Shown here one piece after another: positions 1 through 64,000 of a stretch of 64,000 nt of DNA. The DNA is from Candidatus Latescibacterota bacterium (GTDB lineage: Bacteria > Latescibacterota > UBA2968 > GCA-2709665). Under the pieces are notes generated by a model. It was not told the origin of the DNA. It made no database searches and was given only the letters and a program-made list of their open reading frames with translations. Position 1 is the first letter of the stretch; every line of letters starts with the position of its first letter. A program made the translations under genes and the position numbers. The stretch covers positions 288,001-352,000 of the forward strand of contig CBDDDZ010000004.1 of the NCBI GenBank assembly GCA_965226795.1, read 5' to 3'.

Positions 1-1378
1 GGCGTTCCTCATGAAACTCGACCACGTCGGGGGGAATGGGCACTCCGGCCGGGTCCAGGAAACGCAGATAACCGTCCGCGTCTCGGGCGGGCAGTACGCG
101 GCTCTTCACAAACCGGTTGGGCGACCAGGGCACGTCCAGCAGGCCGGCTTCGAAGGCTCGCACGCTGCCGATTGCGACGTCGCCGTCTCCCATTTCCAAC
201 ACCCTGTCGACCACGGGACGAACTTCGCGCCGGACAAGGTCGATCTCCCGTTGAAACTCCGGCAGGCCGCTGATATCGATGTTGCGTGCGAGATAAACCG
301 CCATGCGGGCGGTTCGAAGTCCTTCGACATTGGCCTTCGGCGTGGGCAGCCCAAAGGCTTCGTGGGTGCTTTTGGTGGTCACGCTGACGGCGCCGCCAAT
401 TGCGGCCGCCATCCCGCCGTAGGCGATGAGTGCGGCACACTGCGCTTCATCCTGTGGCCAGGCGCCCATCCAGTGCAGGGAGATGACAGGTGTGAACACC
501 TCCGTGTACCCGCAACGAGCCAGATAATCCTGGCATAGTTGCGCGCATGCACGAATCGCGGCCGCGTCCTGGACCAGGTGCAGGGTCTGGCCAAGCTCCA
601 ACCCGTAGTTGCCAACACCCTGCGCCGCTGCAAGTAGAACATCGAGAACACAGATTGTGATGGCCAAAGAAGGCGGTATGTTGGTGCCGGTCAGGAACCC
701 GGGCTGGCGACGGTGCAGTTCGACGCCCCGTTCGAGATACAGCGCCGCAAGACGGTCCAGATACTGGTAGTTGCGGATCCCGTCTTCAATGGATAAATCC
801 TTCGTATATGACACATTATAGGCAATTCCCGACCCCAGATACCCGGTGTAGCCCGCCGCGAAGCCAATTTCGGACGTGAGCTTCGGCATTGCGGTTCCCG
901 ATAGTACAATAGCGGGTTTGTCTATGGCCTCGATCAGACGCCGACAGGAAGACACGCCGTAGTTGACAATGGGGAGTCCGTTCAGCATGGACCGGCCGGC
1001 CCGTTCCGATTCATCAATGCCCTTCTGCGCCAGTTCAAACTGCTCGTTGCGGGTATAACTGTCGGTCGTAGTGGGCACCACGTCGGCCAGCCCGTCGCGG
1101 TCGAGGCGCTGCATCAAATCAAGCTGCATGTCCAGGGTGCCGAACCCGCCCCGCGGTTGTGTCAGACACCGCCCGTGGGCCGCAGCCTGCCTCAGAACCC
1201 TGGCGAGTTGTTTGTGCCGCGGAAGGCTCCGGTGAAAGGCGACCGCATCGTCGAGGTCCACCTGCGAGCCGGTGGGCCAGCGGGCGAGGTTCTCCCGGCG
1301 CAGGTGGTGAAAGACGTCTTCCGGTATGGTTTTCTGGCTCAACGGAAGTTTGGTCGCGGCGTCTGTTGAGAGCGGCAT
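1..1378 (-). CDS. glmE: Glutamate/methylaspartate mutase epsilon (E) subunit, 3'-partial (runs off window start)
   Basis: Manual translation from ATG 1378: MPLSTDAATKLPL...RWPTGSQVDLDDAVAFH...QPRGGFG...TTDSYTRNEQF...SMLNGLPIVNYG, later HWMGAWPQDE...TKSTHEAFGLP...LDVPWSPN in the same frame; directly follows glmL. Absent from the ORF track because no stop lies in the window. Confidence 0.92.
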   Translation of the reverse strand, partial: MPLSTDAATKLPLSQKTIPEDVFHHLRRENLARWPTGSQVDLDDAVAFHRSLPRHKQLARVLRQAAAHGRCLTQPRGGFGTLDMQLDLMQRLDRDGLADVVPTTTDSYTRNEQFELAQKGIDESERAGRSMLNGLPIVNYGVSSCRRLIEAIDKPAIVLSGTAMPKLTSEIGFAAGYTGYLGSGIAYNVSYTKDLSIEDGIRNYQYLDRLAALYLERGVELHRRQPGFLTGTNIPPSLAITICVLDVLLAAAQGVGNYGLELGQTLHLVQDAAAIRACAQLCQDYLARCGYTEVFTPVISLHWMGAWPQDEAQCAALIAYGGMAAAIGGAVSVTTKSTHEAFGLPTPKANVEGLRTARMAVYLARNIDISGLPEFQREIDLVRREVRPVVDRVLEMGDGDVAIGSVRAFEAGLLDVPWSPNRFVKSRVLPARDADGYLRFLDPAGVPIPPDVVEFHEER

Positions 1379-1379
1379 G

Positions 1380-2792
1380 TTACACCTGCTGAGGTTCCCG
1401 TCCGGTGGGTCGGATTTGTGTGAGCGCGAGCGTAAGCGCGGCTTCAGGATCGGCCGCCGCCAGGAGCCCGCAGGCGTAAAGGACGTGATTCCGGTCCTGA
1501 AGCAACCGTGGCTTACAGGGTTTCAGCGAGAATGGATCGCCTGATTCCGCGAGAGCCATCTCCAGGATTTCATCCGGCTGTCCGGACGCGGCCAGCACCC
1601 CGCCCGTACCCACGACGGCGCTGACGTCTGTCAGGTCTTTGCCGCGCTGGACGACGACCGGTCCGCTAGCCGTATGGACGGTTTCGACCGTACCGGCATG
1701 CCGGCTCACGGCAATGCGTACCGCGGCACGGGCAAGGGCACGGTCGACCATCTGGTCCTCGATATCACCCGGCAACCGTGAGACGCACTTGTTAACGGCT
1801 CGGACGATTGATTCCACCCGGATGGCCGGCAGCCTGGCGTCGCAGGCGACGGCTTCCAGACCCGCGGCTTCCAGCACCGATAACGCACTGTAACGCATTC
1901 CCAGGTCGCCCTCGACCGTACGCTTGGCGTGGGGTTCAGGCAGGTGGTCCGCAGAAATGCTGCCGAGGGTGGACTCCCCCGAACAAATGGAATGGACATC
2001 GGTCGTCGCGCCGCCGACGTCGACCGCCACCAGTGTTCCCAGCCCCGGGCGCTGGCCGTCGCCGTCCGCGAGCAGCCGGGCGCCTTCCAGGACGGCGGCC
2101 GGCGTGGGCATCAGAACCAGATCGAACATTCCCTTGGCGCGATCGATTCCTTTTGCATGAACGATGCGCTTGATGAAGATCCGTCGGATTTCCTCGCGGG
2201 CGGGCTCGATATTCAGTACGCCGTACGACGGCATTACGTTTTCGGTTAACGCAACGGGCGTACCGGCGGCTGTAAACACGTCGTTTATGCCGGCGGCGGC
2301 GGACCGGTTTCCCGCGACTACCACCGGGCAGCGAATCGGAAGATTCGCCATTGTCCGCGCATTGGCGACGATGACCTCGCTGTTGCCGCCGTCAGTGCCG
2401 CCGGCCAGCAGGATGATGTCCGGCTCGAGGCGGGCGATTTTATCGGCATCCGCGCGGGTCAATTCATACGCGAACGCCTCGATCAATTTCGCGCCCGCCC
2501 CCAGTGCTGCCTGGCGCGCCGCCTCGGCGGTCAACTCGCGTACCAGGCCGACCGTCACCAGGCGGAGACCGCCGGCCGCGCTGCTGCAGGCCAACCTGTA
2601 GCGGAAACGCGGCGGTTTGCTCAGGCGCCGGTCCAGAACCTCGAGGGCCTCGGTGAATCCCTCTGTTACGTCGGTCTCGACCGTGGAGGGCGCCTGGTCG
2701 GATCCCAGGAGTCGGCCGTTGCTCAAATCGACGGCTCTCAACTTGGTATAGGTACTTCCGAAATCGATGAGCAGTGCCACCGCCTCGCTCAT
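1380..2792 (-). CDS. glmL: Glutamate mutase accessory/reactivating protein GlmL (MutL)
   Basis: IDFGSTYTK, CSSAAGGLR, LAGGTDGGN, VDVGGATTDVHS, KRTVEGDLGMR motifs; between S and E subunits. Confidence 0.93.
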   Translation of the reverse strand: MSEAVALLIDFGSTYTKLRAVDLSNGRLLGSDQAPSTVETDVTEGFTEALEVLDRRLSKPPRFRYRLACSSAAGGLRLVTVGLVRELTAEAARQAALGAGAKLIEAFAYELTRADADKIARLEPDIILLAGGTDGGNSEVIVANARTMANLPIRCPVVVAGNRSAAAGINDVFTAAGTPVALTENVMPSYGVLNIEPAREEIRRIFIKRIVHAKGIDRAKGMFDLVLMPTPAAVLEGARLLADGDGQRPGLGTLVAVDVGGATTDVHSICSGESTLGSISADHLPEPHAKRTVEGDLGMRYSALSVLEAAGLEAVACDARLPAIRVESIVRAVNKCVSRLPGDIEDQMVDRALARAAVRIAVSRHAGTVETVHTASGPVVVQRGKDLTDVSAVVGTGGVLAASGQPDEILEMALAESGDPFSLKPCKPRLLQDRNHVLYACGLLAAADPEAALTLALTQIRPTGREPQQV

Positions 2793-3238
2793 GGATGGTC
2801 CTTGAGATATCCGCCGGCGGGTGCCTCAAAGTCGCGTTCGAGCGCGGATATCACTTCATTCGTACGCGTTCCGGGAGGGAAAGCCCGGTCGAAGCCCATG
2901 TCCAGAAACCGGCTTTCCACGTCGCGCCAGTCCTGTTTGCCGACAACCAGGTTGCCGCCGACATAGATCAGAATCTCTCCGATACCAGCCTCGATACAGA
3001 TTTCGCGGAAACCGCGGCAGTCGAGTTCGCCCTGCCCGTACAACGAAGAAACCATGATGGCGTCGGCATCTGTTTCCACGGCCGCGTTGACGAACTCAAC
3101 CGGCGGCGTGAGCGCCCCAAGCGACACGACGTTGAATCCCGCCTTCTCCAGGGCCATGCTGAGAATACGGGTGCCCACGATGTGGCAATCCGATCCGATC
3201 ACGCCTGTAATCAATGTTCTCGACTCACTGGGCTGCAT
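2789..3238 (-). CDS. glmS: Methylaspartate/glutamate mutase sigma (S) subunit, cobalamin-binding
   Basis: DxHxxG B12-binding motif (SDCHIVG), SSLYGQG, YVGGNLVVGK; 149 aa. Confidence 0.93.
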   Translation of the reverse strand: MQPSESRTLITGVIGSDCHIVGTRILSMALEKAGFNVVSLGALTPPVEFVNAAVETDADAIMVSSLYGQGELDCRGFREICIEAGIGEILIYVGGNLVVGKQDWRDVESRFLDMGFDRAFPPGTRTNEVISALERDFEAPAGGYLKDHP

Positions 3239-3289
3239 CGCGCATTCAGTCTCTCTCCAGGAAGTCAGGTTGGCGCTAAGACGGGTGCT

Positions 3290-4501
3290 TCACCCATGCT
3301 GCTGCGCCCATCGGCGCACGACGCGGCTCAACTGCTGAAGGCGAACCCGCCCTGCCTGCGGATACACCGGAAGGAACAGCAGTTGCCGTTGCAGGACATC
3401 CACGCAGACTGGCAACTTGCCCGGCAGATCCCGATCGGGCCGAACCACGCAAAGCGACGGCGGCCACAGATGTCCGTCCAGGCCGGCATCCCAGAGCCGC
3501 CGGCACAGGTCCGCGGCATTGCCCACACGGACGACGAAGAGCCAATAGGTGTGTTCCGCCCCGTTGCCCGGGTAGCAGAGGTCCGGAACGCTGCGGTGAA
3601 ACGCCATGGCCTCAGGCCGGCTGCCGGTCCGCTCCAGAGCGTTGGAGCGCAAACGCCTCGACAATAAGGACAGAAGGGCGCCGCAGGGCTGACGGCGGAT
3701 TTTTTCGAGCAGTTCCACTCCCCGGAAACCGCGTGTGGCGCGGTAACTCACCGTATCGTGGGACCTGCCCAACAGGCGGCACGCGGCGCACAGAAGGGTA
3801 TAGGGTCCAGGCCTGTTGAGCAGGAGAACGACGCCGTATTTCGCCAGGCGCACGAAGAAACGGCCTTTGCTCTGTACCGGATAGTCGTTATGCAGCCGCC
3901 GAACTCTGTCTCGCAGGACGGGATCGCCCACAAAAAGAAGACCGCCACCCAAAGCGGTATTGTACTTGATAGGGCCGAAACTGAACATGCGCACGTGACT
4001 GCCCGGGTGGCCTGTAAAGCCGTCACCCCAGAACGCTTGGGCGCAGTCTTCCAACAGCACCAGGCCGTGACGCCTTGCGAAGCTTACGAGGGGATCCATG
4101 GGGATGCGGGCGCCGAACAAATGGGTCGCCAGCAGAGCAACGGTCCTGTGCGTGAGTCCGTTCTTCAGGCTTGTCGGATCCGGTTGAAGCGTCAGTGGAT
4201 CCAGATCGACCGGCACGGGCACGAGACCGTGGCTGCGGATGATTTCGAGCATGTCGGGAATGGTGATGGCAGACACCAGAACGTGCGACCCGCGCGGAAA
4301 ACGGGCGGCCTGGAAATAGGCATCGAATCCGCTGCGAAGCGAGAGAAAAAACAGGGCGCTGTCGGAATCGCCGGTGCTCTCCCGGCAGGCGGCATGGGCT
4401 TCGGCACGTCTGTCCTGCGCCAGGCATTGGCCCATCCCGAAAAGGAGATCGCGCCAGCCGATATCCAATCTTTTTCGAGGAATCATGGTCGATTCACTCA
4501 T
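3290..4501 (-). CDS. DegT/DnrJ/EryC1/StrS family PLP-dependent aminotransferase
   Basis: THLFG, LEDCAQA, SFGPIKYNTALGGG (PLP lysine). Confidence 0.85.
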   Translation of the reverse strand: MSESTMIPRKRLDIGWRDLLFGMGQCLAQDRRAEAHAACRESTGDSDSALFFLSLRSGFDAYFQAARFPRGSHVLVSAITIPDMLEIIRSHGLVPVPVDLDPLTLQPDPTSLKNGLTHRTVALLATHLFGARIPMDPLVSFARRHGLVLLEDCAQAFWGDGFTGHPGSHVRMFSFGPIKYNTALGGGLLFVGDPVLRDRVRRLHNDYPVQSKGRFFVRLAKYGVVLLLNRPGPYTLLCAACRLLGRSHDTVSYRATRGFRGVELLEKIRRQPCGALLSLLSRRLRSNALERTGSRPEAMAFHRSVPDLCYPGNGAEHTYWLFVVRVGNAADLCRRLWDAGLDGHLWPPSLCVVRPDRDLPGKLPVCVDVLQRQLLFLPVYPQAGRVRLQQLSRVVRRWAQQHG

Positions 4502-4732
4502 TCGCCGGCGCAGCCGGGGACGATGGGCTCAAACAGGGGAACCGACTCCGCATGGGGCGAAGGCCTTTTCGGGTTCTGCCTGATCTTCCGGCCCCGATAA
4601 TTCAAACATCCACAATGCCCACGTATTTACATCCGGATTCCCTCCAAAATACCCATATCCTGTTGCTAACTGCAACACATTAATTGACTTCGATATTGCA
4701 ATGCAGGGATGCCGACGGGCGCCATTGCCGAC

Positions 4733-4840
4733 CCGGAAACTTCGATCGAAAGCGCGCATTTCTTCCGGCGCGTCTGCTCGTCCCTTGAGAATGATTGTAA
4801 ACAATGGCCCTGTCGAGAGCATTTCCTCGGGTTCCACCAT
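4733..4840 (-). pseudogene. Remnant of the 5' end of a hlyD-like gene
   Basis: MVEPEEMLSTGPLFTIILKGRADAPEEMRAFDRSFR aligns with the HlyD N-terminus MAEPRLTKPSAAATPVILPGRDDGAEEMQAFVGSLR; 30/38 nt identity between 4829-4866 and 10457-10494. Confidence 0.6.
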
Positions 4841-5667
4841 CAGACAGGCGCACGGTCAGCCGGCGGTCCGACCGGCTCGCCCCCGCGTTTTGCCATCTGA
4901 TGGAACCATCGCAAACCGACCACGGCCAGGACAATACCGCACGCAAATAGCCACCATGGAAGGAATACCACGACATCCCAATCTTCCATGGGGCCGAATA
5001 TTTCCAGACGCGCGGTTGTCATTGCCAAAAAATTGTTCAGCGCGTGTCCAAATAGTGCGGGCAGCAAGGAGCCCGATTGAACGACCCACCAGGCAAATAC
5101 GAGCCCCAACATCAGTGCTGCGGGGAATTGCCATGGATTCATATGTACTACAGCGAACAGGACCGCCGACCAGAAAATGGCGCGACTCTGAGTGCAGTGG
5201 GCCAGCAAGCCACCGAGAATAACGCCTCTGAAGAAGATCTCCTCGGTAAGAGGCGCCTGAATCGCAAGGTTATAAAATGCGAAAGCATAAGGTGTTTCTC
5301 TCCCCATTAGGTCACGAAATATGTCAAGTGTTCCTTCTGGAACTGGAATCAGGTACTGAACAAAGTTTGCAAGGTTGAATAGAATGATGCCCAATCCGAC
5401 AATGGATACCGTAAAGGGCAGATACATTTGCCAGGGTACGGTCCTGAAGAGCAGGATATCGGACCATGGCCGACCGGATCGACGTTTAGCGTATAGCACA
5501 AACAGAGCAAACACGGGTAAATATGAAATCCATCCCAAATAAACAAAGATTCGCGTTGCCTGGCCTGATGCGACACCGAGGAAATGAAGCGCCAACCCCG
5601 ATGCGTTAATTGCCAATACAAGCAGAACCACCAGCCACACGGATTGCTTCAGATTCGGATACGTCAT
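4840..5667 (-). CDS. CPBP/Abi (CAAX-like) intramembrane metalloprotease, copy A
   Basis: EEIFFRG, FAVVH, GHALNN motifs; multi-TM; 275 aa. Confidence 0.92.
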   Translation of the reverse strand: MTYPNLKQSVWLVVLLVLAINASGLALHFLGVASGQATRIFVYLGWISYLPVFALFVLYAKRRSGRPWSDILLFRTVPWQMYLPFTVSIVGLGIILFNLANFVQYLIPVPEGTLDIFRDLMGRETPYAFAFYNLAIQAPLTEEIFFRGVILGGLLAHCTQSRAIFWSAVLFAVVHMNPWQFPAALMLGLVFAWWVVQSGSLLPALFGHALNNFLAMTTARLEIFGPMEDWDVVVFLPWWLFACGIVLAVVGLRWFHQMAKRGGEPVGPPADRAPV

Positions 5668-5820
5668 GCAACTCCTCCCATTCTTGGCATTCAGATGTCA
5701 GCAGGTACATTGCCCCGCATCCCCGGGGCCCGGTCCAGGTTGAATGCCACTCTTCCTTTCGGATTCAATCTTCCTGCATCAGCCGATTGTACCTCTTATA
5801 ATGCGAACCACGAAGTGCTC

Positions 5821-6648
5821 TTAGACACGCTCCCGGTCTGGCGGAGTGTTGACCTGTTCGCCTCTGTTTTTTGCGATCTGACTGAACCACCACAATCCGA
5901 TCAGAGCCAGGATAACGCCACATGCAAATAGCCACCATGGAAGGAATACCACGACATCCCAATCTTCCATAGGGCCGAATAATTCCAGACGCGCGGTTGT
6001 CACCGCCAGAAAATTGTTCAGCGCGTGTCCAAATAGTGCGGGCAGCAAGGAGCCCGATTGAACGACCCACCAGGCGAATACGAGCCCCAATATCAGGGCT
6101 CCGGGGAATTGCCATGGATTCATATGCACTACCGCGAACAGGAATGCCGACCAGAAAATGGCGCGACTCTGAGTGCAATGGGCCAAAAGACCACCCAGAA
6201 TAACGCCTCTGAAGAAGACCTCCTCGGTAAGAGGCGCCTGAATCGCAACGTTATAAAATGCGAAAGCATAAGGTGTTTCTCTCCCCATCAGATTACGAAA
6301 TATGTCGAGAATTCTTTCGGGAATTGGAATCAGGTACTGAATGAAGTTTGCAAGGTTGAAGATAATGATGGCCAATCCGACAATGGATACCGTAAGGGGC
6401 AGATACATTTTCCAGGGCACGGTCCTGAAAAGCAGGATATCGGACCATGGCCGACCGGATCGACGTTTAGCGTATAGCACAAGCAGAGCGAAAACGGGCA
6501 AGCATGAGATCCAAATTACATAATCAATGAGTCGCGGTGTTTGCCCTAGCGTGACATCCATAAAAGCCAACGCCGACCCCAATACGATATCGATAAACAC
6601 CATAATAACCACCAGCCAAATGGATTGCTTCAGATTCGGGTACGCCAT
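5821..6648 (-). CDS. CPBP/Abi intramembrane metalloprotease, copy B
   Basis: Start MAYPNLKQ after GGGAGGAAA RBS; EEVFFRG, FAVVH, GHALNN; 275 aa. Confidence 0.92.
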   Translation of the reverse strand: MAYPNLKQSIWLVVIMVFIDIVLGSALAFMDVTLGQTPRLIDYVIWISCLPVFALLVLYAKRRSGRPWSDILLFRTVPWKMYLPLTVSIVGLAIIIFNLANFIQYLIPIPERILDIFRNLMGRETPYAFAFYNVAIQAPLTEEVFFRGVILGGLLAHCTQSRAIFWSAFLFAVVHMNPWQFPGALILGLVFAWWVVQSGSLLPALFGHALNNFLAVTTARLELFGPMEDWDVVVFLPWWLFACGVILALIGLWWFSQIAKNRGEQVNTPPDRERV

Positions 6649-6801
6649 GTATTTCCTCCCGTTTAAACGATCAGATGTGAGCACATCCAACAATTCGCAT
6701 CCCCGGGGCCCGGTCCAGGTTGAATGCCACTCTTCCTTTCGGATTCAATCTTCATGCATCAGCTGATTGTACATCTGATATTGGATACCAGAGCAGTGCC
6801 C

Positions 6802-7629
6802 TTAGACAAGCTCCCGGTCTGCTAGCGTTTCGACCTGCTCGCCTCTGCTTTTTGCCATCTCATTGAACCACCACAATCCAATCAGGGCCAGAAGAATGCC
6901 ACATACATGCAGCCACCACGGAAGCAACATCACGGCATTGAAATCATCCACGGGTCCGAAAATTTCCAGATGCGCAACGGTAACTATCAGAAAATTGTTC
7001 AGCGCGTGTCCCACGATCGCGGGCAGCAGAGAGCCAGTTTGGACGACCCACCATGCGAATACGAGTCCCAATATCAAGGCCGTGGGAAATTGCCATGGGT
7101 TCATATGAAATATAGCGAACAGGCACGCCGACCAGACAATGGCCTGATTCCGCGTTCGGTGGGCCAACAAACCACCCAGTATAACGCTTCTGAAGAGGAC
7201 TTCCTTAATCAATGGCGCCTGAACCACCATGACATAAAATGTGAACGGGTAGGACTTCTCCTTCCCTGCCAGATCCCCGAATACGTTGAGCATTATTTCG
7301 GGCACCGGTATCAGGTGCCGCAACAGGTTTCCCAGGTCCGAGCCAACGATTGCCAGTCCAACAATGGACACGCCGAGCGGCATGTAGAATTGCCACGAAA
7401 CCCGCTCAAAAAGCAGGATCTCGCGCCAGGTCCGATCTGCTCTACGCTTTGCGTAGATTACCGTCAAAACGAAACCGGCTAATATCAAGAGCTGGATTTC
7501 GTGTGGACTGTGTTGTAAAGACCGGTCGAAGATGAGACCCAGGATAGCGATCGGCACCCCCAGTACCACGCTGATCAGGAAAAACAATATCAGGAGCCAC
7601 ACGGATTGCTTCAGATTCGGATACGCCAT
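6802..7629 (-). CDS. CPBP/Abi family protein, copy C (first catalytic Glu replaced by Lys)
   Basis: Start MAYPNLKQ after GGGAGGAAA RBS; KEVLFRS instead of EExxFRG; FAIFH, GHALNN; 275 aa. Confidence 0.9.
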   Translation of the reverse strand: MAYPNLKQSVWLLILFFLISVVLGVPIAILGLIFDRSLQHSPHEIQLLILAGFVLTVIYAKRRADRTWREILLFERVSWQFYMPLGVSIVGLAIVGSDLGNLLRHLIPVPEIMLNVFGDLAGKEKSYPFTFYVMVVQAPLIKEVLFRSVILGGLLAHRTRNQAIVWSACLFAIFHMNPWQFPTALILGLVFAWWVVQTGSLLPAIVGHALNNFLIVTVAHLEIFGPVDDFNAVMLLPWWLHVCGILLALIGLWWFNEMAKSRGEQVETLADRELV

Positions 7630-8255
7630 GTATTTCCTCCCATTTAAACGATCAGATGTGAACACATCCAACAATTCGCATACCAGTGGGGGCGCGGCCC
7701 AGGAAAAATGCCTTTTCTTCGTTGTGGATCTAAACCACCTGCAACTGTTGACTGCACAGGTGATAGTAAGGACCGCGCCGCCACGTCGGTTCACCGAACG
7801 TGCCGAAACGGGCACAAAAAAATCCCGCTCCATCCCCTCGCCATTCAGTGATGAACTTTCCGGCGGCACCCCGATTAAAGGGTGCCGGGCAGTGTCACCA
7901 CTCACGCAGCTTTGAGGATGCGGGAAGGTCCTACGTATTCACCGGGGACAAGGGAGCTACCCTTGCCACTGAATGTCGGCTATTGTATTCGGTAGGCTAC
8001 CCGACATACGGGTACTGCCTGAGTGGTGACAACCGGAATATAGAATCCGCGATTTGGAAAGACAAGCGTTAATTCAGGATGAGACTGAAGAAGGCGATCG
8101 GTCGGCAGCGAGGTGTTGCGCTTATTCGAAGCGTGCCATTATGATGGCGTCTGTCTGCGATTAAGCCCTTCTGCTGATAAGCGGAAGTTGTACCTCGAGG
8201 GCTGAACTGTGGCCATTGGTGCAGCACTCAGTGACTCGCCTCTGCCTGGTGTGCA

Positions 8256-9071
8256 TCACATTCTCTGCTTCCCGGCCTCCCAGATCGGATAGCGTATGTC
8301 CGCCCGCTGCAATTCCCTTTGAAGCCACTGGCTGAATAATGTGTCGCGAATCTCGCTTCGAACGCGGTCGTCCAGCGTGGCCGGATAGGTTTGCTGCAGC
8401 ATGAATAGCGCGAACCCGCCCGACGCCTTTTCGGGTCCGAATATCTCCCCCGGCGAGGCGGCGAAAACCCGCGCCGCGATTCCCTTCGGCAACAGCTTGC
8501 GCCGCACGCGCCCCATAAACCCGCCTGCCGGGCGCGTCCGCTCATCTTGCGAAAATTCGCGGGCCATCGCGCAAAAATCCGCGCCGTCTTCCCGCGTCTG
8601 AAGCGCAATCTCCTCGATAATGCCTCTGTCCGGGTGGAAGATCCGGCAGACCTCCGCCTCGTCGAAATCCAGCGTGTTTTGCGCGAAATAGCGTTCGATT
8701 TCTCCTTCGGCTATTTTTTCACACAGCAGGCGCTCCAACAGCCTGGCTTCGGCTTCCGCCGCAACGTCTCCGAGAGTAATACCTCGCGATACGAGCCAGG
8801 CTTCCGTGTCTTCCACCCTTTCCAGGCGATGTCGATATCGCCAATCGTCCACGTCACGCTGAATGTCTTCGGACGTCGTGTGAACACCTTCCCGGACGGC
8901 AAGCTGCCGAACCAGTTCTCTGCGTGCGAATTCACCGAAAAAATCGAGTTTGTCGGCAGCGCCCAGCTGACGTACGACCTGTTTGAGTGACACGTCAATG
9001 CCATTCACCCGGACCAGCGTTATTTCAACGGCCGTGGTTTCGGTTTCGCCTTCCTCCGGATGCCGCATCAC
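8256..9071 (-). CDS. PpiC/parvulin-like peptidyl-prolyl isomerase-domain protein of a peptide export system
   Basis: ADFCAMAREFSQDERTRPAGGFMG, VFAASPGEIFGP rotamase-like motifs; coupled to hlyD. Confidence 0.82.
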   Translation of the reverse strand: MMRHPEEGETETTAVEITLVRVNGIDVSLKQVVRQLGAADKLDFFGEFARRELVRQLAVREGVHTTSEDIQRDVDDWRYRHRLERVEDTEAWLVSRGITLGDVAAEAEARLLERLLCEKIAEGEIERYFAQNTLDFDEAEVCRIFHPDRGIIEEIALQTREDGADFCAMAREFSQDERTRPAGGFMGRVRRKLLPKGIAARVFAASPGEIFGPEKASGGFALFMLQQTYPATLDDRVRSEIRDTLFSQWLQRELQRADIRYPIWEAGKQRM

Positions 9072-10468
9072 ATATCCCCCCGCTGTTCAACTGACGTTTC
9101 CACGGCGTCGTACGTTGCGGACTCGTAGAGCTTTCGCAAAGGACTGAGCAGCATCAGCAAGACCGATTGACGGTCGGTCATGATTTCCGCCGTTCCCCTC
9201 ATGCCGAAAAGCAGTGGCTTTTGCTGTCCCTTTACGGCCATGGTGGTTTCTTCCAATTCAACAACAGCCCTGAAGATCGGCCCGACACTCTCGTCGATGA
9301 CGGCATCGGGGGAGAGTTGTCTGAGCCACCCGCGTTTGATGCCAAAGTCCTGAAATGCAAACGCGTCGTATTTCAGTTTGACTATCTGTCCGGGTTTAAG
9401 CAGGCCCACGTCCCTGTTCAATACAGTGAGTTCGGCAACCATAGGAGCGGAGGTCGGCGCCACCGAAACCAACGCCTGACCCTTACTGATCACCTGTCCC
9501 AGGGTGTTCACCATTACCTGCGTTACCATGCCCGGCTCCGGCGCCAGAATCAGGTCCGATTCGGCTTCCAACTGTCGATCGACGCGTTTACGCGCCTGTT
9601 CCAATCTCAATCGCGCGGTTTCATACGCGTGTTTCATCTGCTGCGCCTCACGCCCGTGGGCGATGCGAGCCTCGAGAATCTGCCGCTGGAGATCCTGGAC
9701 AGCCGTTTCGTTCTTGTAGATTTCCGACATGCGTCCCGGAAGCGCCGCCAGGGCGCTGAGGTACCGAACGCGCGCGCGATTAATATCCACGCGGCTGATC
9801 AGCTTGCGCTCAAACAGCATTTTCTGCTGCAGGTAATCCTGTTTCAAGTGGTCGATCTCAGCCTGGCGAAAGCCGATTTGTGCCTGCAACTCAGCGTCCG
9901 AAGCGCTCCTTCCCGCGGCCGCGACGTCACCCACGTCCGCGTGGTAATCCTGCAAGGCGTTCTGATGGGCCACCATGAACCGCTCCAGAACAGACAGTCT
10001 TTTTTCCATTGACGCGATGGTTTTCCGGTTCAATTCCGTCCTCTGGGGCAATACCCGTTGAAGATCGTACTCGGCCTTTTGAAACGCCATTTCCGTCTGT
10101 TCCAGTTCTCGAAGGTCTCCCCAGGTTTCCCATGACTTCAGTTTAAACAGCAATTGGCCTTCTTCGATCCGATCGCCTTCGCTGACGCCGATATGCTCGA
10201 TTTCACCGCCTCGACGGGCCTGAAGTGTCTTCACCTTGCCCAGAGGCACTAATCGGAAGGGCGCCGATGCCACCACGTCCACCTTGCCCCGCCACGCCCA
10301 AGCCACCGCGATTCCTACAAAGAGCAGAACGAGATAAAGCAACGCTCGCCCCCAGAACGGCCTCAGAGACCCCACGAACGCCTGCATCTCTTCCGCACCG
10401 TCGTCCCGTCCCGGGAGAATGACTGGCGTCGCTGCTGCCGACGGCTTTGTTAGTCTGGGTTCCGCCAT
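9068..10468 (-). CDS. HlyD family periplasmic adaptor (type I secretion)
   Basis: N-terminal TM, coiled coil, ILAPEPGMV, VKLKYDAFAFQDFG, GMRGTAEIMTDRQS. Confidence 0.92.
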   Translation of the reverse strand: MAEPRLTKPSAAATPVILPGRDDGAEEMQAFVGSLRPFWGRALLYLVLLFVGIAVAWAWRGKVDVVASAPFRLVPLGKVKTLQARRGGEIEHIGVSEGDRIEEGQLLFKLKSWETWGDLRELEQTEMAFQKAEYDLQRVLPQRTELNRKTIASMEKRLSVLERFMVAHQNALQDYHADVGDVAAAGRSASDAELQAQIGFRQAEIDHLKQDYLQQKMLFERKLISRVDINRARVRYLSALAALPGRMSEIYKNETAVQDLQRQILEARIAHGREAQQMKHAYETARLRLEQARKRVDRQLEAESDLILAPEPGMVTQVMVNTLGQVISKGQALVSVAPTSAPMVAELTVLNRDVGLLKPGQIVKLKYDAFAFQDFGIKRGWLRQLSPDAVIDESVGPIFRAVVELEETTMAVKGQQKPLLFGMRGTAEIMTDRQSVLLMLLSPLRKLYESATYDAVETSVEQRGDM

Positions 10469-10495
10469 CAGATCGGCTCCTGGTCTGCCGGAGGT

Positions 10496-13400
10496 TCAGA
10501 CCACCTGCAACTGCTGGCTGCACATGTGATAGTAAAGTCCCTGGCCCACCATCAGCTCTTCGTGCGTGCCCATGTCGACGATATGGCCCTTTTCCAGTAC
10601 AACAATCGTGTCCGCATCCCTCACGGTGCTCAAACGATGGGCGATGACGAGAGCCGTACGATTCTCAAGGAATAGCGCCAGATTGGACTGAATCGCACCT
10701 TCCGAGTCCGTATCCAGCGCATTTGTCGCCTCGTCGAAAATCAGTATCTTCGGATCGCGATACAGCGCCCGAGCGATCGCGATCCGTTGCCGCTGCCCGC
10801 CGGACAATCCAATTCCCTGTTCGCCCACCTTCGTCTCGTATCCCAAAGGCATATCGCTTACGAAATCCTGGACGCAGGCCAGTCTGGCAACTTCCAGGAG
10901 CCTGTCCAAATCCGCGTCAGGTTCGCCGACCGCGATGTTCTCCGCAATGGTGCCGCTGAACAGAAACGAGTCCTGCATAACCATGCCCACCTGGCGGCGC
11001 AGCCAGTGAGGGTCGAAATCGCGCACATCCATCCCGTCCAGGAGCACACGCCCTTCCGAGGGATCGAACAGGCGGGGCACCAGCTTTACGAGCGTGGTCT
11101 TTCCCGCGCCGCTGCGGCCGACAATGGCGACCTTTCGGCCCGGTTCCAGTTCCAGCTCGATGTTGTTCAACACGTAGGGCTCGTCGGAACCGACGCCGTA
11201 CCTGAAAAACACACCGTCAAACACCAGGCGGCCCTCGACCCGCTTCAGTCTCAGGCCGTGTCCGCGTTGGCGCGCATCCTCCATCTTCGATTCGTAGACG
11301 TCATTCAGCCTGTCCAATGCGACCCGGGCTTCCTGGACCTCCGGCCACACGCCGATCAGTCCCATAATGGGTCCCATCACATTGCCGATGAGGGCGTTGA
11401 AAGCCATCAACTGCCCCACCGACAACTCCCCTTTGATAACCAGGGAGGCGCCATACCACAATATCACCGTGGAACTCAAGAGATTGATCATACTTCCGCC
11501 CGCGCCGAACAACATCTCCATTTTCAGCCGCCGAAACCCGATCTGAACTTCCCTCGTAAACTTGCCCTCCCACTGCCATCTCGTAACCCGCTCGACGGCT
11601 TCGGCTTTCACCACGTCAATGCCATGCAGCGAGTCGATCAGAACGGACGACTGTTCCGCGCGGGCAAGAAATGCGCGCTGGCTGAAGGACTTCAGAATCG
11701 GGGTATAGATCAGCGTCAAGCCCACGGACAGCGGCACGAATATCAACATCACGAGCGTCAATTCCCAGTTGTAGTAGAACATCAGCCCTAGATAGACGAA
11801 CAACATGATAAAGTCGAGTATCGCCGAGACGGTCGTGTCCGTAAAGAGACGCTGAATCGTGGCATTTTCCTTGAACCGCGTGGTCAGATCGCCGGTGCGG
11901 CGCAGCGCGAAAAACCGCATGGACAGGCCCAGCAGATGCCGGTAGAAGCGGGACAGCATGGTCAGACTCAACCGGGCGCTCATATACCCTATTAAATACG
12001 CGCGCAACGTCGAGGTACCCATTTGAAACAGTGCCACGACCACCATGCCCGCCAGCATCAGGTTCAGGAGACCCTTATCGTGATGAACCAGAACCTGGTC
12101 GACGATTGTCTGTGTGAAAATAGGCGAGGCAAGGCCGAATAAACTGAGCACGAGGGACGCCAGCAGCACCTCGATCAGAATTGCCGTATAGGGCTTGATC
12201 AATGGGAAGAATCGTTTGAAGGAAGACCTGGAGGGTTCATTCTCGGCCACCTGATCCGTGTACTCCAGCAGCAACGCCATGTTGGTCCAGCTTTTCTCGA
12301 ATTCCGGACGTTTCAACCTGCGAAGGCCCAAACCGGGATCCGCGATTTTCACATCCTTTTTGGTGATCTCATACAACACCACGAAATGGTTGCCCTCCCA
12401 GTGCAGAATCGCCGGCAGTCCGGTCCGGATCAGCGCTTCATAGCCCGTGCGCACGCCCCGCGTGACAAACCCCAGCGTCTCCGCCGCCTCGGCCAATGCC
12501 GCCATCGACGTGCCGTCCTTCGACACGTTGCACATATCGCGCAACCTGTTCAACCCCAACGGCAACTTGTAGTACTTGCAGATCATACCCAGACACGCAG
12601 CGCCGCAATCGGACTGGTCGTGCTGCTTCAGGAATGGAAAACGAAACGACGTGGGCGCGCCTTGTCCACCCCCATCCGTATCGCTATCCCCGGTACTGGA
12701 TGCCGGTCCATTCATCTCCGCGACGTTGTTCCCGTCCGTCCCTCCCGCCGGCACACGAAATCCCCCGGGTTTCGTCTCGGGAGACAGCGACCCGTCCGTT
12801 CCCTGATCCAGGTGTAATCGCCGGGCTATCTCCGGTAAGGACGCTAATTCAGGAATTGCATATATGAAGCTATCGAGTTCGTGTTTATCCAAATAATAGA
12901 TAACGCAATCTTGCTGGCTGCGGATCGTCCGTTGCTCGCCATCTGAGGAATCCGTATCCTCGAAAAAATCGCCCGTGACTAAATTCAGCGCACTGCCGTC
13001 CTCTGAGATCACTTCCAACCCGCCGCTGCCCACAAGGCAGAACCGCCCGCGCGAACGACCGGGTTCGGCTATCGTCGTTCCTTCCGCAACCTCTTCGCGC
13101 TTCAAACGCCCGAAGAGGTTGCGCATTGTCTTCCCGGACACAGACCCCTTCAGATAGCGGGTGAAGTTCCGGTATGCGATATTCTCAACCTGGTCCTGGA
13201 GATTTGCTTCCAGATCCGGTTCTTTCTTCAACACCTCGAAGAATTCATCCCGCGGCACCCGCATCACCCCGGAATCCTCAACCGCCCGCACGGTTGCCCG
13301 GTGACCGCGCCCCGTCAACAGCGCCCCTTCGCCAAAGTGATCTCCGGGATACAGATAGCCCAGCGTCTCCGAACGGCCGTCCGCAGCCTGTTTGATGACC

Positions 13401-13531
13401 CGCAACCGACCGGATTGAACGACGTAAAATGCGTCGCCAGTTCCGCCTTGATTAAAGATGACCGCCCCGAAGGGAAACCGGGCGGATTCTGACTGAATCT
13501 CATGTTGGGAAAACGGGGACGAGACGTCCAT
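10496..13531 (-). CDS. Peptidase-containing ABC exporter (cNMP-binding domains + C39 peptidase + TMD + NBD)
   Basis: GDHFGEGALL cNMP motif; QHDQSDCGAACL (catalytic Cys) and HWEGNHFVV (His); GRSGAGKT, LSGGQRQR, IFDEAT. Confidence 0.95.
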   Translation of the reverse strand: MDVSSPFSQHEIQSESARFPFGAVIFNQGGTGDAFYVVQSGRLRVIKQAADGRSETLGYLYPGDHFGEGALLTGRGHRATVRAVEDSGVMRVPRDEFFEVLKKEPDLEANLQDQVENIAYRNFTRYLKGSVSGKTMRNLFGRLKREEVAEGTTIAEPGRSRGRFCLVGSGGLEVISEDGSALNLVTGDFFEDTDSSDGEQRTIRSQQDCVIYYLDKHELDSFIYAIPELASLPEIARRLHLDQGTDGSLSPETKPGGFRVPAGGTDGNNVAEMNGPASSTGDSDTDGGGQGAPTSFRFPFLKQHDQSDCGAACLGMICKYYKLPLGLNRLRDMCNVSKDGTSMAALAEAAETLGFVTRGVRTGYEALIRTGLPAILHWEGNHFVVLYEITKKDVKIADPGLGLRRLKRPEFEKSWTNMALLLEYTDQVAENEPSRSSFKRFFPLIKPYTAILIEVLLASLVLSLFGLASPIFTQTIVDQVLVHHDKGLLNLMLAGMVVVALFQMGTSTLRAYLIGYMSARLSLTMLSRFYRHLLGLSMRFFALRRTGDLTTRFKENATIQRLFTDTTVSAILDFIMLFVYLGLMFYYNWELTLVMLIFVPLSVGLTLIYTPILKSFSQRAFLARAEQSSVLIDSLHGIDVVKAEAVERVTRWQWEGKFTREVQIGFRRLKMEMLFGAGGSMINLLSSTVILWYGASLVIKGELSVGQLMAFNALIGNVMGPIMGLIGVWPEVQEARVALDRLNDVYESKMEDARQRGHGLRLKRVEGRLVFDGVFFRYGVGSDEPYVLNNIELELEPGRKVAIVGRSGAGKTTLVKLVPRLFDPSEGRVLLDGMDVRDFDPHWLRRQVGMVMQDSFLFSGTIAENIAVGEPDADLDRLLEVARLACVQDFVSDMPLGYETKVGEQGIGLSGGQRQRIAIARALYRDPKILIFDEATNALDTDSEGAIQSNLALFLENRTALVIAHRLSTVRDADTIVVLEKGHIVDMGTHEELMVGQGLYYHMCSQQLQVV

Positions 13532-13617
13532 TATTTGTAACCCTGCCAGAAAATCGCACAGGTGGGAACTGTGCGTCCGGAATTCCGGATACTGAAATTA
13601 ACGGATAAGAAGCCATA

Positions 13618-13637
13618 ACATACTAAATATAGTATGT
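13618..13637. promoter_or_regulatory. Perfect inverted repeat upstream of the exporter operon (candidate operator)
   Basis: ACATACTA-aata-TAGTATGT in an AT-rich intergenic stretch ~90 bp upstream of the exporter ATG. Confidence 0.5.
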
Positions 13638-13832
13638 AAACAGGCATTGACCACAAAAAGCATTGATCCATCCAGAAGATCAGTTACGTGGTTGGCGCTG
13701 TAGCGATCTATGGCAAGAGAATCCCGATTCGGTAAATGCTCAATTGACGTCGTCTGTCACGTCGATTACAGCGAGCCATCTCTACACTACTTTAAAGGCG
13801 CCATCTGCCGGATCCTTCGGTTCCGGATGGGT

Positions 13833-14648
13833 TTAGCCAGTGTCCGCGCATTTGTCCGCCGGCAATATGCGGAAGCCGAGTTCCGACGGGTGATCGTGAA
13901 CGTATCTGTCATTCTCAAATCGGCGGACCTTGAAAAACAGCAGCACATCTCCGGCACAACCGCAGAACGTGAGACTGAAGAGCAATAGCGACCAGATCGC
14001 CGGGTCCCACCACAGTATCAAACCGGCGGCCGGTGTGGTCACAATCAGGGGCAAGAGCGCGAATACCCGGTAAACACCCACCGTCATGGGTCTGTCGACG
14101 TGACAATACAAGGCCACCCATCGCCTGAAGATTCCGAAGTGCAGCGATTGAATCGGAATCTTACCCCAGCACAGGGCGGCGAGACCGTGGAGTGCTTCGT
14201 GGAAGACATAGAAGGCGATCAGGTATCCTGGAAACTTCAGTAAATCGTTGAACGTCAGACGTATATCGATTTCCCGTGACAAGGCATCTCCTGCCAGGAT
14301 ACCACTTGCAAACGCAGTCCAGAACATGAGCATGAAAATTATGCCCACATCTTCTATATTGAGACCCACATCTATAGGTTTCTGCGCGTTGTTGCGATCC
14401 TCTTCCCCTGTTCCTGACGTGAAGATATCGCGTATGATCGACAGGAATCTGTCGCCATACGCACAGAGCGTCTTTCGTGACATCAAAAAGTACATCGACA
14501 TGCCGGTCAGGACGCCAATTGCTATCGCGTAGTCGAGATCAAGCACGTACCTGAGGATGAGCATGGCCGGCGCCACGGATAGCATCCCAAACAATGCGGC
14601 AGCGACAATAAGCCGTTTCCACGTTCCACCGAGACAGGCGTACATCAA
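13833..14648 (-). CDS. Membrane zincin-like metallopeptidase (DUF3267-like)
   Basis: VFHEALHG (HExxH), LYCH, ALLPL, GCAGD, VHDHPSELG; several TM helices. Confidence 0.78.
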   Translation of the reverse strand: MMYACLGGTWKRLIVAAALFGMLSVAPAMLILRYVLDLDYAIAIGVLTGMSMYFLMSRKTLCAYGDRFLSIIRDIFTSGTGEEDRNNAQKPIDVGLNIEDVGIIFMLMFWTAFASGILAGDALSREIDIRLTFNDLLKFPGYLIAFYVFHEALHGLAALCWGKIPIQSLHFGIFRRWVALYCHVDRPMTVGVYRVFALLPLIVTTPAAGLILWWDPAIWSLLLFSLTFCGCAGDVLLFFKVRRFENDRYVHDHPSELGFRILPADKCADTG

Positions 14649-14747
14649 CCAGAACCTCCGTTCATGGATACCTTGCCCCTTTTGGAGGGACAGTAGCGCG
14701 TACCGTAAGTTGCTCGTGCCGCGAGGCCAGATACAGTCGCCCAGCGT

Positions 14748-15602
14748 CTACCGGTCATCTTTATCAGCATCCGTAGTCACAGTTCCGTCCATGGTGTTGG
14801 CGTGTCCGCTCCTGGAAACGAGGTAGAACCACCACAATCCAAAGGCAGACACCAATGCCCCGGATACAATCCACCACCAGGGATTGAAAACCACAACATT
14901 CATGTCTTCTGAAACTGGGAAAAAAGGAACGTCAAAGTGTTGGATCGTCACTGCGATAAGGTTATGCAACGCATGTGCAAGAAGCGCGGGACAGAGAGAT
15001 CCCGTACGAATAACCCACCAGGCTAAGATGAAACCCCATATAACGGCGGGCGGAAGTTGCCAGGGATTAAGATGCCCCACACCAAACAATATCGCTGAGA
15101 ATACAACCGCGCGGGTCGGGGTGTAGTTATCCAGCAGACCACGTAAAATGACACTTCTATAAAGTAGCTCCTCGATCAACGGTGCTACGAAAACAACCAC
15201 GAACAGGGCGGATGAATAGGTTGTCTTTTGGCCGGCCGTCGATTGAAAGACATTTTGAAAAAAATCAGACATGGGAATTATGGATATGACGGCCTTGTCC
15301 AATTCATCAAGAACCACTCCCATGCCTGCCACCGATATTGCTACGCAGGGCCAAACGCGCCAATCAAAGTGTATGTTCATGAGTTGCGATATATCGTCCC
15401 ACGATCGATCAGTACGTCGAAAAATCCACATTAATAGAAGAAGGAATCCTACCAGTTGTAGCATACCAACCAGGAGGTTTTCCTCGTGCAAACGCTCGCC
15501 ATAGTTGAGCCGCACGATTGCGATGAGCACTCCCGCTCCAACTTGAATCAGAAGGAAGAAGATCAGCAAATAAACCGACTGTTTCAGATTGGGGAATATC
15601 AT
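14748..15602 (-). CDS. CPBP/Abi intramembrane metalloprotease, copy D
   Basis: MIFPNLKQ start; EELLYRS, FGVGHLNPWQ, AHALHN. Confidence 0.9.
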   Translation of the reverse strand: MIFPNLKQSVYLLIFFLLIQVGAGVLIAIVRLNYGERLHEENLLVGMLQLVGFLLLLMWIFRRTDRSWDDISQLMNIHFDWRVWPCVAISVAGMGVVLDELDKAVISIIPMSDFFQNVFQSTAGQKTTYSSALFVVVFVAPLIEELLYRSVILRGLLDNYTPTRAVVFSAILFGVGHLNPWQLPPAVIWGFILAWWVIRTGSLCPALLAHALHNLIAVTIQHFDVPFFPVSEDMNVVVFNPWWWIVSGALVSAFGLWWFYLVSRSGHANTMDGTVTTDADKDDR

Positions 15603-15847
15603 TCAACCATCCTCTCTTGAAGCTCTCTTGATCCGAATCTCCCCCATATGTCACATTGCATTACATTACGATCGACCAACCATGAATTGCAGAATGGCCA
15701 CTTCAGACTAAAGGAAAACAATGCGGTGAGTACGAAATCCAAAGCGTCCGGATTCTCTGCGATCGAATTTAGGCTAGACGGGGGCCGGTGCTATGCATTG
15801 CACCTGCTGCAAGCGCACACGCAACATATCAGTATTTACGAGTCTTT

Positions 15848-16690
15848 TCATTCAGCTTCTGGCGGCACGGATCCGGCCGCGGTATCGGGCTGGGTACTGT
15901 TCGTAACCTGATAAAACCACCATGATCCAAGAACAGCCGCTACAGCCCCGGTAAGTACCCACCACCACGGATTGAACGCTACAACATTCAAGTCTTCGGG
16001 AACCGCGAAGAATGGAATTTCAAAGTGGAAAAACGTTGTAAACAAAAGGTTGTTCAATGCATGTCCGACAACCGCCGGCAATAGTGATCCCGTCCGGATT
16101 ACCCACCAGGCCAATACGCCTCCGGCTATCAAGGCCGCGGGAAACTGCCATGGATTCAGATGACTCGCGCTAAACAAAATCGATGAACAGATAATCGCGT
16201 ACGTCCTGCTAGAATTCGCCAGCAGGCCACTCAAGACAATACCCCTGTAGAACAACTCTTCGACATACGGTGCGACGAAGGTTCCCCGAAACAGGGCAGA
16301 TGGAAAGGACGTTTCGCGCCCAACCGTCGATTGGAAGAAATCCTGGATAGTCTCCGGCATAGGAAATACCAATACTACGGCTTTGTTGAGTTCGTGAATG
16401 ACCACCACAATTCCGGCTATCGATATTGCAACGCAAGGCCATACGCGCCAGTCGAAGTGCGATTTCGCAGGTCGAAAAAAACTCACCCACCGTCGATCGG
16501 TCCGACGTGAAACGTAAGCGACAATAACAAGAAAAGCCGCGAATGCCGCCAGACCCGTTACATAGCTGTTATCTCCAAGGGATTCCCCGCTGATCGACTC
16601 TACAACGGAGATGAACAATCCAATGCCGACCTCCAGCAGCAAGAGCAGGGCCGTCAGCCAGATGGCCTGCCTCAAGTTCGGATACGCCAT
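15848..16690 (-). CDS. CPBP/Abi intramembrane metalloprotease, copy E
   Basis: MAYPNLRQ start; EELFYRG, FSASHLNPWQ, GHALNN. Confidence 0.9.
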   Translation of the reverse strand: MAYPNLRQAIWLTALLLLLEVGIGLFISVVESISGESLGDNSYVTGLAAFAAFLVIVAYVSRRTDRRWVSFFRPAKSHFDWRVWPCVAISIAGIVVVIHELNKAVVLVFPMPETIQDFFQSTVGRETSFPSALFRGTFVAPYVEELFYRGIVLSGLLANSSRTYAIICSSILFSASHLNPWQFPAALIAGGVLAWWVIRTGSLLPAVVGHALNNLLFTTFFHFEIPFFAVPEDLNVVAFNPWWWVLTGAVAAVLGSWWFYQVTNSTQPDTAAGSVPPEAE

Positions 16691-16774
16691 TTCAATTCCC
16701 TTTCCCTTTCTTACTTACGAACCGACGTAGTGCCTTGACTACAGAATATGGCGACGCGTAAATCCACGTTTACC

Positions 16775-16810
16775 GGGATAGAAGCACCTATTGCCGAGTG
16801 CTTCTATCCC
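16775..16810. terminator. 13-bp stem-loop between the precursor genes and CPBP genes
   Basis: GGGATAGAAGCAC-ctattgccga-GTGCTTCTATCCC; no clear U-tract, so it may be a stability or attenuation hairpin. Confidence 0.55.
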
Positions 16811-16842
16811 CCTAAATTACCGCGTGGACCGCCCGCTTCGTG

Positions 16843-17118
16843 CTACCTCTTGCAACTGCAGCGGCAACAACTTGATGGCTTCTCCTTATCGTCGTTAGTA
16901 GCCTCAGCTGTCAAGTAACCGGCAACGAAACCTTGAACGACAGGGACGACATACTTGGCCACTAACTTCACACCTTCGCGGATGAGTATCCCCCAACCTC
17001 CCTGTGTTTCTACCATCTGACGGCTTCCCAACAGTTCTTCGCGCGGTTGCAAGGGGTCGCAAGTTACAAACATGCGACCGGTTTCTGTAGTCATTGGATC
17101 TGTCAACGCATGTATCAT
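16843..17118 (-). CDS. Double-glycine-leader peptide precursor P1 (41-aa leader, 50-aa core with Cys-rich tail)
   Basis: RBS CAGGAGG; MIHALTDPMTTETGRMFVTCDPLQPREELLGSRQMVETQGG|WGILIREGVKLVAKYVVPVVQGFVAGYLTAEATNDDKEKPSSCCRCSCKR. Confidence 0.8.
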   Translation of the reverse strand: MIHALTDPMTTETGRMFVTCDPLQPREELLGSRQMVETQGGWGILIREGVKLVAKYVVPVVQGFVAGYLTAEATNDDKEKPSSCCRCSCKR

Positions 17119-17320
17119 GATGTCCTCCTGACGGATTAATTGAATTCCTTGCAATTCAAGAAATGATGTGCATCTCCCTTCACTGTTACGGTGTTTGTCC
17201 TCCGCTGTCAAGGGTTTTGAGGATTGTCGTGATTTCGTAAAGCGTCTATGTGTCGAGAACTCGTTCTGCACCTGGAAGCATAGCCGTACAACAGTCTTCT
17301 TCCGTTCCGAACACCAACCA

Positions 17321-17527
17321 TCAACGTGGTCTGGCCATGCGTTCGATAACTTCAGCGACAAGCCGCAGGGCGAAATTCACGTAACGCCCGAGTCGGTCAT
17401 CACCTGGAGGAACGAACCCACCTGAAGCATGCGCCATTTCACACCGCGCCAAGTTGGTTTCACGGCCGGGGAGTCGAGTGCACGTCACGGAGACCTCGGT
17501 TGGCGTGGTCAGAAATCGATCCGTCAT
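17321..17527 (-). CDS. Double-glycine-leader peptide precursor P2 (37-aa leader, 31-aa core)
   Basis: RBS AAAGGAGGTG; MTDRFLTTPTEVSVTCTRLPGRETNLARCEMAHASGG|FVPPGDDRLGRYVNFALRLVAEVIERMARPR. Confidence 0.82.
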   Translation of the reverse strand: MTDRFLTTPTEVSVTCTRLPGRETNLARCEMAHASGGFVPPGDDRLGRYVNFALRLVAEVIERMARPR

Positions 17528-17670
17528 TAAATCACCTCCTTTCTTCAACATTACAGCGGTTCGTAAGGATGTCGCGTGGACTTTGCTACCAGATTAACGA
17601 AGCCCACCCCATTAACAGCGGTGTTCGCTAAGAGGAATTGGTTGGCGAAGGTTCTGGCCCCCGGTCAATC

Positions 17671-17865
17671 CTAGTCTTCAAAGTAATCGACTATGGCCTC
17701 TGCAATTCTCTCGGCAATAAACCAGATCATAGGGCTCCTCCCAAGGGGTAAGAAACCACCAGATGTATTCCTCATCTCACGACGCGCCAGGGCGATTTCC
17801 TGTCCGGGGAGCTGAGCGCAGGTCACGGTGGCCTGCCCGGGTGTTGATAGAATATGATCGGTCAT
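17671..17865 (-). CDS. Double-glycine-leader peptide precursor P3 (37-aa leader, 27-aa core)
   Basis: RBS AAAGGATG; MTDHILSTPGQATVTCAQLPGQEIALARREMRNTSGG|FLPLGRSPMIWFIAERIAEAIVDYFED; leader homologous to P2. Confidence 0.82.
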   Translation of the reverse strand: MTDHILSTPGQATVTCAQLPGQEIALARREMRNTSGGFLPLGRSPMIWFIAERIAEAIVDYFED

Positions 17866-17949
17866 TTCGTCACATCCTTTCTACTTTTGCTGTGGGATGT
17901 CCTTGCGAATGTCTCAGTCACCATAGCTCGATGAAATACTCCTCGACAA

Positions 17950-18153
17950 CTACAGTACAGGACCTGAAGTGTCCGCTTCCGGTGGATTCGTGCCTAAATC
18001 TATGCCGAACAGATCCCGCAGGATGTCCCGCCAGCGTATACCTCCACCGGAGATACGTGCGATCTGCCCGTGGGTCAAGTCCTCCGTCCGGATGGGAAGC
18101 CGAGCCGGAATTCCGGACGAGTCCACAGGGCTTGATACAGTTCGTCTGTTCAT
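17950..18153 (-). CDS. Double-glycine-leader peptide precursor P4 (37-aa leader, 30-aa core)
   Basis: RBS AAAGGAGGTG; MNRRTVSSPVDSSGIPARLPIRTEDLTHGQIARISGG|GIRWRDILRDLFGIDLGTNPPEADTSGPVL. Confidence 0.75.
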   Translation of the reverse strand: MNRRTVSSPVDSSGIPARLPIRTEDLTHGQIARISGGGIRWRDILRDLFGIDLGTNPPEADTSGPVL

Positions 18154-18759
18154 GTCTTTCACCTCCTTTCGTCGACATCCCCGCGATATCCAATCAATCT
18201 CCAATTCCTTCGATCGTGGAGCCGGATACGCATCGCTGAGATGCCATGATGTCCGAAGCGTTTTGTATGCCTTTTTTTCCATCGCGGCACACGCCCCGCC
18301 GGGGCGGCTTCGGCTGCGAATCAACCGTAATAACCTGTCACGCGACACTCGTTGCCGGTGACTCCGTCGACGCATAGGACTCGCAAGGATTGTGCCACTC
18401 CCGATACCCCGGGGCATAACTGTCTGGCTTGCATATGCGAATTAATTTTCGAACCGGGGGGAGGTCGTCGTACCACGGCCGGTACTTGAAATTAGTGTTC
18501 CGTTGTACATCACTCAGATGAAACATTGTTGTATTTTGCGCCGCGCCGAACGCACCGGGAAGCGTTGCAACAAAAAAACACCGGTGACAAAAGCCACCGA
18601 TGTTCGATCCAACAAGAAAGTTCAGATGGGTAATTTCAGCCCGCGTTCGACGGGCAATCACGCGAAGGGTATTGGGTCAACAAGGCTGCTTTATTCGCGA
18701 ATCAATCATCTTCCCCGCGCACAATGGCTTGTCGAGCCCTTGAGGAAGCATGTGTGAAG

Positions 18760-18784
18760 GTGGGGCAGACATTCCTGTCTGCCC
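18760..18784 (+). repeat. REP-like palindrome
   Basis: GTGG-GGCAGACA-ttcc-TGTCTGCC-C. Confidence 0.7.
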
Positions 18785-18787
18785 TTC

Positions 18788-18990
18788 TCATTGTCCTTTT
18801 GCCGGAATGCAGACAGAAGAAAGGCTTGCGCCGCCATTATAGAACCAATACTCGGGATGGCGCTTGAGCCTCAGCTTACGCGCTTCCTTGAAGGCGCGGC
18901 GTTTGTCCCGGGGGATCGCGTCAGCCAGGCGAAAGGTGATCCAATAGACAGCACCGTCCTTCTTCCAGTGGGGAAGACGGCGGCGAGTTT
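18788..18990 (-). pseudogene. N-terminal fragment of a REP-associated tyrosine transposase (RAYT, Y1/HUH-like)
   Basis: RRRLPHWKKDGAVYWITFRLADAIP resembles the RAYT N-terminus; truncated before the HUH motif; flanked by REPs. Confidence 0.65.
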
Positions 18991-19036
18991 TGGCGTGCCC
19001 GGACACAGCATTCTGAGATTTCGGTTTGCTGTATAT

Positions 19037-19061
19037 GAGCAGACAAGAATGTCTGCTCCAC
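19037..19061 (-). repeat. REP-like palindrome, inverted relative to 18760-18784
   Basis: Minus strand GTGGAGCAGACA-ttct-TGTCTGCTC. Confidence 0.7.
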
Positions 19062-19481
19062 CTTTTCAAGCTTTTGTTCGAAGTATCGCTTGAGCGCATC
19101 AACCGTCCGAGACAAAACACCCTGTACTTGCTTCCCCCTCCCGAAACAGCAAGGCGCCACTGTCTCATGTGTGCGTGCGGTGACGCAAAGGCAGACCGGT
19201 CGTCACCGTCAAATGCGAGCGGGAAACCGCTGGCATCCGCGAAGCGACGGCGCCTGGCTCTATCGTTCCGATAACGCCATCGAATGCCGCCGCTCGCTTA
19301 GACGTATTTCTTCGAAAGACGTCCCGTTACAGTTGCCGAGGTTCCGAGATATCGTTAAACTTGGTAACGTCGTCGTTGAACGTTCCGCGGAACGCCAATG
19401 GAATGAGGCTAACAAAGTGATAGGGCCCCGTAGCGTAAGCCGGGACCGTGTCCATCCCCCACCCGAAACCAACCGACATCG

Positions 19482-19925
19482 ATGCAACGATACGGAAAAT
19501 TCCTGTCTCCGACATTGGTCAAATTCGTGCTGACCGGCCTCTCGGGAGTGTTCGTCAATCTCGGTTCATTTCAGCTGTTGCTCAGTCTCCGCGTGCACGA
19601 ATTGCTGGCGTCGCCGATTGCGATTGAGCTGTCGATTGTCTCGAATTTTCTGCTGAACAACTATTGGACCTTCAGCGACCGCGCGTTGTCCGGAAAGAAG
19701 CGCGTACGGGGTTTGAAATATCACCTCGTTACCCTGTTTACGCTTATGCTGAGCTATGGCACGTTCGTGTTGCTTTCCTTCCTTTTTCCCGCGGTACCAC
19801 TCGTGATTTGGCAGGGTTGCGCGATTGCCCCGGCTGGTTTGTTCAACTATTCCGTCAATTCCCTATGGACGTTTCGCGACGTGACCCTCGATCGGGCGGG
19901 AAACAGCGAGGACGGCGCCCAATGA
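19482..19925 (+). CDS. GtrA family membrane protein
   Basis: KFVLTGLSGVFVN, NFLLNNYWTF, NYSVNSLWTF. Confidence 0.88.
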   Translation: MQRYGKFLSPTLVKFVLTGLSGVFVNLGSFQLLLSLRVHELLASPIAIELSIVSNFLLNNYWTFSDRALSGKKRVRGLKYHLVTLFTLMLSYGTFVLLSFLFPAVPLVIWQGCAIAPAGLFNYSVNSLWTFRDVTLDRAGNSEDGAQ

Positions 19926-22003
19926 ATCGCGCGCACGCCAGGAATGAAGCGTTTAAACCGGCCCGCGATGGCGCCGCTCTGGTTGCGTCCATTGTGGCCC
20001 CGCTCGTGCTCTATGTGCTGACGATGCCGCGCACCGTTGTCCTGGAAGACGATGGGTTGTTTCTGATGGCCGGGGCACACCTGGGCGTGGCCCATCCGCC
20101 GGGATATCCGCTCTATACGTTCATTGTCTATCTCTTCACGCAATTGCCCTTTGGCAGTGCCGCCTTCCTCGGCCATTTGTCCAGCGCGGTACTGGGCGCC
20201 TTCGCGTGCGGTTGCATTTATTTATGCGGACGCCTGATAGGCGCATCGCCCGTTCCAGCGCTCACTGCCACCTGGCTGTTCGCCGCCTCAGAGCATTTCT
20301 GGTCTCAGGCCATTGTCACCGAGGTCTATGCCCTCAATGCGCTGTTTTTCTTCGGCCTATACGCACTGCTCGTGTACGGCGTCCGCCAGCCTCACCGTAT
20401 CGGTATCTGGATAGCCGCCGCTGCGGCCTACGGATTGAGCCTGGCCAATCACGTGCCGCTGACCGTGCTATCAACGCCGGGGTTGGTGGTACTGGCCTTT
20501 ACCGTTCGGCGGACTTTGTATAAGAAACTCCCGCTGCTTTTCGCCATTCTCGCGTGTTGCGCAGCATTGCCCTATATCTGGATGATCTGGAGGTCGCACC
20601 AGGAAATACTGATTAATTTCTACGGCCCTATCGATACCTTGAAGGACTTCTGGTTCTACATCAGCCGGCAGGGGTACGTCGACGTCGATACCAGCCCAAG
20701 CGCGGGATGGAACGACCGGTTCAAGTTCATGCAGTGGCTTGGCAACGAGTTCCTGTGGCAATTGACACTGCCGGGAATTGCACTGGCGGTCTTCGGCCTG
20801 GTCATCCTGTTTCGGAGGCGGCAGGTCGCAATCGCCTGGTCCGGAGTGTTGGTCTTTCTCGCGAACAGCATTGTGCTGACTGTCCTGCTGCGCTTCGATT
20901 TTGACTACTTCCAGGTTGCGGTCTTTCGGCCCTATTCCCTGTCCTGTTACGGCATCCAGGCATTGTGGCTGGGAATTGGTTTGCAGGTTGTCTATACCTG
21001 GCTGGCGAAAACCCTCTCCTCCAAAACAACCCACGAGCCGAAAATCAGAATTGGCGTGGCAACGCTGGCTGGCGCCGGATTGGTCTGGTGGTCTGTCCAT
21101 TCTCACTGGCAGGCCAACGATAGAGCCAATAACGACTTCGCGGAGCGCTATGCTGAAATGCAGTTGGACCTCGTGCCGGAAGATGGGGTCCTATTTGTTT
21201 TCGCGGATGCAACCGGCCCGATCGGCTACTATCGATACGTTGAAAACCGCCGTCCGGACGTCACGCTTTACAATATGCAGGGACTCGTGTATGGCGAACG
21301 TCTCTTCGGCCCGTTCCTGTCCAAAGACAAAAGGAAAGAAGCACTCGAACAATTTATCGATTCGACCGATAACAGGCTCTTCTTTCCGGTGGACGTCGAT
21401 ATCTATCCCAGCCGTCAGTTCTGGCTCTACGGCTTTCTCATGGAAACCGTCAGGGACGGCCAGCCCGGGACCATAAAGCTCAAGCACCACCCGCGCAGCG
21501 ATGATTTCTTCATTCAACTCATCGCCCGACAGCCCGTCGATCGCTGGGAACGCGTCCGCAGGAATGAACTGTTGTTCCATTATGGGCGATACCTGGGATT
21601 GGTCCGGTTTACGGGCGACCCGATAGGCGATCGTATGCAGAAATCCTTCAGCCTCGTGGAAGGAAGCTACGCCTGTCTACTGGGCATGGCCTCCGTCGTA
21701 TTGGATAACGGAAACAGCTCAAACTGGGGGGAAGTCGCCGCGTGGTTGGCGAAGGCTGAGACCCTGAAGTACGAAGCGCTAAAGAAGAAATCTCTGGCAC
21801 AGCTATACTACCTGAAGGGAAGCCTGTTACAGAAACAGGGTCAGGAGAACGCCGCCATCAGGTCTTTCCGGATGTCGCTGGACATATATCCACATCCGGA
21901 GAACACGTCGTCCGATGCCCTCGACCAATACAGGATCGACTTCAAGAGGGTCAATCCGCCTGGTCCAAAGAGCTCCAGATCCGGCTTACCGCTCCCTCGG
22001 TAA
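19922..22003 (+). CDS. DUF2723 / TMEM260-like membrane glycosyltransferase with C-terminal TPR-like region
   Basis: GVAHPPGYPLY, WSQAIVTEVYALN, GLSLANH; start overlaps the gtrA stop (ATGA). Confidence 0.82.
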   Translation: MNRAHARNEAFKPARDGAALVASIVAPLVLYVLTMPRTVVLEDDGLFLMAGAHLGVAHPPGYPLYTFIVYLFTQLPFGSAAFLGHLSSAVLGAFACGCIYLCGRLIGASPVPALTATWLFAASEHFWSQAIVTEVYALNALFFFGLYALLVYGVRQPHRIGIWIAAAAAYGLSLANHVPLTVLSTPGLVVLAFTVRRTLYKKLPLLFAILACCAALPYIWMIWRSHQEILINFYGPIDTLKDFWFYISRQGYVDVDTSPSAGWNDRFKFMQWLGNEFLWQLTLPGIALAVFGLVILFRRRQVAIAWSGVLVFLANSIVLTVLLRFDFDYFQVAVFRPYSLSCYGIQALWLGIGLQVVYTWLAKTLSSKTTHEPKIRIGVATLAGAGLVWWSVHSHWQANDRANNDFAERYAEMQLDLVPEDGVLFVFADATGPIGYYRYVENRRPDVTLYNMQGLVYGERLFGPFLSKDKRKEALEQFIDSTDNRLFFPVDVDIYPSRQFWLYGFLMETVRDGQPGTIKLKHHPRSDDFFIQLIARQPVDRWERVRRNELLFHYGRYLGLVRFTGDPIGDRMQKSFSLVEGSYACLLGMASVVLDNGNSSNWGEVAAWLAKAETLKYEALKKKSLAQLYYLKGSLLQKQGQENAAIRSFRMSLDIYPHPENTSSDALDQYRIDFKRVNPPGPKSSRSGLPLPR

Positions 22004-22438
22004 ATACCCACCTTTGTTGCCCCCTATCCCGCCAGACATACGCCCATAATATACCAGCCTCATCCACGGGAGCCTGTCGATTCCGTGTAGGTCTCGCGCC
22101 CAAACCGATGTGTATTCGCCAAAACTGGATTGCGAGTTTCCGTCGAAACCCCATAGGTTGCGATGGCCCCCCTGAGGGCTATGCGCATGTTGCCGGACCG
22201 ATGTATTCAGGCGTGCCGGTATTCGCTCAAGCCGAACATGGCGTAACTATGTATCCGCGAATCCGGGCTTTTGGACTGCGGAGACGAAACAGACAGGAGG
22301 GTAGGAGACTTCGAATCGTGACGAGGGGAAATCGCGAGGGGTGACAGTGGAGGCTGGATCAATCAGGATGGCTAGTTTTACAAAACTACATAGTGTATAA
22401 CGGCTCCATGGGGTCGCGCCCGACGCACAGCGGATTTA

Positions 22439-22852
22439 TCAGCCATGTATCCCATCCAACTCAGGCAGCAGCCGGACGCTTTCCTGTTCATTCGGGTCGG
22501 TGCGGGCGATGACGACGGTGCAGGTTTCGGTCTCGCTGGGATTGTAGGGAAGGTGGGGCACGCCGGGTGGGATATAGACGAAATCGCCGCTGTCGACGCA
22601 CATGTGCTCCTCCAGGTTGTCACCGTACCACATTCCGGATCTGCCGCTGATGACGTAGACGGCGGTCTCGTGGCCTTCGTGCAGATGCGCCCTGGCGCGT
22701 TCGCCCGGAGGTATATTCAACAGGTGCATGCAGATCCCGCGCGCGCCCGTGTTTTCGGCCGCGACGCCGGTTCGATACGTAAAGGCCTGCTTGCCGGTGT
22801 AGACTGCCTGGGAGCGAATGACTTTGCATTTTGGAGCGGCTGGCGACGACAT
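22439..22852 (-). CDS. Cupin domain protein
   Basis: AHLHEGHETAVY, GDFVYIPPGVPHLPYN. Confidence 0.88.
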   Translation of the reverse strand: MSSPAAPKCKVIRSQAVYTGKQAFTYRTGVAAENTGARGICMHLLNIPPGERARAHLHEGHETAVYVISGRSGMWYGDNLEEHMCVDSGDFVYIPPGVPHLPYNPSETETCTVVIARTDPNEQESVRLLPELDGIHG

Positions 22853-22921
22853 AGTTCCTCTCTTCCGGATTTGGCGACAAGGTCGAATCAATACACGGCG
22901 GGCCCCGCGTTATCGCGGGTT

Positions 22922-23696
22922 TCAGATCTTCACGACTCGACAACAGAAAACCGGCCAAAAAAACTCGAAATCGTCATCACCTGAACGACGTATCCCGAAC
23001 TCACTTCTGACATCCTGAGATGCGGCAGCGAAATCCCGATACAATCCCTCCGAGGCCGCCTCAGGTGTACCCGACCTGTTGACCCAATCCCAGAACGTCA
23101 TGTCCACCTGCGTCGCGGCAGTATGGGTTATTTCAAAACCGGTGTCTGTCACGTGCCTGCGCCATGCCGACGGTGTTGGAGCGGTTGCATGCGTAGGGTC
23201 GCGCGCCACCTCCACCTGATGATGCCACGCCGCGATGACGGGGTCTTCAGACGTCGTTGTATCGCACAGAAGAAAGACGCCCCCGGGCCGCAACACCCGG
23301 AGGACCTCTGAAAGAAACTTCCCGATGTCCCGGAAATGGTGCGGGGCGGTCCGGCAGGTGACCAGGTCAATGGATGCGCCCGGGTACGGAATATCGCTCG
23401 CATCGATCATTTCGAAACGGACGTTTGCAATGGCCCCGCCTGGCGGCGATTTTGCGGGCCTGGTCCAGCATGCCTTGCGCGATGTCCGAAGCCACGATTG
23501 TGTCGCAGAACCCGGCAACCGCGAACGCCGTAAAGCCGGGACCGGTGGCCATATCCAGACCCAACGGGTAGCGATCGAGGGATGCCCATTCCGTGAGGAT
23601 GCGCAAACTCTCTCCGGACGAGTGCGCCTCGCTCACCGCGTATTTCGCCGCCTGGCGGTCGAACTGCTCCCCGGCCTCGGTCGATGTCATGTTCAA
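22922..23696 (-). pseudogene. Class I SAM-dependent methyltransferase, frameshifted near 23432
   Basis: LDMATGPG in the 5' frame; DLVTCRTAPHHF and RVLRPGG in the 3' frame. Confidence 0.82.
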
Positions 23697-23775
23697 ATTT
23701 GTACCTTCATCGTGAAATCAAACGTCCGATCCATCGAAACGCTCTTCCCTTACGGCCCTCCCGACAAGTCTCCGC

Positions 23776-24912
23776 TCACGACGCGCCCAAAACCGCCCTC
23801 AAGCGCCCGCTAACCACGCCCAGGTCCTCATCCGTCAACGTCGGCACCGACACATGGAGCGCGTTCCCGCTATCCCCCAGCACGATACTCGGGCGGCCCT
23901 CCTGCAATTCGGCCAGGATCTGCGATAGGGATTTTCCCACGGCCTCTTCGTCGAACCGGATCAGCAGCCCGTTGCTGAGCCCCCGTTTTTCCGTTACATG
24001 TTCGACCTCGACGTGAGGGACTCCCTCCAGGGCGCGCAGGATCTCGTCGGCCTTGCGCCGGTGATCGGCGAAGCGCGCATCGTGGTCCATTTCGAACCAT
24101 TCCTTCAACGCGGCCGTAACGGCAATCACCTCCTGGCGGTCCACCTTCAAGGGGCGGCCCACCGTGCGCGGTTCCTCGGTTTCAAATCCGATAAAACCGT
24201 GCACGAAAGCCGCATCCACCAGGTCTTTCCGTCCGCACATAATCCCCGTGGAGTTGCACGCGCCGAAATATTTCGCGCCGTACCCCACCAGGTCCGCGCC
24301 CATCCTGGGGTACCGACACATGGCGTCCAGCGGAAACACCTGGGAGGCCGCATCCACGATCACGGGAACGCCACGGTCCCTCGCAATGGCCATGGCGTCC
24401 TCCAACGGGACAACGCCCGCCCCGCCACCCGGTGCGACATAGAGCAACCCGGCCGTGCGCTCCGTCATCGCCGCATCGAGTTGCCGCGCCGTCGTGCCCT
24501 TCGCGTCTCCCGCCTCCACCAGTTTTCCGCCAAAAATCGTTACACAGCGTTCGTACTTGTAACGCTGACCGGCCTGAATCAGAAACTCGTCCCGCATCCC
24601 CGTGGTGTCGGGCAACCGCTCCATCTTGCCGGGATCGTCTCCCGTCATGCACGCTGCCGATCCCAGCGCAAGCACCGAGGCGCAACCGGGCGTGACCAGC
24701 GCCGCCTCCGCCCCCAGCATCCCGGCAATGACCTCGCCCGACCGCTTCAGCAGTTCTTTCATATCCACAAAGTACCGGTTCGCATCCTGCATGGCCTGCC
24801 TCACCCCGGGAGACAGGCGCGAACCACCCAGTACGGTCTGGCTTCCCATCGCATTGATTACAGGGTTCACCCCCAGGTCTTCGTAGATCCGGCGTCCTCT
24901 TTCGCTGTCCAT
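23776..24912 (-). CDS. SelA-like / DgaE-family PLP-dependent enzyme
   Basis: LGVNPVINAMG..T.LGGS, VIVDAAS, GAKYFG, GRPLKVDRQE; lacks the SelA N-terminal domain. Confidence 0.8.
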   Translation of the reverse strand: MDSERGRRIYEDLGVNPVINAMGSQTVLGGSRLSPGVRQAMQDANRYFVDMKELLKRSGEVIAGMLGAEAALVTPGCASVLALGSAACMTGDDPGKMERLPDTTGMRDEFLIQAGQRYKYERCVTIFGGKLVEAGDAKGTTARQLDAAMTERTAGLLYVAPGGGAGVVPLEDAMAIARDRGVPVIVDAASQVFPLDAMCRYPRMGADLVGYGAKYFGACNSTGIMCGRKDLVDAAFVHGFIGFETEEPRTVGRPLKVDRQEVIAVTAALKEWFEMDHDARFADHRRKADEILRALEGVPHVEVEHVTEKRGLSNGLLIRFDEEAVGKSLSQILAELQEGRPSIVLGDSGNALHVSVPTLTDEDLGVVSGRLRAVLGAS

Positions 24913-25244
24913 ACACACCTCTTGTCTGGCAAATGATTCGTGCGGAAACTGAAAAATCGGCGGCTCCCTTCGCCGCTGATGACGCCGACAAGATAGCTTT
25001 CTTGTATCTGCCGATCAATTCCTTTCTGTTCACGGGCAAAACAACAAAGGGCGACCATAACGGCGGACCCTGCGAAACATCGGTAACCCGCCCAATGGCT
25101 CCGTCCGGCTCATCCGCGCGCGCGGTACGTGGGCGAACTCCCGGAGGGAACAACGTCAATACGGTAAGCCATGTAAAATGGGGATCCCGTTCCCGAACGC
25201 TCGGAGGAATCCCCAGGTTGTTCGCGTCTTCGATTGTCGAAACT

Positions 25245-26354
25245 CTACAGCCGCGGCCGGCTGCCCGTCCCGTACCCCACAAGTTCCACGTATCCCCGCC
25301 CCATTGGCTTACCATCCAGGCCCGTGATCTCCACGGCGCCCTCCCAGTAAAACAGTGACTTCATCAACGCGCTGCGATTCTCCTGGTCCGCCATTGCCGG
25401 CCGGATCAGCATCCGCAACCCCTCACCCGGCAACGCGACCTCCCAGCGCGAGGGATAGACCGCATCCGTCTCCGGACTCCTCCAGGTATCCGTGGACCGA
25501 ACAGAAAAATCCTCAGGCGCCAGATAGCGGGCGTCCCCCGAAGCCGAGACCATCGTCCCCCGGGAAAAGTCCACGGCGCCCGTGGTATCCCGCAGCACGT
25601 ACAGCATCGTCTCGCGCCCGTCGTCAAGCTGCAGGCTGAACCAGTCCCAACCCACCTGGTGGGCTTCGAGTTGGTTCGACCCGAACTCCTTGTCCATCCA
25701 ACTCTGGCCCGTTACTGGTAGCCGCTCGTCGCCCAGCCGGATTTCGCCCGTTGTCGCAAGCCGCGTAAAACTGTAGTACTGGCTGGCTGCCGCCGCTCCC
25801 TTCCCTTTCTTGCTATATCCGTCCGGCCCCTGAAACACCATCGGCTTCGCCGGCCGGGTCGAAAGCAAAAATCCAATGCGCTGCCGGCTGTCGGCCATCG
25901 AAAAATCGAATCCCGACCCGTTCCAGCGCAGCGTCCACAGCGCTTCGGTACCCGCGGGGCCCCGGCTCCAGGCGATTAACGTATCGGGGTGCTCGCCAAA
26001 CCCGCCCAGCAGCGGCGTCACGCGGTAGATCACCTCGCTGAACAGATGTCGCCCCGAACCCGGATCGCTGATGGCCGCGTGGCCCATGATCAGATTGCCG
26101 GTCGCCCAATCCGACGCCAGCGAGGGCCGCTGCGGTAACAGACCGACCCTGAAGAAGGTGAACTGGTACCCGAAACGCCGGCCGTCCTCCGCCGCCAGAT
26201 GCCCGGTAACGTACCACCACTCCGTTTTGTACCCTTCCCGCGACCAGTGATCCTGCGGGAAGGACCAGGGGTAATCCTGCCGCGCGGTCTTCCACTCCTC
26301 TGCATGGACCAGAGAGGCGATAGCAAGCAGGCAAAAAGCGAGCGCAACCCTCAT
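25245..26354 (-). CDS. AttH/CrtC-like lipocalin-fold secreted protein
   Basis: Signal peptide; FPQDH, EWWYVTGHL, GYQFTFFR, YYSFTRL, WMDKEFG, GWDWFSLQL, YWEG, GYVELVGY. Confidence 0.88.
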   Translation of the reverse strand: MRVALAFCLLAIASLVHAEEWKTARQDYPWSFPQDHWSREGYKTEWWYVTGHLAAEDGRRFGYQFTFFRVGLLPQRPSLASDWATGNLIMGHAAISDPGSGRHLFSEVIYRVTPLLGGFGEHPDTLIAWSRGPAGTEALWTLRWNGSGFDFSMADSRQRIGFLLSTRPAKPMVFQGPDGYSKKGKGAAAASQYYSFTRLATTGEIRLGDERLPVTGQSWMDKEFGSNQLEAHQVGWDWFSLQLDDGRETMLYVLRDTTGAVDFSRGTMVSASGDARYLAPEDFSVRSTDTWRSPETDAVYPSRWEVALPGEGLRMLIRPAMADQENRSALMKSLFYWEGAVEITGLDGKPMGRGYVELVGYGTGSRPRL

Positions 26355-26398
26355 TCTGTCATTCCACAGGGGGGCGCGCTTCGATTTCCTGATCGATT

Positions 26399-26560
26399 TC
26401 AAGATTCGCGCGATCCGTCCTCCGATGGTTCTTCGAGATTTGTCCGGACGACAATTGTGCCCGCGATAAAGTCGTGGATGGCCCGGCGTTTGCAGTTCAT
26501 AAGCATGGTGATGACTTCAGTCGCCGTCCATACAAGAAGAATAAATCGAGTCCACGGTCT
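26399..26560 (-). pseudogene. C-terminal fragment of an RDD-family membrane protein
   Basis: KRRAIHDFIAGTIVV motif without a matching N-terminus. Confidence 0.55.
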
Positions 26561-26615
26561 AAAGGTGAACTCGTTGGAAACAGGGGATCGCTCGACCAAT
26601 TGCCACAACTCCGTG

Positions 26616-26837
26616 TCAATTGGTCTCAACTGTCTCCAACAACCTGTTGAGCCGGTTGTCGAGCCCTTTGATGGCGGCCTGAATCGCGTTGACCTCGCGC
26701 TCTTCGAAGTACGCCTCGCCACATTGGTCACATACCCAGGCCGGGACTGTGTCGAGTACCAGGTGATACTCGTTGCGGTCAACGTGGAATGGCGCTTTCG
26801 AGCGTTTCATCTGCCCGCGACAGTGGATACAGTTCAT
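26616..26837 (-). CDS. YgiT/MqsA-type zinc finger protein
   Basis: MNCIHC...VPAWVCDQCGEAYF; start overlaps the upstream stop. Confidence 0.85.
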   Translation of the reverse strand: MNCIHCRGQMKRSKAPFHVDRNEYHLVLDTVPAWVCDQCGEAYFEEREVNAIQAAIKGLDNRLNRLLETVETN

Positions 26838-28291
26838 TTTGATCTTTCCCTTACCACCCCCGAGAAGGCTTCCCGCCCGCGGCGGAAGAGTTCCCTGACG
26901 TCGTCGCGCTGCCGGTCGGTGTTGTATCGCCCCCACGTATCGATCCACTTCAGCGAGTCCTCGATTCCGTTCAGGAAATACCGGGCGGATTCATCTCTTT
27001 CGGCGGGGGGGCGGCCGCACGAGAAGTAAACCGGGCTGCTGTGGGCGTAGATAGACTGGTCGAAGCTGTCGCGCCGGTCGCCCCAGAGCCGTGCGCCGAT
27101 CCAGCCGTCGCGGTCGACGTCCACGCGGTGGCGAATGACGCCCTCGCGTTTCCCCTCGGCGTGGCTCTCGCCGTGAATGACGCGGCCGTTCATCAGGATT
27201 TCCGTACGGTGGATGGGATAGAAGGAGGAGAACTTGGATTCGATATCGAGCGAACCCCCGCTGGGTAACTGAACCGTAGAGCCCATCGCCTGATCGTTGA
27301 CGCGCAGATCGATGGCGGGACCATTGGTGATGAAGGTATTGCCCGCCTTCATGCCGGCGATCCAGTTTTCGTAGGAAAACGTGTCACTGGTGTTGACGTA
27401 AACGCGGTTGTTGGAGCAGACGAACCAGTCCGTGCCGGTGGAGGCAGGGAGGGCGATGCCGCAATTGAGGAGCTTGTACCAGAGATCATACTCGGGGTCC
27501 ATCCAGAAGGGATCAAAAAGGTTGAAGGCGTCCAATTTGCCGAGGGCCGCGGCAACCGGAGCTTCCATCCCACGGCCGTTGTGGCACCAGATGACAATGC
27601 CGCCCTGGTCGCGGGCTTCGTCGCAACAAAAGCAGAGGGGAGGATAGTCGGGGTCGAACTGCGCGGTGAGAATGTGCCCCCGGCTGACGGGTTGGACGAG
27701 GTTGCGGATGTTGAGAAACATCACGTGTCCGTATCCGAAACCCCAGGGCGAGTTCTCGCCGTAGTGGCGGTTCTCTTCGCCGATGTCCAGGACGTGGTGG
27801 GCGGTGGTGAAGTCATTCATGACGCCGATGGGATATTTGTTGCTGGCGTACGGGAGTTGCCTTCTGTCCAGAACGCTGACGACGGTGACGTTATAGCCTT
27901 CCACACTGCAGTCGATCGCCAGCCGGTCGTCTGGCCGCGTTTCCTTTTCGTCGTAGTGTATGTGGGTGTTGCCCGGATACCAGTTGTTCTCCTGTGGGAA
28001 ATACCATCGGTTCAGTACAATCTCGACGTCCCTGGCGCCGTGTTCGGGCATGTCCACCACGGTACGCAAAGGCTCGTATTCCGTTCCTCGCTCCACCAGA
28101 ATGTCGGCACGTCCGCGGCCGGCGCGAACCTCGAAGGCTCCGTCGCTGAAGAAGAACGGCGTGCCGGGGCCCCTCTTGAGCACGGCCTCGCGTGGATGTG
28201 TAAAACGGCCGTCCGACGTCACGACGTGAACCTTGGCGTTGATCTGTTCACCGGTCGCGCCGTCAATGATATGCCCTCGCAGGATGCCCAT
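26834..28291 (-). CDS. CehA/McbA family (PHP-like) metallohydrolase
   Basis: VERGTEY, GNTHIH, GEENRH..YGH, WCH, WYKLLNCG..STGTD, FITNGP, AHSSPVY. Confidence 0.82.
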   Translation of the reverse strand: MGILRGHIIDGATGEQINAKVHVVTSDGRFTHPREAVLKRGPGTPFFFSDGAFEVRAGRGRADILVERGTEYEPLRTVVDMPEHGARDVEIVLNRWYFPQENNWYPGNTHIHYDEKETRPDDRLAIDCSVEGYNVTVVSVLDRRQLPYASNKYPIGVMNDFTTAHHVLDIGEENRHYGENSPWGFGYGHVMFLNIRNLVQPVSRGHILTAQFDPDYPPLCFCCDEARDQGGIVIWCHNGRGMEAPVAAALGKLDAFNLFDPFWMDPEYDLWYKLLNCGIALPASTGTDWFVCSNNRVYVNTSDTFSYENWIAGMKAGNTFITNGPAIDLRVNDQAMGSTVQLPSGGSLDIESKFSSFYPIHRTEILMNGRVIHGESHAEGKREGVIRHRVDVDRDGWIGARLWGDRRDSFDQSIYAHSSPVYFSCGRPPAERDESARYFLNGIEDSLKWIDTWGRYNTDRQRDDVRELFRRGREAFSGVVRERSK

Positions 28292-28309
28292 GGTAAACTC
28301 CCGGGTTGG
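28223..28309. repeat. 87-bp perfect direct repeat, copy 1 (RBS + first 23 codons of the CehA-like gene)
   Basis: Identical to 37627-37713 by base-by-base comparison. Confidence 0.95.
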
Positions 28310-28373
28310 ACGTGTGTTTGATTTCAGGGTGATTTTAAGGATGCAATCTACTGGGGGCGAGCCACATTTCCTT

Positions 28374-31014
28374 TCAGAAGCGACCAATCTTCTGCGTCAA
28401 CTGCTCTCGAACGTCCTTTCCATCGACGATTTTCTCAGTGACCATAAACAGACCTTTACCCTCACTTGCTCGTTCCCACAATGCGCCAATAGTCCGCTTC
28501 TCAGCCGTATCCCTCCCATCCGCTATATGCGCACCTTTATATTCGACGACAAGAAGACGCCCATCCTCCAATTGCGCGACGAAGTCTGGATAGAATTTCC
28601 CGGTCGCGATCGGCAACCAGAACGAGTCCGCATGACGCGCCACGTTGCGAATCCAGAACGTCACTTCCGTGAGGCTGTCGATGACCTGGGCACACTGAAC
28701 CTCCTCGCCGGTTTCGGCGCCGTCAAAGGCTGGCACATCATCGGAACCTAAAAAGTGTTTCACAGGTTTCCACTGGCCACGAAATCGCTGTTGGTCGCGA
28801 TACATTCCCGCCCGGAACGAGAATCCGGTTTCGAACGAGACCTCAACTCTGGAACCGGACGCGAAGAGATAGCGCTGGTATATGCTGTGCCGTTCCTCTT
28901 GGCGGATGCGGTTGATCTTATCCTGAATCTTTCTGGCAAGCAGAAATTTGCAACGCATCAGCGCGGAAATACGCATGCCTCGAGCGATAACCAGATAATC
29001 AACCGATTCACGCAGCCATTTAAGCAGTTCGCGCTGATGAATATCCATTTGGCGCACCTGCCGGTCGAGCCACAGAACTAGCGCTTCTGGAGTCCACCCT
29101 TCCACGTCGACGTTAAGCGCCAGTTGTTCCTCCGCATTGACGAATTGGTAGGTCACACGTTTACCGTCGAGATCGATCTCGAAATTTCGTGCCGTTTCGC
29201 GAATCGTGAACTCGTTATCGTACATATTCGGCGAATGGTCGAGCAGCGACCAGTCGTGATATTCCATAAACACATCTGTGTCCGCGATCCCCAGTGTACC
29301 CTGAACATCCGACATAAGGCGCGGAACCTCGAATTTCCGCCCCTGTTCCGCCGGTGGGATACGGTTCCGGGCCTTGATCCGATACGTCGCAACGGCACAG
29401 GCAAATGCTGTTCGCTCCGACACAGGCAGAGTTTCACAAATGGCCTTCTCACGGCCATCATCGATCCACCCGGTAATCGCAATCTCGACCTTCCCTTCAG
29501 CAGATTCGCGCACCAATATCCCCTCGTGGGTGGCTTCCTTGAGCGCGTACCGGACTTCCGGCGTTGCCGTAATTTCGTGCGTGAATACCTGCTCAGCCTT
29601 CCCCTGCACGAGATAGAGGTCGCCCGAATCGTCGAAACTGCTCTGAACGGGTTCGATATGTTCACGGGCTTCGTCTTCCTCAAAACCCATAGCCACCAGC
29701 CTATCGGCTAGCCCGAGCGCAGCCTGTCCAAAAGTCGGTTCAGACAGGAAGGCATACGCTTTGTTGAGATCGGCAACCTTTCGTCGTTTGGCGTAGGGCA
29801 TCCGAAGCACGCGACCGAGTAGCTGCTCCACGTCCTTCGCGCTCTGAATACGGGACACGGAGCAGAAGACGTACGCGAATGAGCAGTCCCACCCTTCTTT
29901 GAGTGCCTCGACCGTTATGACGTATTCGATGGGACAGGCCCGATCGAAGAGGTCGATGCCATCGAGTTGCCGCTGGTCGCCCGTGGCTACGGCAATCTTG
30001 GGTTCCGGAATTTGCTCAACGTCAACCAAATGGGCCTTGAGTACCTCAACCGTCACTTCCTGATTCCTCGGTTGGGCTTGGAACAGAACGATTGGACGGA
30101 TGTATTCGGCATCATCACAAGCCTTTGCTGACAGGGCGGTGCGTGCGGCCACGGCCCCGCTAACCGCACTCTGCCAGGTGTCGAATTCAGACAGCGAGAT
30201 CGGCAGCTTAATCATTTCCTCGCGTTTGAGTTCCTGCGCGGAAACGCTGTGCAAGATGTTCGATCCGGGCCGTGGGGTAGCCGTAAACTCGACAATCGCG
30301 CACGGGTTGACCCGCGCCTGCATCTCCCGGGTCAGGCCGGTAACCGCGTTGTGAGCCTCGTCGACGACCATAAGAGGGCGGTGAAGATGCAGTAGGTTGG
30401 CGAAGGAAAACTTGATTCCGCCTGTTACCAGCGTCTCCAACCCTGACAAGGGATTCGGCATTGCGGCGAAATGCGGTTCCATTTCCTCGTTGTGCGCGTA
30501 GACTTTACGCCCTCGGTAGTTCGCACCCTCAGAGTTTGGATCGTGCCGACCACAATGCAACACTTACCACGAATGTCGTGCGGTCGGATGTGGGTGAAAT
30601 CCGCGATGTCGAATACATGCACCCTTCCCTCAAAGGCTTCGTCCAGCACTTCCCGATAGGCGTGGCGCGGGTTCTTCAAGGCCTCGACCGTCTGCCGGCG
30701 GATCGTATTTGTCGGCACCAGCCAAAGCACCAATGGATAGTCCTTCTCAACCCAAGCGTCGCGCACCACGGCCAAGGCATGTGCGGCGAGGATCGTCTTG
30801 CCACCGCCGGTGGGCAGGCGCAGGCAGACGTAGGGAACGTCCGGCAATTCTTCTAACGGTACATAAGCTCCGGTGTAGCCCCCCCAAGCCGCCCGGCCTG
30901 TTCCGGTTCTCTTGTAATCGCCTCGTAGGCGTTCTTGGGTCCGGCTACTCGCGCTTCCTCAAAAAACCGGCGCAGAACGGAGAGCGTGTCGGCTTGATAT
31001 CGTTTCAGCTGCAT
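28374..31014 (-). pseudogene. Type III restriction (Res)-like DEAD/DEAH helicase-nuclease with two frameshifts (~30880, ~30511)
   Basis: Starts MQLKRYQ at 31014; LRLPTGGGKT, VVDEAHN, ALKEGWDC, QLLGRVLR, C-terminal FYPDF...VEYKG; split over three ORF segments. Confidence 0.88.
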
Positions 31015-31036
31015 GGATCAGGTCCGTTAACTCCCT

Positions 31037-31570
31037 TTATGACAACGGCGAGTTTGAAAGCGTGGCGTCTTCTTCGAGGCCGAGGTCGCGCAACAGAAAC
31101 CTGGCTTTGTCGATCCGTCCACCCGTCGCTTTGAGAGGCTTGCGCATTTTCAACTCTTCGATGGCCCGTTCAGCGTATCCCTCTCTCCTCAGATAGACAA
31201 TGGCAGCCGCGAGCTCCAAAACGGTATCCGATGTCTCCGCCATCTTCTGTAATCGTTCACGGGCATCGGTAGCCGACAGCTCACCCAGGTTGTCCGGATC
31301 GTCATCAGACGCTTTCTGTTTGAAACTCAAATACGAAACATCGTACCGGCCGAGCTTTTCCTCGATTTCAATCCGACCTTCGGCCTGTGCGTCCTCCCAT
31401 CCATCGGCAAGCTCGAAGGAGTAAGGACCGCTATAGTGATACGCAAACGAGAGCTCAAATTTCGCCCCGCAACGATCCAGAAGGTAGGCTTCTCTCTGCA
31501 GCCGTGTCTGGCCGTTCAGTTCCCGACCGTTCAGTTTAACCAAATTGACCACGACGTCTCGGGCATTCAT
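31037..31570 (-). CDS. YwgA-like protein (partner of HD phosphohydrolase)
   Basis: GQTRLQREAYLL...FAYHYSGPYSFEL...LELAAAIVYL; overlaps the HD gene stop. Confidence 0.68.
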   Translation of the reverse strand: MNARDVVVNLVKLNGRELNGQTRLQREAYLLDRCGAKFELSFAYHYSGPYSFELADGWEDAQAEGRIEIEEKLGRYDVSYLSFKQKASDDDPDNLGELSATDARERLQKMAETSDTVLELAAAIVYLRREGYAERAIEELKMRKPLKATGGRIDKARFLLRDLGLEEDATLSNSPLS

Positions 31571-32919
31571 GGATTGACCTCCTTCAAAATCTGACTGATT
31601 TCCTCTATCTGGCTTTGATCCGGTGCGTAAACCCGCTGAATACGCTCCGCGTCACGAAGCGCAGGGACGATGGGGGACACATTGGCAATGTCCCTCGGTT
31701 CTTGATCCTCGGCGCGTGTTTTCACCAAAACTTTATTGAGTGCCGACGAATCGTCAAAATCGTACCATCTGTAGAACACGACCTCCGCGTCGTCTAATAG
31801 AAGGCTGTCATATTCCTTGTAATCAGCTCTCAATTTACGCCGGGAGCGAGTGTACAGATTGCCCTGTGGCTTGTCCCGAATGCCGATATCGAGACACTTG
31901 TAAAGCCGTCGGTCACGAAGACGGCTTGCCAACTCAGCTATGTGAGTGTGGGATGAAGAAGCAAGAGCCGCCACGGTGGCCCAAACTGAGGCATCGTCGA
32001 GCTTGAGATACGAACTCAACGAAGGCGATTCGGACATTAAAAAATCCAACACTGGATCCTGTTGCACCCATTTATCCTCTCCTAGATCCTTCATGCAGAT
32101 CCTCAGCAAAGCCTCGAACATTTTCTCAGCGCCCCTCGTAGTCTTGTGCATATAGACCGCCTTGTAGAGGCGGAAACGGGCTTCCAAGTACTCCTCCGCG
32201 ACCTGCACACCCTTGAAATTGAGATACAGACACTGCACTTCGACCGGTCCATCCATTTCAATAGTAACCGGTCCGGCCTCAAGGCAATCAAGCAACCAGC
32301 TACAATCGAGATGCGCGAACTCGACTCCAGTCATCAGGCGATCCCGCTGCAGGTAGTCGAGCCGGTCGGCGTCGAACTGACTGGAGACAATGGTGGCGTA
32401 GATGTCCTTCGGCTCTTCCTCCTTTATAAGCGCGCTGATGTCCCCCGGCAGCCCCGTGTCCACCTCTTGCAATACGCTCTTGACCTCCGTATCGCCCTGG
32501 AGGATCTCCGCACTCCAATCCTCATGGCGTTTACTCAAGCCCGTGGCCTGAGCCGCATGTTCGAAGACGTGACTCAAAGGCCCATGCCCGATATCGTGCA
32601 GTAGTGCGGCCAACAGCGCCACCCTTGTTCTGTTCTCGTCAAACTCCTGGTTCTTTAGACAGCGTCTGATTACGTCAACGATTCGACGCGCAGTGTGATA
32701 GACGCCGACAGCGTGTGCAAAACGGCTATGTGTCGCGCCGGGATATACCAGGTCGGAGAAACCCAAATGACGGATTCGGCGCAGCCGTTGGAACTCGGGT
32801 GTATTGAGCAAACGCCACGCGATCTGGTCCGTCTCATTTTGGGCTTTGTCGTTCCCGTCCCCGAACACAATCAGCCCATGGACCGGGTCGCGGATGCGCC
32901 ATGTATTTCTATCGTTCAT
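31567..32919 (-). CDS. HD-domain phosphohydrolase (YwfO/SAMHD1-like dNTP triphosphohydrolase family)
   Basis: IRDPVHG, FQRLRRI.HLG, VYPGATHSRFAHAVG, LLHDIGHGPLSH, DADRLDYLQRD, VYMHKT. Confidence 0.9.
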   Translation of the reverse strand: MNDRNTWRIRDPVHGLIVFGDGNDKAQNETDQIAWRLLNTPEFQRLRRIRHLGFSDLVYPGATHSRFAHAVGVYHTARRIVDVIRRCLKNQEFDENRTRVALLAALLHDIGHGPLSHVFEHAAQATGLSKRHEDWSAEILQGDTEVKSVLQEVDTGLPGDISALIKEEEPKDIYATIVSSQFDADRLDYLQRDRLMTGVEFAHLDCSWLLDCLEAGPVTIEMDGPVEVQCLYLNFKGVQVAEEYLEARFRLYKAVYMHKTTRGAEKMFEALLRICMKDLGEDKWVQQDPVLDFLMSESPSLSSYLKLDDASVWATVAALASSSHTHIAELASRLRDRRLYKCLDIGIRDKPQGNLYTRSRRKLRADYKEYDSLLLDDAEVVFYRWYDFDDSSALNKVLVKTRAEDQEPRDIANVSPIVPALRDAERIQRVYAPDQSQIEEISQILKEVNP

Positions 32920-32998
32920 GCAGCCTCCGCTTGAACGCTCTCATATTTTCGACGGTGTGACGACGATTATAAACCACGCCCAAGCACATGATCCCCAC

Positions 32999-34642
32999 TT
33001 AGTTCCTTGTCTTCACGTCGTAGGGTGTCTGCCTGAAGACGATGCCCTCACGGTCGAGTGTTGACGGCGTCAAGCGCGACTGCTCGCCATAGACCGTCAG
33101 CGGCCCGGCGAAATCAGCATCCTTGCGCGCGATCTCCCCCCGAATCACAGCAAGCGTCCTTCGGGTCAAGACATTGCCACCGCCCTGTTTCTTGTCGCCC
33201 ATGATGCCGTTGTACAGCAGGGCATAAGCGCGACCGTCGTGCAGACCGAGGAATGGTGAGTCTCCGTTTCCGTCCCACGGACGCCCGGTCTCGCTGAAAT
33301 AGACGTGGGCGGCCAGCACGGAAAACCGGATATCCGAGCGAATATGCCCTTCCTCGTCGAACACGGGCGGGCCGAGGCGATAGTAGCGAAACCCGCCACC
33401 ACCCTGCCAGCCGACGCTCTTGGAGATACCGCCCTGCTCGCCGTCAATGACTTTCCGCAGACGCGGAACGCAATGGCTGACGGCGTGCTCGCCCATCTCG
33501 ATGCCGATATACCGCCGGCCCATCTTATGCGCCACGGCCGCGGTGGTGCCGGAGCCGAGGAACGAATCAAGAACGAGATCGCCGGGGTTGGTGAAAAGCT
33601 CAAAGACACGCTTGATGAGAGCTTCCGGCTTCTTGCCTTTCGGAAACTTCACGCCACCTTCATTGTGAAGATTGTTTGATCGAAGATCGTCCCAAAGATT
33701 GGTGAGTGGTTCGCCCGATACCAACTCGCCATCGATGTTCTTGAGCTTTTCGCGATAAAATAGCCAGCGCTTACCATTACGCAGGTAGATATCAGAATAG
33801 CCCTGTCGAACTTGAAGAAATACCCGGTTCGGATTATCCCGTGAAGTGTCAATCAATTTTCGGGTCTCTTGACCTACGCCATCATATGCAGGCGGTACCG
33901 GCTGAACGACCCGATCTGCATTCTTAAGCACAAATTCGTCAAGCGCGATCTCATATTGATCGCCGAGGCGTCTTTTCTGTTCACGCGGCGTTTCGCCCAA
34001 TGCCCGTGCAAAAGCCTGTGAAAGCGGAATGAGCCGCCAATTTGGATAGTCATCCTCATGGTTTTCTATGAAAGACGCATATCTAACATCGCGTCCGCGC
34101 TTGGTGAAAACCCGATTGGGCTTCCAGCTGTTGGTTTTATCCCGTGCGTAAATGACTATGTAATTAGTAACAGTAACGACGCCGGGATTGATAGCTTTGT
34201 GACCGACTGCTGCTGCCTGAAGAAATGTGCAGATATTGATACGATTCTTTCTGCCGAAGATTTCGTCGAGCACCACGATGCAATAGGCGAGTTCCTCATC
34301 GTCAAGGTGAATTGCTATCGTACCAGTTGGTGCGAGTAAGTCGCGTAGCAGTTCGAGGCGGGCATACATTATACCAAGCTAGATTGCGTGCTCAATATTG
34401 TCGTCATAATGCTGAAACGCCTGACCCGTGTTAAATGGCGGGTCTATGTAAATACATTTCACTTGACCTGCATTGAACGGCAGCAGCGCCTTCAGTGCTT
34501 CCAGATTGTCCCCCTGGATGAGCATGTTACCGTCGTCCAATTCGCCGGTGGAAAGGTCGGGGGCTTCTTCCAGCAGGCGATAGGGTACGCGGGCAGCGGC
34601 GTGGATGTCAGCGTCCCGAGTCAGCCAATTCAGTGTCGGCAT
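32999..34642 (-). pseudogene. Type III Mod-like N6-adenine DNA methyltransferase with in-frame TAG at 34379-34381
   Basis: QGDNLEAL, YIDPPFNTG, EHAI*LGIMYARLE (read-through is in frame), KPEALI, LDSFLGSGTT. Confidence 0.88.
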
Positions 34643-34797
34643 AGTTTATCATTCGGGTTTGGCGCCCGTTTCCCTGGGTCGCATTGTAATCTTGGTGAGC
34701 TTGTCTTCGAGTACCTTATAGATTGGGTCACTAACTTGCTTTACAGTCTGGCGTGCTTCCAAAAAAGAGGGGTTCATTGTCTAAGATCCGCGGTATG

Positions 34798-35890
34798 TGT
34801 CAAGTAAAATGAGACACGTATCCCCGAAAATTAAGGAAGTTTTTCGTGAGTTGCGTGGTGTGTCGTGGGTTTATTAATCCAGACGGCGTCGGGCAAGGCC
34901 GGCGGCGTGGGCAGCCCTCCAAGAAAGCGTTTCGGGTGAGTCGCGTAAGCAGTGAGTAGCGTCTGCTGACGGGCTTGCTGAACGTGGGGGCGAGTCCATT
35001 GTGCACCTGTGCAGGCGTCATCAAGCCCAACCCGGTGTGATGATGCTGGAAATTATACCAAGAGAAGAAGGGTCGTGCCCAGGTTCTGGCATCCTGCAGC
35101 GCGCCAAAGCGATCCGGATAATCCGGTCGATATTTCATGGTTTTGTATTGCGCCTCTGAATAGGGATTGTTATTGGGTACGTGGGGCCTGGCGTGGGATT
35201 TGGTGACGCCCAGATCCGACAGCAACAGGAGGTGGCTTTTGGAGATCATCGGACCGCCCCGGTCTGAATGAATGGTCAATTGCTCACCATCCAGCCGAAG
35301 ACAAATCGGCTGAAGATGTCCAGTAGGACATACAAATAGAAATAGGTCCATTTGACCGGTCCTCTCAACTTGGTAATATCTCAACTCCACAGTTGGTTGG
35401 CACCTTGGACCAACAGTTCCGACTTCTTGTAGGTCGGATGGGAAAGCTGGTTACGTCGCTCACGCACCGGGTCGTGGGGTCGTGGGCCTCGAGGATACGA
35501 TACATAGAGTGCCAAGAGCACAGATACGTGCCTTCATCCAACAATTGTGCCAATACCTGGCGGGGTGCGGCATCCTGGAAGCGCTCGCTGTTGAGCACGT
35601 CCAGAATTTGCGCGCGTTCCTGCTCCTTTAGGGCACGTGTAGGTAACCGCCTGTCGCGGGACCGATCGGGTCGAGGCTTGTGCACCCTTGCCCGGTGTCG
35701 GTAAAGACTGACCCTGGACACACCGAGGACCTGACAGGCACGCACGACGCCCACTGTTGTGGCCAACTGGCTTGGCGTGCGACCCGACCGAACCAGCGCG
35801 ACCATCTGACGCCGGAACTCCAACGGATAAGGGGATGTGTTCTTGGCATGGTGTGCCTCCTTTCTCCAAAGGCATAAGGTACCGCCCATA
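34798..35890 (-). mobile_element. Degraded, apparently chimeric IS3-family insertion sequence
   Basis: orfA-like MPRTH/YPLEFRRQMVALVRSGRTP after AAAGGAGG; ACQVLGVSRVSLYR; HSDRGGPM, NNNPYSEAQYKTMKY, WYN..HHHTGLG.TP; TGTCAA...TGAGACA end at 34798; multiple frameshifts. Confidence 0.8.
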
Positions 35891-35961
35891 CTGGGTCAAG
35901 TCTGGTCCGCCTTCAAAGAATCTCCAAGGTGTACCCGCCGAGAAAACCATGAAAAACTGTG

Positions 35962-36159
35962 TCATTTGGCGATTACTCCAGTCTTTGTGTCTCCATTTGA
36001 GCCGCACACACGGTAGGTTTTGCGATTTGGCTCGCGTCGGAGGAAGGAGAAAGTATCGGCTTCACGTTTTGCTGCGATCAGCCAAGTGACGAAAGCGATA
36101 ATTAGCGCGGCTACTATACCACCAGAAAAAATCTTGATCAAATCCATAATACACTCCAT
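35962..36159 (-). pseudogene. Small membrane-anchored hypothetical ORF, probably broken by the IS
   Basis: N-terminal TM segment; low GC; adjacent to the IS end. Confidence 0.35.
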
Positions 36160-36292
36160 CTGGCGTAACAGGTAACGGGCGGTATTTCGGGCGGCGCTCG
36201 TTCGCCCTCTCCATTGTTCTCTTTTTTTAAGGGAAATTGTCTCATTAATATAGGCACAAAGGGATCCTGTACCTCAGACAGTACGCCACGGC

Positions 36293-37472
36293 TCAACGCA
36301 CCCAGCCAGGCCAGGCATCGCAAAGTCCTAGAACATGGTTTAGAGTGCAAGTTGGTTGTATCTTGGAGAATCCTCGGTGCGTGAGAACCCATTCGGTAGC
36401 GAATCCAAATACCCCTGACGGTAACGGAACCTCCGCCCCTGGATTGTAAAATAGCTGCCAGGGATCGTCTGAACCGCAGAGTGTCCACAAGTTTAGCCGT
36501 GGCTTAAATAAAACCGCACACACGTGCCGATTTTTGGGGTTCCATGGCGACCCGAACAATCCGTCAAATTTGTGCGTTGTTCTCGCTTTGACTTCGGAGT
36601 CTGGAGGGTTACTGCACGGCATTACAGTCTTTCGCCCGAACAAAGCTCTACGCAAGTCACTGCAATCCGCATACACGACCCCTGAGCCGACTACGATTAC
36701 ATAGGGCGACCGAGGGCGGTATTTAGAGGCTTTCGCTTTGAGCGCACTCCTAAGCTTGTCGTCGTCATGGCGCCAACCCCCGCTGACTTCCACGCCGATC
36801 GCGCGATCATCACCTATTTCACGGGTTTCGGAACCAACCGGAATTGCGGTTACTCTTACTTTCCAGCCTTCTCCGAACTGGATTTCCTTCTCGCGTATGC
36901 TTGATGTACGGTCCAGACCTGCCTTTTCCTCATTCGGGTCGACGGACGCTATCCATCTCTCTATCTTACTACAAAGTTGACTGGATTTCGGCTGTTTGCG
37001 GCCTTCCGCAATAAGCTCCCATTCTAATTTAAAACCCGTTACGTCAATGGAATCGACCGCTTTTTTGATTGTGTCTTCCCTTTGGTTCGCGTTGCAAATC
37101 ATCGTCAGACTCCTGCACGACCGTGCATTCCACGATAATTCTTACGCCCTTGTAGGTTAATGCAAAGTCCGGAGTCGTCTTGTCTAAGACCTGGTCCACT
37201 TGCACGCCGGTTCCGACGGCGCAAAGAACCTCGTGAATTGATAGCTCTAGCAGTGCCCCCAGATGTTGCAGATCATCTCCTTGAAACCTGCTCCGAATAT
37301 CGCTACGCTTTTTTTTCGGAAGCCTGGCAAACCATGATTCGAGCGTACTCCGGGCTCTTTCTTCTGATACCCGGGCCGAACGGTTCAGGTAGTCGAATTG
37401 GGACTCGCCGCGGCCTGCGAAACCCGCGTCAGTACGTTTCATACGATCAAACAATCCCGTATCAATAGACAT
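36293..37472 (-). pseudogene. Hypothetical PD-(D/E)XK-like nuclease-fold protein, frameshift near 37090
   Basis: MSIDTGLFD...GALLELSIHEVL...TPDFAL...IVECTV continues as NANQREDTIKKAVD...LKAKASKY in another frame. Confidence 0.6.
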
Positions 37473-37626
37473 ACCCTGTATCCCTTCGGCGTTACTTTCT
37501 CTCAAACGGATAGTCTCTTGGCCTTTTTCGGACTCTTCCGACCCGCACCTGAATAGCACGCTTTGAATGCTTACCAACCAAGGATTTCCGCCAAGATCAT
37601 CGTGCTTCAACAGCGGCTGCCACGCG

Positions 37627-37713
37627 GACGTGAACCTTGGCGTTGATCTGTTCACCGGTCGCGCCGTCAATGATATGCCCTCGCAGGATGCCCATGGTAA
37701 ACTCCCGGGTTGG
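37627..37713. repeat. 87-bp perfect direct repeat, copy 2 (orphan 5' end of the CehA-like gene)
   Basis: Encodes MGILRGHIIDGATGEQINAKVHV, then diverges and stops at 37597. Confidence 0.95.
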
Positions 37714-37934
37714 GGTGCATACGTTCAGGAAGATTTCTAATGATGCAAGCCACACGCCGAATGGTTGCGTCAAGTTACAAAAGCGTCCTGGCTTCCGCAT
37801 CAACGGACGACGGATTTCCTTCCCTTCAATCGTTTCGCACGCACACGGAGTCAATACTTCCTGCAAAGATTGTGATGCAGTCGTCGTCCGGGGAGAGATG
37901 CCGTACCCGATGAGCATGTTGCCTGCATGCCCGC

Positions 37935-38718
37935 CTACCTGCCAAAGGCTTTGGCAAAGATCAGAAAATCGCCAAATCCAATGGCGCCGTCCCCGTCTAA
38001 ATCATAACCCGTATCATACCCGGCATCGCCAAAATTCAACCCGAAATGCGCGGCAAACTGCAAAAAGTCGGCGAAGTCAACGGCGCCATTGTCATCAAAA
38101 TCCGCATTGGCGATTTGTGGGGTAATGTACGGTGACGTATCCCACAGCACAATCGTGTTGTCCTGACTTCCACTGGCGAGGATCCTCCCGTCAGGTGAGA
38201 ACGTCAAGAAATGAAGATTCATACTCTGCCCTCGCAGTGTGGCTTTCTCCTGGCCGCTGGCCACATTCCACAATAGAATATCCACAAGACAAACTGCGAG
38301 TGTACTTCCATCCGGAGAGAACGAAAGGGAGACGGGAACACTTATATATCCCTGTAGCGACGCCTTCTCCTTAAGGCTGGCTACATCCCACAACCGAACG
38401 ACTCCGCCGGGCACTGGCCAGGGTTCTACCGTCCGGCGAGAACGTCACGGACCTAACCCAACTCTCATGCCCCGTCAGTCTGGCCTTCTCCCTGCCGCCG
38501 GCCACATCCCACAATCGAACCGTGCTGTCCCAACTCCCACTGGCGAGTGTACTCCCGTCCGGCGAGAACGACACGGACCAAACCCGACCGGTATGCCCTC
38601 GCAGTGTGGCGCCGCGTTCGGGCAAACTGATGGGGTTATTTTCTTGAGCGAGGCTGTTCTGCACCAACAGGACACAGACAAACAAGAGGGTAAAATGAAA
38701 CGTATAGCGATTTTTCAT
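37935..38718 (-). pseudogene. Secreted WD40-repeat protein with C-terminal dockerin/EF-hand-like domain; frameshift ~38410
   Basis: Signal peptide; four GH...SFSPDG.TLAS...LWD repeats; ADFDDNGAVDFADF...DLDGDGAIGFGDF. Confidence 0.8.
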
Positions 38719-38863
38719 CCGACACCTCTTTCTTTCGCTGAATGTGGACGCATCGGCGGTTTCTTAAGTGTAACACGCTGACCAAACACGATATTTCGCC
38801 TGGAATTTTTCATCAGTCCGAACGTCTTCGGCCAATCCAACCGTTCATCAACCCATCGCAGTT

Positions 38864-38898
38864 CCCCCTTCCTCTCAGGAAGGGGGCCAGGGGGTAGG
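38864..38898 (+). repeat. Intergenic palindromic element
   Basis: CCCCCTTCCT-ctc-AGGAAGGGGG followed by CCAGGGGGTAGG. Confidence 0.5.
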
Positions 38899-38916
38899 TC
38901 TCGTCTGTTTCCGGCC

Positions 38917-40179
38917 TTAGCTTTCGTCCTCACCCGCCCCTGCTGTGGCTTCCTCGTATTCGGCGATCCATTTCTCGGCTTCTTCGTCGGCGTAGGTTCC
39001 GATGACCGCTCCGCTGTGTTCCGGAAGTTCGTAGGACGTCCTCTTGCCGATGTGCGGCGTCAACTTTTCTCGTAACACGGATGCCATTTCGTGGTACATC
39101 CCATCCAGAACGGACTCCACTTCCTCCAGCGTCAATCCGCCCGCGAAGATCGCCCCGCTCAGGTCGCTCTCTTCACCGATTGACTGCGTCACGCGCTGAG
39201 CAAAGGAATCGGGGTAGTCCACGTAACTCCTTACGCCTTGAAGCTGCGTCTCGGTGAGGTCCGCCCCCTGCAGATTCGCTCCAACAATAAAAGCGCCTTG
39301 CAGATGCGTCCGGGAAAGTGCGGCGCCGCGCAACATCGACCGGGCAAGGTCGGCCCCCTGCAGATTCGCCCTGGAAAGGATCGCGGCGTCGAGCCGCGCG
39401 CCGACAAGATCCGCGCCCTGGAGCCTCGCCCATGAAAGACCGGCCACCTGCAGATGCGCCCATGACAGGTCAGCGCCCTGGAGTTGCGCGCCGACAAGAT
39501 CCGCGCCCTGAAGCCTCGCCTCCGAAAGATTGGCGCCGCAAAGGTACGCGGCACAGAGCGTCGCCCCGTTCAACCAGCTTCCCTGCAGGTCGATGCGAAG
39601 GCCTTTGCAGATCCCGTCAGACGAGGCAAACAGCAGGTTCAGCAGGCTCTGGACCTCCTCCGAAGGTTTCGACCTGTGCCTTCTACGATACGTGTCCTGG
39701 GCCGTAGTGCGTCGGATATGCGCGCAGAGAATGTCCAGCACCGGCTGGCGCAGCGCGCCGGTATCCTGGGCGAGATGGAAAAGTTCGTAGGCTCCGCCCA
39801 GGCGCACGGCCACCGAGTCGTGTCCAAGGTGTTCGACGCCGTTATGCAGGCGTTCATGCCGCCGCCCCAGTTCGGCGTCGCGGCTGGCTCGCGCCTGCTC
39901 CTTTGCGGCCGTGGCCTGCTCGCCCGCCGCGTCGGCCTGCGCTTTCGCGACCTCTTCCATTTCTCTGGCGCGCTTGTAGAACATCAAGGCGTTCAGGGCA
40001 ACCAGGATACCCGCAGCGCCGATTCCCAGGAATTTAAGCGTTTCGGATTTCTGGTATAGACCCAGAAGCGCGGATATATTCAGCCCGGCGACAGGGACAA
40101 ACAGGAGGGCCAGAAACGCACCGAACGCCAGGACGAGCAGGGCGATAAGTACAATCTGCAAGATCAAAAAGAGATTCAT
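38917..40179 (-). CDS. Pentapeptide-repeat membrane protein
   Basis: Two N-terminal TMs, VRLGGAYEL, ILCAHIR, long A(D/N)LxxAxLQG repeats. Confidence 0.88.
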   Translation of the reverse strand: MNLFLILQIVLIALLVLAFGAFLALLFVPVAGLNISALLGLYQKSETLKFLGIGAAGILVALNALMFYKRAREMEEVAKAQADAAGEQATAAKEQARASRDAELGRRHERLHNGVEHLGHDSVAVRLGGAYELFHLAQDTGALRQPVLDILCAHIRRTTAQDTYRRRHRSKPSEEVQSLLNLLFASSDGICKGLRIDLQGSWLNGATLCAAYLCGANLSEARLQGADLVGAQLQGADLSWAHLQVAGLSWARLQGADLVGARLDAAILSRANLQGADLARSMLRGAALSRTHLQGAFIVGANLQGADLTETQLQGVRSYVDYPDSFAQRVTQSIGEESDLSGAIFAGGLTLEEVESVLDGMYHEMASVLREKLTPHIGKRTSYELPEHSGAVIGTYADEEAEKWIAEYEEATAGAGEDES

Positions 40180-40497
40180 CGGGTCCTCCGGTTAAGTGGC
40201 AAAGTTCACAATCAAGGTTCGATAGCCGATCCAATACTACAAGTCAAAGTTCGCCCAATATAGGGCGATATAGACGCTGAATCCAAAAACCCCGCGACAT
40301 CATGTCTCTATCAAACCCAACAGGAGAAGGCCACGCTTCACTTGCTAGGGACAAAAAGCGCCCATTAACCAATACTGATTGAACGACGAAAAGACCTACC
40401 TTACTCTTCCTTGACGTTTTCCCGCATGCTCCTGTAGGTTCGAATGTGATCTTGTTTCGTATAGCTTGGCCTGTGTGCATTCAGGAATATCCGCCAG

Positions 40498-41343
40498 TTA
40501 TGGCTTGGCCGCCTCGTTTTCCTGACTTTCTCTATCCCACCAATAAAGCCTGTCAGAAACGGGAGGATTTGAACGGCGGTGTTCGAAAATTTCGTCCTGA
40601 ATACTCCTAATATCCTGTGGTGTTGGAAGTGTTTTTTCAGAAAAGTTCGACAGAATCCGATGTATTCTATCGGCACGCTCGATCGCCTCGACCTGATTCC
40701 TTTTTTCATTCCATACCCACGCGAAGACGCGAATATTCGCTGCGAAGATGGACAGGGCCTTTGCAAATGAGATTCCAGTTATCACGAACAGAAAAAAGAC
40801 AAAGGTCAGAAAAATCCAATTGCCCAACATCAAATACTTACTCCACCTGCGACGCAGATTCTCATCCCACCAGACATTCATTCGCTGACAATGAATCTTA
40901 GAAAGAATCGGATCGTCAGGTATTGAGTTTGGTGTATACCAGTCTTGTAGTTGCATGGACAATTCAGGCTTGCTTTCGGCCTTAGCGAAAAGCTGTTTGA
41001 CTCGGTCAGGGGTAGGCCGTTGAATACCCTTTTGTGTTGGCCACGGTAGATCAAGTACAAAGCAATCGAAGTCTTCCTGAATTATAGCCGCCTCGGTCTT
41101 ATGCGTGCTCTCCTTCCTCTTAAGAATCTGCTGATCAAGAAACCAAGCAATGAGAACTATTAGAGGTACGAGTTGGTTAAATGTCTGGTTCTCCAAGACA
41201 GAAGACGCGAGACCCAAGAGCGCTATTACTACGATTATCGCTATGCCAGCCTTACGAATTCGCTTGGCCTGACCATACAGTAAGCGCTTCGCAGCCAGTT
41301 TCCTTAGAGATTGTTGCTGGTTCTGTCGTTCTTGAATACTCAT
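40498..41343 (-). CDS. S-4TM (SMODS-associated 4TM) putative pore-forming effector
   Basis: MSIQERQN..LAAKRLLYGQAK, AAIIQEDFDCFVLDLPW, LQDWY, CQRMNVWWD..LRR, IQDEIFEHRR..PPV; ATGA overlap with the NTase stop. Confidence 0.82.
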   Translation of the reverse strand: MSIQERQNQQQSLRKLAAKRLLYGQAKRIRKAGIAIIVVIALLGLASSVLENQTFNQLVPLIVLIAWFLDQQILKRKESTHKTEAAIIQEDFDCFVLDLPWPTQKGIQRPTPDRVKQLFAKAESKPELSMQLQDWYTPNSIPDDPILSKIHCQRMNVWWDENLRRRWSKYLMLGNWIFLTFVFFLFVITGISFAKALSIFAANIRVFAWVWNEKRNQVEAIERADRIHRILSNFSEKTLPTPQDIRSIQDEIFEHRRSNPPVSDRLYWWDRESQENEAAKP

Positions 41344-42208
41344 TTGTAGTAACTTGGAAACCGGTAAGCGAAGAGTTTGTCCCACCAATAGAATGCATTT
41401 TTGATATCGCCGCAATCTTCTGCTTCTCGTGCCTTGGTTGTTCGGAATAGCGCAGTTGCGACCCTTGACTTTGCATTCGCTAAATCAGAATCAGATTTAC
41501 ACGGTGATATTAAACCTGAAATTCCCATTGGGTCACGGATCTGCGCCAAGTCTAAACTGTCGAGCAGCGCGGAAACACGTTCGACGTCGATCGAGTATAT
41601 TATCGAAGACTCCTCCGACGTGTATTTCGTAACTCGAAGTTCAAGATAAAACGAGGATATACGCACATTCTGATAGTATTTCCATGCTTTAATGAAGCGA
41701 ATTAACGGCTTCACTTTATACGATAGCTTACCATCGACCGATCGCACGTAGTCGTTGTGGGCATCGGGGCTTGCCTCCATCCATTGGAACAGTCTGGAAT
41801 CTCGTAAATATCAAATCCGTTCCCAGTACGTGAATAGTCAGCAGGTGTCACCTCGGTGGTCTCCTTCGCATCGGTCCCGAAGGGAACCACCACAGCCGGA
41901 CAGGAAGTTCGAACCCTCGTATTTGGAAATCGTGTCGCAAAAGCATTCTGTAGCTTCGATAACGAGCTAGACGAATTTTGCTTAAGATTTTTTCCTGGGA
42001 TGCTGGCCATGTAGTCAACGTCACTATAACCCGAGATGGATGTACCGTTTCCGAATGATCCCGTGCGCCAAAACCGTAGGAGTCCGAAATTCGATCTGAT
42101 ACATTGTTCAATAGACGCACGATGTCGTTTCGCTGCATCCGATTCGAAGTCTGATGGAGTTAGGTTCCGAACAAAGTCGCGAAATCCTTCGTCGATTGTT
42201 CGCGGCAT
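41340..42208 (-). pseudogene. SMODS/CD-NTase-family nucleotidyltransferase, frameshift near 41780
   Basis: GSFGNGTSISGYSDVDY, EVTPAD, then SPDAHN..VKPLIRFIKAWKYY..ISSFYLEL, DPMG in a shifted frame. Confidence 0.82.
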
Positions 42209-42373
42209 GGCTTTTCCTCAATCAGGTCAATTTCAAAGATTCGTGAAACGAGGTGCGCGTGAACACTATGGTTGCTGTTGGGCCGTAGGAGAAATTACAA
42301 TATACCCAAAGCAAAACTTGGTTCGATCTTTAAGCGGCTTATGCCGAACACCACATTTCCCCTCCTCTTGGAA

Positions 42374-42889
42374 TTACGTTGACAACAAATCACGGAAACT
42401 GGTTAGCCTGGACCTGAAGCGGTGTTTCGTCCCCCACTCGATCAGAGGCCGATCGGCTTCATCAAGGGTCAAGTGATCGGTCTGGATCAATTTCAACACC
42501 AGGTCTTCTGTCTGACAGAGTTCAAGGTCGTTGTCCAGGCGGCGGCCTTCATGCCGTGCCCTCTGATCCTGAAGTCCGGCGATCCAGCGCCGCCTGCTAG
42601 CAACCGCCAGGACGGCGCATTCGCCTGCTCCCAGCCGCCCACCTGCCCGAAGATGGACATATAACGCAACTTCCTCGGAATCCTGAACGCTTTGTAAGTC
42701 AAATATGCCCGAGGCCACGGCATCTTCGACCGCTTCCCTGTGCTCGGGACGCCGTACTTCATAGAAAACCTGGTCCGGCAGGACGATCGATGATCCAATA
42801 TTTCCAAGTAACTGAATACGACCGATTTTTACGAAGTTCAGTAGAACCGAGGCATCGAGCACAATTGGCTTTGGGCTATTCGGTCGCAC
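42374..42889 (-). CDS. PIN-domain protein (putative toxin)
   Basis: IVLDASVLLNF, V..EV, LGAGECAVLA, QDQRAR. Confidence 0.78.
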   Translation of the reverse strand: MRPNSPKPIVLDASVLLNFVKIGRIQLLGNIGSSIVLPDQVFYEVRRPEHREAVEDAVASGIFDLQSVQDSEEVALYVHLRAGGRLGAGECAVLAVASRRRWIAGLQDQRARHEGRRLDNDLELCQTEDLVLKLIQTDHLTLDEADRPLIEWGTKHRFRSRLTSFRDLLST

Positions 42890-42899
42890 TCAGCAAGCC

Positions 42900-44078
42900 T
42901 CAATCAGCCAATTCCAGGATGGTCTCGTCTTCGATTTCCAGGAGGCGGCCCACTTCGAGCAGGCGGTCCCTTGAAATCTCACCGCGCCACCAGGCTTCCA
43001 GCGCCAGAGACAGAATCTGCCAATCCAGTTCGTGGTCCGAATTCGATCTTTCTTCGAGACCTTCTGTGCCCGAAATCGCTTTCACTGAACGCAGGTATCG
43101 ATTGGCTTCTTCAGTCTGATCCAAAAGCGTTTGGGTCTGTTCCTGGCTGACGAGGTTCAGGCCGCGAAGCCGCCACACCGCCGCCGCGTAACTTACCTCA
43201 AAATGCCATGCCAGAAGTGCCACGTCTGCGTAGGTTATATTTCGTGGCCGCGCAGGGCTGTTCAACTGGCCGCGTATACCCCGTCCCTTACCCAGGCTGT
43301 GTAAATATTCGCGCACACCCTCTTCCGGCAATAGGAAGGCGGCGGCGAACGCGTTTGCCCGTTGTTCGGTTTTCAACCCTACATTGTGGGCGCCGGTGAC
43401 AGTAGCTTGCTTGTCCCGGTCCATCAGAGCATGACCATGTTCATGGGCGTACGAAAACCGTCGACGAACCACCGATTGGGTGAGGTTGGCCAGAATTGCC
43501 AGGCCAAAGTCGGGGCTGCTCAAGAAGAGACCCGAGATTTCGTCGGGCAACGGAAGTGCGGCCGTCCAGATATTCTGTTGGGCAAGGGTCTCAGGCACTT
43601 TGACCGGCACATTTCCCAAATTGAGTCGGCGGCGCTCCTGTTCGGCCACCTGTTGGCCCTGCGCGATGGCCTGTCCCACCGAGTCGGGAGAGGAAAGCTC
43701 ATATCGAGGCAAGGACGCAGTCGCCCCTCGACCCGCCAGTCGTCTAAGAGTGGCCCCTTCTCTCAGCAAGCTAAGGCAACGGGAAGCTTGTTGCTGCACG
43801 ACGTCACCCTGCAGGCCGGGCTCGGCGCGAAAGAGGGTGACGACCGGATCTTCCTGTTGGACGGAGAAATCCCGGTTTACGAACCAACCCATCGACCGAC
43901 CATATAGATCTGCAAGACGGGTCAGTTCGAGCGTTGAGACCTGACGTTGCCCGGATTCCATGAGGCTTATTGCCGATCTCTGCAGCCCCAGCGCCGCCCC
44001 GGCGGTTTCCTGGGTGATATGACGGCTTTCGCGCGCCATTCGTAATCGTCGACCGATCTCTTCGGGGGTAATGGCCAT
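42900..44078 (-). CDS. XRE-HTH + ImmA/IrrE zinc metallopeptidase fusion
   Basis: N-terminal HTH (IGRRLRMARE..TQE..ISLMESGQR); RRRFSYAHEHGH; ANAFAAAFLLP; FEVSYAAAVWRL. Confidence 0.9.
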   Translation of the reverse strand: MAITPEEIGRRLRMARESRHITQETAGAALGLQRSAISLMESGQRQVSTLELTRLADLYGRSMGWFVNRDFSVQQEDPVVTLFRAEPGLQGDVVQQQASRCLSLLREGATLRRLAGRGATASLPRYELSSPDSVGQAIAQGQQVAEQERRRLNLGNVPVKVPETLAQQNIWTAALPLPDEISGLFLSSPDFGLAILANLTQSVVRRRFSYAHEHGHALMDRDKQATVTGAHNVGLKTEQRANAFAAAFLLPEEGVREYLHSLGKGRGIRGQLNSPARPRNITYADVALLAWHFEVSYAAAVWRLRGLNLVSQEQTQTLLDQTEEANRYLRSVKAISGTEGLEERSNSDHELDWQILSLALEAWWRGEISRDRLLEVGRLLEIEDETILELAD

Positions 44079-44290
44079 GTCGCACCTCCGAGTTAGTGGG
44101 GTTCCTCGGCGTCAACTCAGTCGAATGCTCGGGTCGAAACCACGTGCGTAGCACACAACCTGATTTTAATTTAGATATTCGAACTCTATTTGTCAAGTTT
44201 TAAGATAACTGTTTGAATATCGAAACTTTTCTTGCGCCCTGCTCCCTCCACGCAGCCGAGATTTGCACGGCATCCTTTCGGCGGCCGATT

Positions 44291-46894
44291 TCACGCCAAC
44301 AGGTCGTCCCGGCCCAACTCCGTTGCCGGTGTCCGGCTGGCGCGTGCAGCCGGATAGAGGCTTGCCAGCACGGCCGCGCCGAGTATGGCGGCCGCCTGCT
44401 GAAGGATTGGTTTCCAGGGCCAGTATACCTGAATGGTCCACCCGAAATACGCCCTGTTAATCTCGAAAACCAGGATCCCCGCCAACAGCACGCCCCCCAG
44501 GAGTCCCAACCCCAACCCCATCAATCCGAAACCTATGCCCTGACCCATAAACACTCGGAAGACCTGCGTGCGCTTCGCGCCGATTGCGCGGTACAACGCC
44601 AACTCGGAAACCTGTTCCCGGACCATTACAAGCAGCATCAGCGATATCCCGCAAACGGCAATCAGCAGACTCATCCCCTGCAGAATCCGTGTTACCAGAA
44701 ACGTCTGATCGAAAATCCGGATCACCTCGTCTCTAAGCCGGCGATTGCTGCGTATCTGAAGGGGCGCCTCCGAAAACCGCGCTTTCAGACTGTCTATGAC
44801 GGTCTCACCGTCCCAACCTGGCTTCAGAAAAAGCGCAGCGCCGTTGACCGGTCCGGGGCCGAAAAAGGTCTCCATTGTCTTCAGATCCATAACGACCGCG
44901 CCGCCGCCGGTATGGTAGTCATAGTACACGGCTGCCACGGGAAACCGGATCTCGCCCTCCGGCCCGGAAACAGGGACTTCGTCGCCGGTCCACCTATTGA
45001 CCGCCCGGGCCAGCGTTTCCCCGACAAACACCGCTCCCTCCTCCCGCACCCGCCGGTACGCCTCATCCGCGTTCCCATCCAGCAGCGGAAAACGCGTCTC
45101 GCCGCCTGGAAGCGCCATATCCACGCCGGCGAGTCCGATCTGACGGTCGCCGGACCAGGCGGGGAACCCGCGGAGGCGGTCCACCGCCGCCACTCCCGGA
45201 TGAACGGTCAACGCCTCGATCAATTCATCCTCCAGGACACCCTCGGCTCCCCGTCCGCGCCATGAAACGGGCGAAATATACACATCCGCCCGGATCGACG
45301 CATCGATCCACACCTCCAGCGTCCGCCGGAAACTCCCGATCATCAGCGTTATGCCCACCAGCATGCTGACCGCAATGGCCAAAGACGCCACGGCGAAAGA
45401 CGTCGTGCGAATCCGAACGCCCAGACTCTTCAGACTGTACCCCAGCCCGAATCCTCTCACCCGCACGCTCCCGCAAACCTGCCGGATTGTGAATGGCGCG
45501 AATAAAGGCAGCCCGATCAGGAGCGCCACACAAAGCACGAACCCAGCGTGTTTCCATTCCCTCCCCCACACCAGGTACCAGATTCCAACCGCCGCAAGAA
45601 TGCCCATACCCGCTGAAAGGAGCCGTAGTGCCAGCGAACCCGTCCGTTCCTGAAGCGGGAGCACCGAAAGCAAAGCGCGGGTATCCCGCCGGCTCATATC
45701 CAACGCCGGCGCCAGGGCGCCCGCCAGGGCGCCACCCATTCCAATCGCCACACCCAACCCGTAAAGCCACCGCGGCAACGCAAGGGACGAGATCTCCTCC
45801 AGCAGGTAGAGATTGGTGAGCGTTGCGCTCACGACCTCGAGGTTCGCCTCAGCGGCCCAGTAACCCAACGGCAGCCCGAGCAGCACGCCCAGCGCGCCCA
45901 GAAGCGCCACCTCCCCCAGTATCAACCCGAGGACCTGAGCCCGCGTGGCGCCCAGAGAACGCAGGAGCCCGAACTCCGCCCGCCGCCGTTCCAACCCGGC
46001 CTGCGTGCTGCTGTAGACCAGGAAGAGCCCCACGAACAGGCTGATGAGACTCATCGCGGTGAGATTCAGTCGAAACGCCGAAAGCAACCCCACTGCCTGC
46101 CGGGACCGCTGCCCCGGCGTTGCCACACGCACTCCGGGGCCAAGCCGTGTCTGCAATCGTCTCCTGACACCCTCGGCGCTGGCGCCCAGGGTCGTGCGCA
46201 CGTCAATCTGGTGAAGCTCACCGCGCCGCCCCAGCAACGCCTGCGCCTGCGCGATATCCATCACCACGAGTTTCCGGCTGGCCAGCGGGCTCAATTCCTG
46301 GAAGTCCACCAGCGCCCCCACGCGCAACCGCGCGCGTCGAACCCCGCTGTGGACTTCGAACGTATCGCCCACGGCCCAACCGAACCGCGCCGCCAGGGCC
46401 GGCGTTACCGCACTCCATCCGTCTCCCGCAAGCGCCGCCGGGATATCGCCGGGGCCGCCCCGCCACGGGATCCGCATCGGCGTGAAAAAGTCGACCCCCA
46501 ACACCTCCAGGAAAAACCTGTCCCGATCCGCCAGCGCAACGTCCACACGATAGAGCGGCCAGGCCGCCGCCACCCCCTCCACGGCCAGCACGTCGGCATA
46601 CAAATGCTCGGAGAACGCCGGCGTTCTTCCCAGCACACTTAAATCGGCCTGCCCGCTAACCGCCCGCACGGTCCCCTCAAACGCTGCCAGCGCGTTGTAA
46701 TTGACAATCTGAATGGAGAGTACCGACGCAACGCCCAGCGCCACGCCGAATACCGTCAGAAAATAAAGGCTGCCCCCCGCGCGAAGTTGGGCGCCCAGCG
46801 AATTTGCGAAGTAGCGGACCAAAAGACCTGCCCCGATCTCCTGTGAAAAAAAATTGGCCGCCGTACCCGACTCCCGCGGCCCGGAGCGGGTCAC
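44291..46894 (-). CDS. FtsX-like ABC transporter permease (AttF/G-like)
   Basis: Two MacB/FtsX halves: GVALGVA, RRRAEFGLLRSLGA, ELALYRAIGA; INRAYFGWTI. Confidence 0.9.
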   Translation of the reverse strand: MTRSGPRESGTAANFFSQEIGAGLLVRYFANSLGAQLRAGGSLYFLTVFGVALGVASVLSIQIVNYNALAAFEGTVRAVSGQADLSVLGRTPAFSEHLYADVLAVEGVAAAWPLYRVDVALADRDRFFLEVLGVDFFTPMRIPWRGGPGDIPAALAGDGWSAVTPALAARFGWAVGDTFEVHSGVRRARLRVGALVDFQELSPLASRKLVVMDIAQAQALLGRRGELHQIDVRTTLGASAEGVRRRLQTRLGPGVRVATPGQRSRQAVGLLSAFRLNLTAMSLISLFVGLFLVYSSTQAGLERRRAEFGLLRSLGATRAQVLGLILGEVALLGALGVLLGLPLGYWAAEANLEVVSATLTNLYLLEEISSLALPRWLYGLGVAIGMGGALAGALAPALDMSRRDTRALLSVLPLQERTGSLALRLLSAGMGILAAVGIWYLVWGREWKHAGFVLCVALLIGLPLFAPFTIRQVCGSVRVRGFGLGYSLKSLGVRIRTTSFAVASLAIAVSMLVGITLMIGSFRRTLEVWIDASIRADVYISPVSWRGRGAEGVLEDELIEALTVHPGVAAVDRLRGFPAWSGDRQIGLAGVDMALPGGETRFPLLDGNADEAYRRVREEGAVFVGETLARAVNRWTGDEVPVSGPEGEIRFPVAAVYYDYHTGGGAVVMDLKTMETFFGPGPVNGAALFLKPGWDGETVIDSLKARFSEAPLQIRSNRRLRDEVIRIFDQTFLVTRILQGMSLLIAVCGISLMLLVMVREQVSELALYRAIGAKRTQVFRVFMGQGIGFGLMGLGLGLLGGVLLAGILVFEINRAYFGWTIQVYWPWKPILQQAAAILGAAVLASLYPAARASRTPATELGRDDLLA

Positions 46895-47607
46895 GCGCGG
46901 GCGTTAGGCACGGGCGGAAGGCTCATCTCTCCGCTGTGCAGTTCCCAAACCTCATCGGCCAGCGAGGCGAATTCCCGGCTGTGGGTTACATATACCAGCG
47001 TCGCCCCCTCACTCTCAACCAGGTCCATCATCAGGTTCATCACCCGCCGCCCGTTCTCGTCGTCCAGGTTACCCGTCGGTTCATCCGCCAGCAACAAACC
47101 GGGCCGACGCAATAGCGCCCGGCATATTGCCACCCGCTGCTGTTCGCCGCCCGACAGCTTCTGCACCGGATCCCCCGCACGATCGGCCAGTTCCACGCGC
47201 TCCAGAAGCTCCCGAACCCGCGGGCGATAAATCCGCGGCTTCTCCCCCGCGATCATCGCCGGCAGCGCGACGTTATCCGCAACCGGCAGGTGCGGCATCA
47301 GATAGAAAAATTGAAAAACGAGCCCGACCTCGTCCCTTCTCAGCATCGTTCGCGCTTCCTCCGACAGTGCGCCCAGGTCCCGATGGCCCACCCTCACCAC
47401 CCCGTCGGTGGGGACGTCAATGCCCGCCGCCAGATGCAACAGGGTGGACTTTCCGCTTCCGCTGCGCCCCACCACCGCCACCTTTCGGCCCGCATCGACG
47501 ACAAAAGACACGTCGCGCAGTGCATATCGCACGCCGTTGCCTGCATCGTAAGCTTTGGTAACCCTTTCAAACGAGAGCCCAGGCACCATGTCGAATTCAC
47601 CGTTCAT
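46891..47607 (-). CDS. ABC transporter ATP-binding protein (LolD/AttE-like)
   Basis: GRSGSGKST, LSGGEQQRVA, LADEPTGNLD, VTHS; start uncertain (47607 or 47589). Confidence 0.9.
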   Translation of the reverse strand: MNGEFDMVPGLSFERVTKAYDAGNGVRYALRDVSFVVDAGRKVAVVGRSGSGKSTLLHLAAGIDVPTDGVVRVGHRDLGALSEEARTMLRRDEVGLVFQFFYLMPHLPVADNVALPAMIAGEKPRIYRPRVRELLERVELADRAGDPVQKLSGGEQQRVAICRALLRRPGLLLADEPTGNLDDENGRRVMNLMMDLVESEGATLVYVTHSREFASLADEVWELHSGEMSLPPVPNARA

Positions 47608-47761
47608 CAAGACCGAACCTCGGAAAAGCGCGAAGAATCGCCGGTGCCGGACCACCGCCCCGGCTCGGACGCGCCAATGGATTGGAGTTGCGATCGGGGT
47701 TGTTTTCGCGTATCTATTTCAGCGCCGATCGCGATGCACGTCAACTCCAGGAGGCGTCCCG

Positions 47762-48820
47762 GTGTTTTCTTTCATCAGAAAAAAACATACCCTCACGGGT
47801 CTCGCGCGGACCTGCGGGTGAGCGGCCAAAGTCAGTCCGGTCGGACTGAAGAAACTTCTTGACCGCCTGCCTCAAAACGCCGATCCGAACCTGATGGTGG
47901 GATTTCAGACCGGCGACGACGCCGGCGTCTACCGAATGGACGATGAGACCGCCCTCGTGCTCACTGCGGACTTCATCACGCCCCCGGTGGACGATCCGTA
48001 CGTTTTCGGTCAAATTGGCGCGGCCAACGCCCTCAGCGACGTCTACGCCATGGGCGGACGGCCCATCGCGTGCCTGAACCTTATCGGATTTCCATCCCGG
48101 CGCCTGGCATCGGAGATCCTGGAGGGCATCGTCGAGGGCGCCCTCGGAAAAATCACCGAAGCCGGGGCAGTCCTGGCAGGCGGTCACACAACAGACGACG
48201 AGGAACCGAAATTCGGCCTGTCCGTCACCGGGGTCGTGCACCCCGATAAATACTGGCATAACGCCGGGGCACGTCCGGGCGATACGCTCATCCTGACCAA
48301 ACCCGTCGGCAGCGGCGTGCTGTTCAACGCCAACCTCAAAGGATGGGTCTCGGACGCGGCGCTGCAGGAATGCCTGAACACCACCGCCGCCCTCAACAAA
48401 ACCGCGGCTGAAGTCATGGACGGCTTCGACATTCACGCGGCTACGGACGTCACCGGCTTCGGACTGGCCGGCCACGCTCTCGAGATCGCCAGGAGTTCCG
48501 GGCTCACCCTGGAGATTAACGCCGCCGACGTGCCCATAATGTCTGAGGCCATTGACATGTACGAAAGAGGCATGAGCACCGGCTCGAATGCCGCCAACCG
48601 GGAACTCATTCGGGACGCCGCCCGTTTCGACGCGGCCCTTCCTGAACGACACGAAGAAATATTCGTCGATCCCCAGACCAGCGGCGGTCTCCTGGTCTCG
48701 GTCGCTCCCGATCAGTCTCGGAGTCTTTTGGCAGCCCTGCACGACGCCGGCGAGAGCCGGGCCCGCATCATCGGATCCGTGAGACCGCTGGATGACGATG
48801 CGCAGATCATCTTCACGTAG
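47762..48820 (+). CDS. selD: Selenide, water dikinase, selenoprotein form (Sec at codon 20, UGA 47819-47821)
   Basis: AGGAGG RBS, GTG start, ...LTGLARTCG(TGA)AAKVSP in frame with DDAGVY, DFITPPVDDP, ANALSDVYAMGG, GGHT, TDVTGFGLAGH, DPQTSGGLL. Confidence 0.93.
47832..47849 (+). promoter_or_regulatory. Putative bacterial SECIS hairpin
   Basis: TCAGTCC-GGTC-GGACTGA: 7-bp stem, G-initiated tetraloop beginning 18 nt after the UGA. Confidence 0.72.
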
Positions 48821-48882
48821 TCGAATGGCCCCACCCTCGTACGGACGGGGGGCACCCGCCGGTATGCCCGCCAGCGTGGCGC

Positions 48883-49902
48883 CTATCGACCCACTGTGCT
48901 TTCGGCCACGCGAAGCCCGGAACACTGCGTCAGTACCATCTGTCCCACCCTCCCCACCGCCTGCTTCACCCCCCAGGTGGGCCTCGGCTGTCCGATCGGC
49001 GACAATTTGACCAGCACCCGATTTCCGGTGCGCCTAAGGACGAGAACGCCAAAGTGCTGGGAGAATACGCCCTCCTTCACCATCGTCTCCACCATGTAGT
49101 CTCCGTTGTGGTCGGTATACACTGCCACCAGCTTGATCACCACCGTCACACCGCGGTGATCCGTCCACCACGAACAGGGCTCGAAACCCGCCGGGAATCG
49201 AGTACGATCGTACTTTCCTTCCAACAACATATTCGGCATCGGTCCAACCTTTTCAACGGGTTTCGGGACGAGGACACAGGCATCCCGTCGCCAGACGAAA
49301 TAACGAACGGGCACGCCGGCATTCAGGGCCTTCCGTTCGTACTTGGTGGGTTTCCGCCCGGGCAGCCCCGACACCGACGCGGAGGGGAAGCCGGATCGCA
49401 GAAGCGGCTGTGCCTCCAGCGCCTCTGAAATCCACGACGCGTATCCCCCGTGGTCCGTCGCCACGGTCACCGTGCCGCCCGGCGCCAGTCGCTCCGCCAG
49501 CGCCCGGACGAATACCGGCTGGATCAGCCGTCTGCCGTGATGCCGCTCCTTGGGCCATGGATCCGGAAAGTTGATATAAACCTGTGCGACGCTATCCAAC
49601 GAAAAAAGGCGCTCGAACACAGAATCCGCCCCGCCGTGAACCACCCGCACGTTCGTTGGGCCGCCCCGCTCCAACCGCCTGAACAACCTTTGGACGGACA
49701 CCCAGGATCGGTCGACGCCGACGAAATTCATCTTGGGATTCGCCTGGGCCCAATCCACCAGAAACTCGCCGGTGCCAAAGCCGATTTCCACGACCAGCGG
49801 GCCGGAGCGGCCGAAGATCGCACCCCAATCCGGCGGCCAGTCCGCCGCGATCCAGGGAACCATGTAGTTCAGGATGGCTTCGCTAAGCGGCATGGCAGCC
49901 AT
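48883..49902 (-). CDS. trmB: tRNA (guanine-N7)-methyltransferase with C-terminal extension
   Basis: EIGFGTG, NFPDPWPKERHHGRRL, ATDH, TKYERK. Confidence 0.9.
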   Translation of the reverse strand: MAAMPLSEAILNYMVPWIAADWPPDWGAIFGRSGPLVVEIGFGTGEFLVDWAQANPKMNFVGVDRSWVSVQRLFRRLERGGPTNVRVVHGGADSVFERLFSLDSVAQVYINFPDPWPKERHHGRRLIQPVFVRALAERLAPGGTVTVATDHGGYASWISEALEAQPLLRSGFPSASVSGLPGRKPTKYERKALNAGVPVRYFVWRRDACVLVPKPVEKVGPMPNMLLEGKYDRTRFPAGFEPCSWWTDHRGVTVVIKLVAVYTDHNGDYMVETMVKEGVFSQHFGVLVLRRTGNRVLVKLSPIGQPRPTWGVKQAVGRVGQMVLTQCSGLRVAESTVGR

Positions 49903-50256
49903 AAAACCGCTCCACACTAGGGAAACAGATCCGGCGTCGAATACATACATGCAACAGGCGGTCACCCATTCTCTCTCGAATGTTGAATTTAGTGGATAAG
50001 AGAACCCGAATCAAGCGGCGCGTTCCACCGCGCCCGACGCCGCGAAAAACCGTTGACTTCGTTCCTCCCGGGCCGCATGTTTGCTTCCGCCCTGCGGAAG
50101 CAGGTTTGAAGATGAATAAAATCAATTAGATAGGGAATTCGACAAGTTCAGTTGACGGTGAACGCCACGAGGCGTGGGTGCACAGTCGCGATGGTGCGGC
50201 TGCCGCACGCGGCCACGGTATTCGAAGGGCAACGGTCTTCCAGAGGAGGCATTGCG

Positions 50257-50898
50257 ATGAACGTGTTGATCCTGTCGGGTGCGAATCACGGATTTGATCA
50301 GAGCGCCGAGATGATCCGCGGGTTTCTGGACGCACAGGCCGACCTGTCGGTGGAACTGAGCGCGGACAAGGACCTGCTGGCGTCGGGGATGGACCATTAC
50401 GATGTTTGCGTTTTCGGAACGGGGTTCACCCGCGCCGTAAAACGGGAGGACGGTTCGATTGCCCGTGAATCGGACCTGACGCGCGCCCAGGAAGATGGAC
50501 TGTTCGGGTTCGTGACCGGCGGCAAGGGCCTGGTGGGGATTCACGGATCGGGATGGTGGATCGGCGGACGGGCGGTGGACATGCTGGGCGGGCATGCCAA
50601 CTGGCACCCGCCCGGGTTGACGTTCACCGTAAAGGTGGAAGATGAGGGCCACCCGGTGATGGAAGGCATCGAGGACTTTGAGGTGGACGACGAGATCTAT
50701 ATCTCGGCGTATGAACCTCAATTGCGGATTCTCGCGTCCGCGCAGTGGCATGGCGGGACGTTTCCGATTGCGTGGGTGAAAGCTTACGGATCGGGGCGGG
50801 TATTCTATACAGCGCTTGGCCACGGCCCGGGAACGTTCGCGCGGCCGCCGGTACAGGCGATGCTTTGCCAGGGCGTGCGCTGGGCCGCAGGTTGTTAG
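50257..50898 (+). CDS. ThuA-like domain protein
   Basis: GGAGG RBS; GKGLVGIHG, HPVMEG..DFEVDDEIY, YGSGRVFYTALGH. Confidence 0.85.
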   Translation: MNVLILSGANHGFDQSAEMIRGFLDAQADLSVELSADKDLLASGMDHYDVCVFGTGFTRAVKREDGSIARESDLTRAQEDGLFGFVTGGKGLVGIHGSGWWIGGRAVDMLGGHANWHPPGLTFTVKVEDEGHPVMEGIEDFEVDDEIYISAYEPQLRILASAQWHGGTFPIAWVKAYGSGRVFYTALGHGPGTFARPPVQAMLCQGVRWAAGC

Positions 50899-51027
50899 CC
50901 CAGGGGCCGAAAAAAACTACGGGAGACGCGGAAAGCCCGTCACGCGTCGCGGGGCCCGACTGCGTTCGCGTCAGGCTTCCGAAGGCAACGTTGACGGCGT
51001 AGCGTTTCGAGTCGCGGAGGGATTGAA

Positions 51028-51813
51028 ATGCTGGAGTTGAATCTGTCGGGGCGGGTGGCGCTTGTGACGGGGGCCAGCGAGGGGATTGGAAAAGGGATAG
51101 CCCGGAAGTTGGCTGAGGAGGGGTGCAGGGTTGCGATATGCGCGCGGCGGCGGGACGTTCTGTCGGGCGCGGCGGAGGCCATCAGGTCGGAATCGGGCGC
51201 CCAGGTGCTTGCGGTGGCGGCGGACGTCACGCTCACCGCGGACGTGGAGCGGTTCGTGAACGCGGCGGTGTCCGAATTCGGTGGTGTTGATATTCTGGTC
51301 AATAACGCGGGTCGTTCCGCGGCCCATTACTTCGAGGATGCGACGGAGCCGATCTGGCAGGAGGATTTCGATCTGAAATTCTGGGCCGCGGTTCGCGGTT
51401 CAAGGCTGGCGGTTCCACACATGAAGGCCCGGGGCGGGGGCAGCATTGTGAATATCACACACCCTGGAGGAAAGGCGCCCGGGCCGGGTTCGGTTCCCAC
51501 GTCGGTGAGCCGGGCAGCGGGTATCGCGCTGAGCAAAGCGATGTCAAAAGACCTGGCTCAACACCGGATACGGGTGAACACGGTCTGTCTGACCAATATC
51601 AGGTCCGCGCAGGCGGAGCGGGCCTGGACGGCGTCAGGCAGCGACCTGGATTTCGATTCCTGGTGCGATGATCTGGGAAAGGACGTCCCGATGGGGCGGA
51701 TGGGTGAACCCGGCGAGGTGGCCGATCTGGTCGCGTTTCTGGTCTCCGACCGTGGCGCCTTCATCACAGGCGCCGCGATTAACTTTGATGGAGGATCGGG
51801 GGAGACGGTTTAG
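51028..51813 (+). CDS. SDR family oxidoreductase
   Basis: TGASEGIG, DILVNNAG, IRVNTV, PMGRMGEP; atypical catalytic segment (SVSRAAG). Confidence 0.88.
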   Translation: MLELNLSGRVALVTGASEGIGKGIARKLAEEGCRVAICARRRDVLSGAAEAIRSESGAQVLAVAADVTLTADVERFVNAAVSEFGGVDILVNNAGRSAAHYFEDATEPIWQEDFDLKFWAAVRGSRLAVPHMKARGGGSIVNITHPGGKAPGPGSVPTSVSRAAGIALSKAMSKDLAQHRIRVNTVCLTNIRSAQAERAWTASGSDLDFDSWCDDLGKDVPMGRMGEPGEVADLVAFLVSDRGAFITGAAINFDGGSGETV

Positions 51814-51819
51814 GGAAGT

Positions 51820-52593
51820 CTATATGGCCAGTTGATGTGCACGGGTGAAGCATCGGCGGCGGACGACGTGCACGACAACCACGGAGCCGATTGCGGTGGC
51901 GGCGACAATCATCAGCATCACGATTATCTGATATTTGATGGCGGTCATCGGATCCGAGCCGGCCAGAATCTGACCTGTCATCATCCCGGGAAGAGAAACC
52001 AGGCCGACGGTCATCAGTGCGTTGATGGAGGGAATCATACCGGCCTTCACCACGTCGCGCAGAATGGTGGCGGTGGCTTCCTGGTAGGTGGCGCCCAGAC
52101 ACAGCGCGAGTTCGATCTGGGCTCGCTGTTTGCGCAGGTCGGAGAAGAGCCGTTCCAGCGCGATCGTGACTGCGTTCATGGAATTGCCGATAATCATTCC
52201 GCCGAGGGGAATGAAGTACTGCGGGGTGTACCAGGGTTTGACCTGGACGATTACGGCGGTGACCAGGATGGACACGGTTGTGTAGCTGGCGACCATGGAA
52301 ATGAAGGTGGGTACGAAGTAGGCCACCTCCTTTTCCTTTACGCGGCCGCGGATGGCGTGGGCGGCCCAGAAGACCATCCAGATAAAGAGGATGAGAATCA
52401 GGTAAGGGTTATTGATCCGGAAGATGTACTTGAGGACGTAGCCGACCAGGTAGAGTTGCGCGAAGGTGCGCACCGTGCCCCACGCGAGGTCCTTTTCCAG
52501 ATTGAGCCGGAAGATGACCGAGCCGGTACCCGCGATAAGGACGAAGACGAGACACAGCAGCAGTTGCAGGGGAGAGATCTCGATCAGGTTCAA
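51820..52593 (-). CDS. fetB: Iron-export ABC permease FetB (YbbM/UPF0014)
   Basis: RTFAQL..VGY, PQYFIPLGGMIIGNSM, GLVSLPGMMTGQILAG, KYQIIVM. Confidence 0.9.
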   Translation of the reverse strand: MNLIEISPLQLLLCLVFVLIAGTGSVIFRLNLEKDLAWGTVRTFAQLYLVGYVLKYIFRINNPYLILILFIWMVFWAAHAIRGRVKEKEVAYFVPTFISMVASYTTVSILVTAVIVQVKPWYTPQYFIPLGGMIIGNSMNAVTIALERLFSDLRKQRAQIELALCLGATYQEATATILRDVVKAGMIPSINALMTVGLVSLPGMMTGQILAGSDPMTAIKYQIIVMLMIVAATAIGSVVVVHVVRRRCFTRAHQLAI

Positions 52594-53264
52594 GCGGAGA
52601 CCTCCTGAAGATCGCCTTCGAGCCGGTAGCGCCGGGGCCTGACTCGATCCGGCGTGAAGTCAAGATGCGTAACCAGGACAATGCCGATGCTCTGTTCCAG
52701 CGCGAGGCGTTCCAACCAGGTTTCGACGACGGATTTGGACTCGGGGTCGAGGGCGGAGGTGGGTTCGTCGCAGAGGAGCAAGCGGGGCTCGGACAGCAAC
52801 GTACGGATCAGGGCGATCCGCTGTTTCTGGCCCACGGAAAGGGTTTCCGCGTCGTCGTCGAGGTCCACGTCCTGAAGCAGGAAATCGTCCAGAAGAATCC
52901 GGAGCCGGTCTTCGTCCGGCCATTGCCTGTCCCTTGCGGCTCTAAACGTGAACGACAGGGTCAGGTTGTTACGCACGGCGCCGCCGGCCATTGCGGGCGT
53001 CTGTTGGACGTAACCGATCTTTCGCCGCAGTTCGGTGACGTTATGGCGCGTCACGGGTATGCCGTCAAGAAGGATGTCGCCCGAGGAGGGTTCCTGTAAC
53101 CGGTTTGGCAGCCTGAGGAAGCTGGATTTGCCGCTTCCCGACGGGCCGTGAATCAGGACGAAATCCCCGCTGTCAACGGTGAGATTCACCCGTTGAAACA
53201 GCGGTTTTTTTTTGCCGTATTGGAGCGAGACGTTATTGATATCGAGGCGCATGGCTGCTTCCAA
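52590..53264 (-). CDS. fetA: ABC ATP-binding protein FetA (YbbL-like)
   Basis: GPSGSGKS, LSVGQKQR, DEPTSALD; coupled to fetB. Confidence 0.82.
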   Translation of the reverse strand: MEAAMRLDINNVSLQYGKKKPLFQRVNLTVDSGDFVLIHGPSGSGKSSFLRLPNRLQEPSSGDILLDGIPVTRHNVTELRRKIGYVQQTPAMAGGAVRNNLTLSFTFRAARDRQWPDEDRLRILLDDFLLQDVDLDDDAETLSVGQKQRIALIRTLLSEPRLLLCDEPTSALDPESKSVVETWLERLALEQSIGIVLVTHLDFTPDRVRPRRYRLEGDLQEVSA

Positions 53265-53275
53265 TACATGAATGG

Positions 53276-54661
53276 TTAAGCGTTTTCAAAGATTTCAAGC
53301 ACATCGATGATGCTCAGACCGGTGTGATATCCGGGATCGGCATCCGCGGTGGCGGGAATGACAGGTACGACCCGGCCGGTTTCGTCGCGCGTCTGATAGG
53401 CCATCAGATGGAGGTCCGGGCGGACGAAATGCCGCGTGAACGCGTTGTGGCAGGCGCTGAAAATGCCAAGGGCGTTTTTCCGTTGTGTTGTGGATCGGGC
53501 TATCGAATAGCAATACGCAGCGGCACGCAAGGTCTCGGGCAGGTTCCACCACGGCATGTCGGTATTGGCAGGGGATCGGGACACCAGGTCGAATACCTTG
53601 CAGATGCCGCCGGGGCCGGGTTGGAAACCCCCGGCAAAGGTATGTTCGAGCAGAGCAGGCATATGGGCTTCGACGCCGGCGATTTCCCTCCGCTGTTGGG
53701 TGCCTGCCAGAGCGTTTTCCCTGACGGCCGAGGTGAATTTCAGCGTCAGGCCGATAAATTCGAGGACGTGGCCCGGATCGGAAAGGATCTTTCCATTCTC
53801 CTCGTAGGGTCGTCCGTCGTCGTCCACGGCTTCCCAGAAGTCGTACTCCCGGAGCCCGGGCACCCGCTCGCTTAGATTGACGTAGGTCTCCAATTCGTGG
53901 CGGATGAGGCGCAAACCCATCTCCACGCTGTCAGGACTTCCATGCTCGGCCAGCAGGGCGGCGCCGCCGATCTGAATCATGAACGCGCCGTGGGGGTGGC
54001 GGCCCGGTCGGGGTCCGGTGGGATTCCTGGGATCCAGCGAAATCTGGTCCGTGGTGAAACGACCCTCGTGAATGGCCTCGTCCACGCGGCGGCAGTAGTC
54101 CATGGCTTCGGCTTCTGCGTCCTGCAACTCAAGATATCGTGCCGCGGCGACCATGCCCTTGGCGCTGAACAGGTCGCTGAATCCGTAGCTGGTGCCTTCA
54201 GTGAGGACCAGCGGCCGAATTCCGCCTTCGTGATCCAGGGTGAATGGGTCGCCATCGGGGGTTATGAAAAAGGAAAGGCGGCCGGCGTTTCGGGCGCGGA
54301 TTTCAAGCAGCTTCGCCAGCACGTCGGCCGCGATGCGTTCCAGGCGGCGCCGGAGTTCCGGGTCCAGGTTGTGGCGGCGCATCCAGAGGCAGTGCCCGGC
54401 CAGGGACTCGAGACCGCGCCCCTGGATCCAGCCATAGACGGCTCCGGGGCCCCTCACCGGGTCGTCCGCCGCAAAGTCCTCTCCTGTGATGAGGTCCAGT
54501 TTGGTATCGATGAAGGGGTAGTCGGGTGTATGTTCGTACCGATCCGCAATGGCGGCCATGACAGCGATCAGCATGACGCGGTAGTCGGGCAGAACGGACC
54601 GTACTGTGTCGATGGATGGATGCTCCGGCAGGAGAACTCCACGGTAAACGGCTTCTGACAT
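53276..54661 (-). CDS. AGE (N-acylglucosamine 2-epimerase)-like alpha/alpha-barrel protein
   Basis: WIQGRG, HPHG, DPGHVLEF, WWNLPE, DPGYH motifs. Confidence 0.62.
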   Translation of the reverse strand: MSEAVYRGVLLPEHPSIDTVRSVLPDYRVMLIAVMAAIADRYEHTPDYPFIDTKLDLITGEDFAADDPVRGPGAVYGWIQGRGLESLAGHCLWMRRHNLDPELRRRLERIAADVLAKLLEIRARNAGRLSFFITPDGDPFTLDHEGGIRPLVLTEGTSYGFSDLFSAKGMVAAARYLELQDAEAEAMDYCRRVDEAIHEGRFTTDQISLDPRNPTGPRPGRHPHGAFMIQIGGAALLAEHGSPDSVEMGLRLIRHELETYVNLSERVPGLREYDFWEAVDDDGRPYEENGKILSDPGHVLEFIGLTLKFTSAVRENALAGTQQRREIAGVEAHMPALLEHTFAGGFQPGPGGICKVFDLVSRSPANTDMPWWNLPETLRAAAYCYSIARSTTQRKNALGIFSACHNAFTRHFVRPDLHLMAYQTRDETGRVVPVIPATADADPGYHTGLSIIDVLEIFENA

Positions 54662-54768
54662 AGCGAGGACTCCGGAGAACCGGCCCGGGGTTCCTATTCA
54701 GCAGGCGTCAGGGTAGACGCAACACACTCCGATGTTCTCCCGCGTGGCGCTTACGCGACCGGGGAGCA

Positions 54769-55605
54769 TTACGACCAGACGTAGATTTCGCTGTCGTCGT
54801 CGGAATAGCCGATGAAAACGGCCAGGACGATTCTGGGATCGGTTCCCTCGACCGCGGGGACCTCGTGGATACAGCGGGTGTTGAAGAAGTAGAGGTCGCC
54901 GGGTTCAAGGTCGACGCGGCAGTGTTCGATGTTGTTTTCCCGGGCGTATTCGTGAAAGGCGTTCGCGGCGATGTGAGAGTCGACGTCTTCCGTCCACAGA
55001 CAGCGGTGCAGGATGGCCTGGGTGGCCGGGCCGGTCTGGGCCGCGTTCTGGAAGCAGATTACGCCCGCGAACTGGTGCTCGAACCGGGAGACCTCGTAAT
55101 TGAAGCGTTTTTCACGGAGCGTGACGTGGTCGATGTGCGGCACGTAGGTGTGGTGGGTGTAGTGGATCCGGAAGATGGCGGGTCCGTAGACGCGGGCGTC
55201 CGGTTCACGGGCGGTGAGCACCCGTTTCCCTGCGGCCAGGGCGGAGAGGCTGCCATAAATGACGTCGATGGGGTTGTTGAAACCGTCGAAGAGATGTCCG
55301 AAAAGGTCCCGGGTGAGGGCGGCTTGTTCGAAAAAGTCTTCCTGGTCGTTGCCTCTGTTACCCAGACTGGTCCCGATGTCAATGCGCGTACGGGTGTCGT
55401 CGGATTCCGTGTCCGCCGGATCCCGCATGAGGCCCCGGTCTATAAAACGACGAATAAGGCCGGCGCACTGGTCTGGGTGATAGGCCTGCCTCAGAACGAT
55501 CGCCGGTATCTCGGCCCTTGAAAGGGCGCGGAGTGGATCTCCGTACCTCGCGGTGACAGTCTTCAGGTCCGATCCGACCGGCAGCCAGGAAACGGCGGTG
55601 GGCAT
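54769..55605 (-). CDS. Putative 2OG-Fe(II) oxygenase-like protein
   Basis: PHID...PGDLYFFN..IHEV...RIVL facial-triad-like pattern. Confidence 0.6.
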   Translation of the reverse strand: MPTAVSWLPVGSDLKTVTARYGDPLRALSRAEIPAIVLRQAYHPDQCAGLIRRFIDRGLMRDPADTESDDTRTRIDIGTSLGNRGNDQEDFFEQAALTRDLFGHLFDGFNNPIDVIYGSLSALAAGKRVLTAREPDARVYGPAIFRIHYTHHTYVPHIDHVTLREKRFNYEVSRFEHQFAGVICFQNAAQTGPATQAILHRCLWTEDVDSHIAANAFHEYARENNIEHCRVDLEPGDLYFFNTRCIHEVPAVEGTDPRIVLAVFIGYSDDDSEIYVWS

Positions 55606-55617
55606 ATCGACTTCCTT

Positions 55618-56112
55618 TCAGGCCAGGTCCCTGAATTCGATGTGAAGGTGTTCCCGGTACCCGGTGAGTTGGCGGTAGTCGACTCCGGCACTGTTGAACA
55701 TGCGTTTGGAGGCGCTGACGGAATCGGTCTCGGCGTATTTGTCCGCCAGGTAGATGACTTCCCGAATACCCGATTGAATGATGACTTTGGCGCATTCGTT
55801 GCAGGGAAAGTGGGTGACGTAGATCGTGCAATTGTAGAGGTCCGTGTCGATCTTGTTCAGGATCGCGTTGAGTTCGGCGTGGCAGATGTACGGGTACTTG
55901 GTATTGAGAAAGTCGCCCTCTCTTGCCCACGGATACTCGTCGTCCGAGCAACCGATGGGCAGGCCGTTGTAGCCGATGCCCACGATTTTCTTTTTCTCGT
56001 TGATGATGCATGCACCCACGCGGGTGTTGGGGTCCTTGCTTCTCAGGGCGGAAAGCAGCGCAACGCCCATGAAATACTCGTCCCAGGAGAGATAGTCTTC
56101 GCGCTTGTTCAT
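55618..56112 (-). CDS. dCMP deaminase (ComEB family)
   Basis: SWDEYFM, RSKDPNTRVGACI, GYNG, CHAELNAI, FPCNECAK. Confidence 0.92.
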   Translation of the reverse strand: MNKREDYLSWDEYFMGVALLSALRSKDPNTRVGACIINEKKKIVGIGYNGLPIGCSDDEYPWAREGDFLNTKYPYICHAELNAILNKIDTDLYNCTIYVTHFPCNECAKVIIQSGIREVIYLADKYAETDSVSASKRMFNSAGVDYRQLTGYREHLHIEFRDLA

Positions 56113-56310
56113 TTGGCTTCCCGGTCGGTTAGAACCGCTCGCGGCGCGGAGTTGGGCCGCCTGTACCGAAGACGGAGAGAATCGAGGGTCCCGGTCATCA
56201 CATTGTATCGCGGCTTTGCGCAAACGCTGTTAATATGACGCTCGGGAATCGAGATTGCAACGCTTTCTTAAGCCGCAGCGGTATAAGTTCATCAGCTGTA
56301 AAACCACTGA

Positions 56311-56343
56311 AAAAGGCATCCGCCCAATCGGCGGATGCCTTTT
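56311..56343. terminator. Bidirectional intrinsic terminator after the TonB receptor gene
   Basis: AAAAGGCATCCGCC-caatc-GGCGGATGCCTTTT. Confidence 0.8.
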
Positions 56344-56369
56344 CCATGTTCGTAAAGAAAAACGGGTTG

Positions 56370-59300
56370 TCAACCTCCGAGGTGATAGGTTGCCGCCAGC
56401 TTTAAACGCCGTCCCTTGGGATCGTGGGTGAAGCCGTCGTAGGCCTGCTCGATATTCACGAGAGGAGGCATTGTGTCGAGCAGATTCATCCCGGAAAGCG
56501 CGATGTTCACTCCGTTGGGCAAGTTCCACAGGAAACTCACGTCCCAGGTTACAAACGGATCGATGGTACCGAACAGACTCTTGATGTTCGAATTATCGGA
56601 ACCCATCGACCCCCGGTCCTCATAAGACGAAATGTAGTTCAGATAGCTCGCGACACTGTAGTCTTGCCAGTAATAGGTGCCCGATATCCGGGCCTTGAAC
56701 TTGGGAAGCGACGTCGCGATAGGATTTCCGAAGTTCAGGTAGCCGGCGACGTCCGCCGCCTCCTGGAGCACCAGGCTGCCCAGCATCAGGGCCTTTGTCT
56801 CGTACGCCAGCGTATAGGTGCCGTCCAGGCCCGCCGCGAATTTCCCCGTTCCCGCCCGCGTCCGCGTGCCCAGATGCAAATCAAGCCCCGAGGTCTTGAC
56901 CCCCGGCCAATTGACGACGTCGACTTGCACCCGCTCGAGCTCCGAGGCCGCGCAGGTGCCGGTACCTATCCCGTCCGGGCAGACGATGAATTGCTTCAGG
57001 GCGTTCTTGTTCGCTTCATCGGCGTATAAGGCGGTAATGGCGCCGTGGGGCATGGAACCGATCACATCGCTGAAATTGTAACTCCAGTAGTCGAGTGTCG
57101 CTTCAAAGCCCGTCTCCGTGACCAGGGCAAGGCCCGCGTTATAGGTAAACGCCCGTTCGGGTTTGAGATCCTTGCTCCCGATTCTGTCCACCGTTTGGTA
57201 GGCGCCGGTCTCATTGATCCACTCGAGCGTCGAAAGCGGGCTTTCATTCACGTCATCAAGTGCCGGCGTGCGAAACGTCGTCTGCACCGAGCCGCGCAGG
57301 AACAGGGACTGGGCCGAGGATTCCACCAGCTGATAGCGCCACCCGAACTTGGGATCGAAACTGCTCGCCACGTCGTGGAACTCGTAATTGGCGGCGAGTT
57401 GCACGTCAAGCCGCTCTCCCAGGCTCAGGGGAGTCTCGGCAAATAAGCGATGCACCGTCTGAGATTCATCGTAAGGCCGATGCACGTTTGTAAACGCATA
57501 GGGTCCGAACCTGTCCTCCGCTGAACAGTTATTGTCGCCCACGACCGGACAGGGGTTGACCGTCACGTCGCCCTCGTTATTGGGGTCGCCGCTGGCATTG
57601 AACTGACGGAACTGGTAGCCTGCCGCGTAACTGGCGACGTCCTCGATCCAGGTTCCAGTCAGCGTCGCCTCGGCGACCAGCAGGTCGGCTGTGCTTTGCA
57701 GATCGACTTCCTGGTTGAACCATTGCCGCAATTCGGAGCTGTTGGCAAGGCCGGCACGGTAGTCGGGGTTCGTCTGAGTTGTATATTGCGAGCCATGTTG
57801 ATCCGCAAACTCGATGGCGTTGCCGAAGGGATTGTAGTACTGGCAGTCACCCTGACCCGCCACCTGGCCGCTGAGCGAACCCAGACGCATCCCGGCAAGG
57901 GAACTGCGATCCGCCTCCACGCCAACGCCGCAACGCGGCCCCCCGAAGCCCCGGAAGCCGAGGAAAAGCCGCTCGATGTACACACCCGGCAGGTTATAGT
58001 TACCCTCGGTGCGGGAATAGGTCAGGCCCACGTCGAAATGCGCGTCCCGCCCGCCGAATGCCTCGAAGTCGCGATTCGCGGAGGCCGCCACTCGCCACGT
58101 GCGTGAGTCGCGGTCCAGTGTGCGACCGGGGCCCGAGTTTCCGAACGGACGACCGTTGAAGTACCAGTTCTCTCCGCCCTGGCACGCCTCGTAGTATGGG
58201 TCGGACGGATCGGCGCCGTAGTCCTCGCAGAATGCCCCCCGGCCCGGGTGGTCGGCCGCCACCTCCATAATACTGGTGTCGGTCAGGGGAAACGGAGGAT
58301 AGGAGGGCGTGGTGTACCAATCGGCAATCCTGGCCGTGGCCCACAGGCCCTCGATGTGATACTCCGTACCATTGTCCAGCGAACCGTTGATCTCGGCGAA
58401 AGCGCGGGTATGGCTCATGTCCTCGATCAGATTCTCATACTGCTGATAGCGGAAACGGCACGTCCAGGACTCCCGGAAGCCCCCGAATTCCTCGCAGCGC
58501 GGCGCGTGGATCGCGGCGGTCCACGGGGCGGGAGCCCCGATGGCGAAGGTGCCGGGATTCCCCAGGCTCGACCATCCCAGGCGCTGCCCGCCGCCGTGCC
58601 ACGGCTGCAGCAGGTAGTCCCTCTCGGAGGCCGGCAACGCTTGCCGTCCACGCCATTCCGCGGAAACAACCGCACGGGCTTCGCCGAGTTTCCCACCCCA
58701 TATCGCGCCGCCGTTGGTATCGCCGGCGCCCGGGAAGTATTCGTGCGCGGCGGAAACTTCGAAGCCCTCGAAGTCGCTGCGCGTAAGGAAATTGGCCACG
58801 CCGGCCACCGCATCCGACCCATAAATGGCGGAGGCTCCCTCCTTGAGCACTTCGATCCGGTCAATGGCGATGGAGGGGATCACATTGACATCGACAAAGC
58901 GCCCCCCGATCAGGCGTGCGGGGACGTAGGTCTGGCGTCGGCTGTTGATCAGCACGAGGGTGCGCGAAGCCCCCAGCCCCCGCAGGTTGACGTTCGCGAT
59001 GCTCTCCGTGAGGGTGGCGGCCTGGCCCGCGTTGTACCAGCTGCTCCGCTCGCCGATCACGCCGTGGCTCGCGCCCAGGTTTTTGAAGAAATCGACGGCC
59101 TGCGGAGAGCCCTGCTCGGCCATTTTTACCCGCCCGACCACGGCAACCGCGTAGGGCAGGTTGATGGGAGATTCCTTGAAGGCCGTGCCGGTCACCACCA
59201 TTTCGTCCATGTAGAGCAAGGTAAGTTCCATCTGCAGCGTGACGGTCAGCGTCGCTCCGGCGGTCACGGTAATCGCGCGCGTCACCGGCGGGTAGTCGAT

Positions 59301-59546
59301 CTGGTCCACCTTAAGTTCGTGGACGCCGGGCGGCACGTTGAGGATGGTAAAACGGCCCTGCGCGTCCGACACGCCGCCGAGGTTCAGGATTGCGATAGAG
59401 ACGTTTGCGCCTTCCAACGGGTCACCGCTCTCCATGTCGACCACGGTGCCCGCAACGGTACCTGTCGACTGCCCCACCACCGTATGTGCGTGGAGAAACA
59501 TTGCCGCGAATATCAGAACCGGAATATACATACCTCGGAAAATCAT
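56370..59546 (-). CDS. TonB-dependent receptor with N-terminal carboxypeptidase-regulatory-like domain
   Basis: Signal peptide; EMVVTG, NLRGLGASRTLVLIN, IEVLKEGASAIYGSDAVAGVAN, NLLD; beta-barrel C-terminus. Confidence 0.92.
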   Translation of the reverse strand: MIFRGMYIPVLIFAAMFLHAHTVVGQSTGTVAGTVVDMESGDPLEGANVSIAILNLGGVSDAQGRFTILNVPPGVHELKVDQIDYPPVTRAITVTAGATLTVTLQMELTLLYMDEMVVTGTAFKESPINLPYAVAVVGRVKMAEQGSPQAVDFFKNLGASHGVIGERSSWYNAGQAATLTESIANVNLRGLGASRTLVLINSRRQTYVPARLIGGRFVDVNVIPSIAIDRIEVLKEGASAIYGSDAVAGVANFLTRSDFEGFEVSAAHEYFPGAGDTNGGAIWGGKLGEARAVVSAEWRGRQALPASERDYLLQPWHGGGQRLGWSSLGNPGTFAIGAPAPWTAAIHAPRCEEFGGFRESWTCRFRYQQYENLIEDMSHTRAFAEINGSLDNGTEYHIEGLWATARIADWYTTPSYPPFPLTDTSIMEVAADHPGRGAFCEDYGADPSDPYYEACQGGENWYFNGRPFGNSGPGRTLDRDSRTWRVAASANRDFEAFGGRDAHFDVGLTYSRTEGNYNLPGVYIERLFLGFRGFGGPRCGVGVEADRSSLAGMRLGSLSGQVAGQGDCQYYNPFGNAIEFADQHGSQYTTQTNPDYRAGLANSSELRQWFNQEVDLQSTADLLVAEATLTGTWIEDVASYAAGYQFRQFNASGDPNNEGDVTVNPCPVVGDNNCSAEDRFGPYAFTNVHRPYDESQTVHRLFAETPLSLGERLDVQLAANYEFHDVASSFDPKFGWRYQLVESSAQSLFLRGSVQTTFRTPALDDVNESPLSTLEWINETGAYQTVDRIGSKDLKPERAFTYNAGLALVTETGFEATLDYWSYNFSDVIGSMPHGAITALYADEANKNALKQFIVCPDGIGTGTCAASELERVQVDVVNWPGVKTSGLDLHLGTRTRAGTGKFAAGLDGTYTLAYETKALMLGSLVLQEAADVAGYLNFGNPIATSLPKFKARISGTYYWQDYSVASYLNYISSYEDRGSMGSDNSNIKSLFGTIDPFVTWDVSFLWNLPNGVNIALSGMNLLDTMPPLVNIEQAYDGFTHDPKGRRLKLAATYHLGG

Positions 59547-59617
59547 AGGATTCCCCTCTCATGTAGATTCAGGCGTACCTCGATATCGACCTGTTTCTCG
59601 GACCTCGGGGACGGTAT

Positions 59618-61192
59618 TCACATCCGCCCATTGGAGATTTTTTCTCGGCGCGTTTCGTCCCGGAGTCCTTTCCAGAGGCAGACCGCCATTGCCACCAGGA
59701 CGATGGCGAACGGCAAACCGGTTGCCAGAGAGGCGGCCTGCAACGCCTCCAATCCTCCGCCAAGCAGGAGCGCGATCGCCACCAACCCCTCGATTGTACA
59801 CCAGAAAACGCGCTGCGCTACCGGCGCGTCAACCCGGCCGCCGGCCGCGATCGTGTCGATGATGAGCGATCCCGAGTCCGACGACGTCACAAAAAAGACG
59901 ATGGTCAGAAGCATCGCGACAGATGAAAGTAGCGTCGACATCGGGAGTTCGTCAAACATTTTAAACAATGCAATTTCAAGCTTCCACGCCTCGACATTCT
60001 CGGTAACGCCGGTATAGCCCTCAACGATGTGCTGGTGGAACGCGGTGCCGCCAAAGGCGCCGAACCACAACAGACACAGCAGTGTGGGCACCAGCAACAC
60101 GAAGACAACGAATTCGCGTACCGTACGCCCCTTTGAAACTCGGGCGATAAACGTGCCCACGAACGGCGCCCATGCAAACCACCAGGCAAAATAAAAGGTC
60201 GTCCAGTTCTGCACGAAACCGGTATCCTCGCGCCCGATCCAGTTGCTGAGGGGGCCTATGTTCGCCACGTAGCTGCCAACCCCGGCAACGATACTGCTGA
60301 TCGCGTAACCTGTCGGCCCGAGCAGAATCACGGCCAGCAGCAACAGAAGCGCGAGTATGACGTTGAACTGGCTCAGACGCTTGATACCCACATTGATACC
60401 GGTCAGTACGGATGTCATCGCGATGGCCGTGATGACGACGATCAAGACAACCATGGTCGTGTTGTTCGCGGGAATATTGAATACATAATCGAATCCGGAC
60501 GACACCTGTCGAACCCCAAGACCGAGAGAGGTTGCAAGCCCGAACAACCCCGCAAATATGGCAAACGTGTCAATGACGTGTCCCGGCCAGCCCCAGATAC
60601 GGTCGCCAAACAGGGGGTGGAAAGCCGAGCGGATCGTGAGCGGCAATCCGCGGTTGTACGCGAAGTATCCGAGCGCGAGACCCACAACCCCGTAGATCGC
60701 CCAGCCGTGGAGCCCCCAGTGAAACGCCGTGGCGGCGATACCAGCGATGGCGGCCTCCTCCGTTCCCGGAGCAATGCCCAGCGGCGGGCTCTTGAAGTAA
60801 TAGACCGGCTCCGCCACCCCAAAAAACAGCAGACCGATGCCCACGCCGGCCGCGAAAAGCATGGCAAGCCAGGTTGAATTGGAGTATTCCGGTTTCGCGT
60901 GAGCCCCTCCCAGACGCACCCTTCCAAGCGGCGATATGGCGACATAAAGGCAGAACAACAGGATGAGATCGGCGGAGATAATGAAAAACCAATCCAGATT
61001 CGTGGTAAGCCATACACGGGCTGCCTTGAAAACTTCCGTCGCGGTTTCCCGGAAAACAAGCGACCCGATGACAAAGGTGACAATGGTGATACTGGAAATC
61101 ACAAACACTGGCGTCAAATAGATTTCCAGACCGAACAGCCTGCGGTATTGCCGGACATCCGCTGGCGGCCGCTGTTTTCCCTCTGCAGACAT
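59618..61192 (-). CDS. BCCT family transporter (betaine/choline/carnitine)
   Basis: WLAMLFAAGVGIGLLFFGVAEP, FHWGLHGW, WTTFYFAWW.AWAPFVG, FFVTSSDSGS. Confidence 0.93.
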   Translation of the reverse strand: MSAEGKQRPPADVRQYRRLFGLEIYLTPVFVISSITIVTFVIGSLVFRETATEVFKAARVWLTTNLDWFFIISADLILLFCLYVAISPLGRVRLGGAHAKPEYSNSTWLAMLFAAGVGIGLLFFGVAEPVYYFKSPPLGIAPGTEEAAIAGIAATAFHWGLHGWAIYGVVGLALGYFAYNRGLPLTIRSAFHPLFGDRIWGWPGHVIDTFAIFAGLFGLATSLGLGVRQVSSGFDYVFNIPANNTTMVVLIVVITAIAMTSVLTGINVGIKRLSQFNVILALLLLLAVILLGPTGYAISSIVAGVGSYVANIGPLSNWIGREDTGFVQNWTTFYFAWWFAWAPFVGTFIARVSKGRTVREFVVFVLLVPTLLCLLWFGAFGGTAFHQHIVEGYTGVTENVEAWKLEIALFKMFDELPMSTLLSSVAMLLTIVFFVTSSDSGSLIIDTIAAGGRVDAPVAQRVFWCTIEGLVAIALLLGGGLEALQAASLATGLPFAIVLVAMAVCLWKGLRDETRREKISNGRM

Positions 61193-61290
61193 GCGGTTGT
61201 TTTCCTTGCGATTCTTTACAAAGCTACATCTAACCGGGAGTGTTGGCCCTGAAATATCGCGCCAATTCGTCGCGAAACCTTTCATTACTC

Positions 61291-61319
61291 TAATGTAAAC
61301 TATCTACTTTAATGTAAAC
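61291..61319. promoter_or_regulatory. Direct repeat TAATGTAAAC x2 upstream of the BCCT gene
   Basis: Copies at 61291-61300 and 61310-61319 in an AT-rich intergenic region. Confidence 0.4.
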
Positions 61320-61489
61320 CATTATTGGGGTACGTCAAGCCAAATGGAGGAGATCCTGTCCAACATTGCAGATGGCCAGTCGGTCCTGCGCGTCTGCCGC
61401 GCGGCGTCGCGGCTGGCCTCAGAGCGGGAACCCACGCAATCGGGTTTTCGCCAGTGATAGCGAGCAGCGTTGTCGAACATCATTGACGA

Positions 61490-62804
61490 TCAGATTTCAC
61501 GGGTCTCGCCGACACGGGTCAGCGCCTGCTTCATCGCTATAGGGCCGATCATCCGATTCACGGCGATGACCGCGACGATCACAGTCACGAAGGCCTCACC
61601 CCAGCCCGGAAAGCGCCGGGTGACCTCCAGGGCCAGTCCCAGGCTGACGCCGGCCTGCGTCAGATAGGCCATGCCGGCAATACGGTTGAAGCGCGGCGGG
61701 GCGCCGCCGAGGCGTCCGCCGGCGTACGCGCTCAGGTAGATGGCAGCGGCTCTGACGCCGACGAGCAGAAGCGCGATGGTCCAGGTCTGCATCAGCGCGT
61801 CCAGGTTCAGTCCCGCTCCCGCCAGCGTGAAAAAGAGTACGTATACGGGAAGGCTGACGGACTCGATCGCCTCTATGAAATGAGGACCCTGGCGGGAGAC
61901 GTTCTGCACGGTGAAGCCCGCGGTAACGCAGATCAGCAGGGATTCCAGGTGAATCGTGAGGTTATAACCCTCTTTGAGATATGCGGGAACACCGTGGGAG
62001 ATGCTGGTTACCATCAGAGCCGTGCCCAGCAGGAGAAGTGGAAGATTCGCCCGCACCCGGTCGATATAATAGCCCATTGCCAGCCCCACGGCCACGCCCG
62101 CACCGATACCCAGGAGGACTTCGACACTCAGGCCGGCAATGAATCCGGGATCCAGGGCGGCGGCGGGAGACATCACGACTTCACAGAAGGAAATCGCTGC
62201 CGCAAAAAGCACGATGACGAAAACATCCATTGCGACCGTGACGCCGAGTGCGGTCTCCGTGAAGGGACCCAGTGCCCGGGTTTCGTTGATAATGGCGATC
62301 GCGCTGGACGGCGACCGCGCTACGGCAAGTACCCCGAAGAGCATGCCCACCGCCAGCACCTGGAGACTCGAAAAGGCGGCGGTGAACGGAAGCTGTGATC
62401 GCGTAAACCAAACGAACATGGTGACAATGGAAAAGACGATGGCTGTGAGCGAAAGTATCGTAAAGAGGATGACTTTCATCCGGTCCTTCAGATCGGCAAC
62501 CCGCAGTTCGCCGCCTGCCGCCAGTGCGATGAAGGTAACCGCCAGTTCGTTCAGAAAACCGAGTTGGCCGACGGCTTCTCTCGTGAGGAAGCCCAAAAGA
62601 TACGGTCCCGTGAGCATGCCCACGCAGAGGTATCCGGTGATCCGTGGCAGGCCAGCCTGGAAAGGACATGGCCAGCCACATGGCCGGAGAGCAGAAGCAG
62701 CCCCACAACAAGGGTGGTGTAAGCCCCGGAGCGTCGCCGGGAGGGGCTGCTCCGGCCCACGCCATGAGAAAACTCAGGGCCGCAAAGACGAGAATTAGCC
62801 TCAC
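61490..62804 (-). pseudogene. Cation:proton antiporter (CPA2-like), two single-base frameshifts near 62725 and 62652
   Basis: Restoring one G at each site gives ...YTTLVVGLLLLSGHV...LGLPRITGYLCVGMLTGP joined to IALAAGGEL, SPSSAIAII.E, FFTLAGA, QAGVSLGLA. Confidence 0.8.
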
Positions 62805-63699
62805 GGGATTTTTTCCAGCAGGCGCCCACCAGGATGAGAAAGAGGATATAGATGGAGTGCTCGCCCCTCATGAGGACATTGCGAATGCCGGCTCTCGCAC
62901 GGCCCCTTGCCAGGTTGGCGACAACAACGCCGGCGATGAGGTTGACGAGGAGGGGAGATAGGCTGAGGTACAGCGCGAGTCCGCCGGAGAACGTAATGGC
63001 GCCCATGACAACCAGGAGCATTTCTTCGTTCTTGAGACGGTAGGCGGTGAGCGCAACGACCAGCAGACCAACGGTGAGTCCGAGCCCGGCAGAGACGCCG
63101 ATTCAGACAATTGTGGATGTGCCGGCGTGTAATACGGCCAGGCATGAAATGAGACCGAAAGCGGTCAGGCCAACGAGGTCATCGATATTCGAGACGTTCC
63201 TGAGAAGCCGCATCAGGGGCCGCGCGGAAGACCGCGTATTCCGGGCAAATAGCGTCAGACCGCTGGATGCCGTACCCGATGCCGCGGCGGCCACGGTGAC
63301 GGCGCCGATCAGCAACATGCCCGTTTTGTGCGAAAAAAGGACGCGGAACAGCAGGAAAAAGGGAACAGCGACTACGAAGACGGTGATCAGGCTCTGGACG
63401 AGCGCAATGCCGAAGACCCGTTGGGGAATATGGCTCAACCGTCGAAACTCCCACTGAATGCCGAAGAGCATACCGATCCATGAGAGACCCATGCCCATAA
63501 ATGGATAGAGGCCGTCGAGCGTCGGTGCGTCGAGCAGGTCAAGCGCGGCGCCGCCGAGAAGAAGGCCGACCAGGATGTATTCTATACCGGTGAGAAAGAG
63601 ATGTCTGAGACCCAGTGGCAGGCGGATTTGGACGAAGCTGAGGCGGGAACCGACGAAGGCGATGACGACGATCAGGATGGCGGCGGAAACCAGTTTCAT
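62801..63699 (-). pseudogene. Cation:proton antiporter-like membrane protein, in-frame TGA at 63103-63105 and C-terminal truncation
   Basis: MKLVSA...WIGMLFG..IDD..; TIV*IGVSAG...LSPLLVNLIAGVVVAN continues in frame; the antiporter-like sequence ends at the next gene's start. Confidence 0.7.
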
Positions 63700-64000
63700 G
63701 GAGGTTCTCCGCTGTCCGGACCCAGGCAGAAATCGACGGGCAACAGAAAGAGTCTGCCGACGCCGGGCTGCGTGAAGTCGACACCCGTTTCTCTGAAGAG
63801 CCGGATGAGGGGGTCGAGCATGGTGCGATCCTTAACGGGTACGGCGATGGCGCTGGAACGACCGGGTCCGGCCTGAAGCAACCCCGCGAAAATGGGCACA
63901 TCCTCGGAAAGGATCCGCTCCATGGCGGTTCCATCCAGAACGGTTGCACCGGTAATTTCCATTTCCACGAGACCGGAAAGAACCTCGTCGAGGAGGTCCT
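63696..64000 (-). CDS. P-II-like small domain protein, 5'-partial
   Basis: DLLDEVLSGLVEMEITGATVLDG..MERIL..VPIFAGL...PGVGRLFLLPVD. Confidence 0.55.
   Translation of the reverse strand, partial: DLLDEVLSGLVEMEITGATVLDGTAMERILSEDVPIFAGLLQAGPGRSSAIAVPVKDRTMLDPLIRLFRETGVDFTQPGVGRLFLLPVDFCLGPDSGEPP

Follow-up and report, generated by a model that had tools for sequence, protein, structure and literature searches.

Organization of the locus

The window, by which we mean the whole stretch of DNA analyzed, comprises 64,000 nt of Candidatus Latescibacterota bacterium (GTDB lineage Bacteria; Latescibacterota; UBA2968; GCA-2709665), i.e., positions 288,001-352,000 of the forward strand of CBDDDZ010000004.1 in assembly GCA_965226795.1. 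Every gene claimed by the initial annotation was found on the minus strand within 4840..18153 (Table 1): four small precursor genes (P1 to P4), followed from P4 on by CPBP1, CPBP2, a DUF3267 zincin, a cNMP(x2)-C39-ABC exporter, an HlyD adaptor, a rotamase-domain protein, and CPBP3-5, with the six genes of membrane peptidase families adjoining the precursors and the exporter. The description of a single co-oriented block stands as to strand but not as to transcription, as a promoter-like site ahead of CPBP3-5 probably divides it into two transcription units. To that annotation we add the KE motif of CPBP3, the CPBP3-5 triplet, this promoter-like site, a structured RNA, a zincin remnant, and a copy of the ABC gene's 3' end. 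The reported absence of LanM, YcaO, and radical-SAM genes was borne out, no such domain being detected in 19 scanned ORFs in and around the block. No modifying enzyme was found among the locus ORFs scanned, and searches of the entire window genome (96% complete) found neither YcaO nor two glycosyltransferases of related genera (GT-a and GT-b, see below).

Table 1. Features of the locus, with positions counted from the first nucleotide of the window.
Feature	Position	Strand	Details
P1 precursor	17950..18153	-	67 aa; 37-aa leader + 30-aa core, net -2, amphipathic; 'IRW' allele
P2 precursor	17671..17865	-	64 aa; 37-aa leader + 27-aa core, net -3
P3 precursor	17321..17527	-	68 aa; P2 paralogue (46% identity); 31-aa core, net +2
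P4 precursor	16843..17118	-	91 aa; 41-aa leader + 50-aa core, net +3
CPBP1 (Rce1-like/Abi)	15848..16690	-	EExxxR, FxxxH, HxxxN intact
CPBP2	14748..15602	-	Motifs intact
DUF3267/PF11667 membrane zincin	13833..14648	-	HExxH H150/H154, P200, D234
Remnant of second zincin gene	about 13630..13756	-	E 2.6e-5; also present in locus L022
cNMP(x2)-C39-ABC exporter (PCAT)	10496..13531	-	1011 aa; Q303/C309/H382/D398 intact; Walker A and signature present
HlyD-family adaptor	9068..10468	-	TIGR01843 204 bits, cut-off 208.65
PpiC/parvulin-domain (rotamase) protein	8256..9071	-	TIGR04500-like; both parvulin His positions replaced
Sigma-70-like promoter match	8037..8065	-	TTGTCT-17-TATATT; -10 box conserved among congeners
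Conserved structured RNA	7864..8032	-	Long closing stem, nested helices, 3' hairpin; covarying
Copy of ABC gene's last codons, upstream of CPBP3	7734..7770	-	36 nt
CPBP3	6802..7629	-	KE in place of EE, motif 1
CPBP4	5821..6648	-	Motifs intact; 80% identical to CPBP5
CPBP5	4840..5667	-	Motifs intact

Precursors and their leader family

An AGGA(G/T)G-type ribosome site precedes each of P1 to P4, and the GG falls at residues 36-37 in P1 to P3 and 40-41 in P4. In a chance check on the genome's small ORFs, [STQ]GG at residues 30-45 occurred in 14 of 587 ribosome-site-led ORFs of 50-110 aa; P1 to P4 account for four of these 14, and these four lie within 1.3 kb. The precursors are under purifying selection (dN/dS 0.22-0.35), and their cores are likewise conserved (0.22-0.28; P1, 0.28 over 7 loci; P2, 0.24 over 13 sequences), with no detectable diversifying selection. 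The P1 gene exists as two discrete alleles, with seven loci each. Together with homologues beside the same exporter in congeners, the ribosome sites and dN/dS values confirm P1 to P4 as real genes. For the P4 region, an RNA-library contig spans 16812-17222, although this contig may be of DNA origin.

The four cores had been described as an amphipathic cocktail; all four are there, but their charge is mixed, two of the four (P1 and P2) being anionic. The P4 core has a hydrophobic helix and a Cys-rich tail. That the precursors belong to no recognized family held in searches of Pfam and NCBIfam, where no curated family was matched; nor did any bacteriocin model respond at E<=1 (class II PF10439, TIGR03949, and MccV PF17508). 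Neither an NHLP nor a Nif11 leader domain was matched, in Pfam or NCBIfam, by precursors of the window or of its relatives.

All four window leaders fit the L-12/E-8/hydrophobic-7 double-Gly pattern and belong to a family of 37-44-aa leaders with the motif L-12, E/Q-8, M/I-7, and G-2, which matches the C39 recognition motif as published (PMC6363468), plus an extra, near-invariant L-19/P-18. Across the 98 precursors of this family, found in 38 loci, L-12 is present in 92 leaders, E/Q-8 in 82, L/I/V/M/F-7 in 81, and G-2 in all 98, while 19 close with GL instead of GG or GA. Of 168 genomes from the phylum, 41 carry the family, and these belong to a single order; the peptide system is near-universal in two genera (14/14 and 21/21), the first being the window genus, where homologues of P1 to P4 lie beside the same exporter in every congeneric genome. 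The leader-profile check thus found the small ORFs conserved next to homologous exporters. Among 61 genomes, 40 had both a leader match and an orthologue of the PpiC-like protein, one had each alone, and 19 had neither; most of these loci had also served to build the profile. Searched against 1.84 billion representatives, the profile returned 102 matches, about 89 of them short precursors. Judged by sequence, this is an undescribed double-glycine peptide family.

Core charge in the window genus is at least +2 in 8 of 47 cores and -3 or lower in 17 of 47; outside the genus, 45 of 51 are at -3 or lower. Glycine-zipper cores of relatives came close to Bacteriocin_IIc without reaching its threshold (best 24.5 bits, threshold 27.1), and one of 79 relatives' precursors passed class IIb model TIGR03949 (22.9 against 21.5).

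Export machinery

The cNMP-C39-ABC exporter is present in a single copy in the genome, with PF00664, PF00005, and PF03412 all over cut-off. The earlier claim of an intact C39 Cys/His pair holds (C309, H382) and extends to Q303 and D398; all four residues align with PCAT1 (4ry2), and almost every full-length orthologue retains them. Six TolC-family genes lie elsewhere in the genome, none inside the locus, which indicates a diderm host and, with the C39-ABC exporter and HlyD, agrees with the proposed Gram-negative type of export. The rotamase protein finds its best NCBIfam match in TIGR04500 (residues 13-260, about 82-83 bits). Because both parvulin His are replaced, it likely acts as a chaperone and not as an active isomerase.

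CPBP proteins and the region upstream of CPBP3

All five CPBPs exceed the PF02517 cut-off, and the locus holds five of the six CPBPs in the genome. The five paralogues previously reported are therefore present, but catalysis cannot be extended to all of them: EExxxR, FxxxH, and HxxxN are intact in four, while CPBP3 is without the first catalytic Glu and is probably dead. CPBP3 sits in a conserved KE clade (nine sequences, intact ORFs, dN/dS 0.30), suggesting that it is probably a non-catalytic binder. CPBP3-5 form a 981-nt tandem triplet and, with their own promoter-like site, likely constitute a separately promoted, broader protective module. The structured RNA upstream is a dispersed element within this order and bears a weak likeness to Rfam sRNA-Xcc1 (RF02221; 26.1 bits, E 0.98, gathering threshold 53). 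The 36-nt copy of the ABC 3' end is left over from a former junction of ABC and CPBP; three relatives' loci (L027, L040, and L042) have the order ABC-CPBP-HlyD.

Pairing of cores with membrane partners

In accordance with the expanded, diversifying peptidase set proposed earlier, the membrane peptidases vary among relatives and track core type. Of 11 'TNPQ..WY' cores, 10 have a DUF3267 zincin after them, and the eleventh lies at a contig end. Across 14 congeneric loci, a short-zincin clade is found in 6/6 carriers versus 0/8 others, a result that is the best of 64 tests, with two precursors reassigned by eye and kin that are not independent; the short-zincin carriers are scattered across the ABC tree. 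WDW glycine-zipper cores occur with a small 2-TM gene in 7/7 loci, and five more loci keep this gene without a WDW core, in the manner of orphan immunity genes. In 20 loci of a genus in the sister family (g6), cores are more hydrophobic in the 10 with downstream peptidases than in the 10 without (p=0.003). Four of the 10 'no peptidase' loci do carry a zincin or CPBP ahead of the glycosyltransferases, which did not enter the count, and L043 departs from the trend. Core-partner pairing would be equally expected if the peptidases mature the peptides.

Between the window and its closest relative, dS is 0.11 for the ABC gene and 0.99 for the zincin, and the two P1 leaders are one residue apart, yet the cores are of different alleles. 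Cassettes thus swap among species, as in class II bacteriocin loci.

The zincin scores 57.8 bits against PF11667 (cut-off 27.1), and HHalign relates its N-terminal 2-TM module to the small 2-TM gene that stands alone in relatives (77%, E 2e-5 over 71 columns; control 2%). The sole characterized DUF3267 protein that we found in the literature, TmcP, is described as an S2P-clan intramembrane peptidase that cuts off a 45-aa bacteriocin leader and requires a 2-TM escort, TmcE (PMC13712780), which keeps processing a live alternative to immunity.

Glycosyltransferases of related genera

In other genera, the precursors are immediately preceded by two GT4-type glycosyltransferases, GT-a and GT-b (37 of 38 GT-a copies). 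Both are absent from the whole window genus, which has lost the pair. The claim of unmodified peptides is therefore valid for the window genus only, since most relatives carry the two linked enzymes. GT-a is an MshA-like GT4, and the N-terminal half of GT-b is nearest to PEP-CTERM/EPS glycosyltransferases (TIGR04063 325 bits, cut-off 442). When the GT-a C-terminus was tested for a PqqD/RRE fold, the full model gave strands followed by three helices; modeled alone, the domain had a pLDDT of 65.5, with a best Z of 7.4 to unrelated helical proteins. The pair may decorate the relatives' peptides. More tentatively, the leader family could represent an unrecognized class of glycosylated ribosomal peptides, in which GT-a and GT-b decorate the cores before cNMP-gated C39 export with the PpiC-like chaperone, and from which the window genus lost glycosylation and switched to naked membrane-active peptides guarded by a growing set of CPBP and TmcP/TmcE-like partners. 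If so, one Latescibacterota order records a transition from RiPP to unmodified bacteriocin, with more than 100 natural precursor-partner pairs.

Function of the peptides

With moderate confidence, we read P1 to P4 as antagonistic, class II-like peptides that stay unmodified and against which the peptidases give immunity. The exporter would cut the precursors after GG, possibly with the PpiC-like chaperone acting at the L-19/P-18 motif, and HlyD with a TolC borrowed from elsewhere in the genome would release the unmodified cores, which likely act on membranes as antibacterials and presumably kill. The CPBPs and zincin would provide likely core-specific self-protection, binding or cutting peptide lodged in the producer's membrane. 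Conserved GG peptides, an exporter, likely protective peptidases, and the relatives' glycosyltransferases together point to a fast-swapping, likely antibacterial arsenal. Typical bacteriocins are cationic, and the mostly anionic cores here run counter to this reading, as do the conservation of the cores, the lack of bacteriocin-model matches for P1 to P4, and the leaders that close with GL. Precedents for Abi immunity are reported for SkkI, PlnI, and PlnL (PMC8538875), and pneumococcal blp loci are described as recombining and as carrying CAAX and small membrane immunity genes (PMC4860687).

It is unlikely, though the best of the alternatives, that the zincin and CPBPs serve a bioactive peptide as maturation or escort enzymes that, following C39 cleavage or in its place, trim and release precursors embedded in the membrane (P4, for example). 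The zincin combines HExxH, a distal Pro, and Asp with its N-terminal 2-TM module, reminiscent of TmcP and its escort; the CPBP MroQ is reported to cut the AgrD leader (PMC10482373); and strict pairing suits an enzyme and its substrate. However, the catalytically intact C39 exporter already explains leader removal, ten g6 loci have acidic cores with no downstream peptidase, and orphan 2-TM genes and the conserved KE clade suit protection better. TmcE-like helices are, moreover, C-terminal in TMcin-type fusions, whereas the module here is N-terminal.

We regard as improbable a role for the peptides as secreted components of the cell surface or matrix (for adhesion, biofilm, or interaction with a host matrix), in which case the ancestral glycosyltransferases would glycosylate a matrix peptide or make a glycan that goes with it. 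EbfG1-4/PteB, reported as four biofilm-required small GG-motif proteins with a C39 exporter (PMC4997328), would be the model; TIGR04500 also matches S. elongatus, below cut-off. Most cores are anionic, near-universality in two genera resembles a core function rather than a patchy weapon, and the affinity of GT-b to EPS enzymes would fit. Such a role has no need, however, for cognate peptidases and 2-TM partners that track core type or for allele swapping at the GG boundary, and the window genus is without the glycosyltransferases.

Among the cores are several long hydrophobic and glycine-zipper ones, unlike typical pheromones. That the peptides are strain-specific signals (pherotypes), with CPBPs as receptors or signal processors and cNMP domains tying release to cell state, is quite improbable: the two P1 alleles, a conserved, probably inactive CPBP that could bind, the CPBP Abx1, reported to regulate a kinase without proteolysis (PMC10482373), and a REC-AraC regulator ahead of some relatives' loci would suit it, but no kinase or response regulator was found among the window-locus ORFs scanned, and the nearest REC-AraC homologues in the window genome are unlinked.

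If the antagonistic reading is right, uncultured Latescibacterota hold a family of secreted peptides that spans the lineage, had no earlier annotation, and whose members can all be synthesized directly. Their natural pairings would make it testable whether CPBP/Abi and DUF3267 proteins protect or process, and on what basis they are specific. The glycosyltransferase-bearing relatives would be candidates for new GT4 glycopeptide chemistry, with the window genus as a built-in control.

Comparison with known systems

Glycocins and other glycosylated RiPPs resemble the relatives only, in which GG-leader precursors have glycosyltransferases immediately upstream and come with a C39 exporter. The enzymes of SunS-type glycocins are GT2, as opposed to the GT4-type GT-a.

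EbfG1-4/PteB of Synechococcus elongatus is, as described, likewise a diderm system of four small unmodified GG-motif proteins and a C39 exporter; its role is biofilm formation, and the published passages on which we draw mention no CPBP or zincin partners (PMC4997328). Four GG peptides and a C39 exporter can thus be a biofilm system, not a bacteriocin.

TMcin (TmcA/TmcP/TmcE/TmcBC) shares the peptidase type and motifs, an accessory 2-TM module, Cys-containing precursors that have a hydrophobic helix, and a leader of about 40-45 aa; as reported, it differs in being Gram-positive, with a type V ABC and DsbA and with no C39 exporter or GG leader (PMC13712780). The locus does not fall among these clusters, its exporter being a C39-ABC with HlyD.

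TIGR04500 is named a 'putative peptide maturation system protein', and its members have been reported close to graspetide loci in actinobacteria (PMC8939145). The rotamase protein stays under its 180-bit cut-off, is without the family's first ~80 positions, and has no ATP-grasp enzyme in the window locus.

The Abi/CPBP proteins SkkI, PlnI, PlnL, and MroQ share the motifs (four of the five copies) and a position beside peptide genes; the window has five paralogues in one locus, including the KE-clade member, with a putative role in immunity.

The window precursors reach no curated cut-off of a class II bacteriocin model. AMS/PCAT class II bacteriocin and microcin loci (PCAT1, ComA/BlpA, LahT; pneumococcal blp) share the C39-ABC Q/C/H/D residues, an adaptor, several double-Gly precursors with L-12/E-8/hydrophobic-7, CAAX and small membrane partner genes, and mosaic cassettes. 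In contrast to them, the window system lacks a two-component system and has a pair of N-terminal cNMP domains, a third subunit resembling PpiC, leaders of 37-44 aa that carry the extra L-19/P-18, mostly anionic cores, a DUF3267 partner, a diderm host, and relatives with linked glycosyltransferases.

Locus content and genome setting

The initial annotation had listed a single co-oriented secretion locus, and every gene in it was found, all on the minus strand: four double-Gly precursor genes (P1-P4), the CPBP membrane proteins CPBP1 and CPBP2, a DUF3267 zincin, the exporter, HlyD, a rotamase-domain (PpiC-like) protein and CPBP3-5, a tandem triplet with a 981-nt repeat. The window spans positions 288001-352000 of contig C4. 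The source genome (5.41 Mb, 96% complete) carries the exporter, HlyD and rotamase-domain triad in one copy, five of its six CPBPs lie in this locus, and its six TolC-family genes all lie outside it. A genome scan gave 587 small ORFs led by a ribosome site, 14 of them with GG at the leader position, and P1-P4 are four of these 14; no extra copies of the system or further precursors were found elsewhere in this genome. By the rotamase gene, the best 14 records comprise 12 from Candidatus Latescibacterota, a phylum with a lineage reportedly discovered first in sponges (10.1101/2024.01.09.574914), and 2 from Gemmatimonadota.

Features of the locus and its surroundings, in window positions
Feature	Position	Strand	Remark
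DegT aminotransferase, B12-binding subunit and MutL/GlmL-like genes	1380-4840	-	downstream of the locus
orf103	4529-4840		103 codons
Secretion locus	4840-18153	-	P1-P4 to CPBP3-5
Structured RNA element, 169 nt	8032-7864	-	folding against shuffles, compensatory changes
Promoter-like site	8065-8037	-	spacer between rotamase gene and CPBP3
Kept region 5' of P1, ~450 nt	18160-18620	-	several invariant blocks
Hairpin-T run	18605-18576		within the kept region
26-nt inverted repeats (92%), 256 nt apart	18757-19064		flank a short transposase-like fragment
GtrA and TMEM260-like (DUF2723) O-glycosyltransferase genes	19482-22003	+	divergent from the locus
Defence-island-like region	28374-44078		lower GC

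The three genes downstream of the locus are syntenic across the genus and are preceded by orf103, which was rejected as a locus member: it is frameshifted or interrupted in many congeners (members of the window's genus), matches no family and was treated as decaying. The defence-island-like region holds a type III restriction res fragment, a DNA methylase, an HD protein, a pentapeptide-repeat protein, a SMODS-associated 4TM effector and an HTH-IrrE peptidase. RNA-library contigs with loose ends accumulate at the inverted repeats, in the manner of a small mobile element. Four RNA-library runs, containing small shares only (0.05-0.19), covered P4 and pieces of CPBP1, CPBP2, the zincin, ABC, HlyD and PpiC at a contig depth of 2-8, flanking genes too, with zero cover in the bins over P2-P3 and CPBP3-4; because DNA carry-over is possible, this cover was not counted as evidence of expression.

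A leader family and its precursors

Homologous exporter regions were fetched (40, then 20 more), and a leader profile was iterated over the first 40 and the window. The expectation that related small ORFs would stand near homologous exporters was borne out, with 98 precursors in 38 loci, matched at E<=2e-4 with a clean gap to background. Their leaders are 37-44 aa long and carry L-12 (92/98), E/Q-8 (82/98), a hydrophobic residue at -7 (81/98) and G-2 (98/98), described as the motif that C39 domains read (PMC6363468). Position -1 is G in 75 leaders and L in 19. Beyond the known motif, L-19 (97/98) and P-18 (81/98) recur, and constraint is strongest across the segment from -20 to -13 in each of the four leader groups compared. 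Pooled Nei-Gojobori dN/dS, for precursor classes with at least three members, is 0.22-0.35 for leaders and cores; the exporter genes give 0.14-0.18. P1-P4 are real genes and define a family.

A final profile, built from 96 of the 98 leaders, matches in 41 of the phylum's 168 genomes, and every one of these belongs to two families within a single order. Among 61 genomes, the profile and the PpiC orthologue occur together in 40, each alone in 1 and neither in 19, a partly circular comparison. When 1.84 billion representatives were searched, 102 proteins matched; roughly 89 are short precursors, and the others are artefacts of repeats. Two loci (L086, L087) hold orphan precursors, the exporter being absent within ~10 kb.

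P1-P4 returned zero peptide-family matches in Pfam or NCBIfam, the glycine-zipper cores of relatives gave sub-threshold matches to Bacteriocin_IIc, and one of 79 relatives' precursors passed TIGR03949. No description of the leader family or locus was found among the matches listed in the literature searched, which covered main texts from mostly non-subscription journals; BGC tables of metagenome studies may list it. Judged by sequence, the locus is of the PCAT exporter kind, yet falls within no curated peptide family.

Divergent subfamilies (L075-L080, L082, L094 and L036) have Gly/Ser/Thr-rich precursors of 136-156 aa, TPR genes and a REC-AraC regulator upstream. The region 5' of P1 is kept in 14 congeneric loci and is likely the promoter or a regulatory region.

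Export machinery

The exporter (1011 aa) comprises two cNMP stretches and C39, ABC membrane and ATPase domains, and its C39 residues Q303, C309, H382 and D398 line up with PCAT1. The rotamase gene is TIGR04500-like, with a score under the cut-off. Across 40 of its homologues, both parvulin histidine positions are replaced, which suggests a chaperone, possibly for the leader's L-P motif. A predicted complex of this protein with the leader scored 0.16 against a mark of 0.32, which counts neither for nor against contact. At one relative's locus (L035, genome G014), the exporter gene is broken by an insertion with a SIR2-STAND-TPR gene, while the four precursors and the peptidases are kept.

Glycosyltransferase genes of relatives

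Outside the window's genus, two co-oriented genes lie 5' of the precursors: GT-b, which joins a GT4 to a GT28C-like half, and the 467-aa GT-a, an MshA-like GT4 with a 100-aa tail. The pair was seen at L037, L039, L041-L060, L075-L081, L085, L091 and L092, several GT-b being the C-terminal GT28C-like half only. Each gene occurs in 25 of 61 genomes (GT-a in 21/21 of the sister-family genus g6, 2/2 of g2, one of g11 and as a remnant in g4) and in 0 of the 15 genomes of the window's genus. The 45 GT-a proteins group tightly, and scores fall off sharply towards generic GT4s; by coordinates, 37 of 38 matches lie <=700 nt upstream of a leader, across three divergent subfamilies, and the gap to the precursor is 50-225 nt in the 20 loci measured.

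On a PpiC tree (FastTree; rooting approximate), the window's genus forms a single clade (0.999) whose sister group is the GT-bearing g6 loci, with further GT-bearing lineages outside, so loss of GT-a and GT-b in the window's genus would be the simpler history. The two enzymes may act on the peptides. The 50 matches listed for GT-a include no PqqD/RRE, and the structure model is low-confidence; the window genome has one PqqD gene, unlinked to the locus, and the likeness of GT-b extends to EPS enzymes. The GtrA and TMEM260-like genes were rejected as a stand-in for the lost pair, since 20 g6 genomes carry them unlinked to the locus and, among 14 congeners with the peptide locus, 4 gave no match. 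TOMM/YcaO modification of the Cys tail was likewise rejected, as YcaO was not found in the window genome.

A spacer RNA and a probable second transcription unit

The stretch 7790-8040 folds far more stably than shuffles (z -5.7), and 27 sequences of the spacer RNA show compensatory changes at 21 of the 41 pairs. Of the 14 congeners, 13 have it in front of CPBP3; it is present in 34 of 61 genomes, and in other genera it is scattered upstream of genes of various kinds. No Rfam match reached threshold (sRNA-Xcc1 gave 26 bits against a gathering score of 53), and 6S RNA was rejected, being absent from the Rfam matches. We read it as a putative mobile promoter/leader RNA fixed before CPBP3-5, which would probably make up a second transcription unit of the locus. 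The promoter-like site with its covarying RNA (7864-8065, minus strand; loci L095-L124) is multi-copy across order and class, before variable, often secreted-looking genes.

Membrane partners, cores and cassettes

Motif 1 reads EE in 57, KE in 9 and DE in 2 of 68 near-full CPBPs. The KE proteins, CPBP3 among them, form a single clade with intact ORFs and a dN/dS of 0.30, which argues for a retained, probably non-catalytic protein.

Membrane partners track core types. The zincin follows a 'TNPQ..WY' core in 10 of 11 cases, in three genera. Within the genus (14 loci), a short-zincin clade is found in 6/6 carriers vs 0/8 others, its occurrences being spread over the ABC tree; this contrast is the best of 64 tests, with two precursors reassigned by eye and kin not independent. 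Beside WDW glycine-zipper cores, a small 2-TM gene stands in 7 of 7 loci, and 5 more of the 61 loci have the gene without such a core. HHalign relates it at 77% (control 2%) to the module at the N-terminus of long zincins such as the window's own, and the three copies tested had no Pfam match. This unannotated gene of 84-95 aa follows glycine-zipper precursors at L024 (+), L027:6928-7206, L042:1915-2184, L050:2597-2860, L052, L056 and L084. In the sister-family genus, cores are more hydrophobic where peptidases lie downstream (10 vs 10 loci, p=0.003), with L043 an exception and four 'negative' loci carrying such genes upstream of the glycosyltransferases. That P1 alleles pair one-to-one with a CPBP clade was rejected: no association reached p<0.1. 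At L041, L042, L053 and L088, genes for DUF1570 peptidase-like and S41 peptidase proteins lie between precursors and exporter, and are possibly further protective peptidases.

Cassettes recombine between loci. Between the window and relative G008, dS is 0.11 for the ABC gene and 0.99 for the zincin; against G013, the values are 0.39 and 0.11. The P1 of G008 has a leader near-identical to the window's and the other core allele.

Proposed function and comparison with known systems

By analogy, the locus would work like a class II bacteriocin or microcin PCAT locus with peptidase-type self-protection, a reading that we favour by a little. The cores are mostly anionic and conserved, and both peptidase families have a known maturation peptidase, TmcP in DUF3267 (reported in PMC13712780) and MroQ in CPBP (reported in PMC10482373); all of this counts against a simple bacteriocin reading. 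The two precedents speak for the zincin and CPBPs maturing the peptides instead, which we regard as rather unlikely. That the peptides are matrix components like the EbfG proteins described in PMC4997328 seems somewhat less likely again, and a role as signals the least likely of these. For the bacteriocin-like reading, cassette recombination together with the pairing of cores and partners resembles the pneumococcal blp loci as described in PMC4860687 and Abi-type immunity as described in PMC8538875.

Follow-up and report, generated by a model that had tools for sequence, protein, structure and literature searches.

A candidate lineage-specific family of double-glycine leader peptides beside a C39-peptidase exporter in Candidatus Latescibacterota

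Introduction

Four small genes on the minus strand of a 64,000-nucleotide stretch of Candidatus Latescibacterota DNA (the window, from whose first letter coordinates are counted unless a locus is named) encode peptides with leaders that end in Gly-Gly. They raise two questions: do their leaders form a family of their own, and what is the part of the leader upstream of the double-glycine box for? C39 peptidase domains read positions −12, −7, and −4 of the leader (PMC6363468). Because these positions make up the established C39 element, a conserved block at −24 to −13 needs another explanation.

Results

The first gene of the array, P4 (17950..18153), encodes 67 residues, with a type-A leader of 37 residues that lacks Cys and a 30-residue core. 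P3 (17671..17865; 64 residues) and P2 (17321..17527; 68 residues) both carry type-B leaders of 37 residues with Cys−22, followed by an acidic 27-residue core with an amphipathic-looking C-terminal stretch in P3 and by a 31-residue core in P2. P1 (16843..17118; 91 residues) has a type-C leader of 41 residues, also with Cys−22, and a 50-residue core that joins a hydrophobic N-terminal part to a Cys-rich C-terminal tail; the cores of P2–P4 contain no Cys. A strong ribosome-binding site of the AGGAGG/AAGGA type precedes the ATG of each gene. The original prediction for this locus had read leaders of 37 residues to Gly-Gly in P2–P4 and of 41 in P1, a common box at −12 to −1, and a VTCxxL(P/Q)xxE stretch just upstream in P1–P3. 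Each of these readings holds: the boxes have Leu at −12, Met or Ile at −7, T/A/T/I at −4, and Gly-Gly at the end, and the Cys of the upstream stretch falls at −22 in all three peptides. P4 retains Leu−19 and Pro−18. The P1 tail (16843–16880) could bind metal or form disulfides, and similar tails are seen in many type-C cores.

A leader HMM built from relatives alone, with the window's own genome and its two closest genomes excluded, ranked P1–P4 as the top four of 101,937 six-frame ORFs in the genome (55.7, 54.1, 49.3, and 41.5 bits; next-best ORF, 14.4 bits). Leave-one-out searches inside the window recovered P2 and P3 (48.5 and 42.5 bits) and missed P1 and P4, and the relatives are therefore needed to tie all four together. 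The cores are up to 87% (P4), 77% (P2), 74% (P3), and 42% (P1) identical to orthologues in other species; since they recur in this way, the genes are conserved and are not accidental ORFs. By these sequence measures, P1–P4 are genuine double-glycine precursor genes with a common leader. In three metatranscriptome runs, short contigs covered P1 (3 differences in 411 nt) and a P4 relative, and neighboring genes were covered at a similarly low depth, such that DNA carry-over is possible. Scans for promoters and terminators stayed at chance level, and a search for longer or fused precursor forms of 187–2000 residues returned none, which is weak evidence. The single-chain AlphaFold model of P2 is of low confidence (pLDDT 64, pTM 0.28), has helices only at residues 28–34 and 45–65, and is uninformative on the upstream part of the leader. 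Upstream of the array, the stretch at 18685–19100 has very high read depth and many joints and is probably either a repeat present in many copies or the remnant of a transposase.

The new leader family that had been proposed does exist, and no Pfam or NCBIfam model covers it; P1–P4 themselves gave no match to either collection, bacteriocin models included. A four-row leader profile found matches in 34 of 41 related genomes. Of the 168 genomes available for the phylum, 42 matched a 58-row profile, namely the window's own genome, 17/21 of its family, 23/31 of the sister family, and 1/115 elsewhere (borderline, E = 6.7e-4), so that all but one of the 42 carriers come from two families within a single order of Latescibacterota (41 of the 53 genomes in these families). 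When proteins were searched exhaustively with the four-row profile, 31 matches came back; on inspection, 28 belong to the family and three (P0003, P0017, and P0024) are repetitive false positives. A word-indexed protein search returned 66 matches. The fetched loci yielded 116 distinct precursors, from which two members scoring about 10 bits were excluded; the counts below refer to the other 114, the window's own four among them, all with scores of 30 bits or more. A sequence search of the PDB with the leader profile gave nothing significant, and a metagenome scan with the alignment of the neighboring PpiC-like protein gave four loci, all 56–72% identical. Some members of the family are filed under Gemmatimonadetes by NCBI; the named relatives, whose HlyD proteins are 82–96% identical, are Ca. 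Latescibacterota. Members of this phylum have been described from sponge holobionts (PMC9426513). We found no description of the leader family in the literature, which here means mainly the main texts of openly available papers; the precursors in Table S3 of PMC3140520 may be relevant to its novelty. On these searches, the leader family is new and almost entirely confined to one order, and its predicted export system belongs to a kind already known. The leader provides a secreted-peptide repertoire, so far unannotated, for an uncultured order in which some genomes have several clusters, and its profile opens more than 100 candidate bioactive peptides, most of whose genes lack a family annotation.

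Leaders of the family are 37–44 residues long. Across the 114 precursors, Gly−2 is present in all, Leu−19 in 113, Leu−12 in 105, Pro−18 in 97, and Cys−22 in 82. VTC, which had been put forward as the conserved motif, does not describe the family: its exact form occurs in 23/114 leaders and in 0/13 of a distant clade linked to M16 peptidases, all 13 of which have both Cys−22 and Leu−19. As read from the alignment, the family signature is Cys(−22)-x-x-Leu(−19). The predicted importance of the Cys stands in part. It is kept in two of the three subclasses (33/34 of type B, like P2 and P3, and 49/52 of type C, like P1) and throughout the M16-linked clade, with TGT and TGC codons both in use, but it is not a general requirement, as it is found in 0/28 leaders of type A, the P4 type. 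These Cys-less precursors share clusters with Cys-bearing types. Because Cys−22 is absent from the entire P4-type subclass, it is probably dispensable for export. Leu−19 looks essential and is the better candidate determinant, with Cys as a feature of subclasses. In Leu−19, which is nearly invariant outside the known C39 box, and the natural Cys-plus and Cys-minus subclasses, the family offers a clean mutational handle.

Among 53 nonredundant leaders, mean pairwise identity is 22.7% at −37 to −25, 32.8% at −24 to −13, and 37.7% at −12 to −1, and it drops to 9.2% over the first 12 core residues, such that conservation stops at Gly-Gly. The members were selected by a leader HMM, which favors its own conserved columns. 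Values of pN/pS are 0.41–0.50 for the upstream segment and 0.23–0.56 for the Gly-Gly box, uncorrected and from pairs at least 60% identical only, which lowers them. The proposal that the region upstream of the C39 box is conserved is thus borne out both by identity relative to the core start and by pN/pS. In the register set by Leu−12, 17/114 leaders have Gly-Leu at −2/−1 (for example, L055:1691-1972, L043:1823-2206, and L028:8717-9109), one has Gly-Gln, and one has Gly-Thr; among additional divergent members, the leader ends are Gly-Gln or Gly-Glu. Such endings would mean that C39 cleaves at an unusual site here or that the register is shifted.

On the minus strand, P4–P1 are followed by two CPBP/Abi genes and by genes for a DUF3267 protein, a peptidase-containing ABC transporter (PCAT), an HlyD protein, a PpiC-like protein, and three further CPBP proteins. 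The first CPBP/Abi (Rce1-like) intramembrane protease (15848..16690) is a candidate immunity or processing protein; the motifs of this protein and of the second (14748..15602) are intact. The DUF3267 membrane zincin-like peptidase (13833..14648) contains HEALH. With EExxxR, FxxxH, and HxxxN taken as the CPBP active-site motifs, four of the five CPBP paralogues retain them; in one of the distal three (6802..7629, 5821..6648, and 4840..5667), that at 6802..7629, KE replaces EE, and the protein is possibly inactive. The PCAT (10496..13531; 1011 residues) has two cNMP-binding stretches, a C39 peptidase, and membrane and ATPase domains. Its C39 domain (PF03412, residues 298–424) has intact Gln/Cys/His/Asp motifs. 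Of the 46 PCAT ORFs listed, 43 besides this one also have them intact, and two were not parsed. This PCAT is the sole C39 match in the genome, which also has six TolC-like ORFs elsewhere (12 OEP matches). The HlyD-family membrane fusion protein (9068..10468) and the PpiC-like protein (8256..9071; 271 residues) complete an exporter trio that adjoins the leader family at locus after locus in the relatives. At L098, L099, L129, and L130, precursor genes or arrays have no exporter match within the fetched 20-kb stretch, which suggests export in trans. At the far end of the window (1–3238) are ORFs resembling a glutamate-mutase-like set, presumably a B12-binding subunit, a GlmL-like protein, and a large subunit.

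The PpiC-like protein has a confidently predicted fold (pLDDT 88.6) of PrsA/SurA architecture. At the position in the last parvulin strand where SurA has a His, which we take to be part of the parvulin motif, all 41 aligned rows have Ala or Gly, the window copy having Ala. By eye, the protein has no hydrophobic signal peptide. We infer that it is cytoplasmic and isomerase-dead. Its Cys142 is present in 38/41 rows, and the adjoining Trp143 is present in 40/41, with the window copy alone having Arg143.

Discussion

We propose that P1–P4 are precursors with a lineage-specific double-glycine leader in common and that their cleavage after Gly-Gly is likely the work of the C39-peptidase ABC transporter next to them. 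Together with HlyD and a channel of the TolC type whose gene lies elsewhere, the transporter would likely secrete unmodified peptides of 27–50 residues. These would probably be membrane-active and serve in competition, and the CPBP and zincin proteases would likely provide self-protection. Of the parts of this model, export of P1–P4 by the window PCAT is very probable, and the absence of modification in this genome is almost equally so; an antimicrobial role is somewhat favored. The model as a whole, in which the upstream part of the leader also contacts the exporter trio, is our preferred account by a modest degree of belief.

Much of the system has counterparts elsewhere. All four peptides have Gly at −2, hydrophobic residues at −12 and −7, and small or hydrophobic residues at −4, as expected of double-glycine PCAT substrates, and the window PCAT, with its C39 motifs catalytically intact by sequence, is a fitting cognate transporter. 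The leaders share Leu−12, a hydrophobic −7, and the Gly-Gly box with class II bacteriocins and microcins (TIGR01847, TIGR03949, and PF10439), as well as the predicted PCAT export and nearby CPBP genes. Class II bacteriocins are typically cationic, and the cores of the window family are, in contrast, mostly acidic. Their leaders also average 23–24 residues (PMC2887384), and the segment at −37 to −13 has no counterpart in them. TIGR01847 matches only 2/58 leaders weakly (best E = 0.035). A match to the lactobin model had been named as grounds for doubting novelty, and the outcome is mixed: one of 11 relatives (P0035) scores 24.1 against the TIGR03949 (lactobin A/cerein 7B) cut-off of 21.5, but only over residues 30–60, the Gly-Gly box and core start, and none of the four window peptides passes.

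The extended, family-conserved leaders, Gly-Gly ends, and hypervariable cores are likewise reminiscent of NHLP, Nif11, and lichenicidin-type peptides; no cyclodehydratase or LanM, however, was found. The expectation that the leaders are neither NHLP nor Nif11 proved right, with no model match among 58 leaders at E values up to 10. The NHLP model (TIGR03793), which describes a nitrile hydratase alpha-like leader of about 83–87 residues, matches 0/58 leaders and 0/43 full precursors, and Nif11/N11P (TIGR03798; a leader of about 70 residues) gives no match in NCBIfam or Pfam. Length alone is not a mark of novelty as had been argued from an intermediate value: average leaders are 87 residues for NHLP, 69 for N11P, and 23 for TIGR01847 but 47 for the lichenicidin type (PMC2887384, Table 3), and leaders of about 39 residues occur in cyanobacterial precursors beside the same type of exporter. 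Lanthipeptide membership was rejected, as the P2–P4 cores lack Cys and PF05147 and PF04738 were not found, a soft result because the controls were silent too. The Atlas likeness to mersacidin clusters (0.85–0.86) is a lead only, all Atlas leads being below 0.9.

The closest parallel in organization is with the cyanobacterial bacteriocin clusters of groups I, II, and VI (Wang, Fewer, and Sivonen, 2011; PMC3140520), which combine a long-type CAP_ED (cNMP)-C39 ABC transporter, HlyD, SurA/rotamase, and arrays of small Gly-Gly precursors. The group I/II exporter set (CAP_ED-C39-ABC, HlyD, and SurA/rotamase) is present in the window cluster, and the M16 peptidases named in that work occur also in the Latescibacterota relatives. 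The window differs in having five CPBP genes and DUF3267, to which the relatives add a GT4/GT28 pair. Membership in the cyanobacterial clades was rejected because the host belongs to Latescibacterota and the best cyanobacterial match to the PpiC-like protein, from a plasmid collection, is 32.7% identical. In cyanobacterial plasmid clusters whose exporter is of this kind, the leaders have about 39 residues (Nostoc and Leptolyngbya) or 49 residues (Tolypothrix), and against the precursors of four cyanobacterial loci the leader HMM gave no score above 6.3 bits. One Leptolyngbya plasmid precursor (L118:11430-11675), adjoining the best outside match to the PpiC-like protein, has a 39-residue Gly-Gly leader with Leu-Pro exactly at −19/−18 and scores below 3 bits with the profile; this is one case and may be chance. 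Two further cyanobacterial plasmid clusters (L121 and L122) combine the exporter trio with another PpiC and with an aldo/keto reductase; in L122, genes annotated as HopA1-family and APH-kinase are present as well, which suggests a modified-peptide pathway.

What, then, is the upstream part of the leader for? The box at −12 to −1 would be the ordinary C39 recognition element, as established for other PCATs. The segment at −37 to −13, centered on Cys(−22)-x-x-Leu(−19)-Pro(−18), could make a second contact with the exporter trio, in which the PpiC-like protein, the cNMP domains, and an extended C39 groove are possible partners. The original prediction had named the PpiC-like protein or an enzyme encoded elsewhere. 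Within the trio, the co-encoded PrsA-like protein may be the most likely partner, acting as a holdase and handing precursors over to the transporter, an assignment that we make only tentatively and with some doubt. In distant systems, leaders unrelated to this family accompany the same exporter trio, and a PpiC-like partner therefore does not require this motif. A more specific version is unlikely, in our estimate: Cys(−22)-x-x-Leu(−19)-Pro would be a second address for a cytoplasmic, isomerase-dead PrsA-like protein dedicated to bringing substrates to nucleotide-gated peptide exporters, and the 37-residue leader would be a portable tag for secreting cargo of 25–170 residues, with this cargo glycosylated as well in most relatives. 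If it were true, the GT4/GT28-glycosylated cargo of the relatives would be an undescribed class of glyco-RiPPs and the window's genus its enzyme-less offshoot. The leader also makes the role of the PpiC/SurA-like gene and of the cNMP domains in long-type exporters testable.

Two other accounts place the partner in a modifying enzyme. In one, the leader extension is a relic, once the docking site of a glycosyltransferase (GT) pair of the relatives, and the window's genus has lost the enzymes and exports unmodified descendants. The relatives have a GT4/GT28-type gene (about 845 residues, or its 430-residue second half) and a second, GT4-like gene (467 residues) directly upstream of their precursors. 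The pair stands co-oriented before arrays at several paralogous loci per genome (L071–L091, L036–L040, L127, L128, and L133, in genera g6 and g2), and this association possibly represents an undescribed glyco-RiPP system. The larger gene is present in 16/16 genomes of g6 and 2/2 of g2 and in 0/14 of the window's genus. In a quick tree built from the PpiC-like proteins, the clade without GTs lies nested within those that have them, a position that suggests loss of the pair. Cys at core positions +1 to +3, moreover, is found in 24/63 precursors outside the genus and 0/51 within it. Against a relic, the extension is equally constrained in the GT-less genus. Cys−22 and Leu−19 also persist in all 13 M16-clade leaders, which are mostly at loci with no nearby GT (only L091 has a GT beside M16 genes), and the GT paralogues L123–L126 have no nearby precursor match. 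The kin in the tree are not independent, and L105 and L106 count as GT-less only because their stretches end before the upstream region. Constraint in the absence of GTs (pN/pS 0.42–0.50) and retention in the mostly GT-free M16 clade make a partner in the exporter trio more likely, and a relic is improbable. Known glycocins have a dedicated glycosyltransferase of family 2, from which the GT4/GT28-type enzymes of the relatives differ. Glycocin membership was itself rejected, as the window cluster has no GT and none of the 14 genomes of the genus has a close homologue of the relatives' GT.

In the other account, which we regard as very improbable, the leader Cys is the docking point of an enzyme, encoded elsewhere in the genome, that modifies the cores, for example the Cys-rich tail of P1. 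At least three Cys are present in 22/114 family cores, that of P1 included, and elsewhere the genome encodes two SPASM rSAM proteins and gives one PqqD-like match. Yet the predicted enzyme was not found in this genome, which is 95.9% complete: YcaO and MNIO gave no match with working controls, and neither did LanC (PF05147) or LanB (PF04738), for which absence is soft because the control genomes were silent as well. ORFs read by eye around the SPASM and PqqD-like genes gave no peptide-maturation context, no such modifying enzymes were seen among 53 neighbor proteins scanned from the relatives' loci, and the cores of P2–P4 have no Cys.

The export route that we favor leaves room for a different cargo function. 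The peptides could be matrix, adhesion, or signaling factors, with the proteases maturing them or turning them over and not conferring immunity. The model for such a role is EbfG1–4 of Synechococcus elongatus, four tandem, co-transcribed small genes with Gly-Gly motifs, whose products are secreted by the cysteine-peptidase transporter PteB, are cleaved after GG/GA as shown by mass spectrometry, and are needed for biofilm formation (PMC4997328). The likeness drawn here is one of gene arrangement and export route. PteB is the one tested cyanobacterial PCAT with Gly-Gly-motif cargo that we found, and the role shown for it is biofilm formation and not killing; the text consulted on that system names no CPBP immunity-type genes. 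HetC, a cNMP-PCAT, serves cell differentiation (PMC10986499). The cargo behind the leader spans 25–171 residues and includes short acidic peptides, Gly-zipper cores, Cys-rich tails, and long acidic proteins; many family cores are acidic, with median charges of −4 to −5 (P3 and P4, −3 and −2), and some relatives have acidic cargo of 100–170 residues. The hydrophobic moments of the four window cores do not differ significantly from those of shuffles (p = 0.06–0.15). Class II-like or Gly-zipper cores do appear in some relatives (TIGR03949, 5/43, weak, best E = 0.0074; PF10439, 3/43). On the other side, allelic hypervariability of the cores, five CPBP paralogues, and duplication of precursor/protease cassettes would fit a conflict system better, and we consider an EbfG-like role rather unlikely.

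Competition factors thus remain our preferred reading of the cargo. CAAX proteases have been suggested as bacteriocin self-immunity factors (PMC8692603). Precursor-plus-CPBP units are tandemly repeated at L086, and precursor-plus-M16 units are repeated at L095, L131, and L137; these arrangements suggest cognate peptide/protease pairs. In a distant exporter clade with the same leader family (L092–L097, L107, L131, L134, L135, and L137), the repeated cassettes combine acidic cargo of 109–171 residues with a pair of M16 peptidases and often an AraC response regulator.
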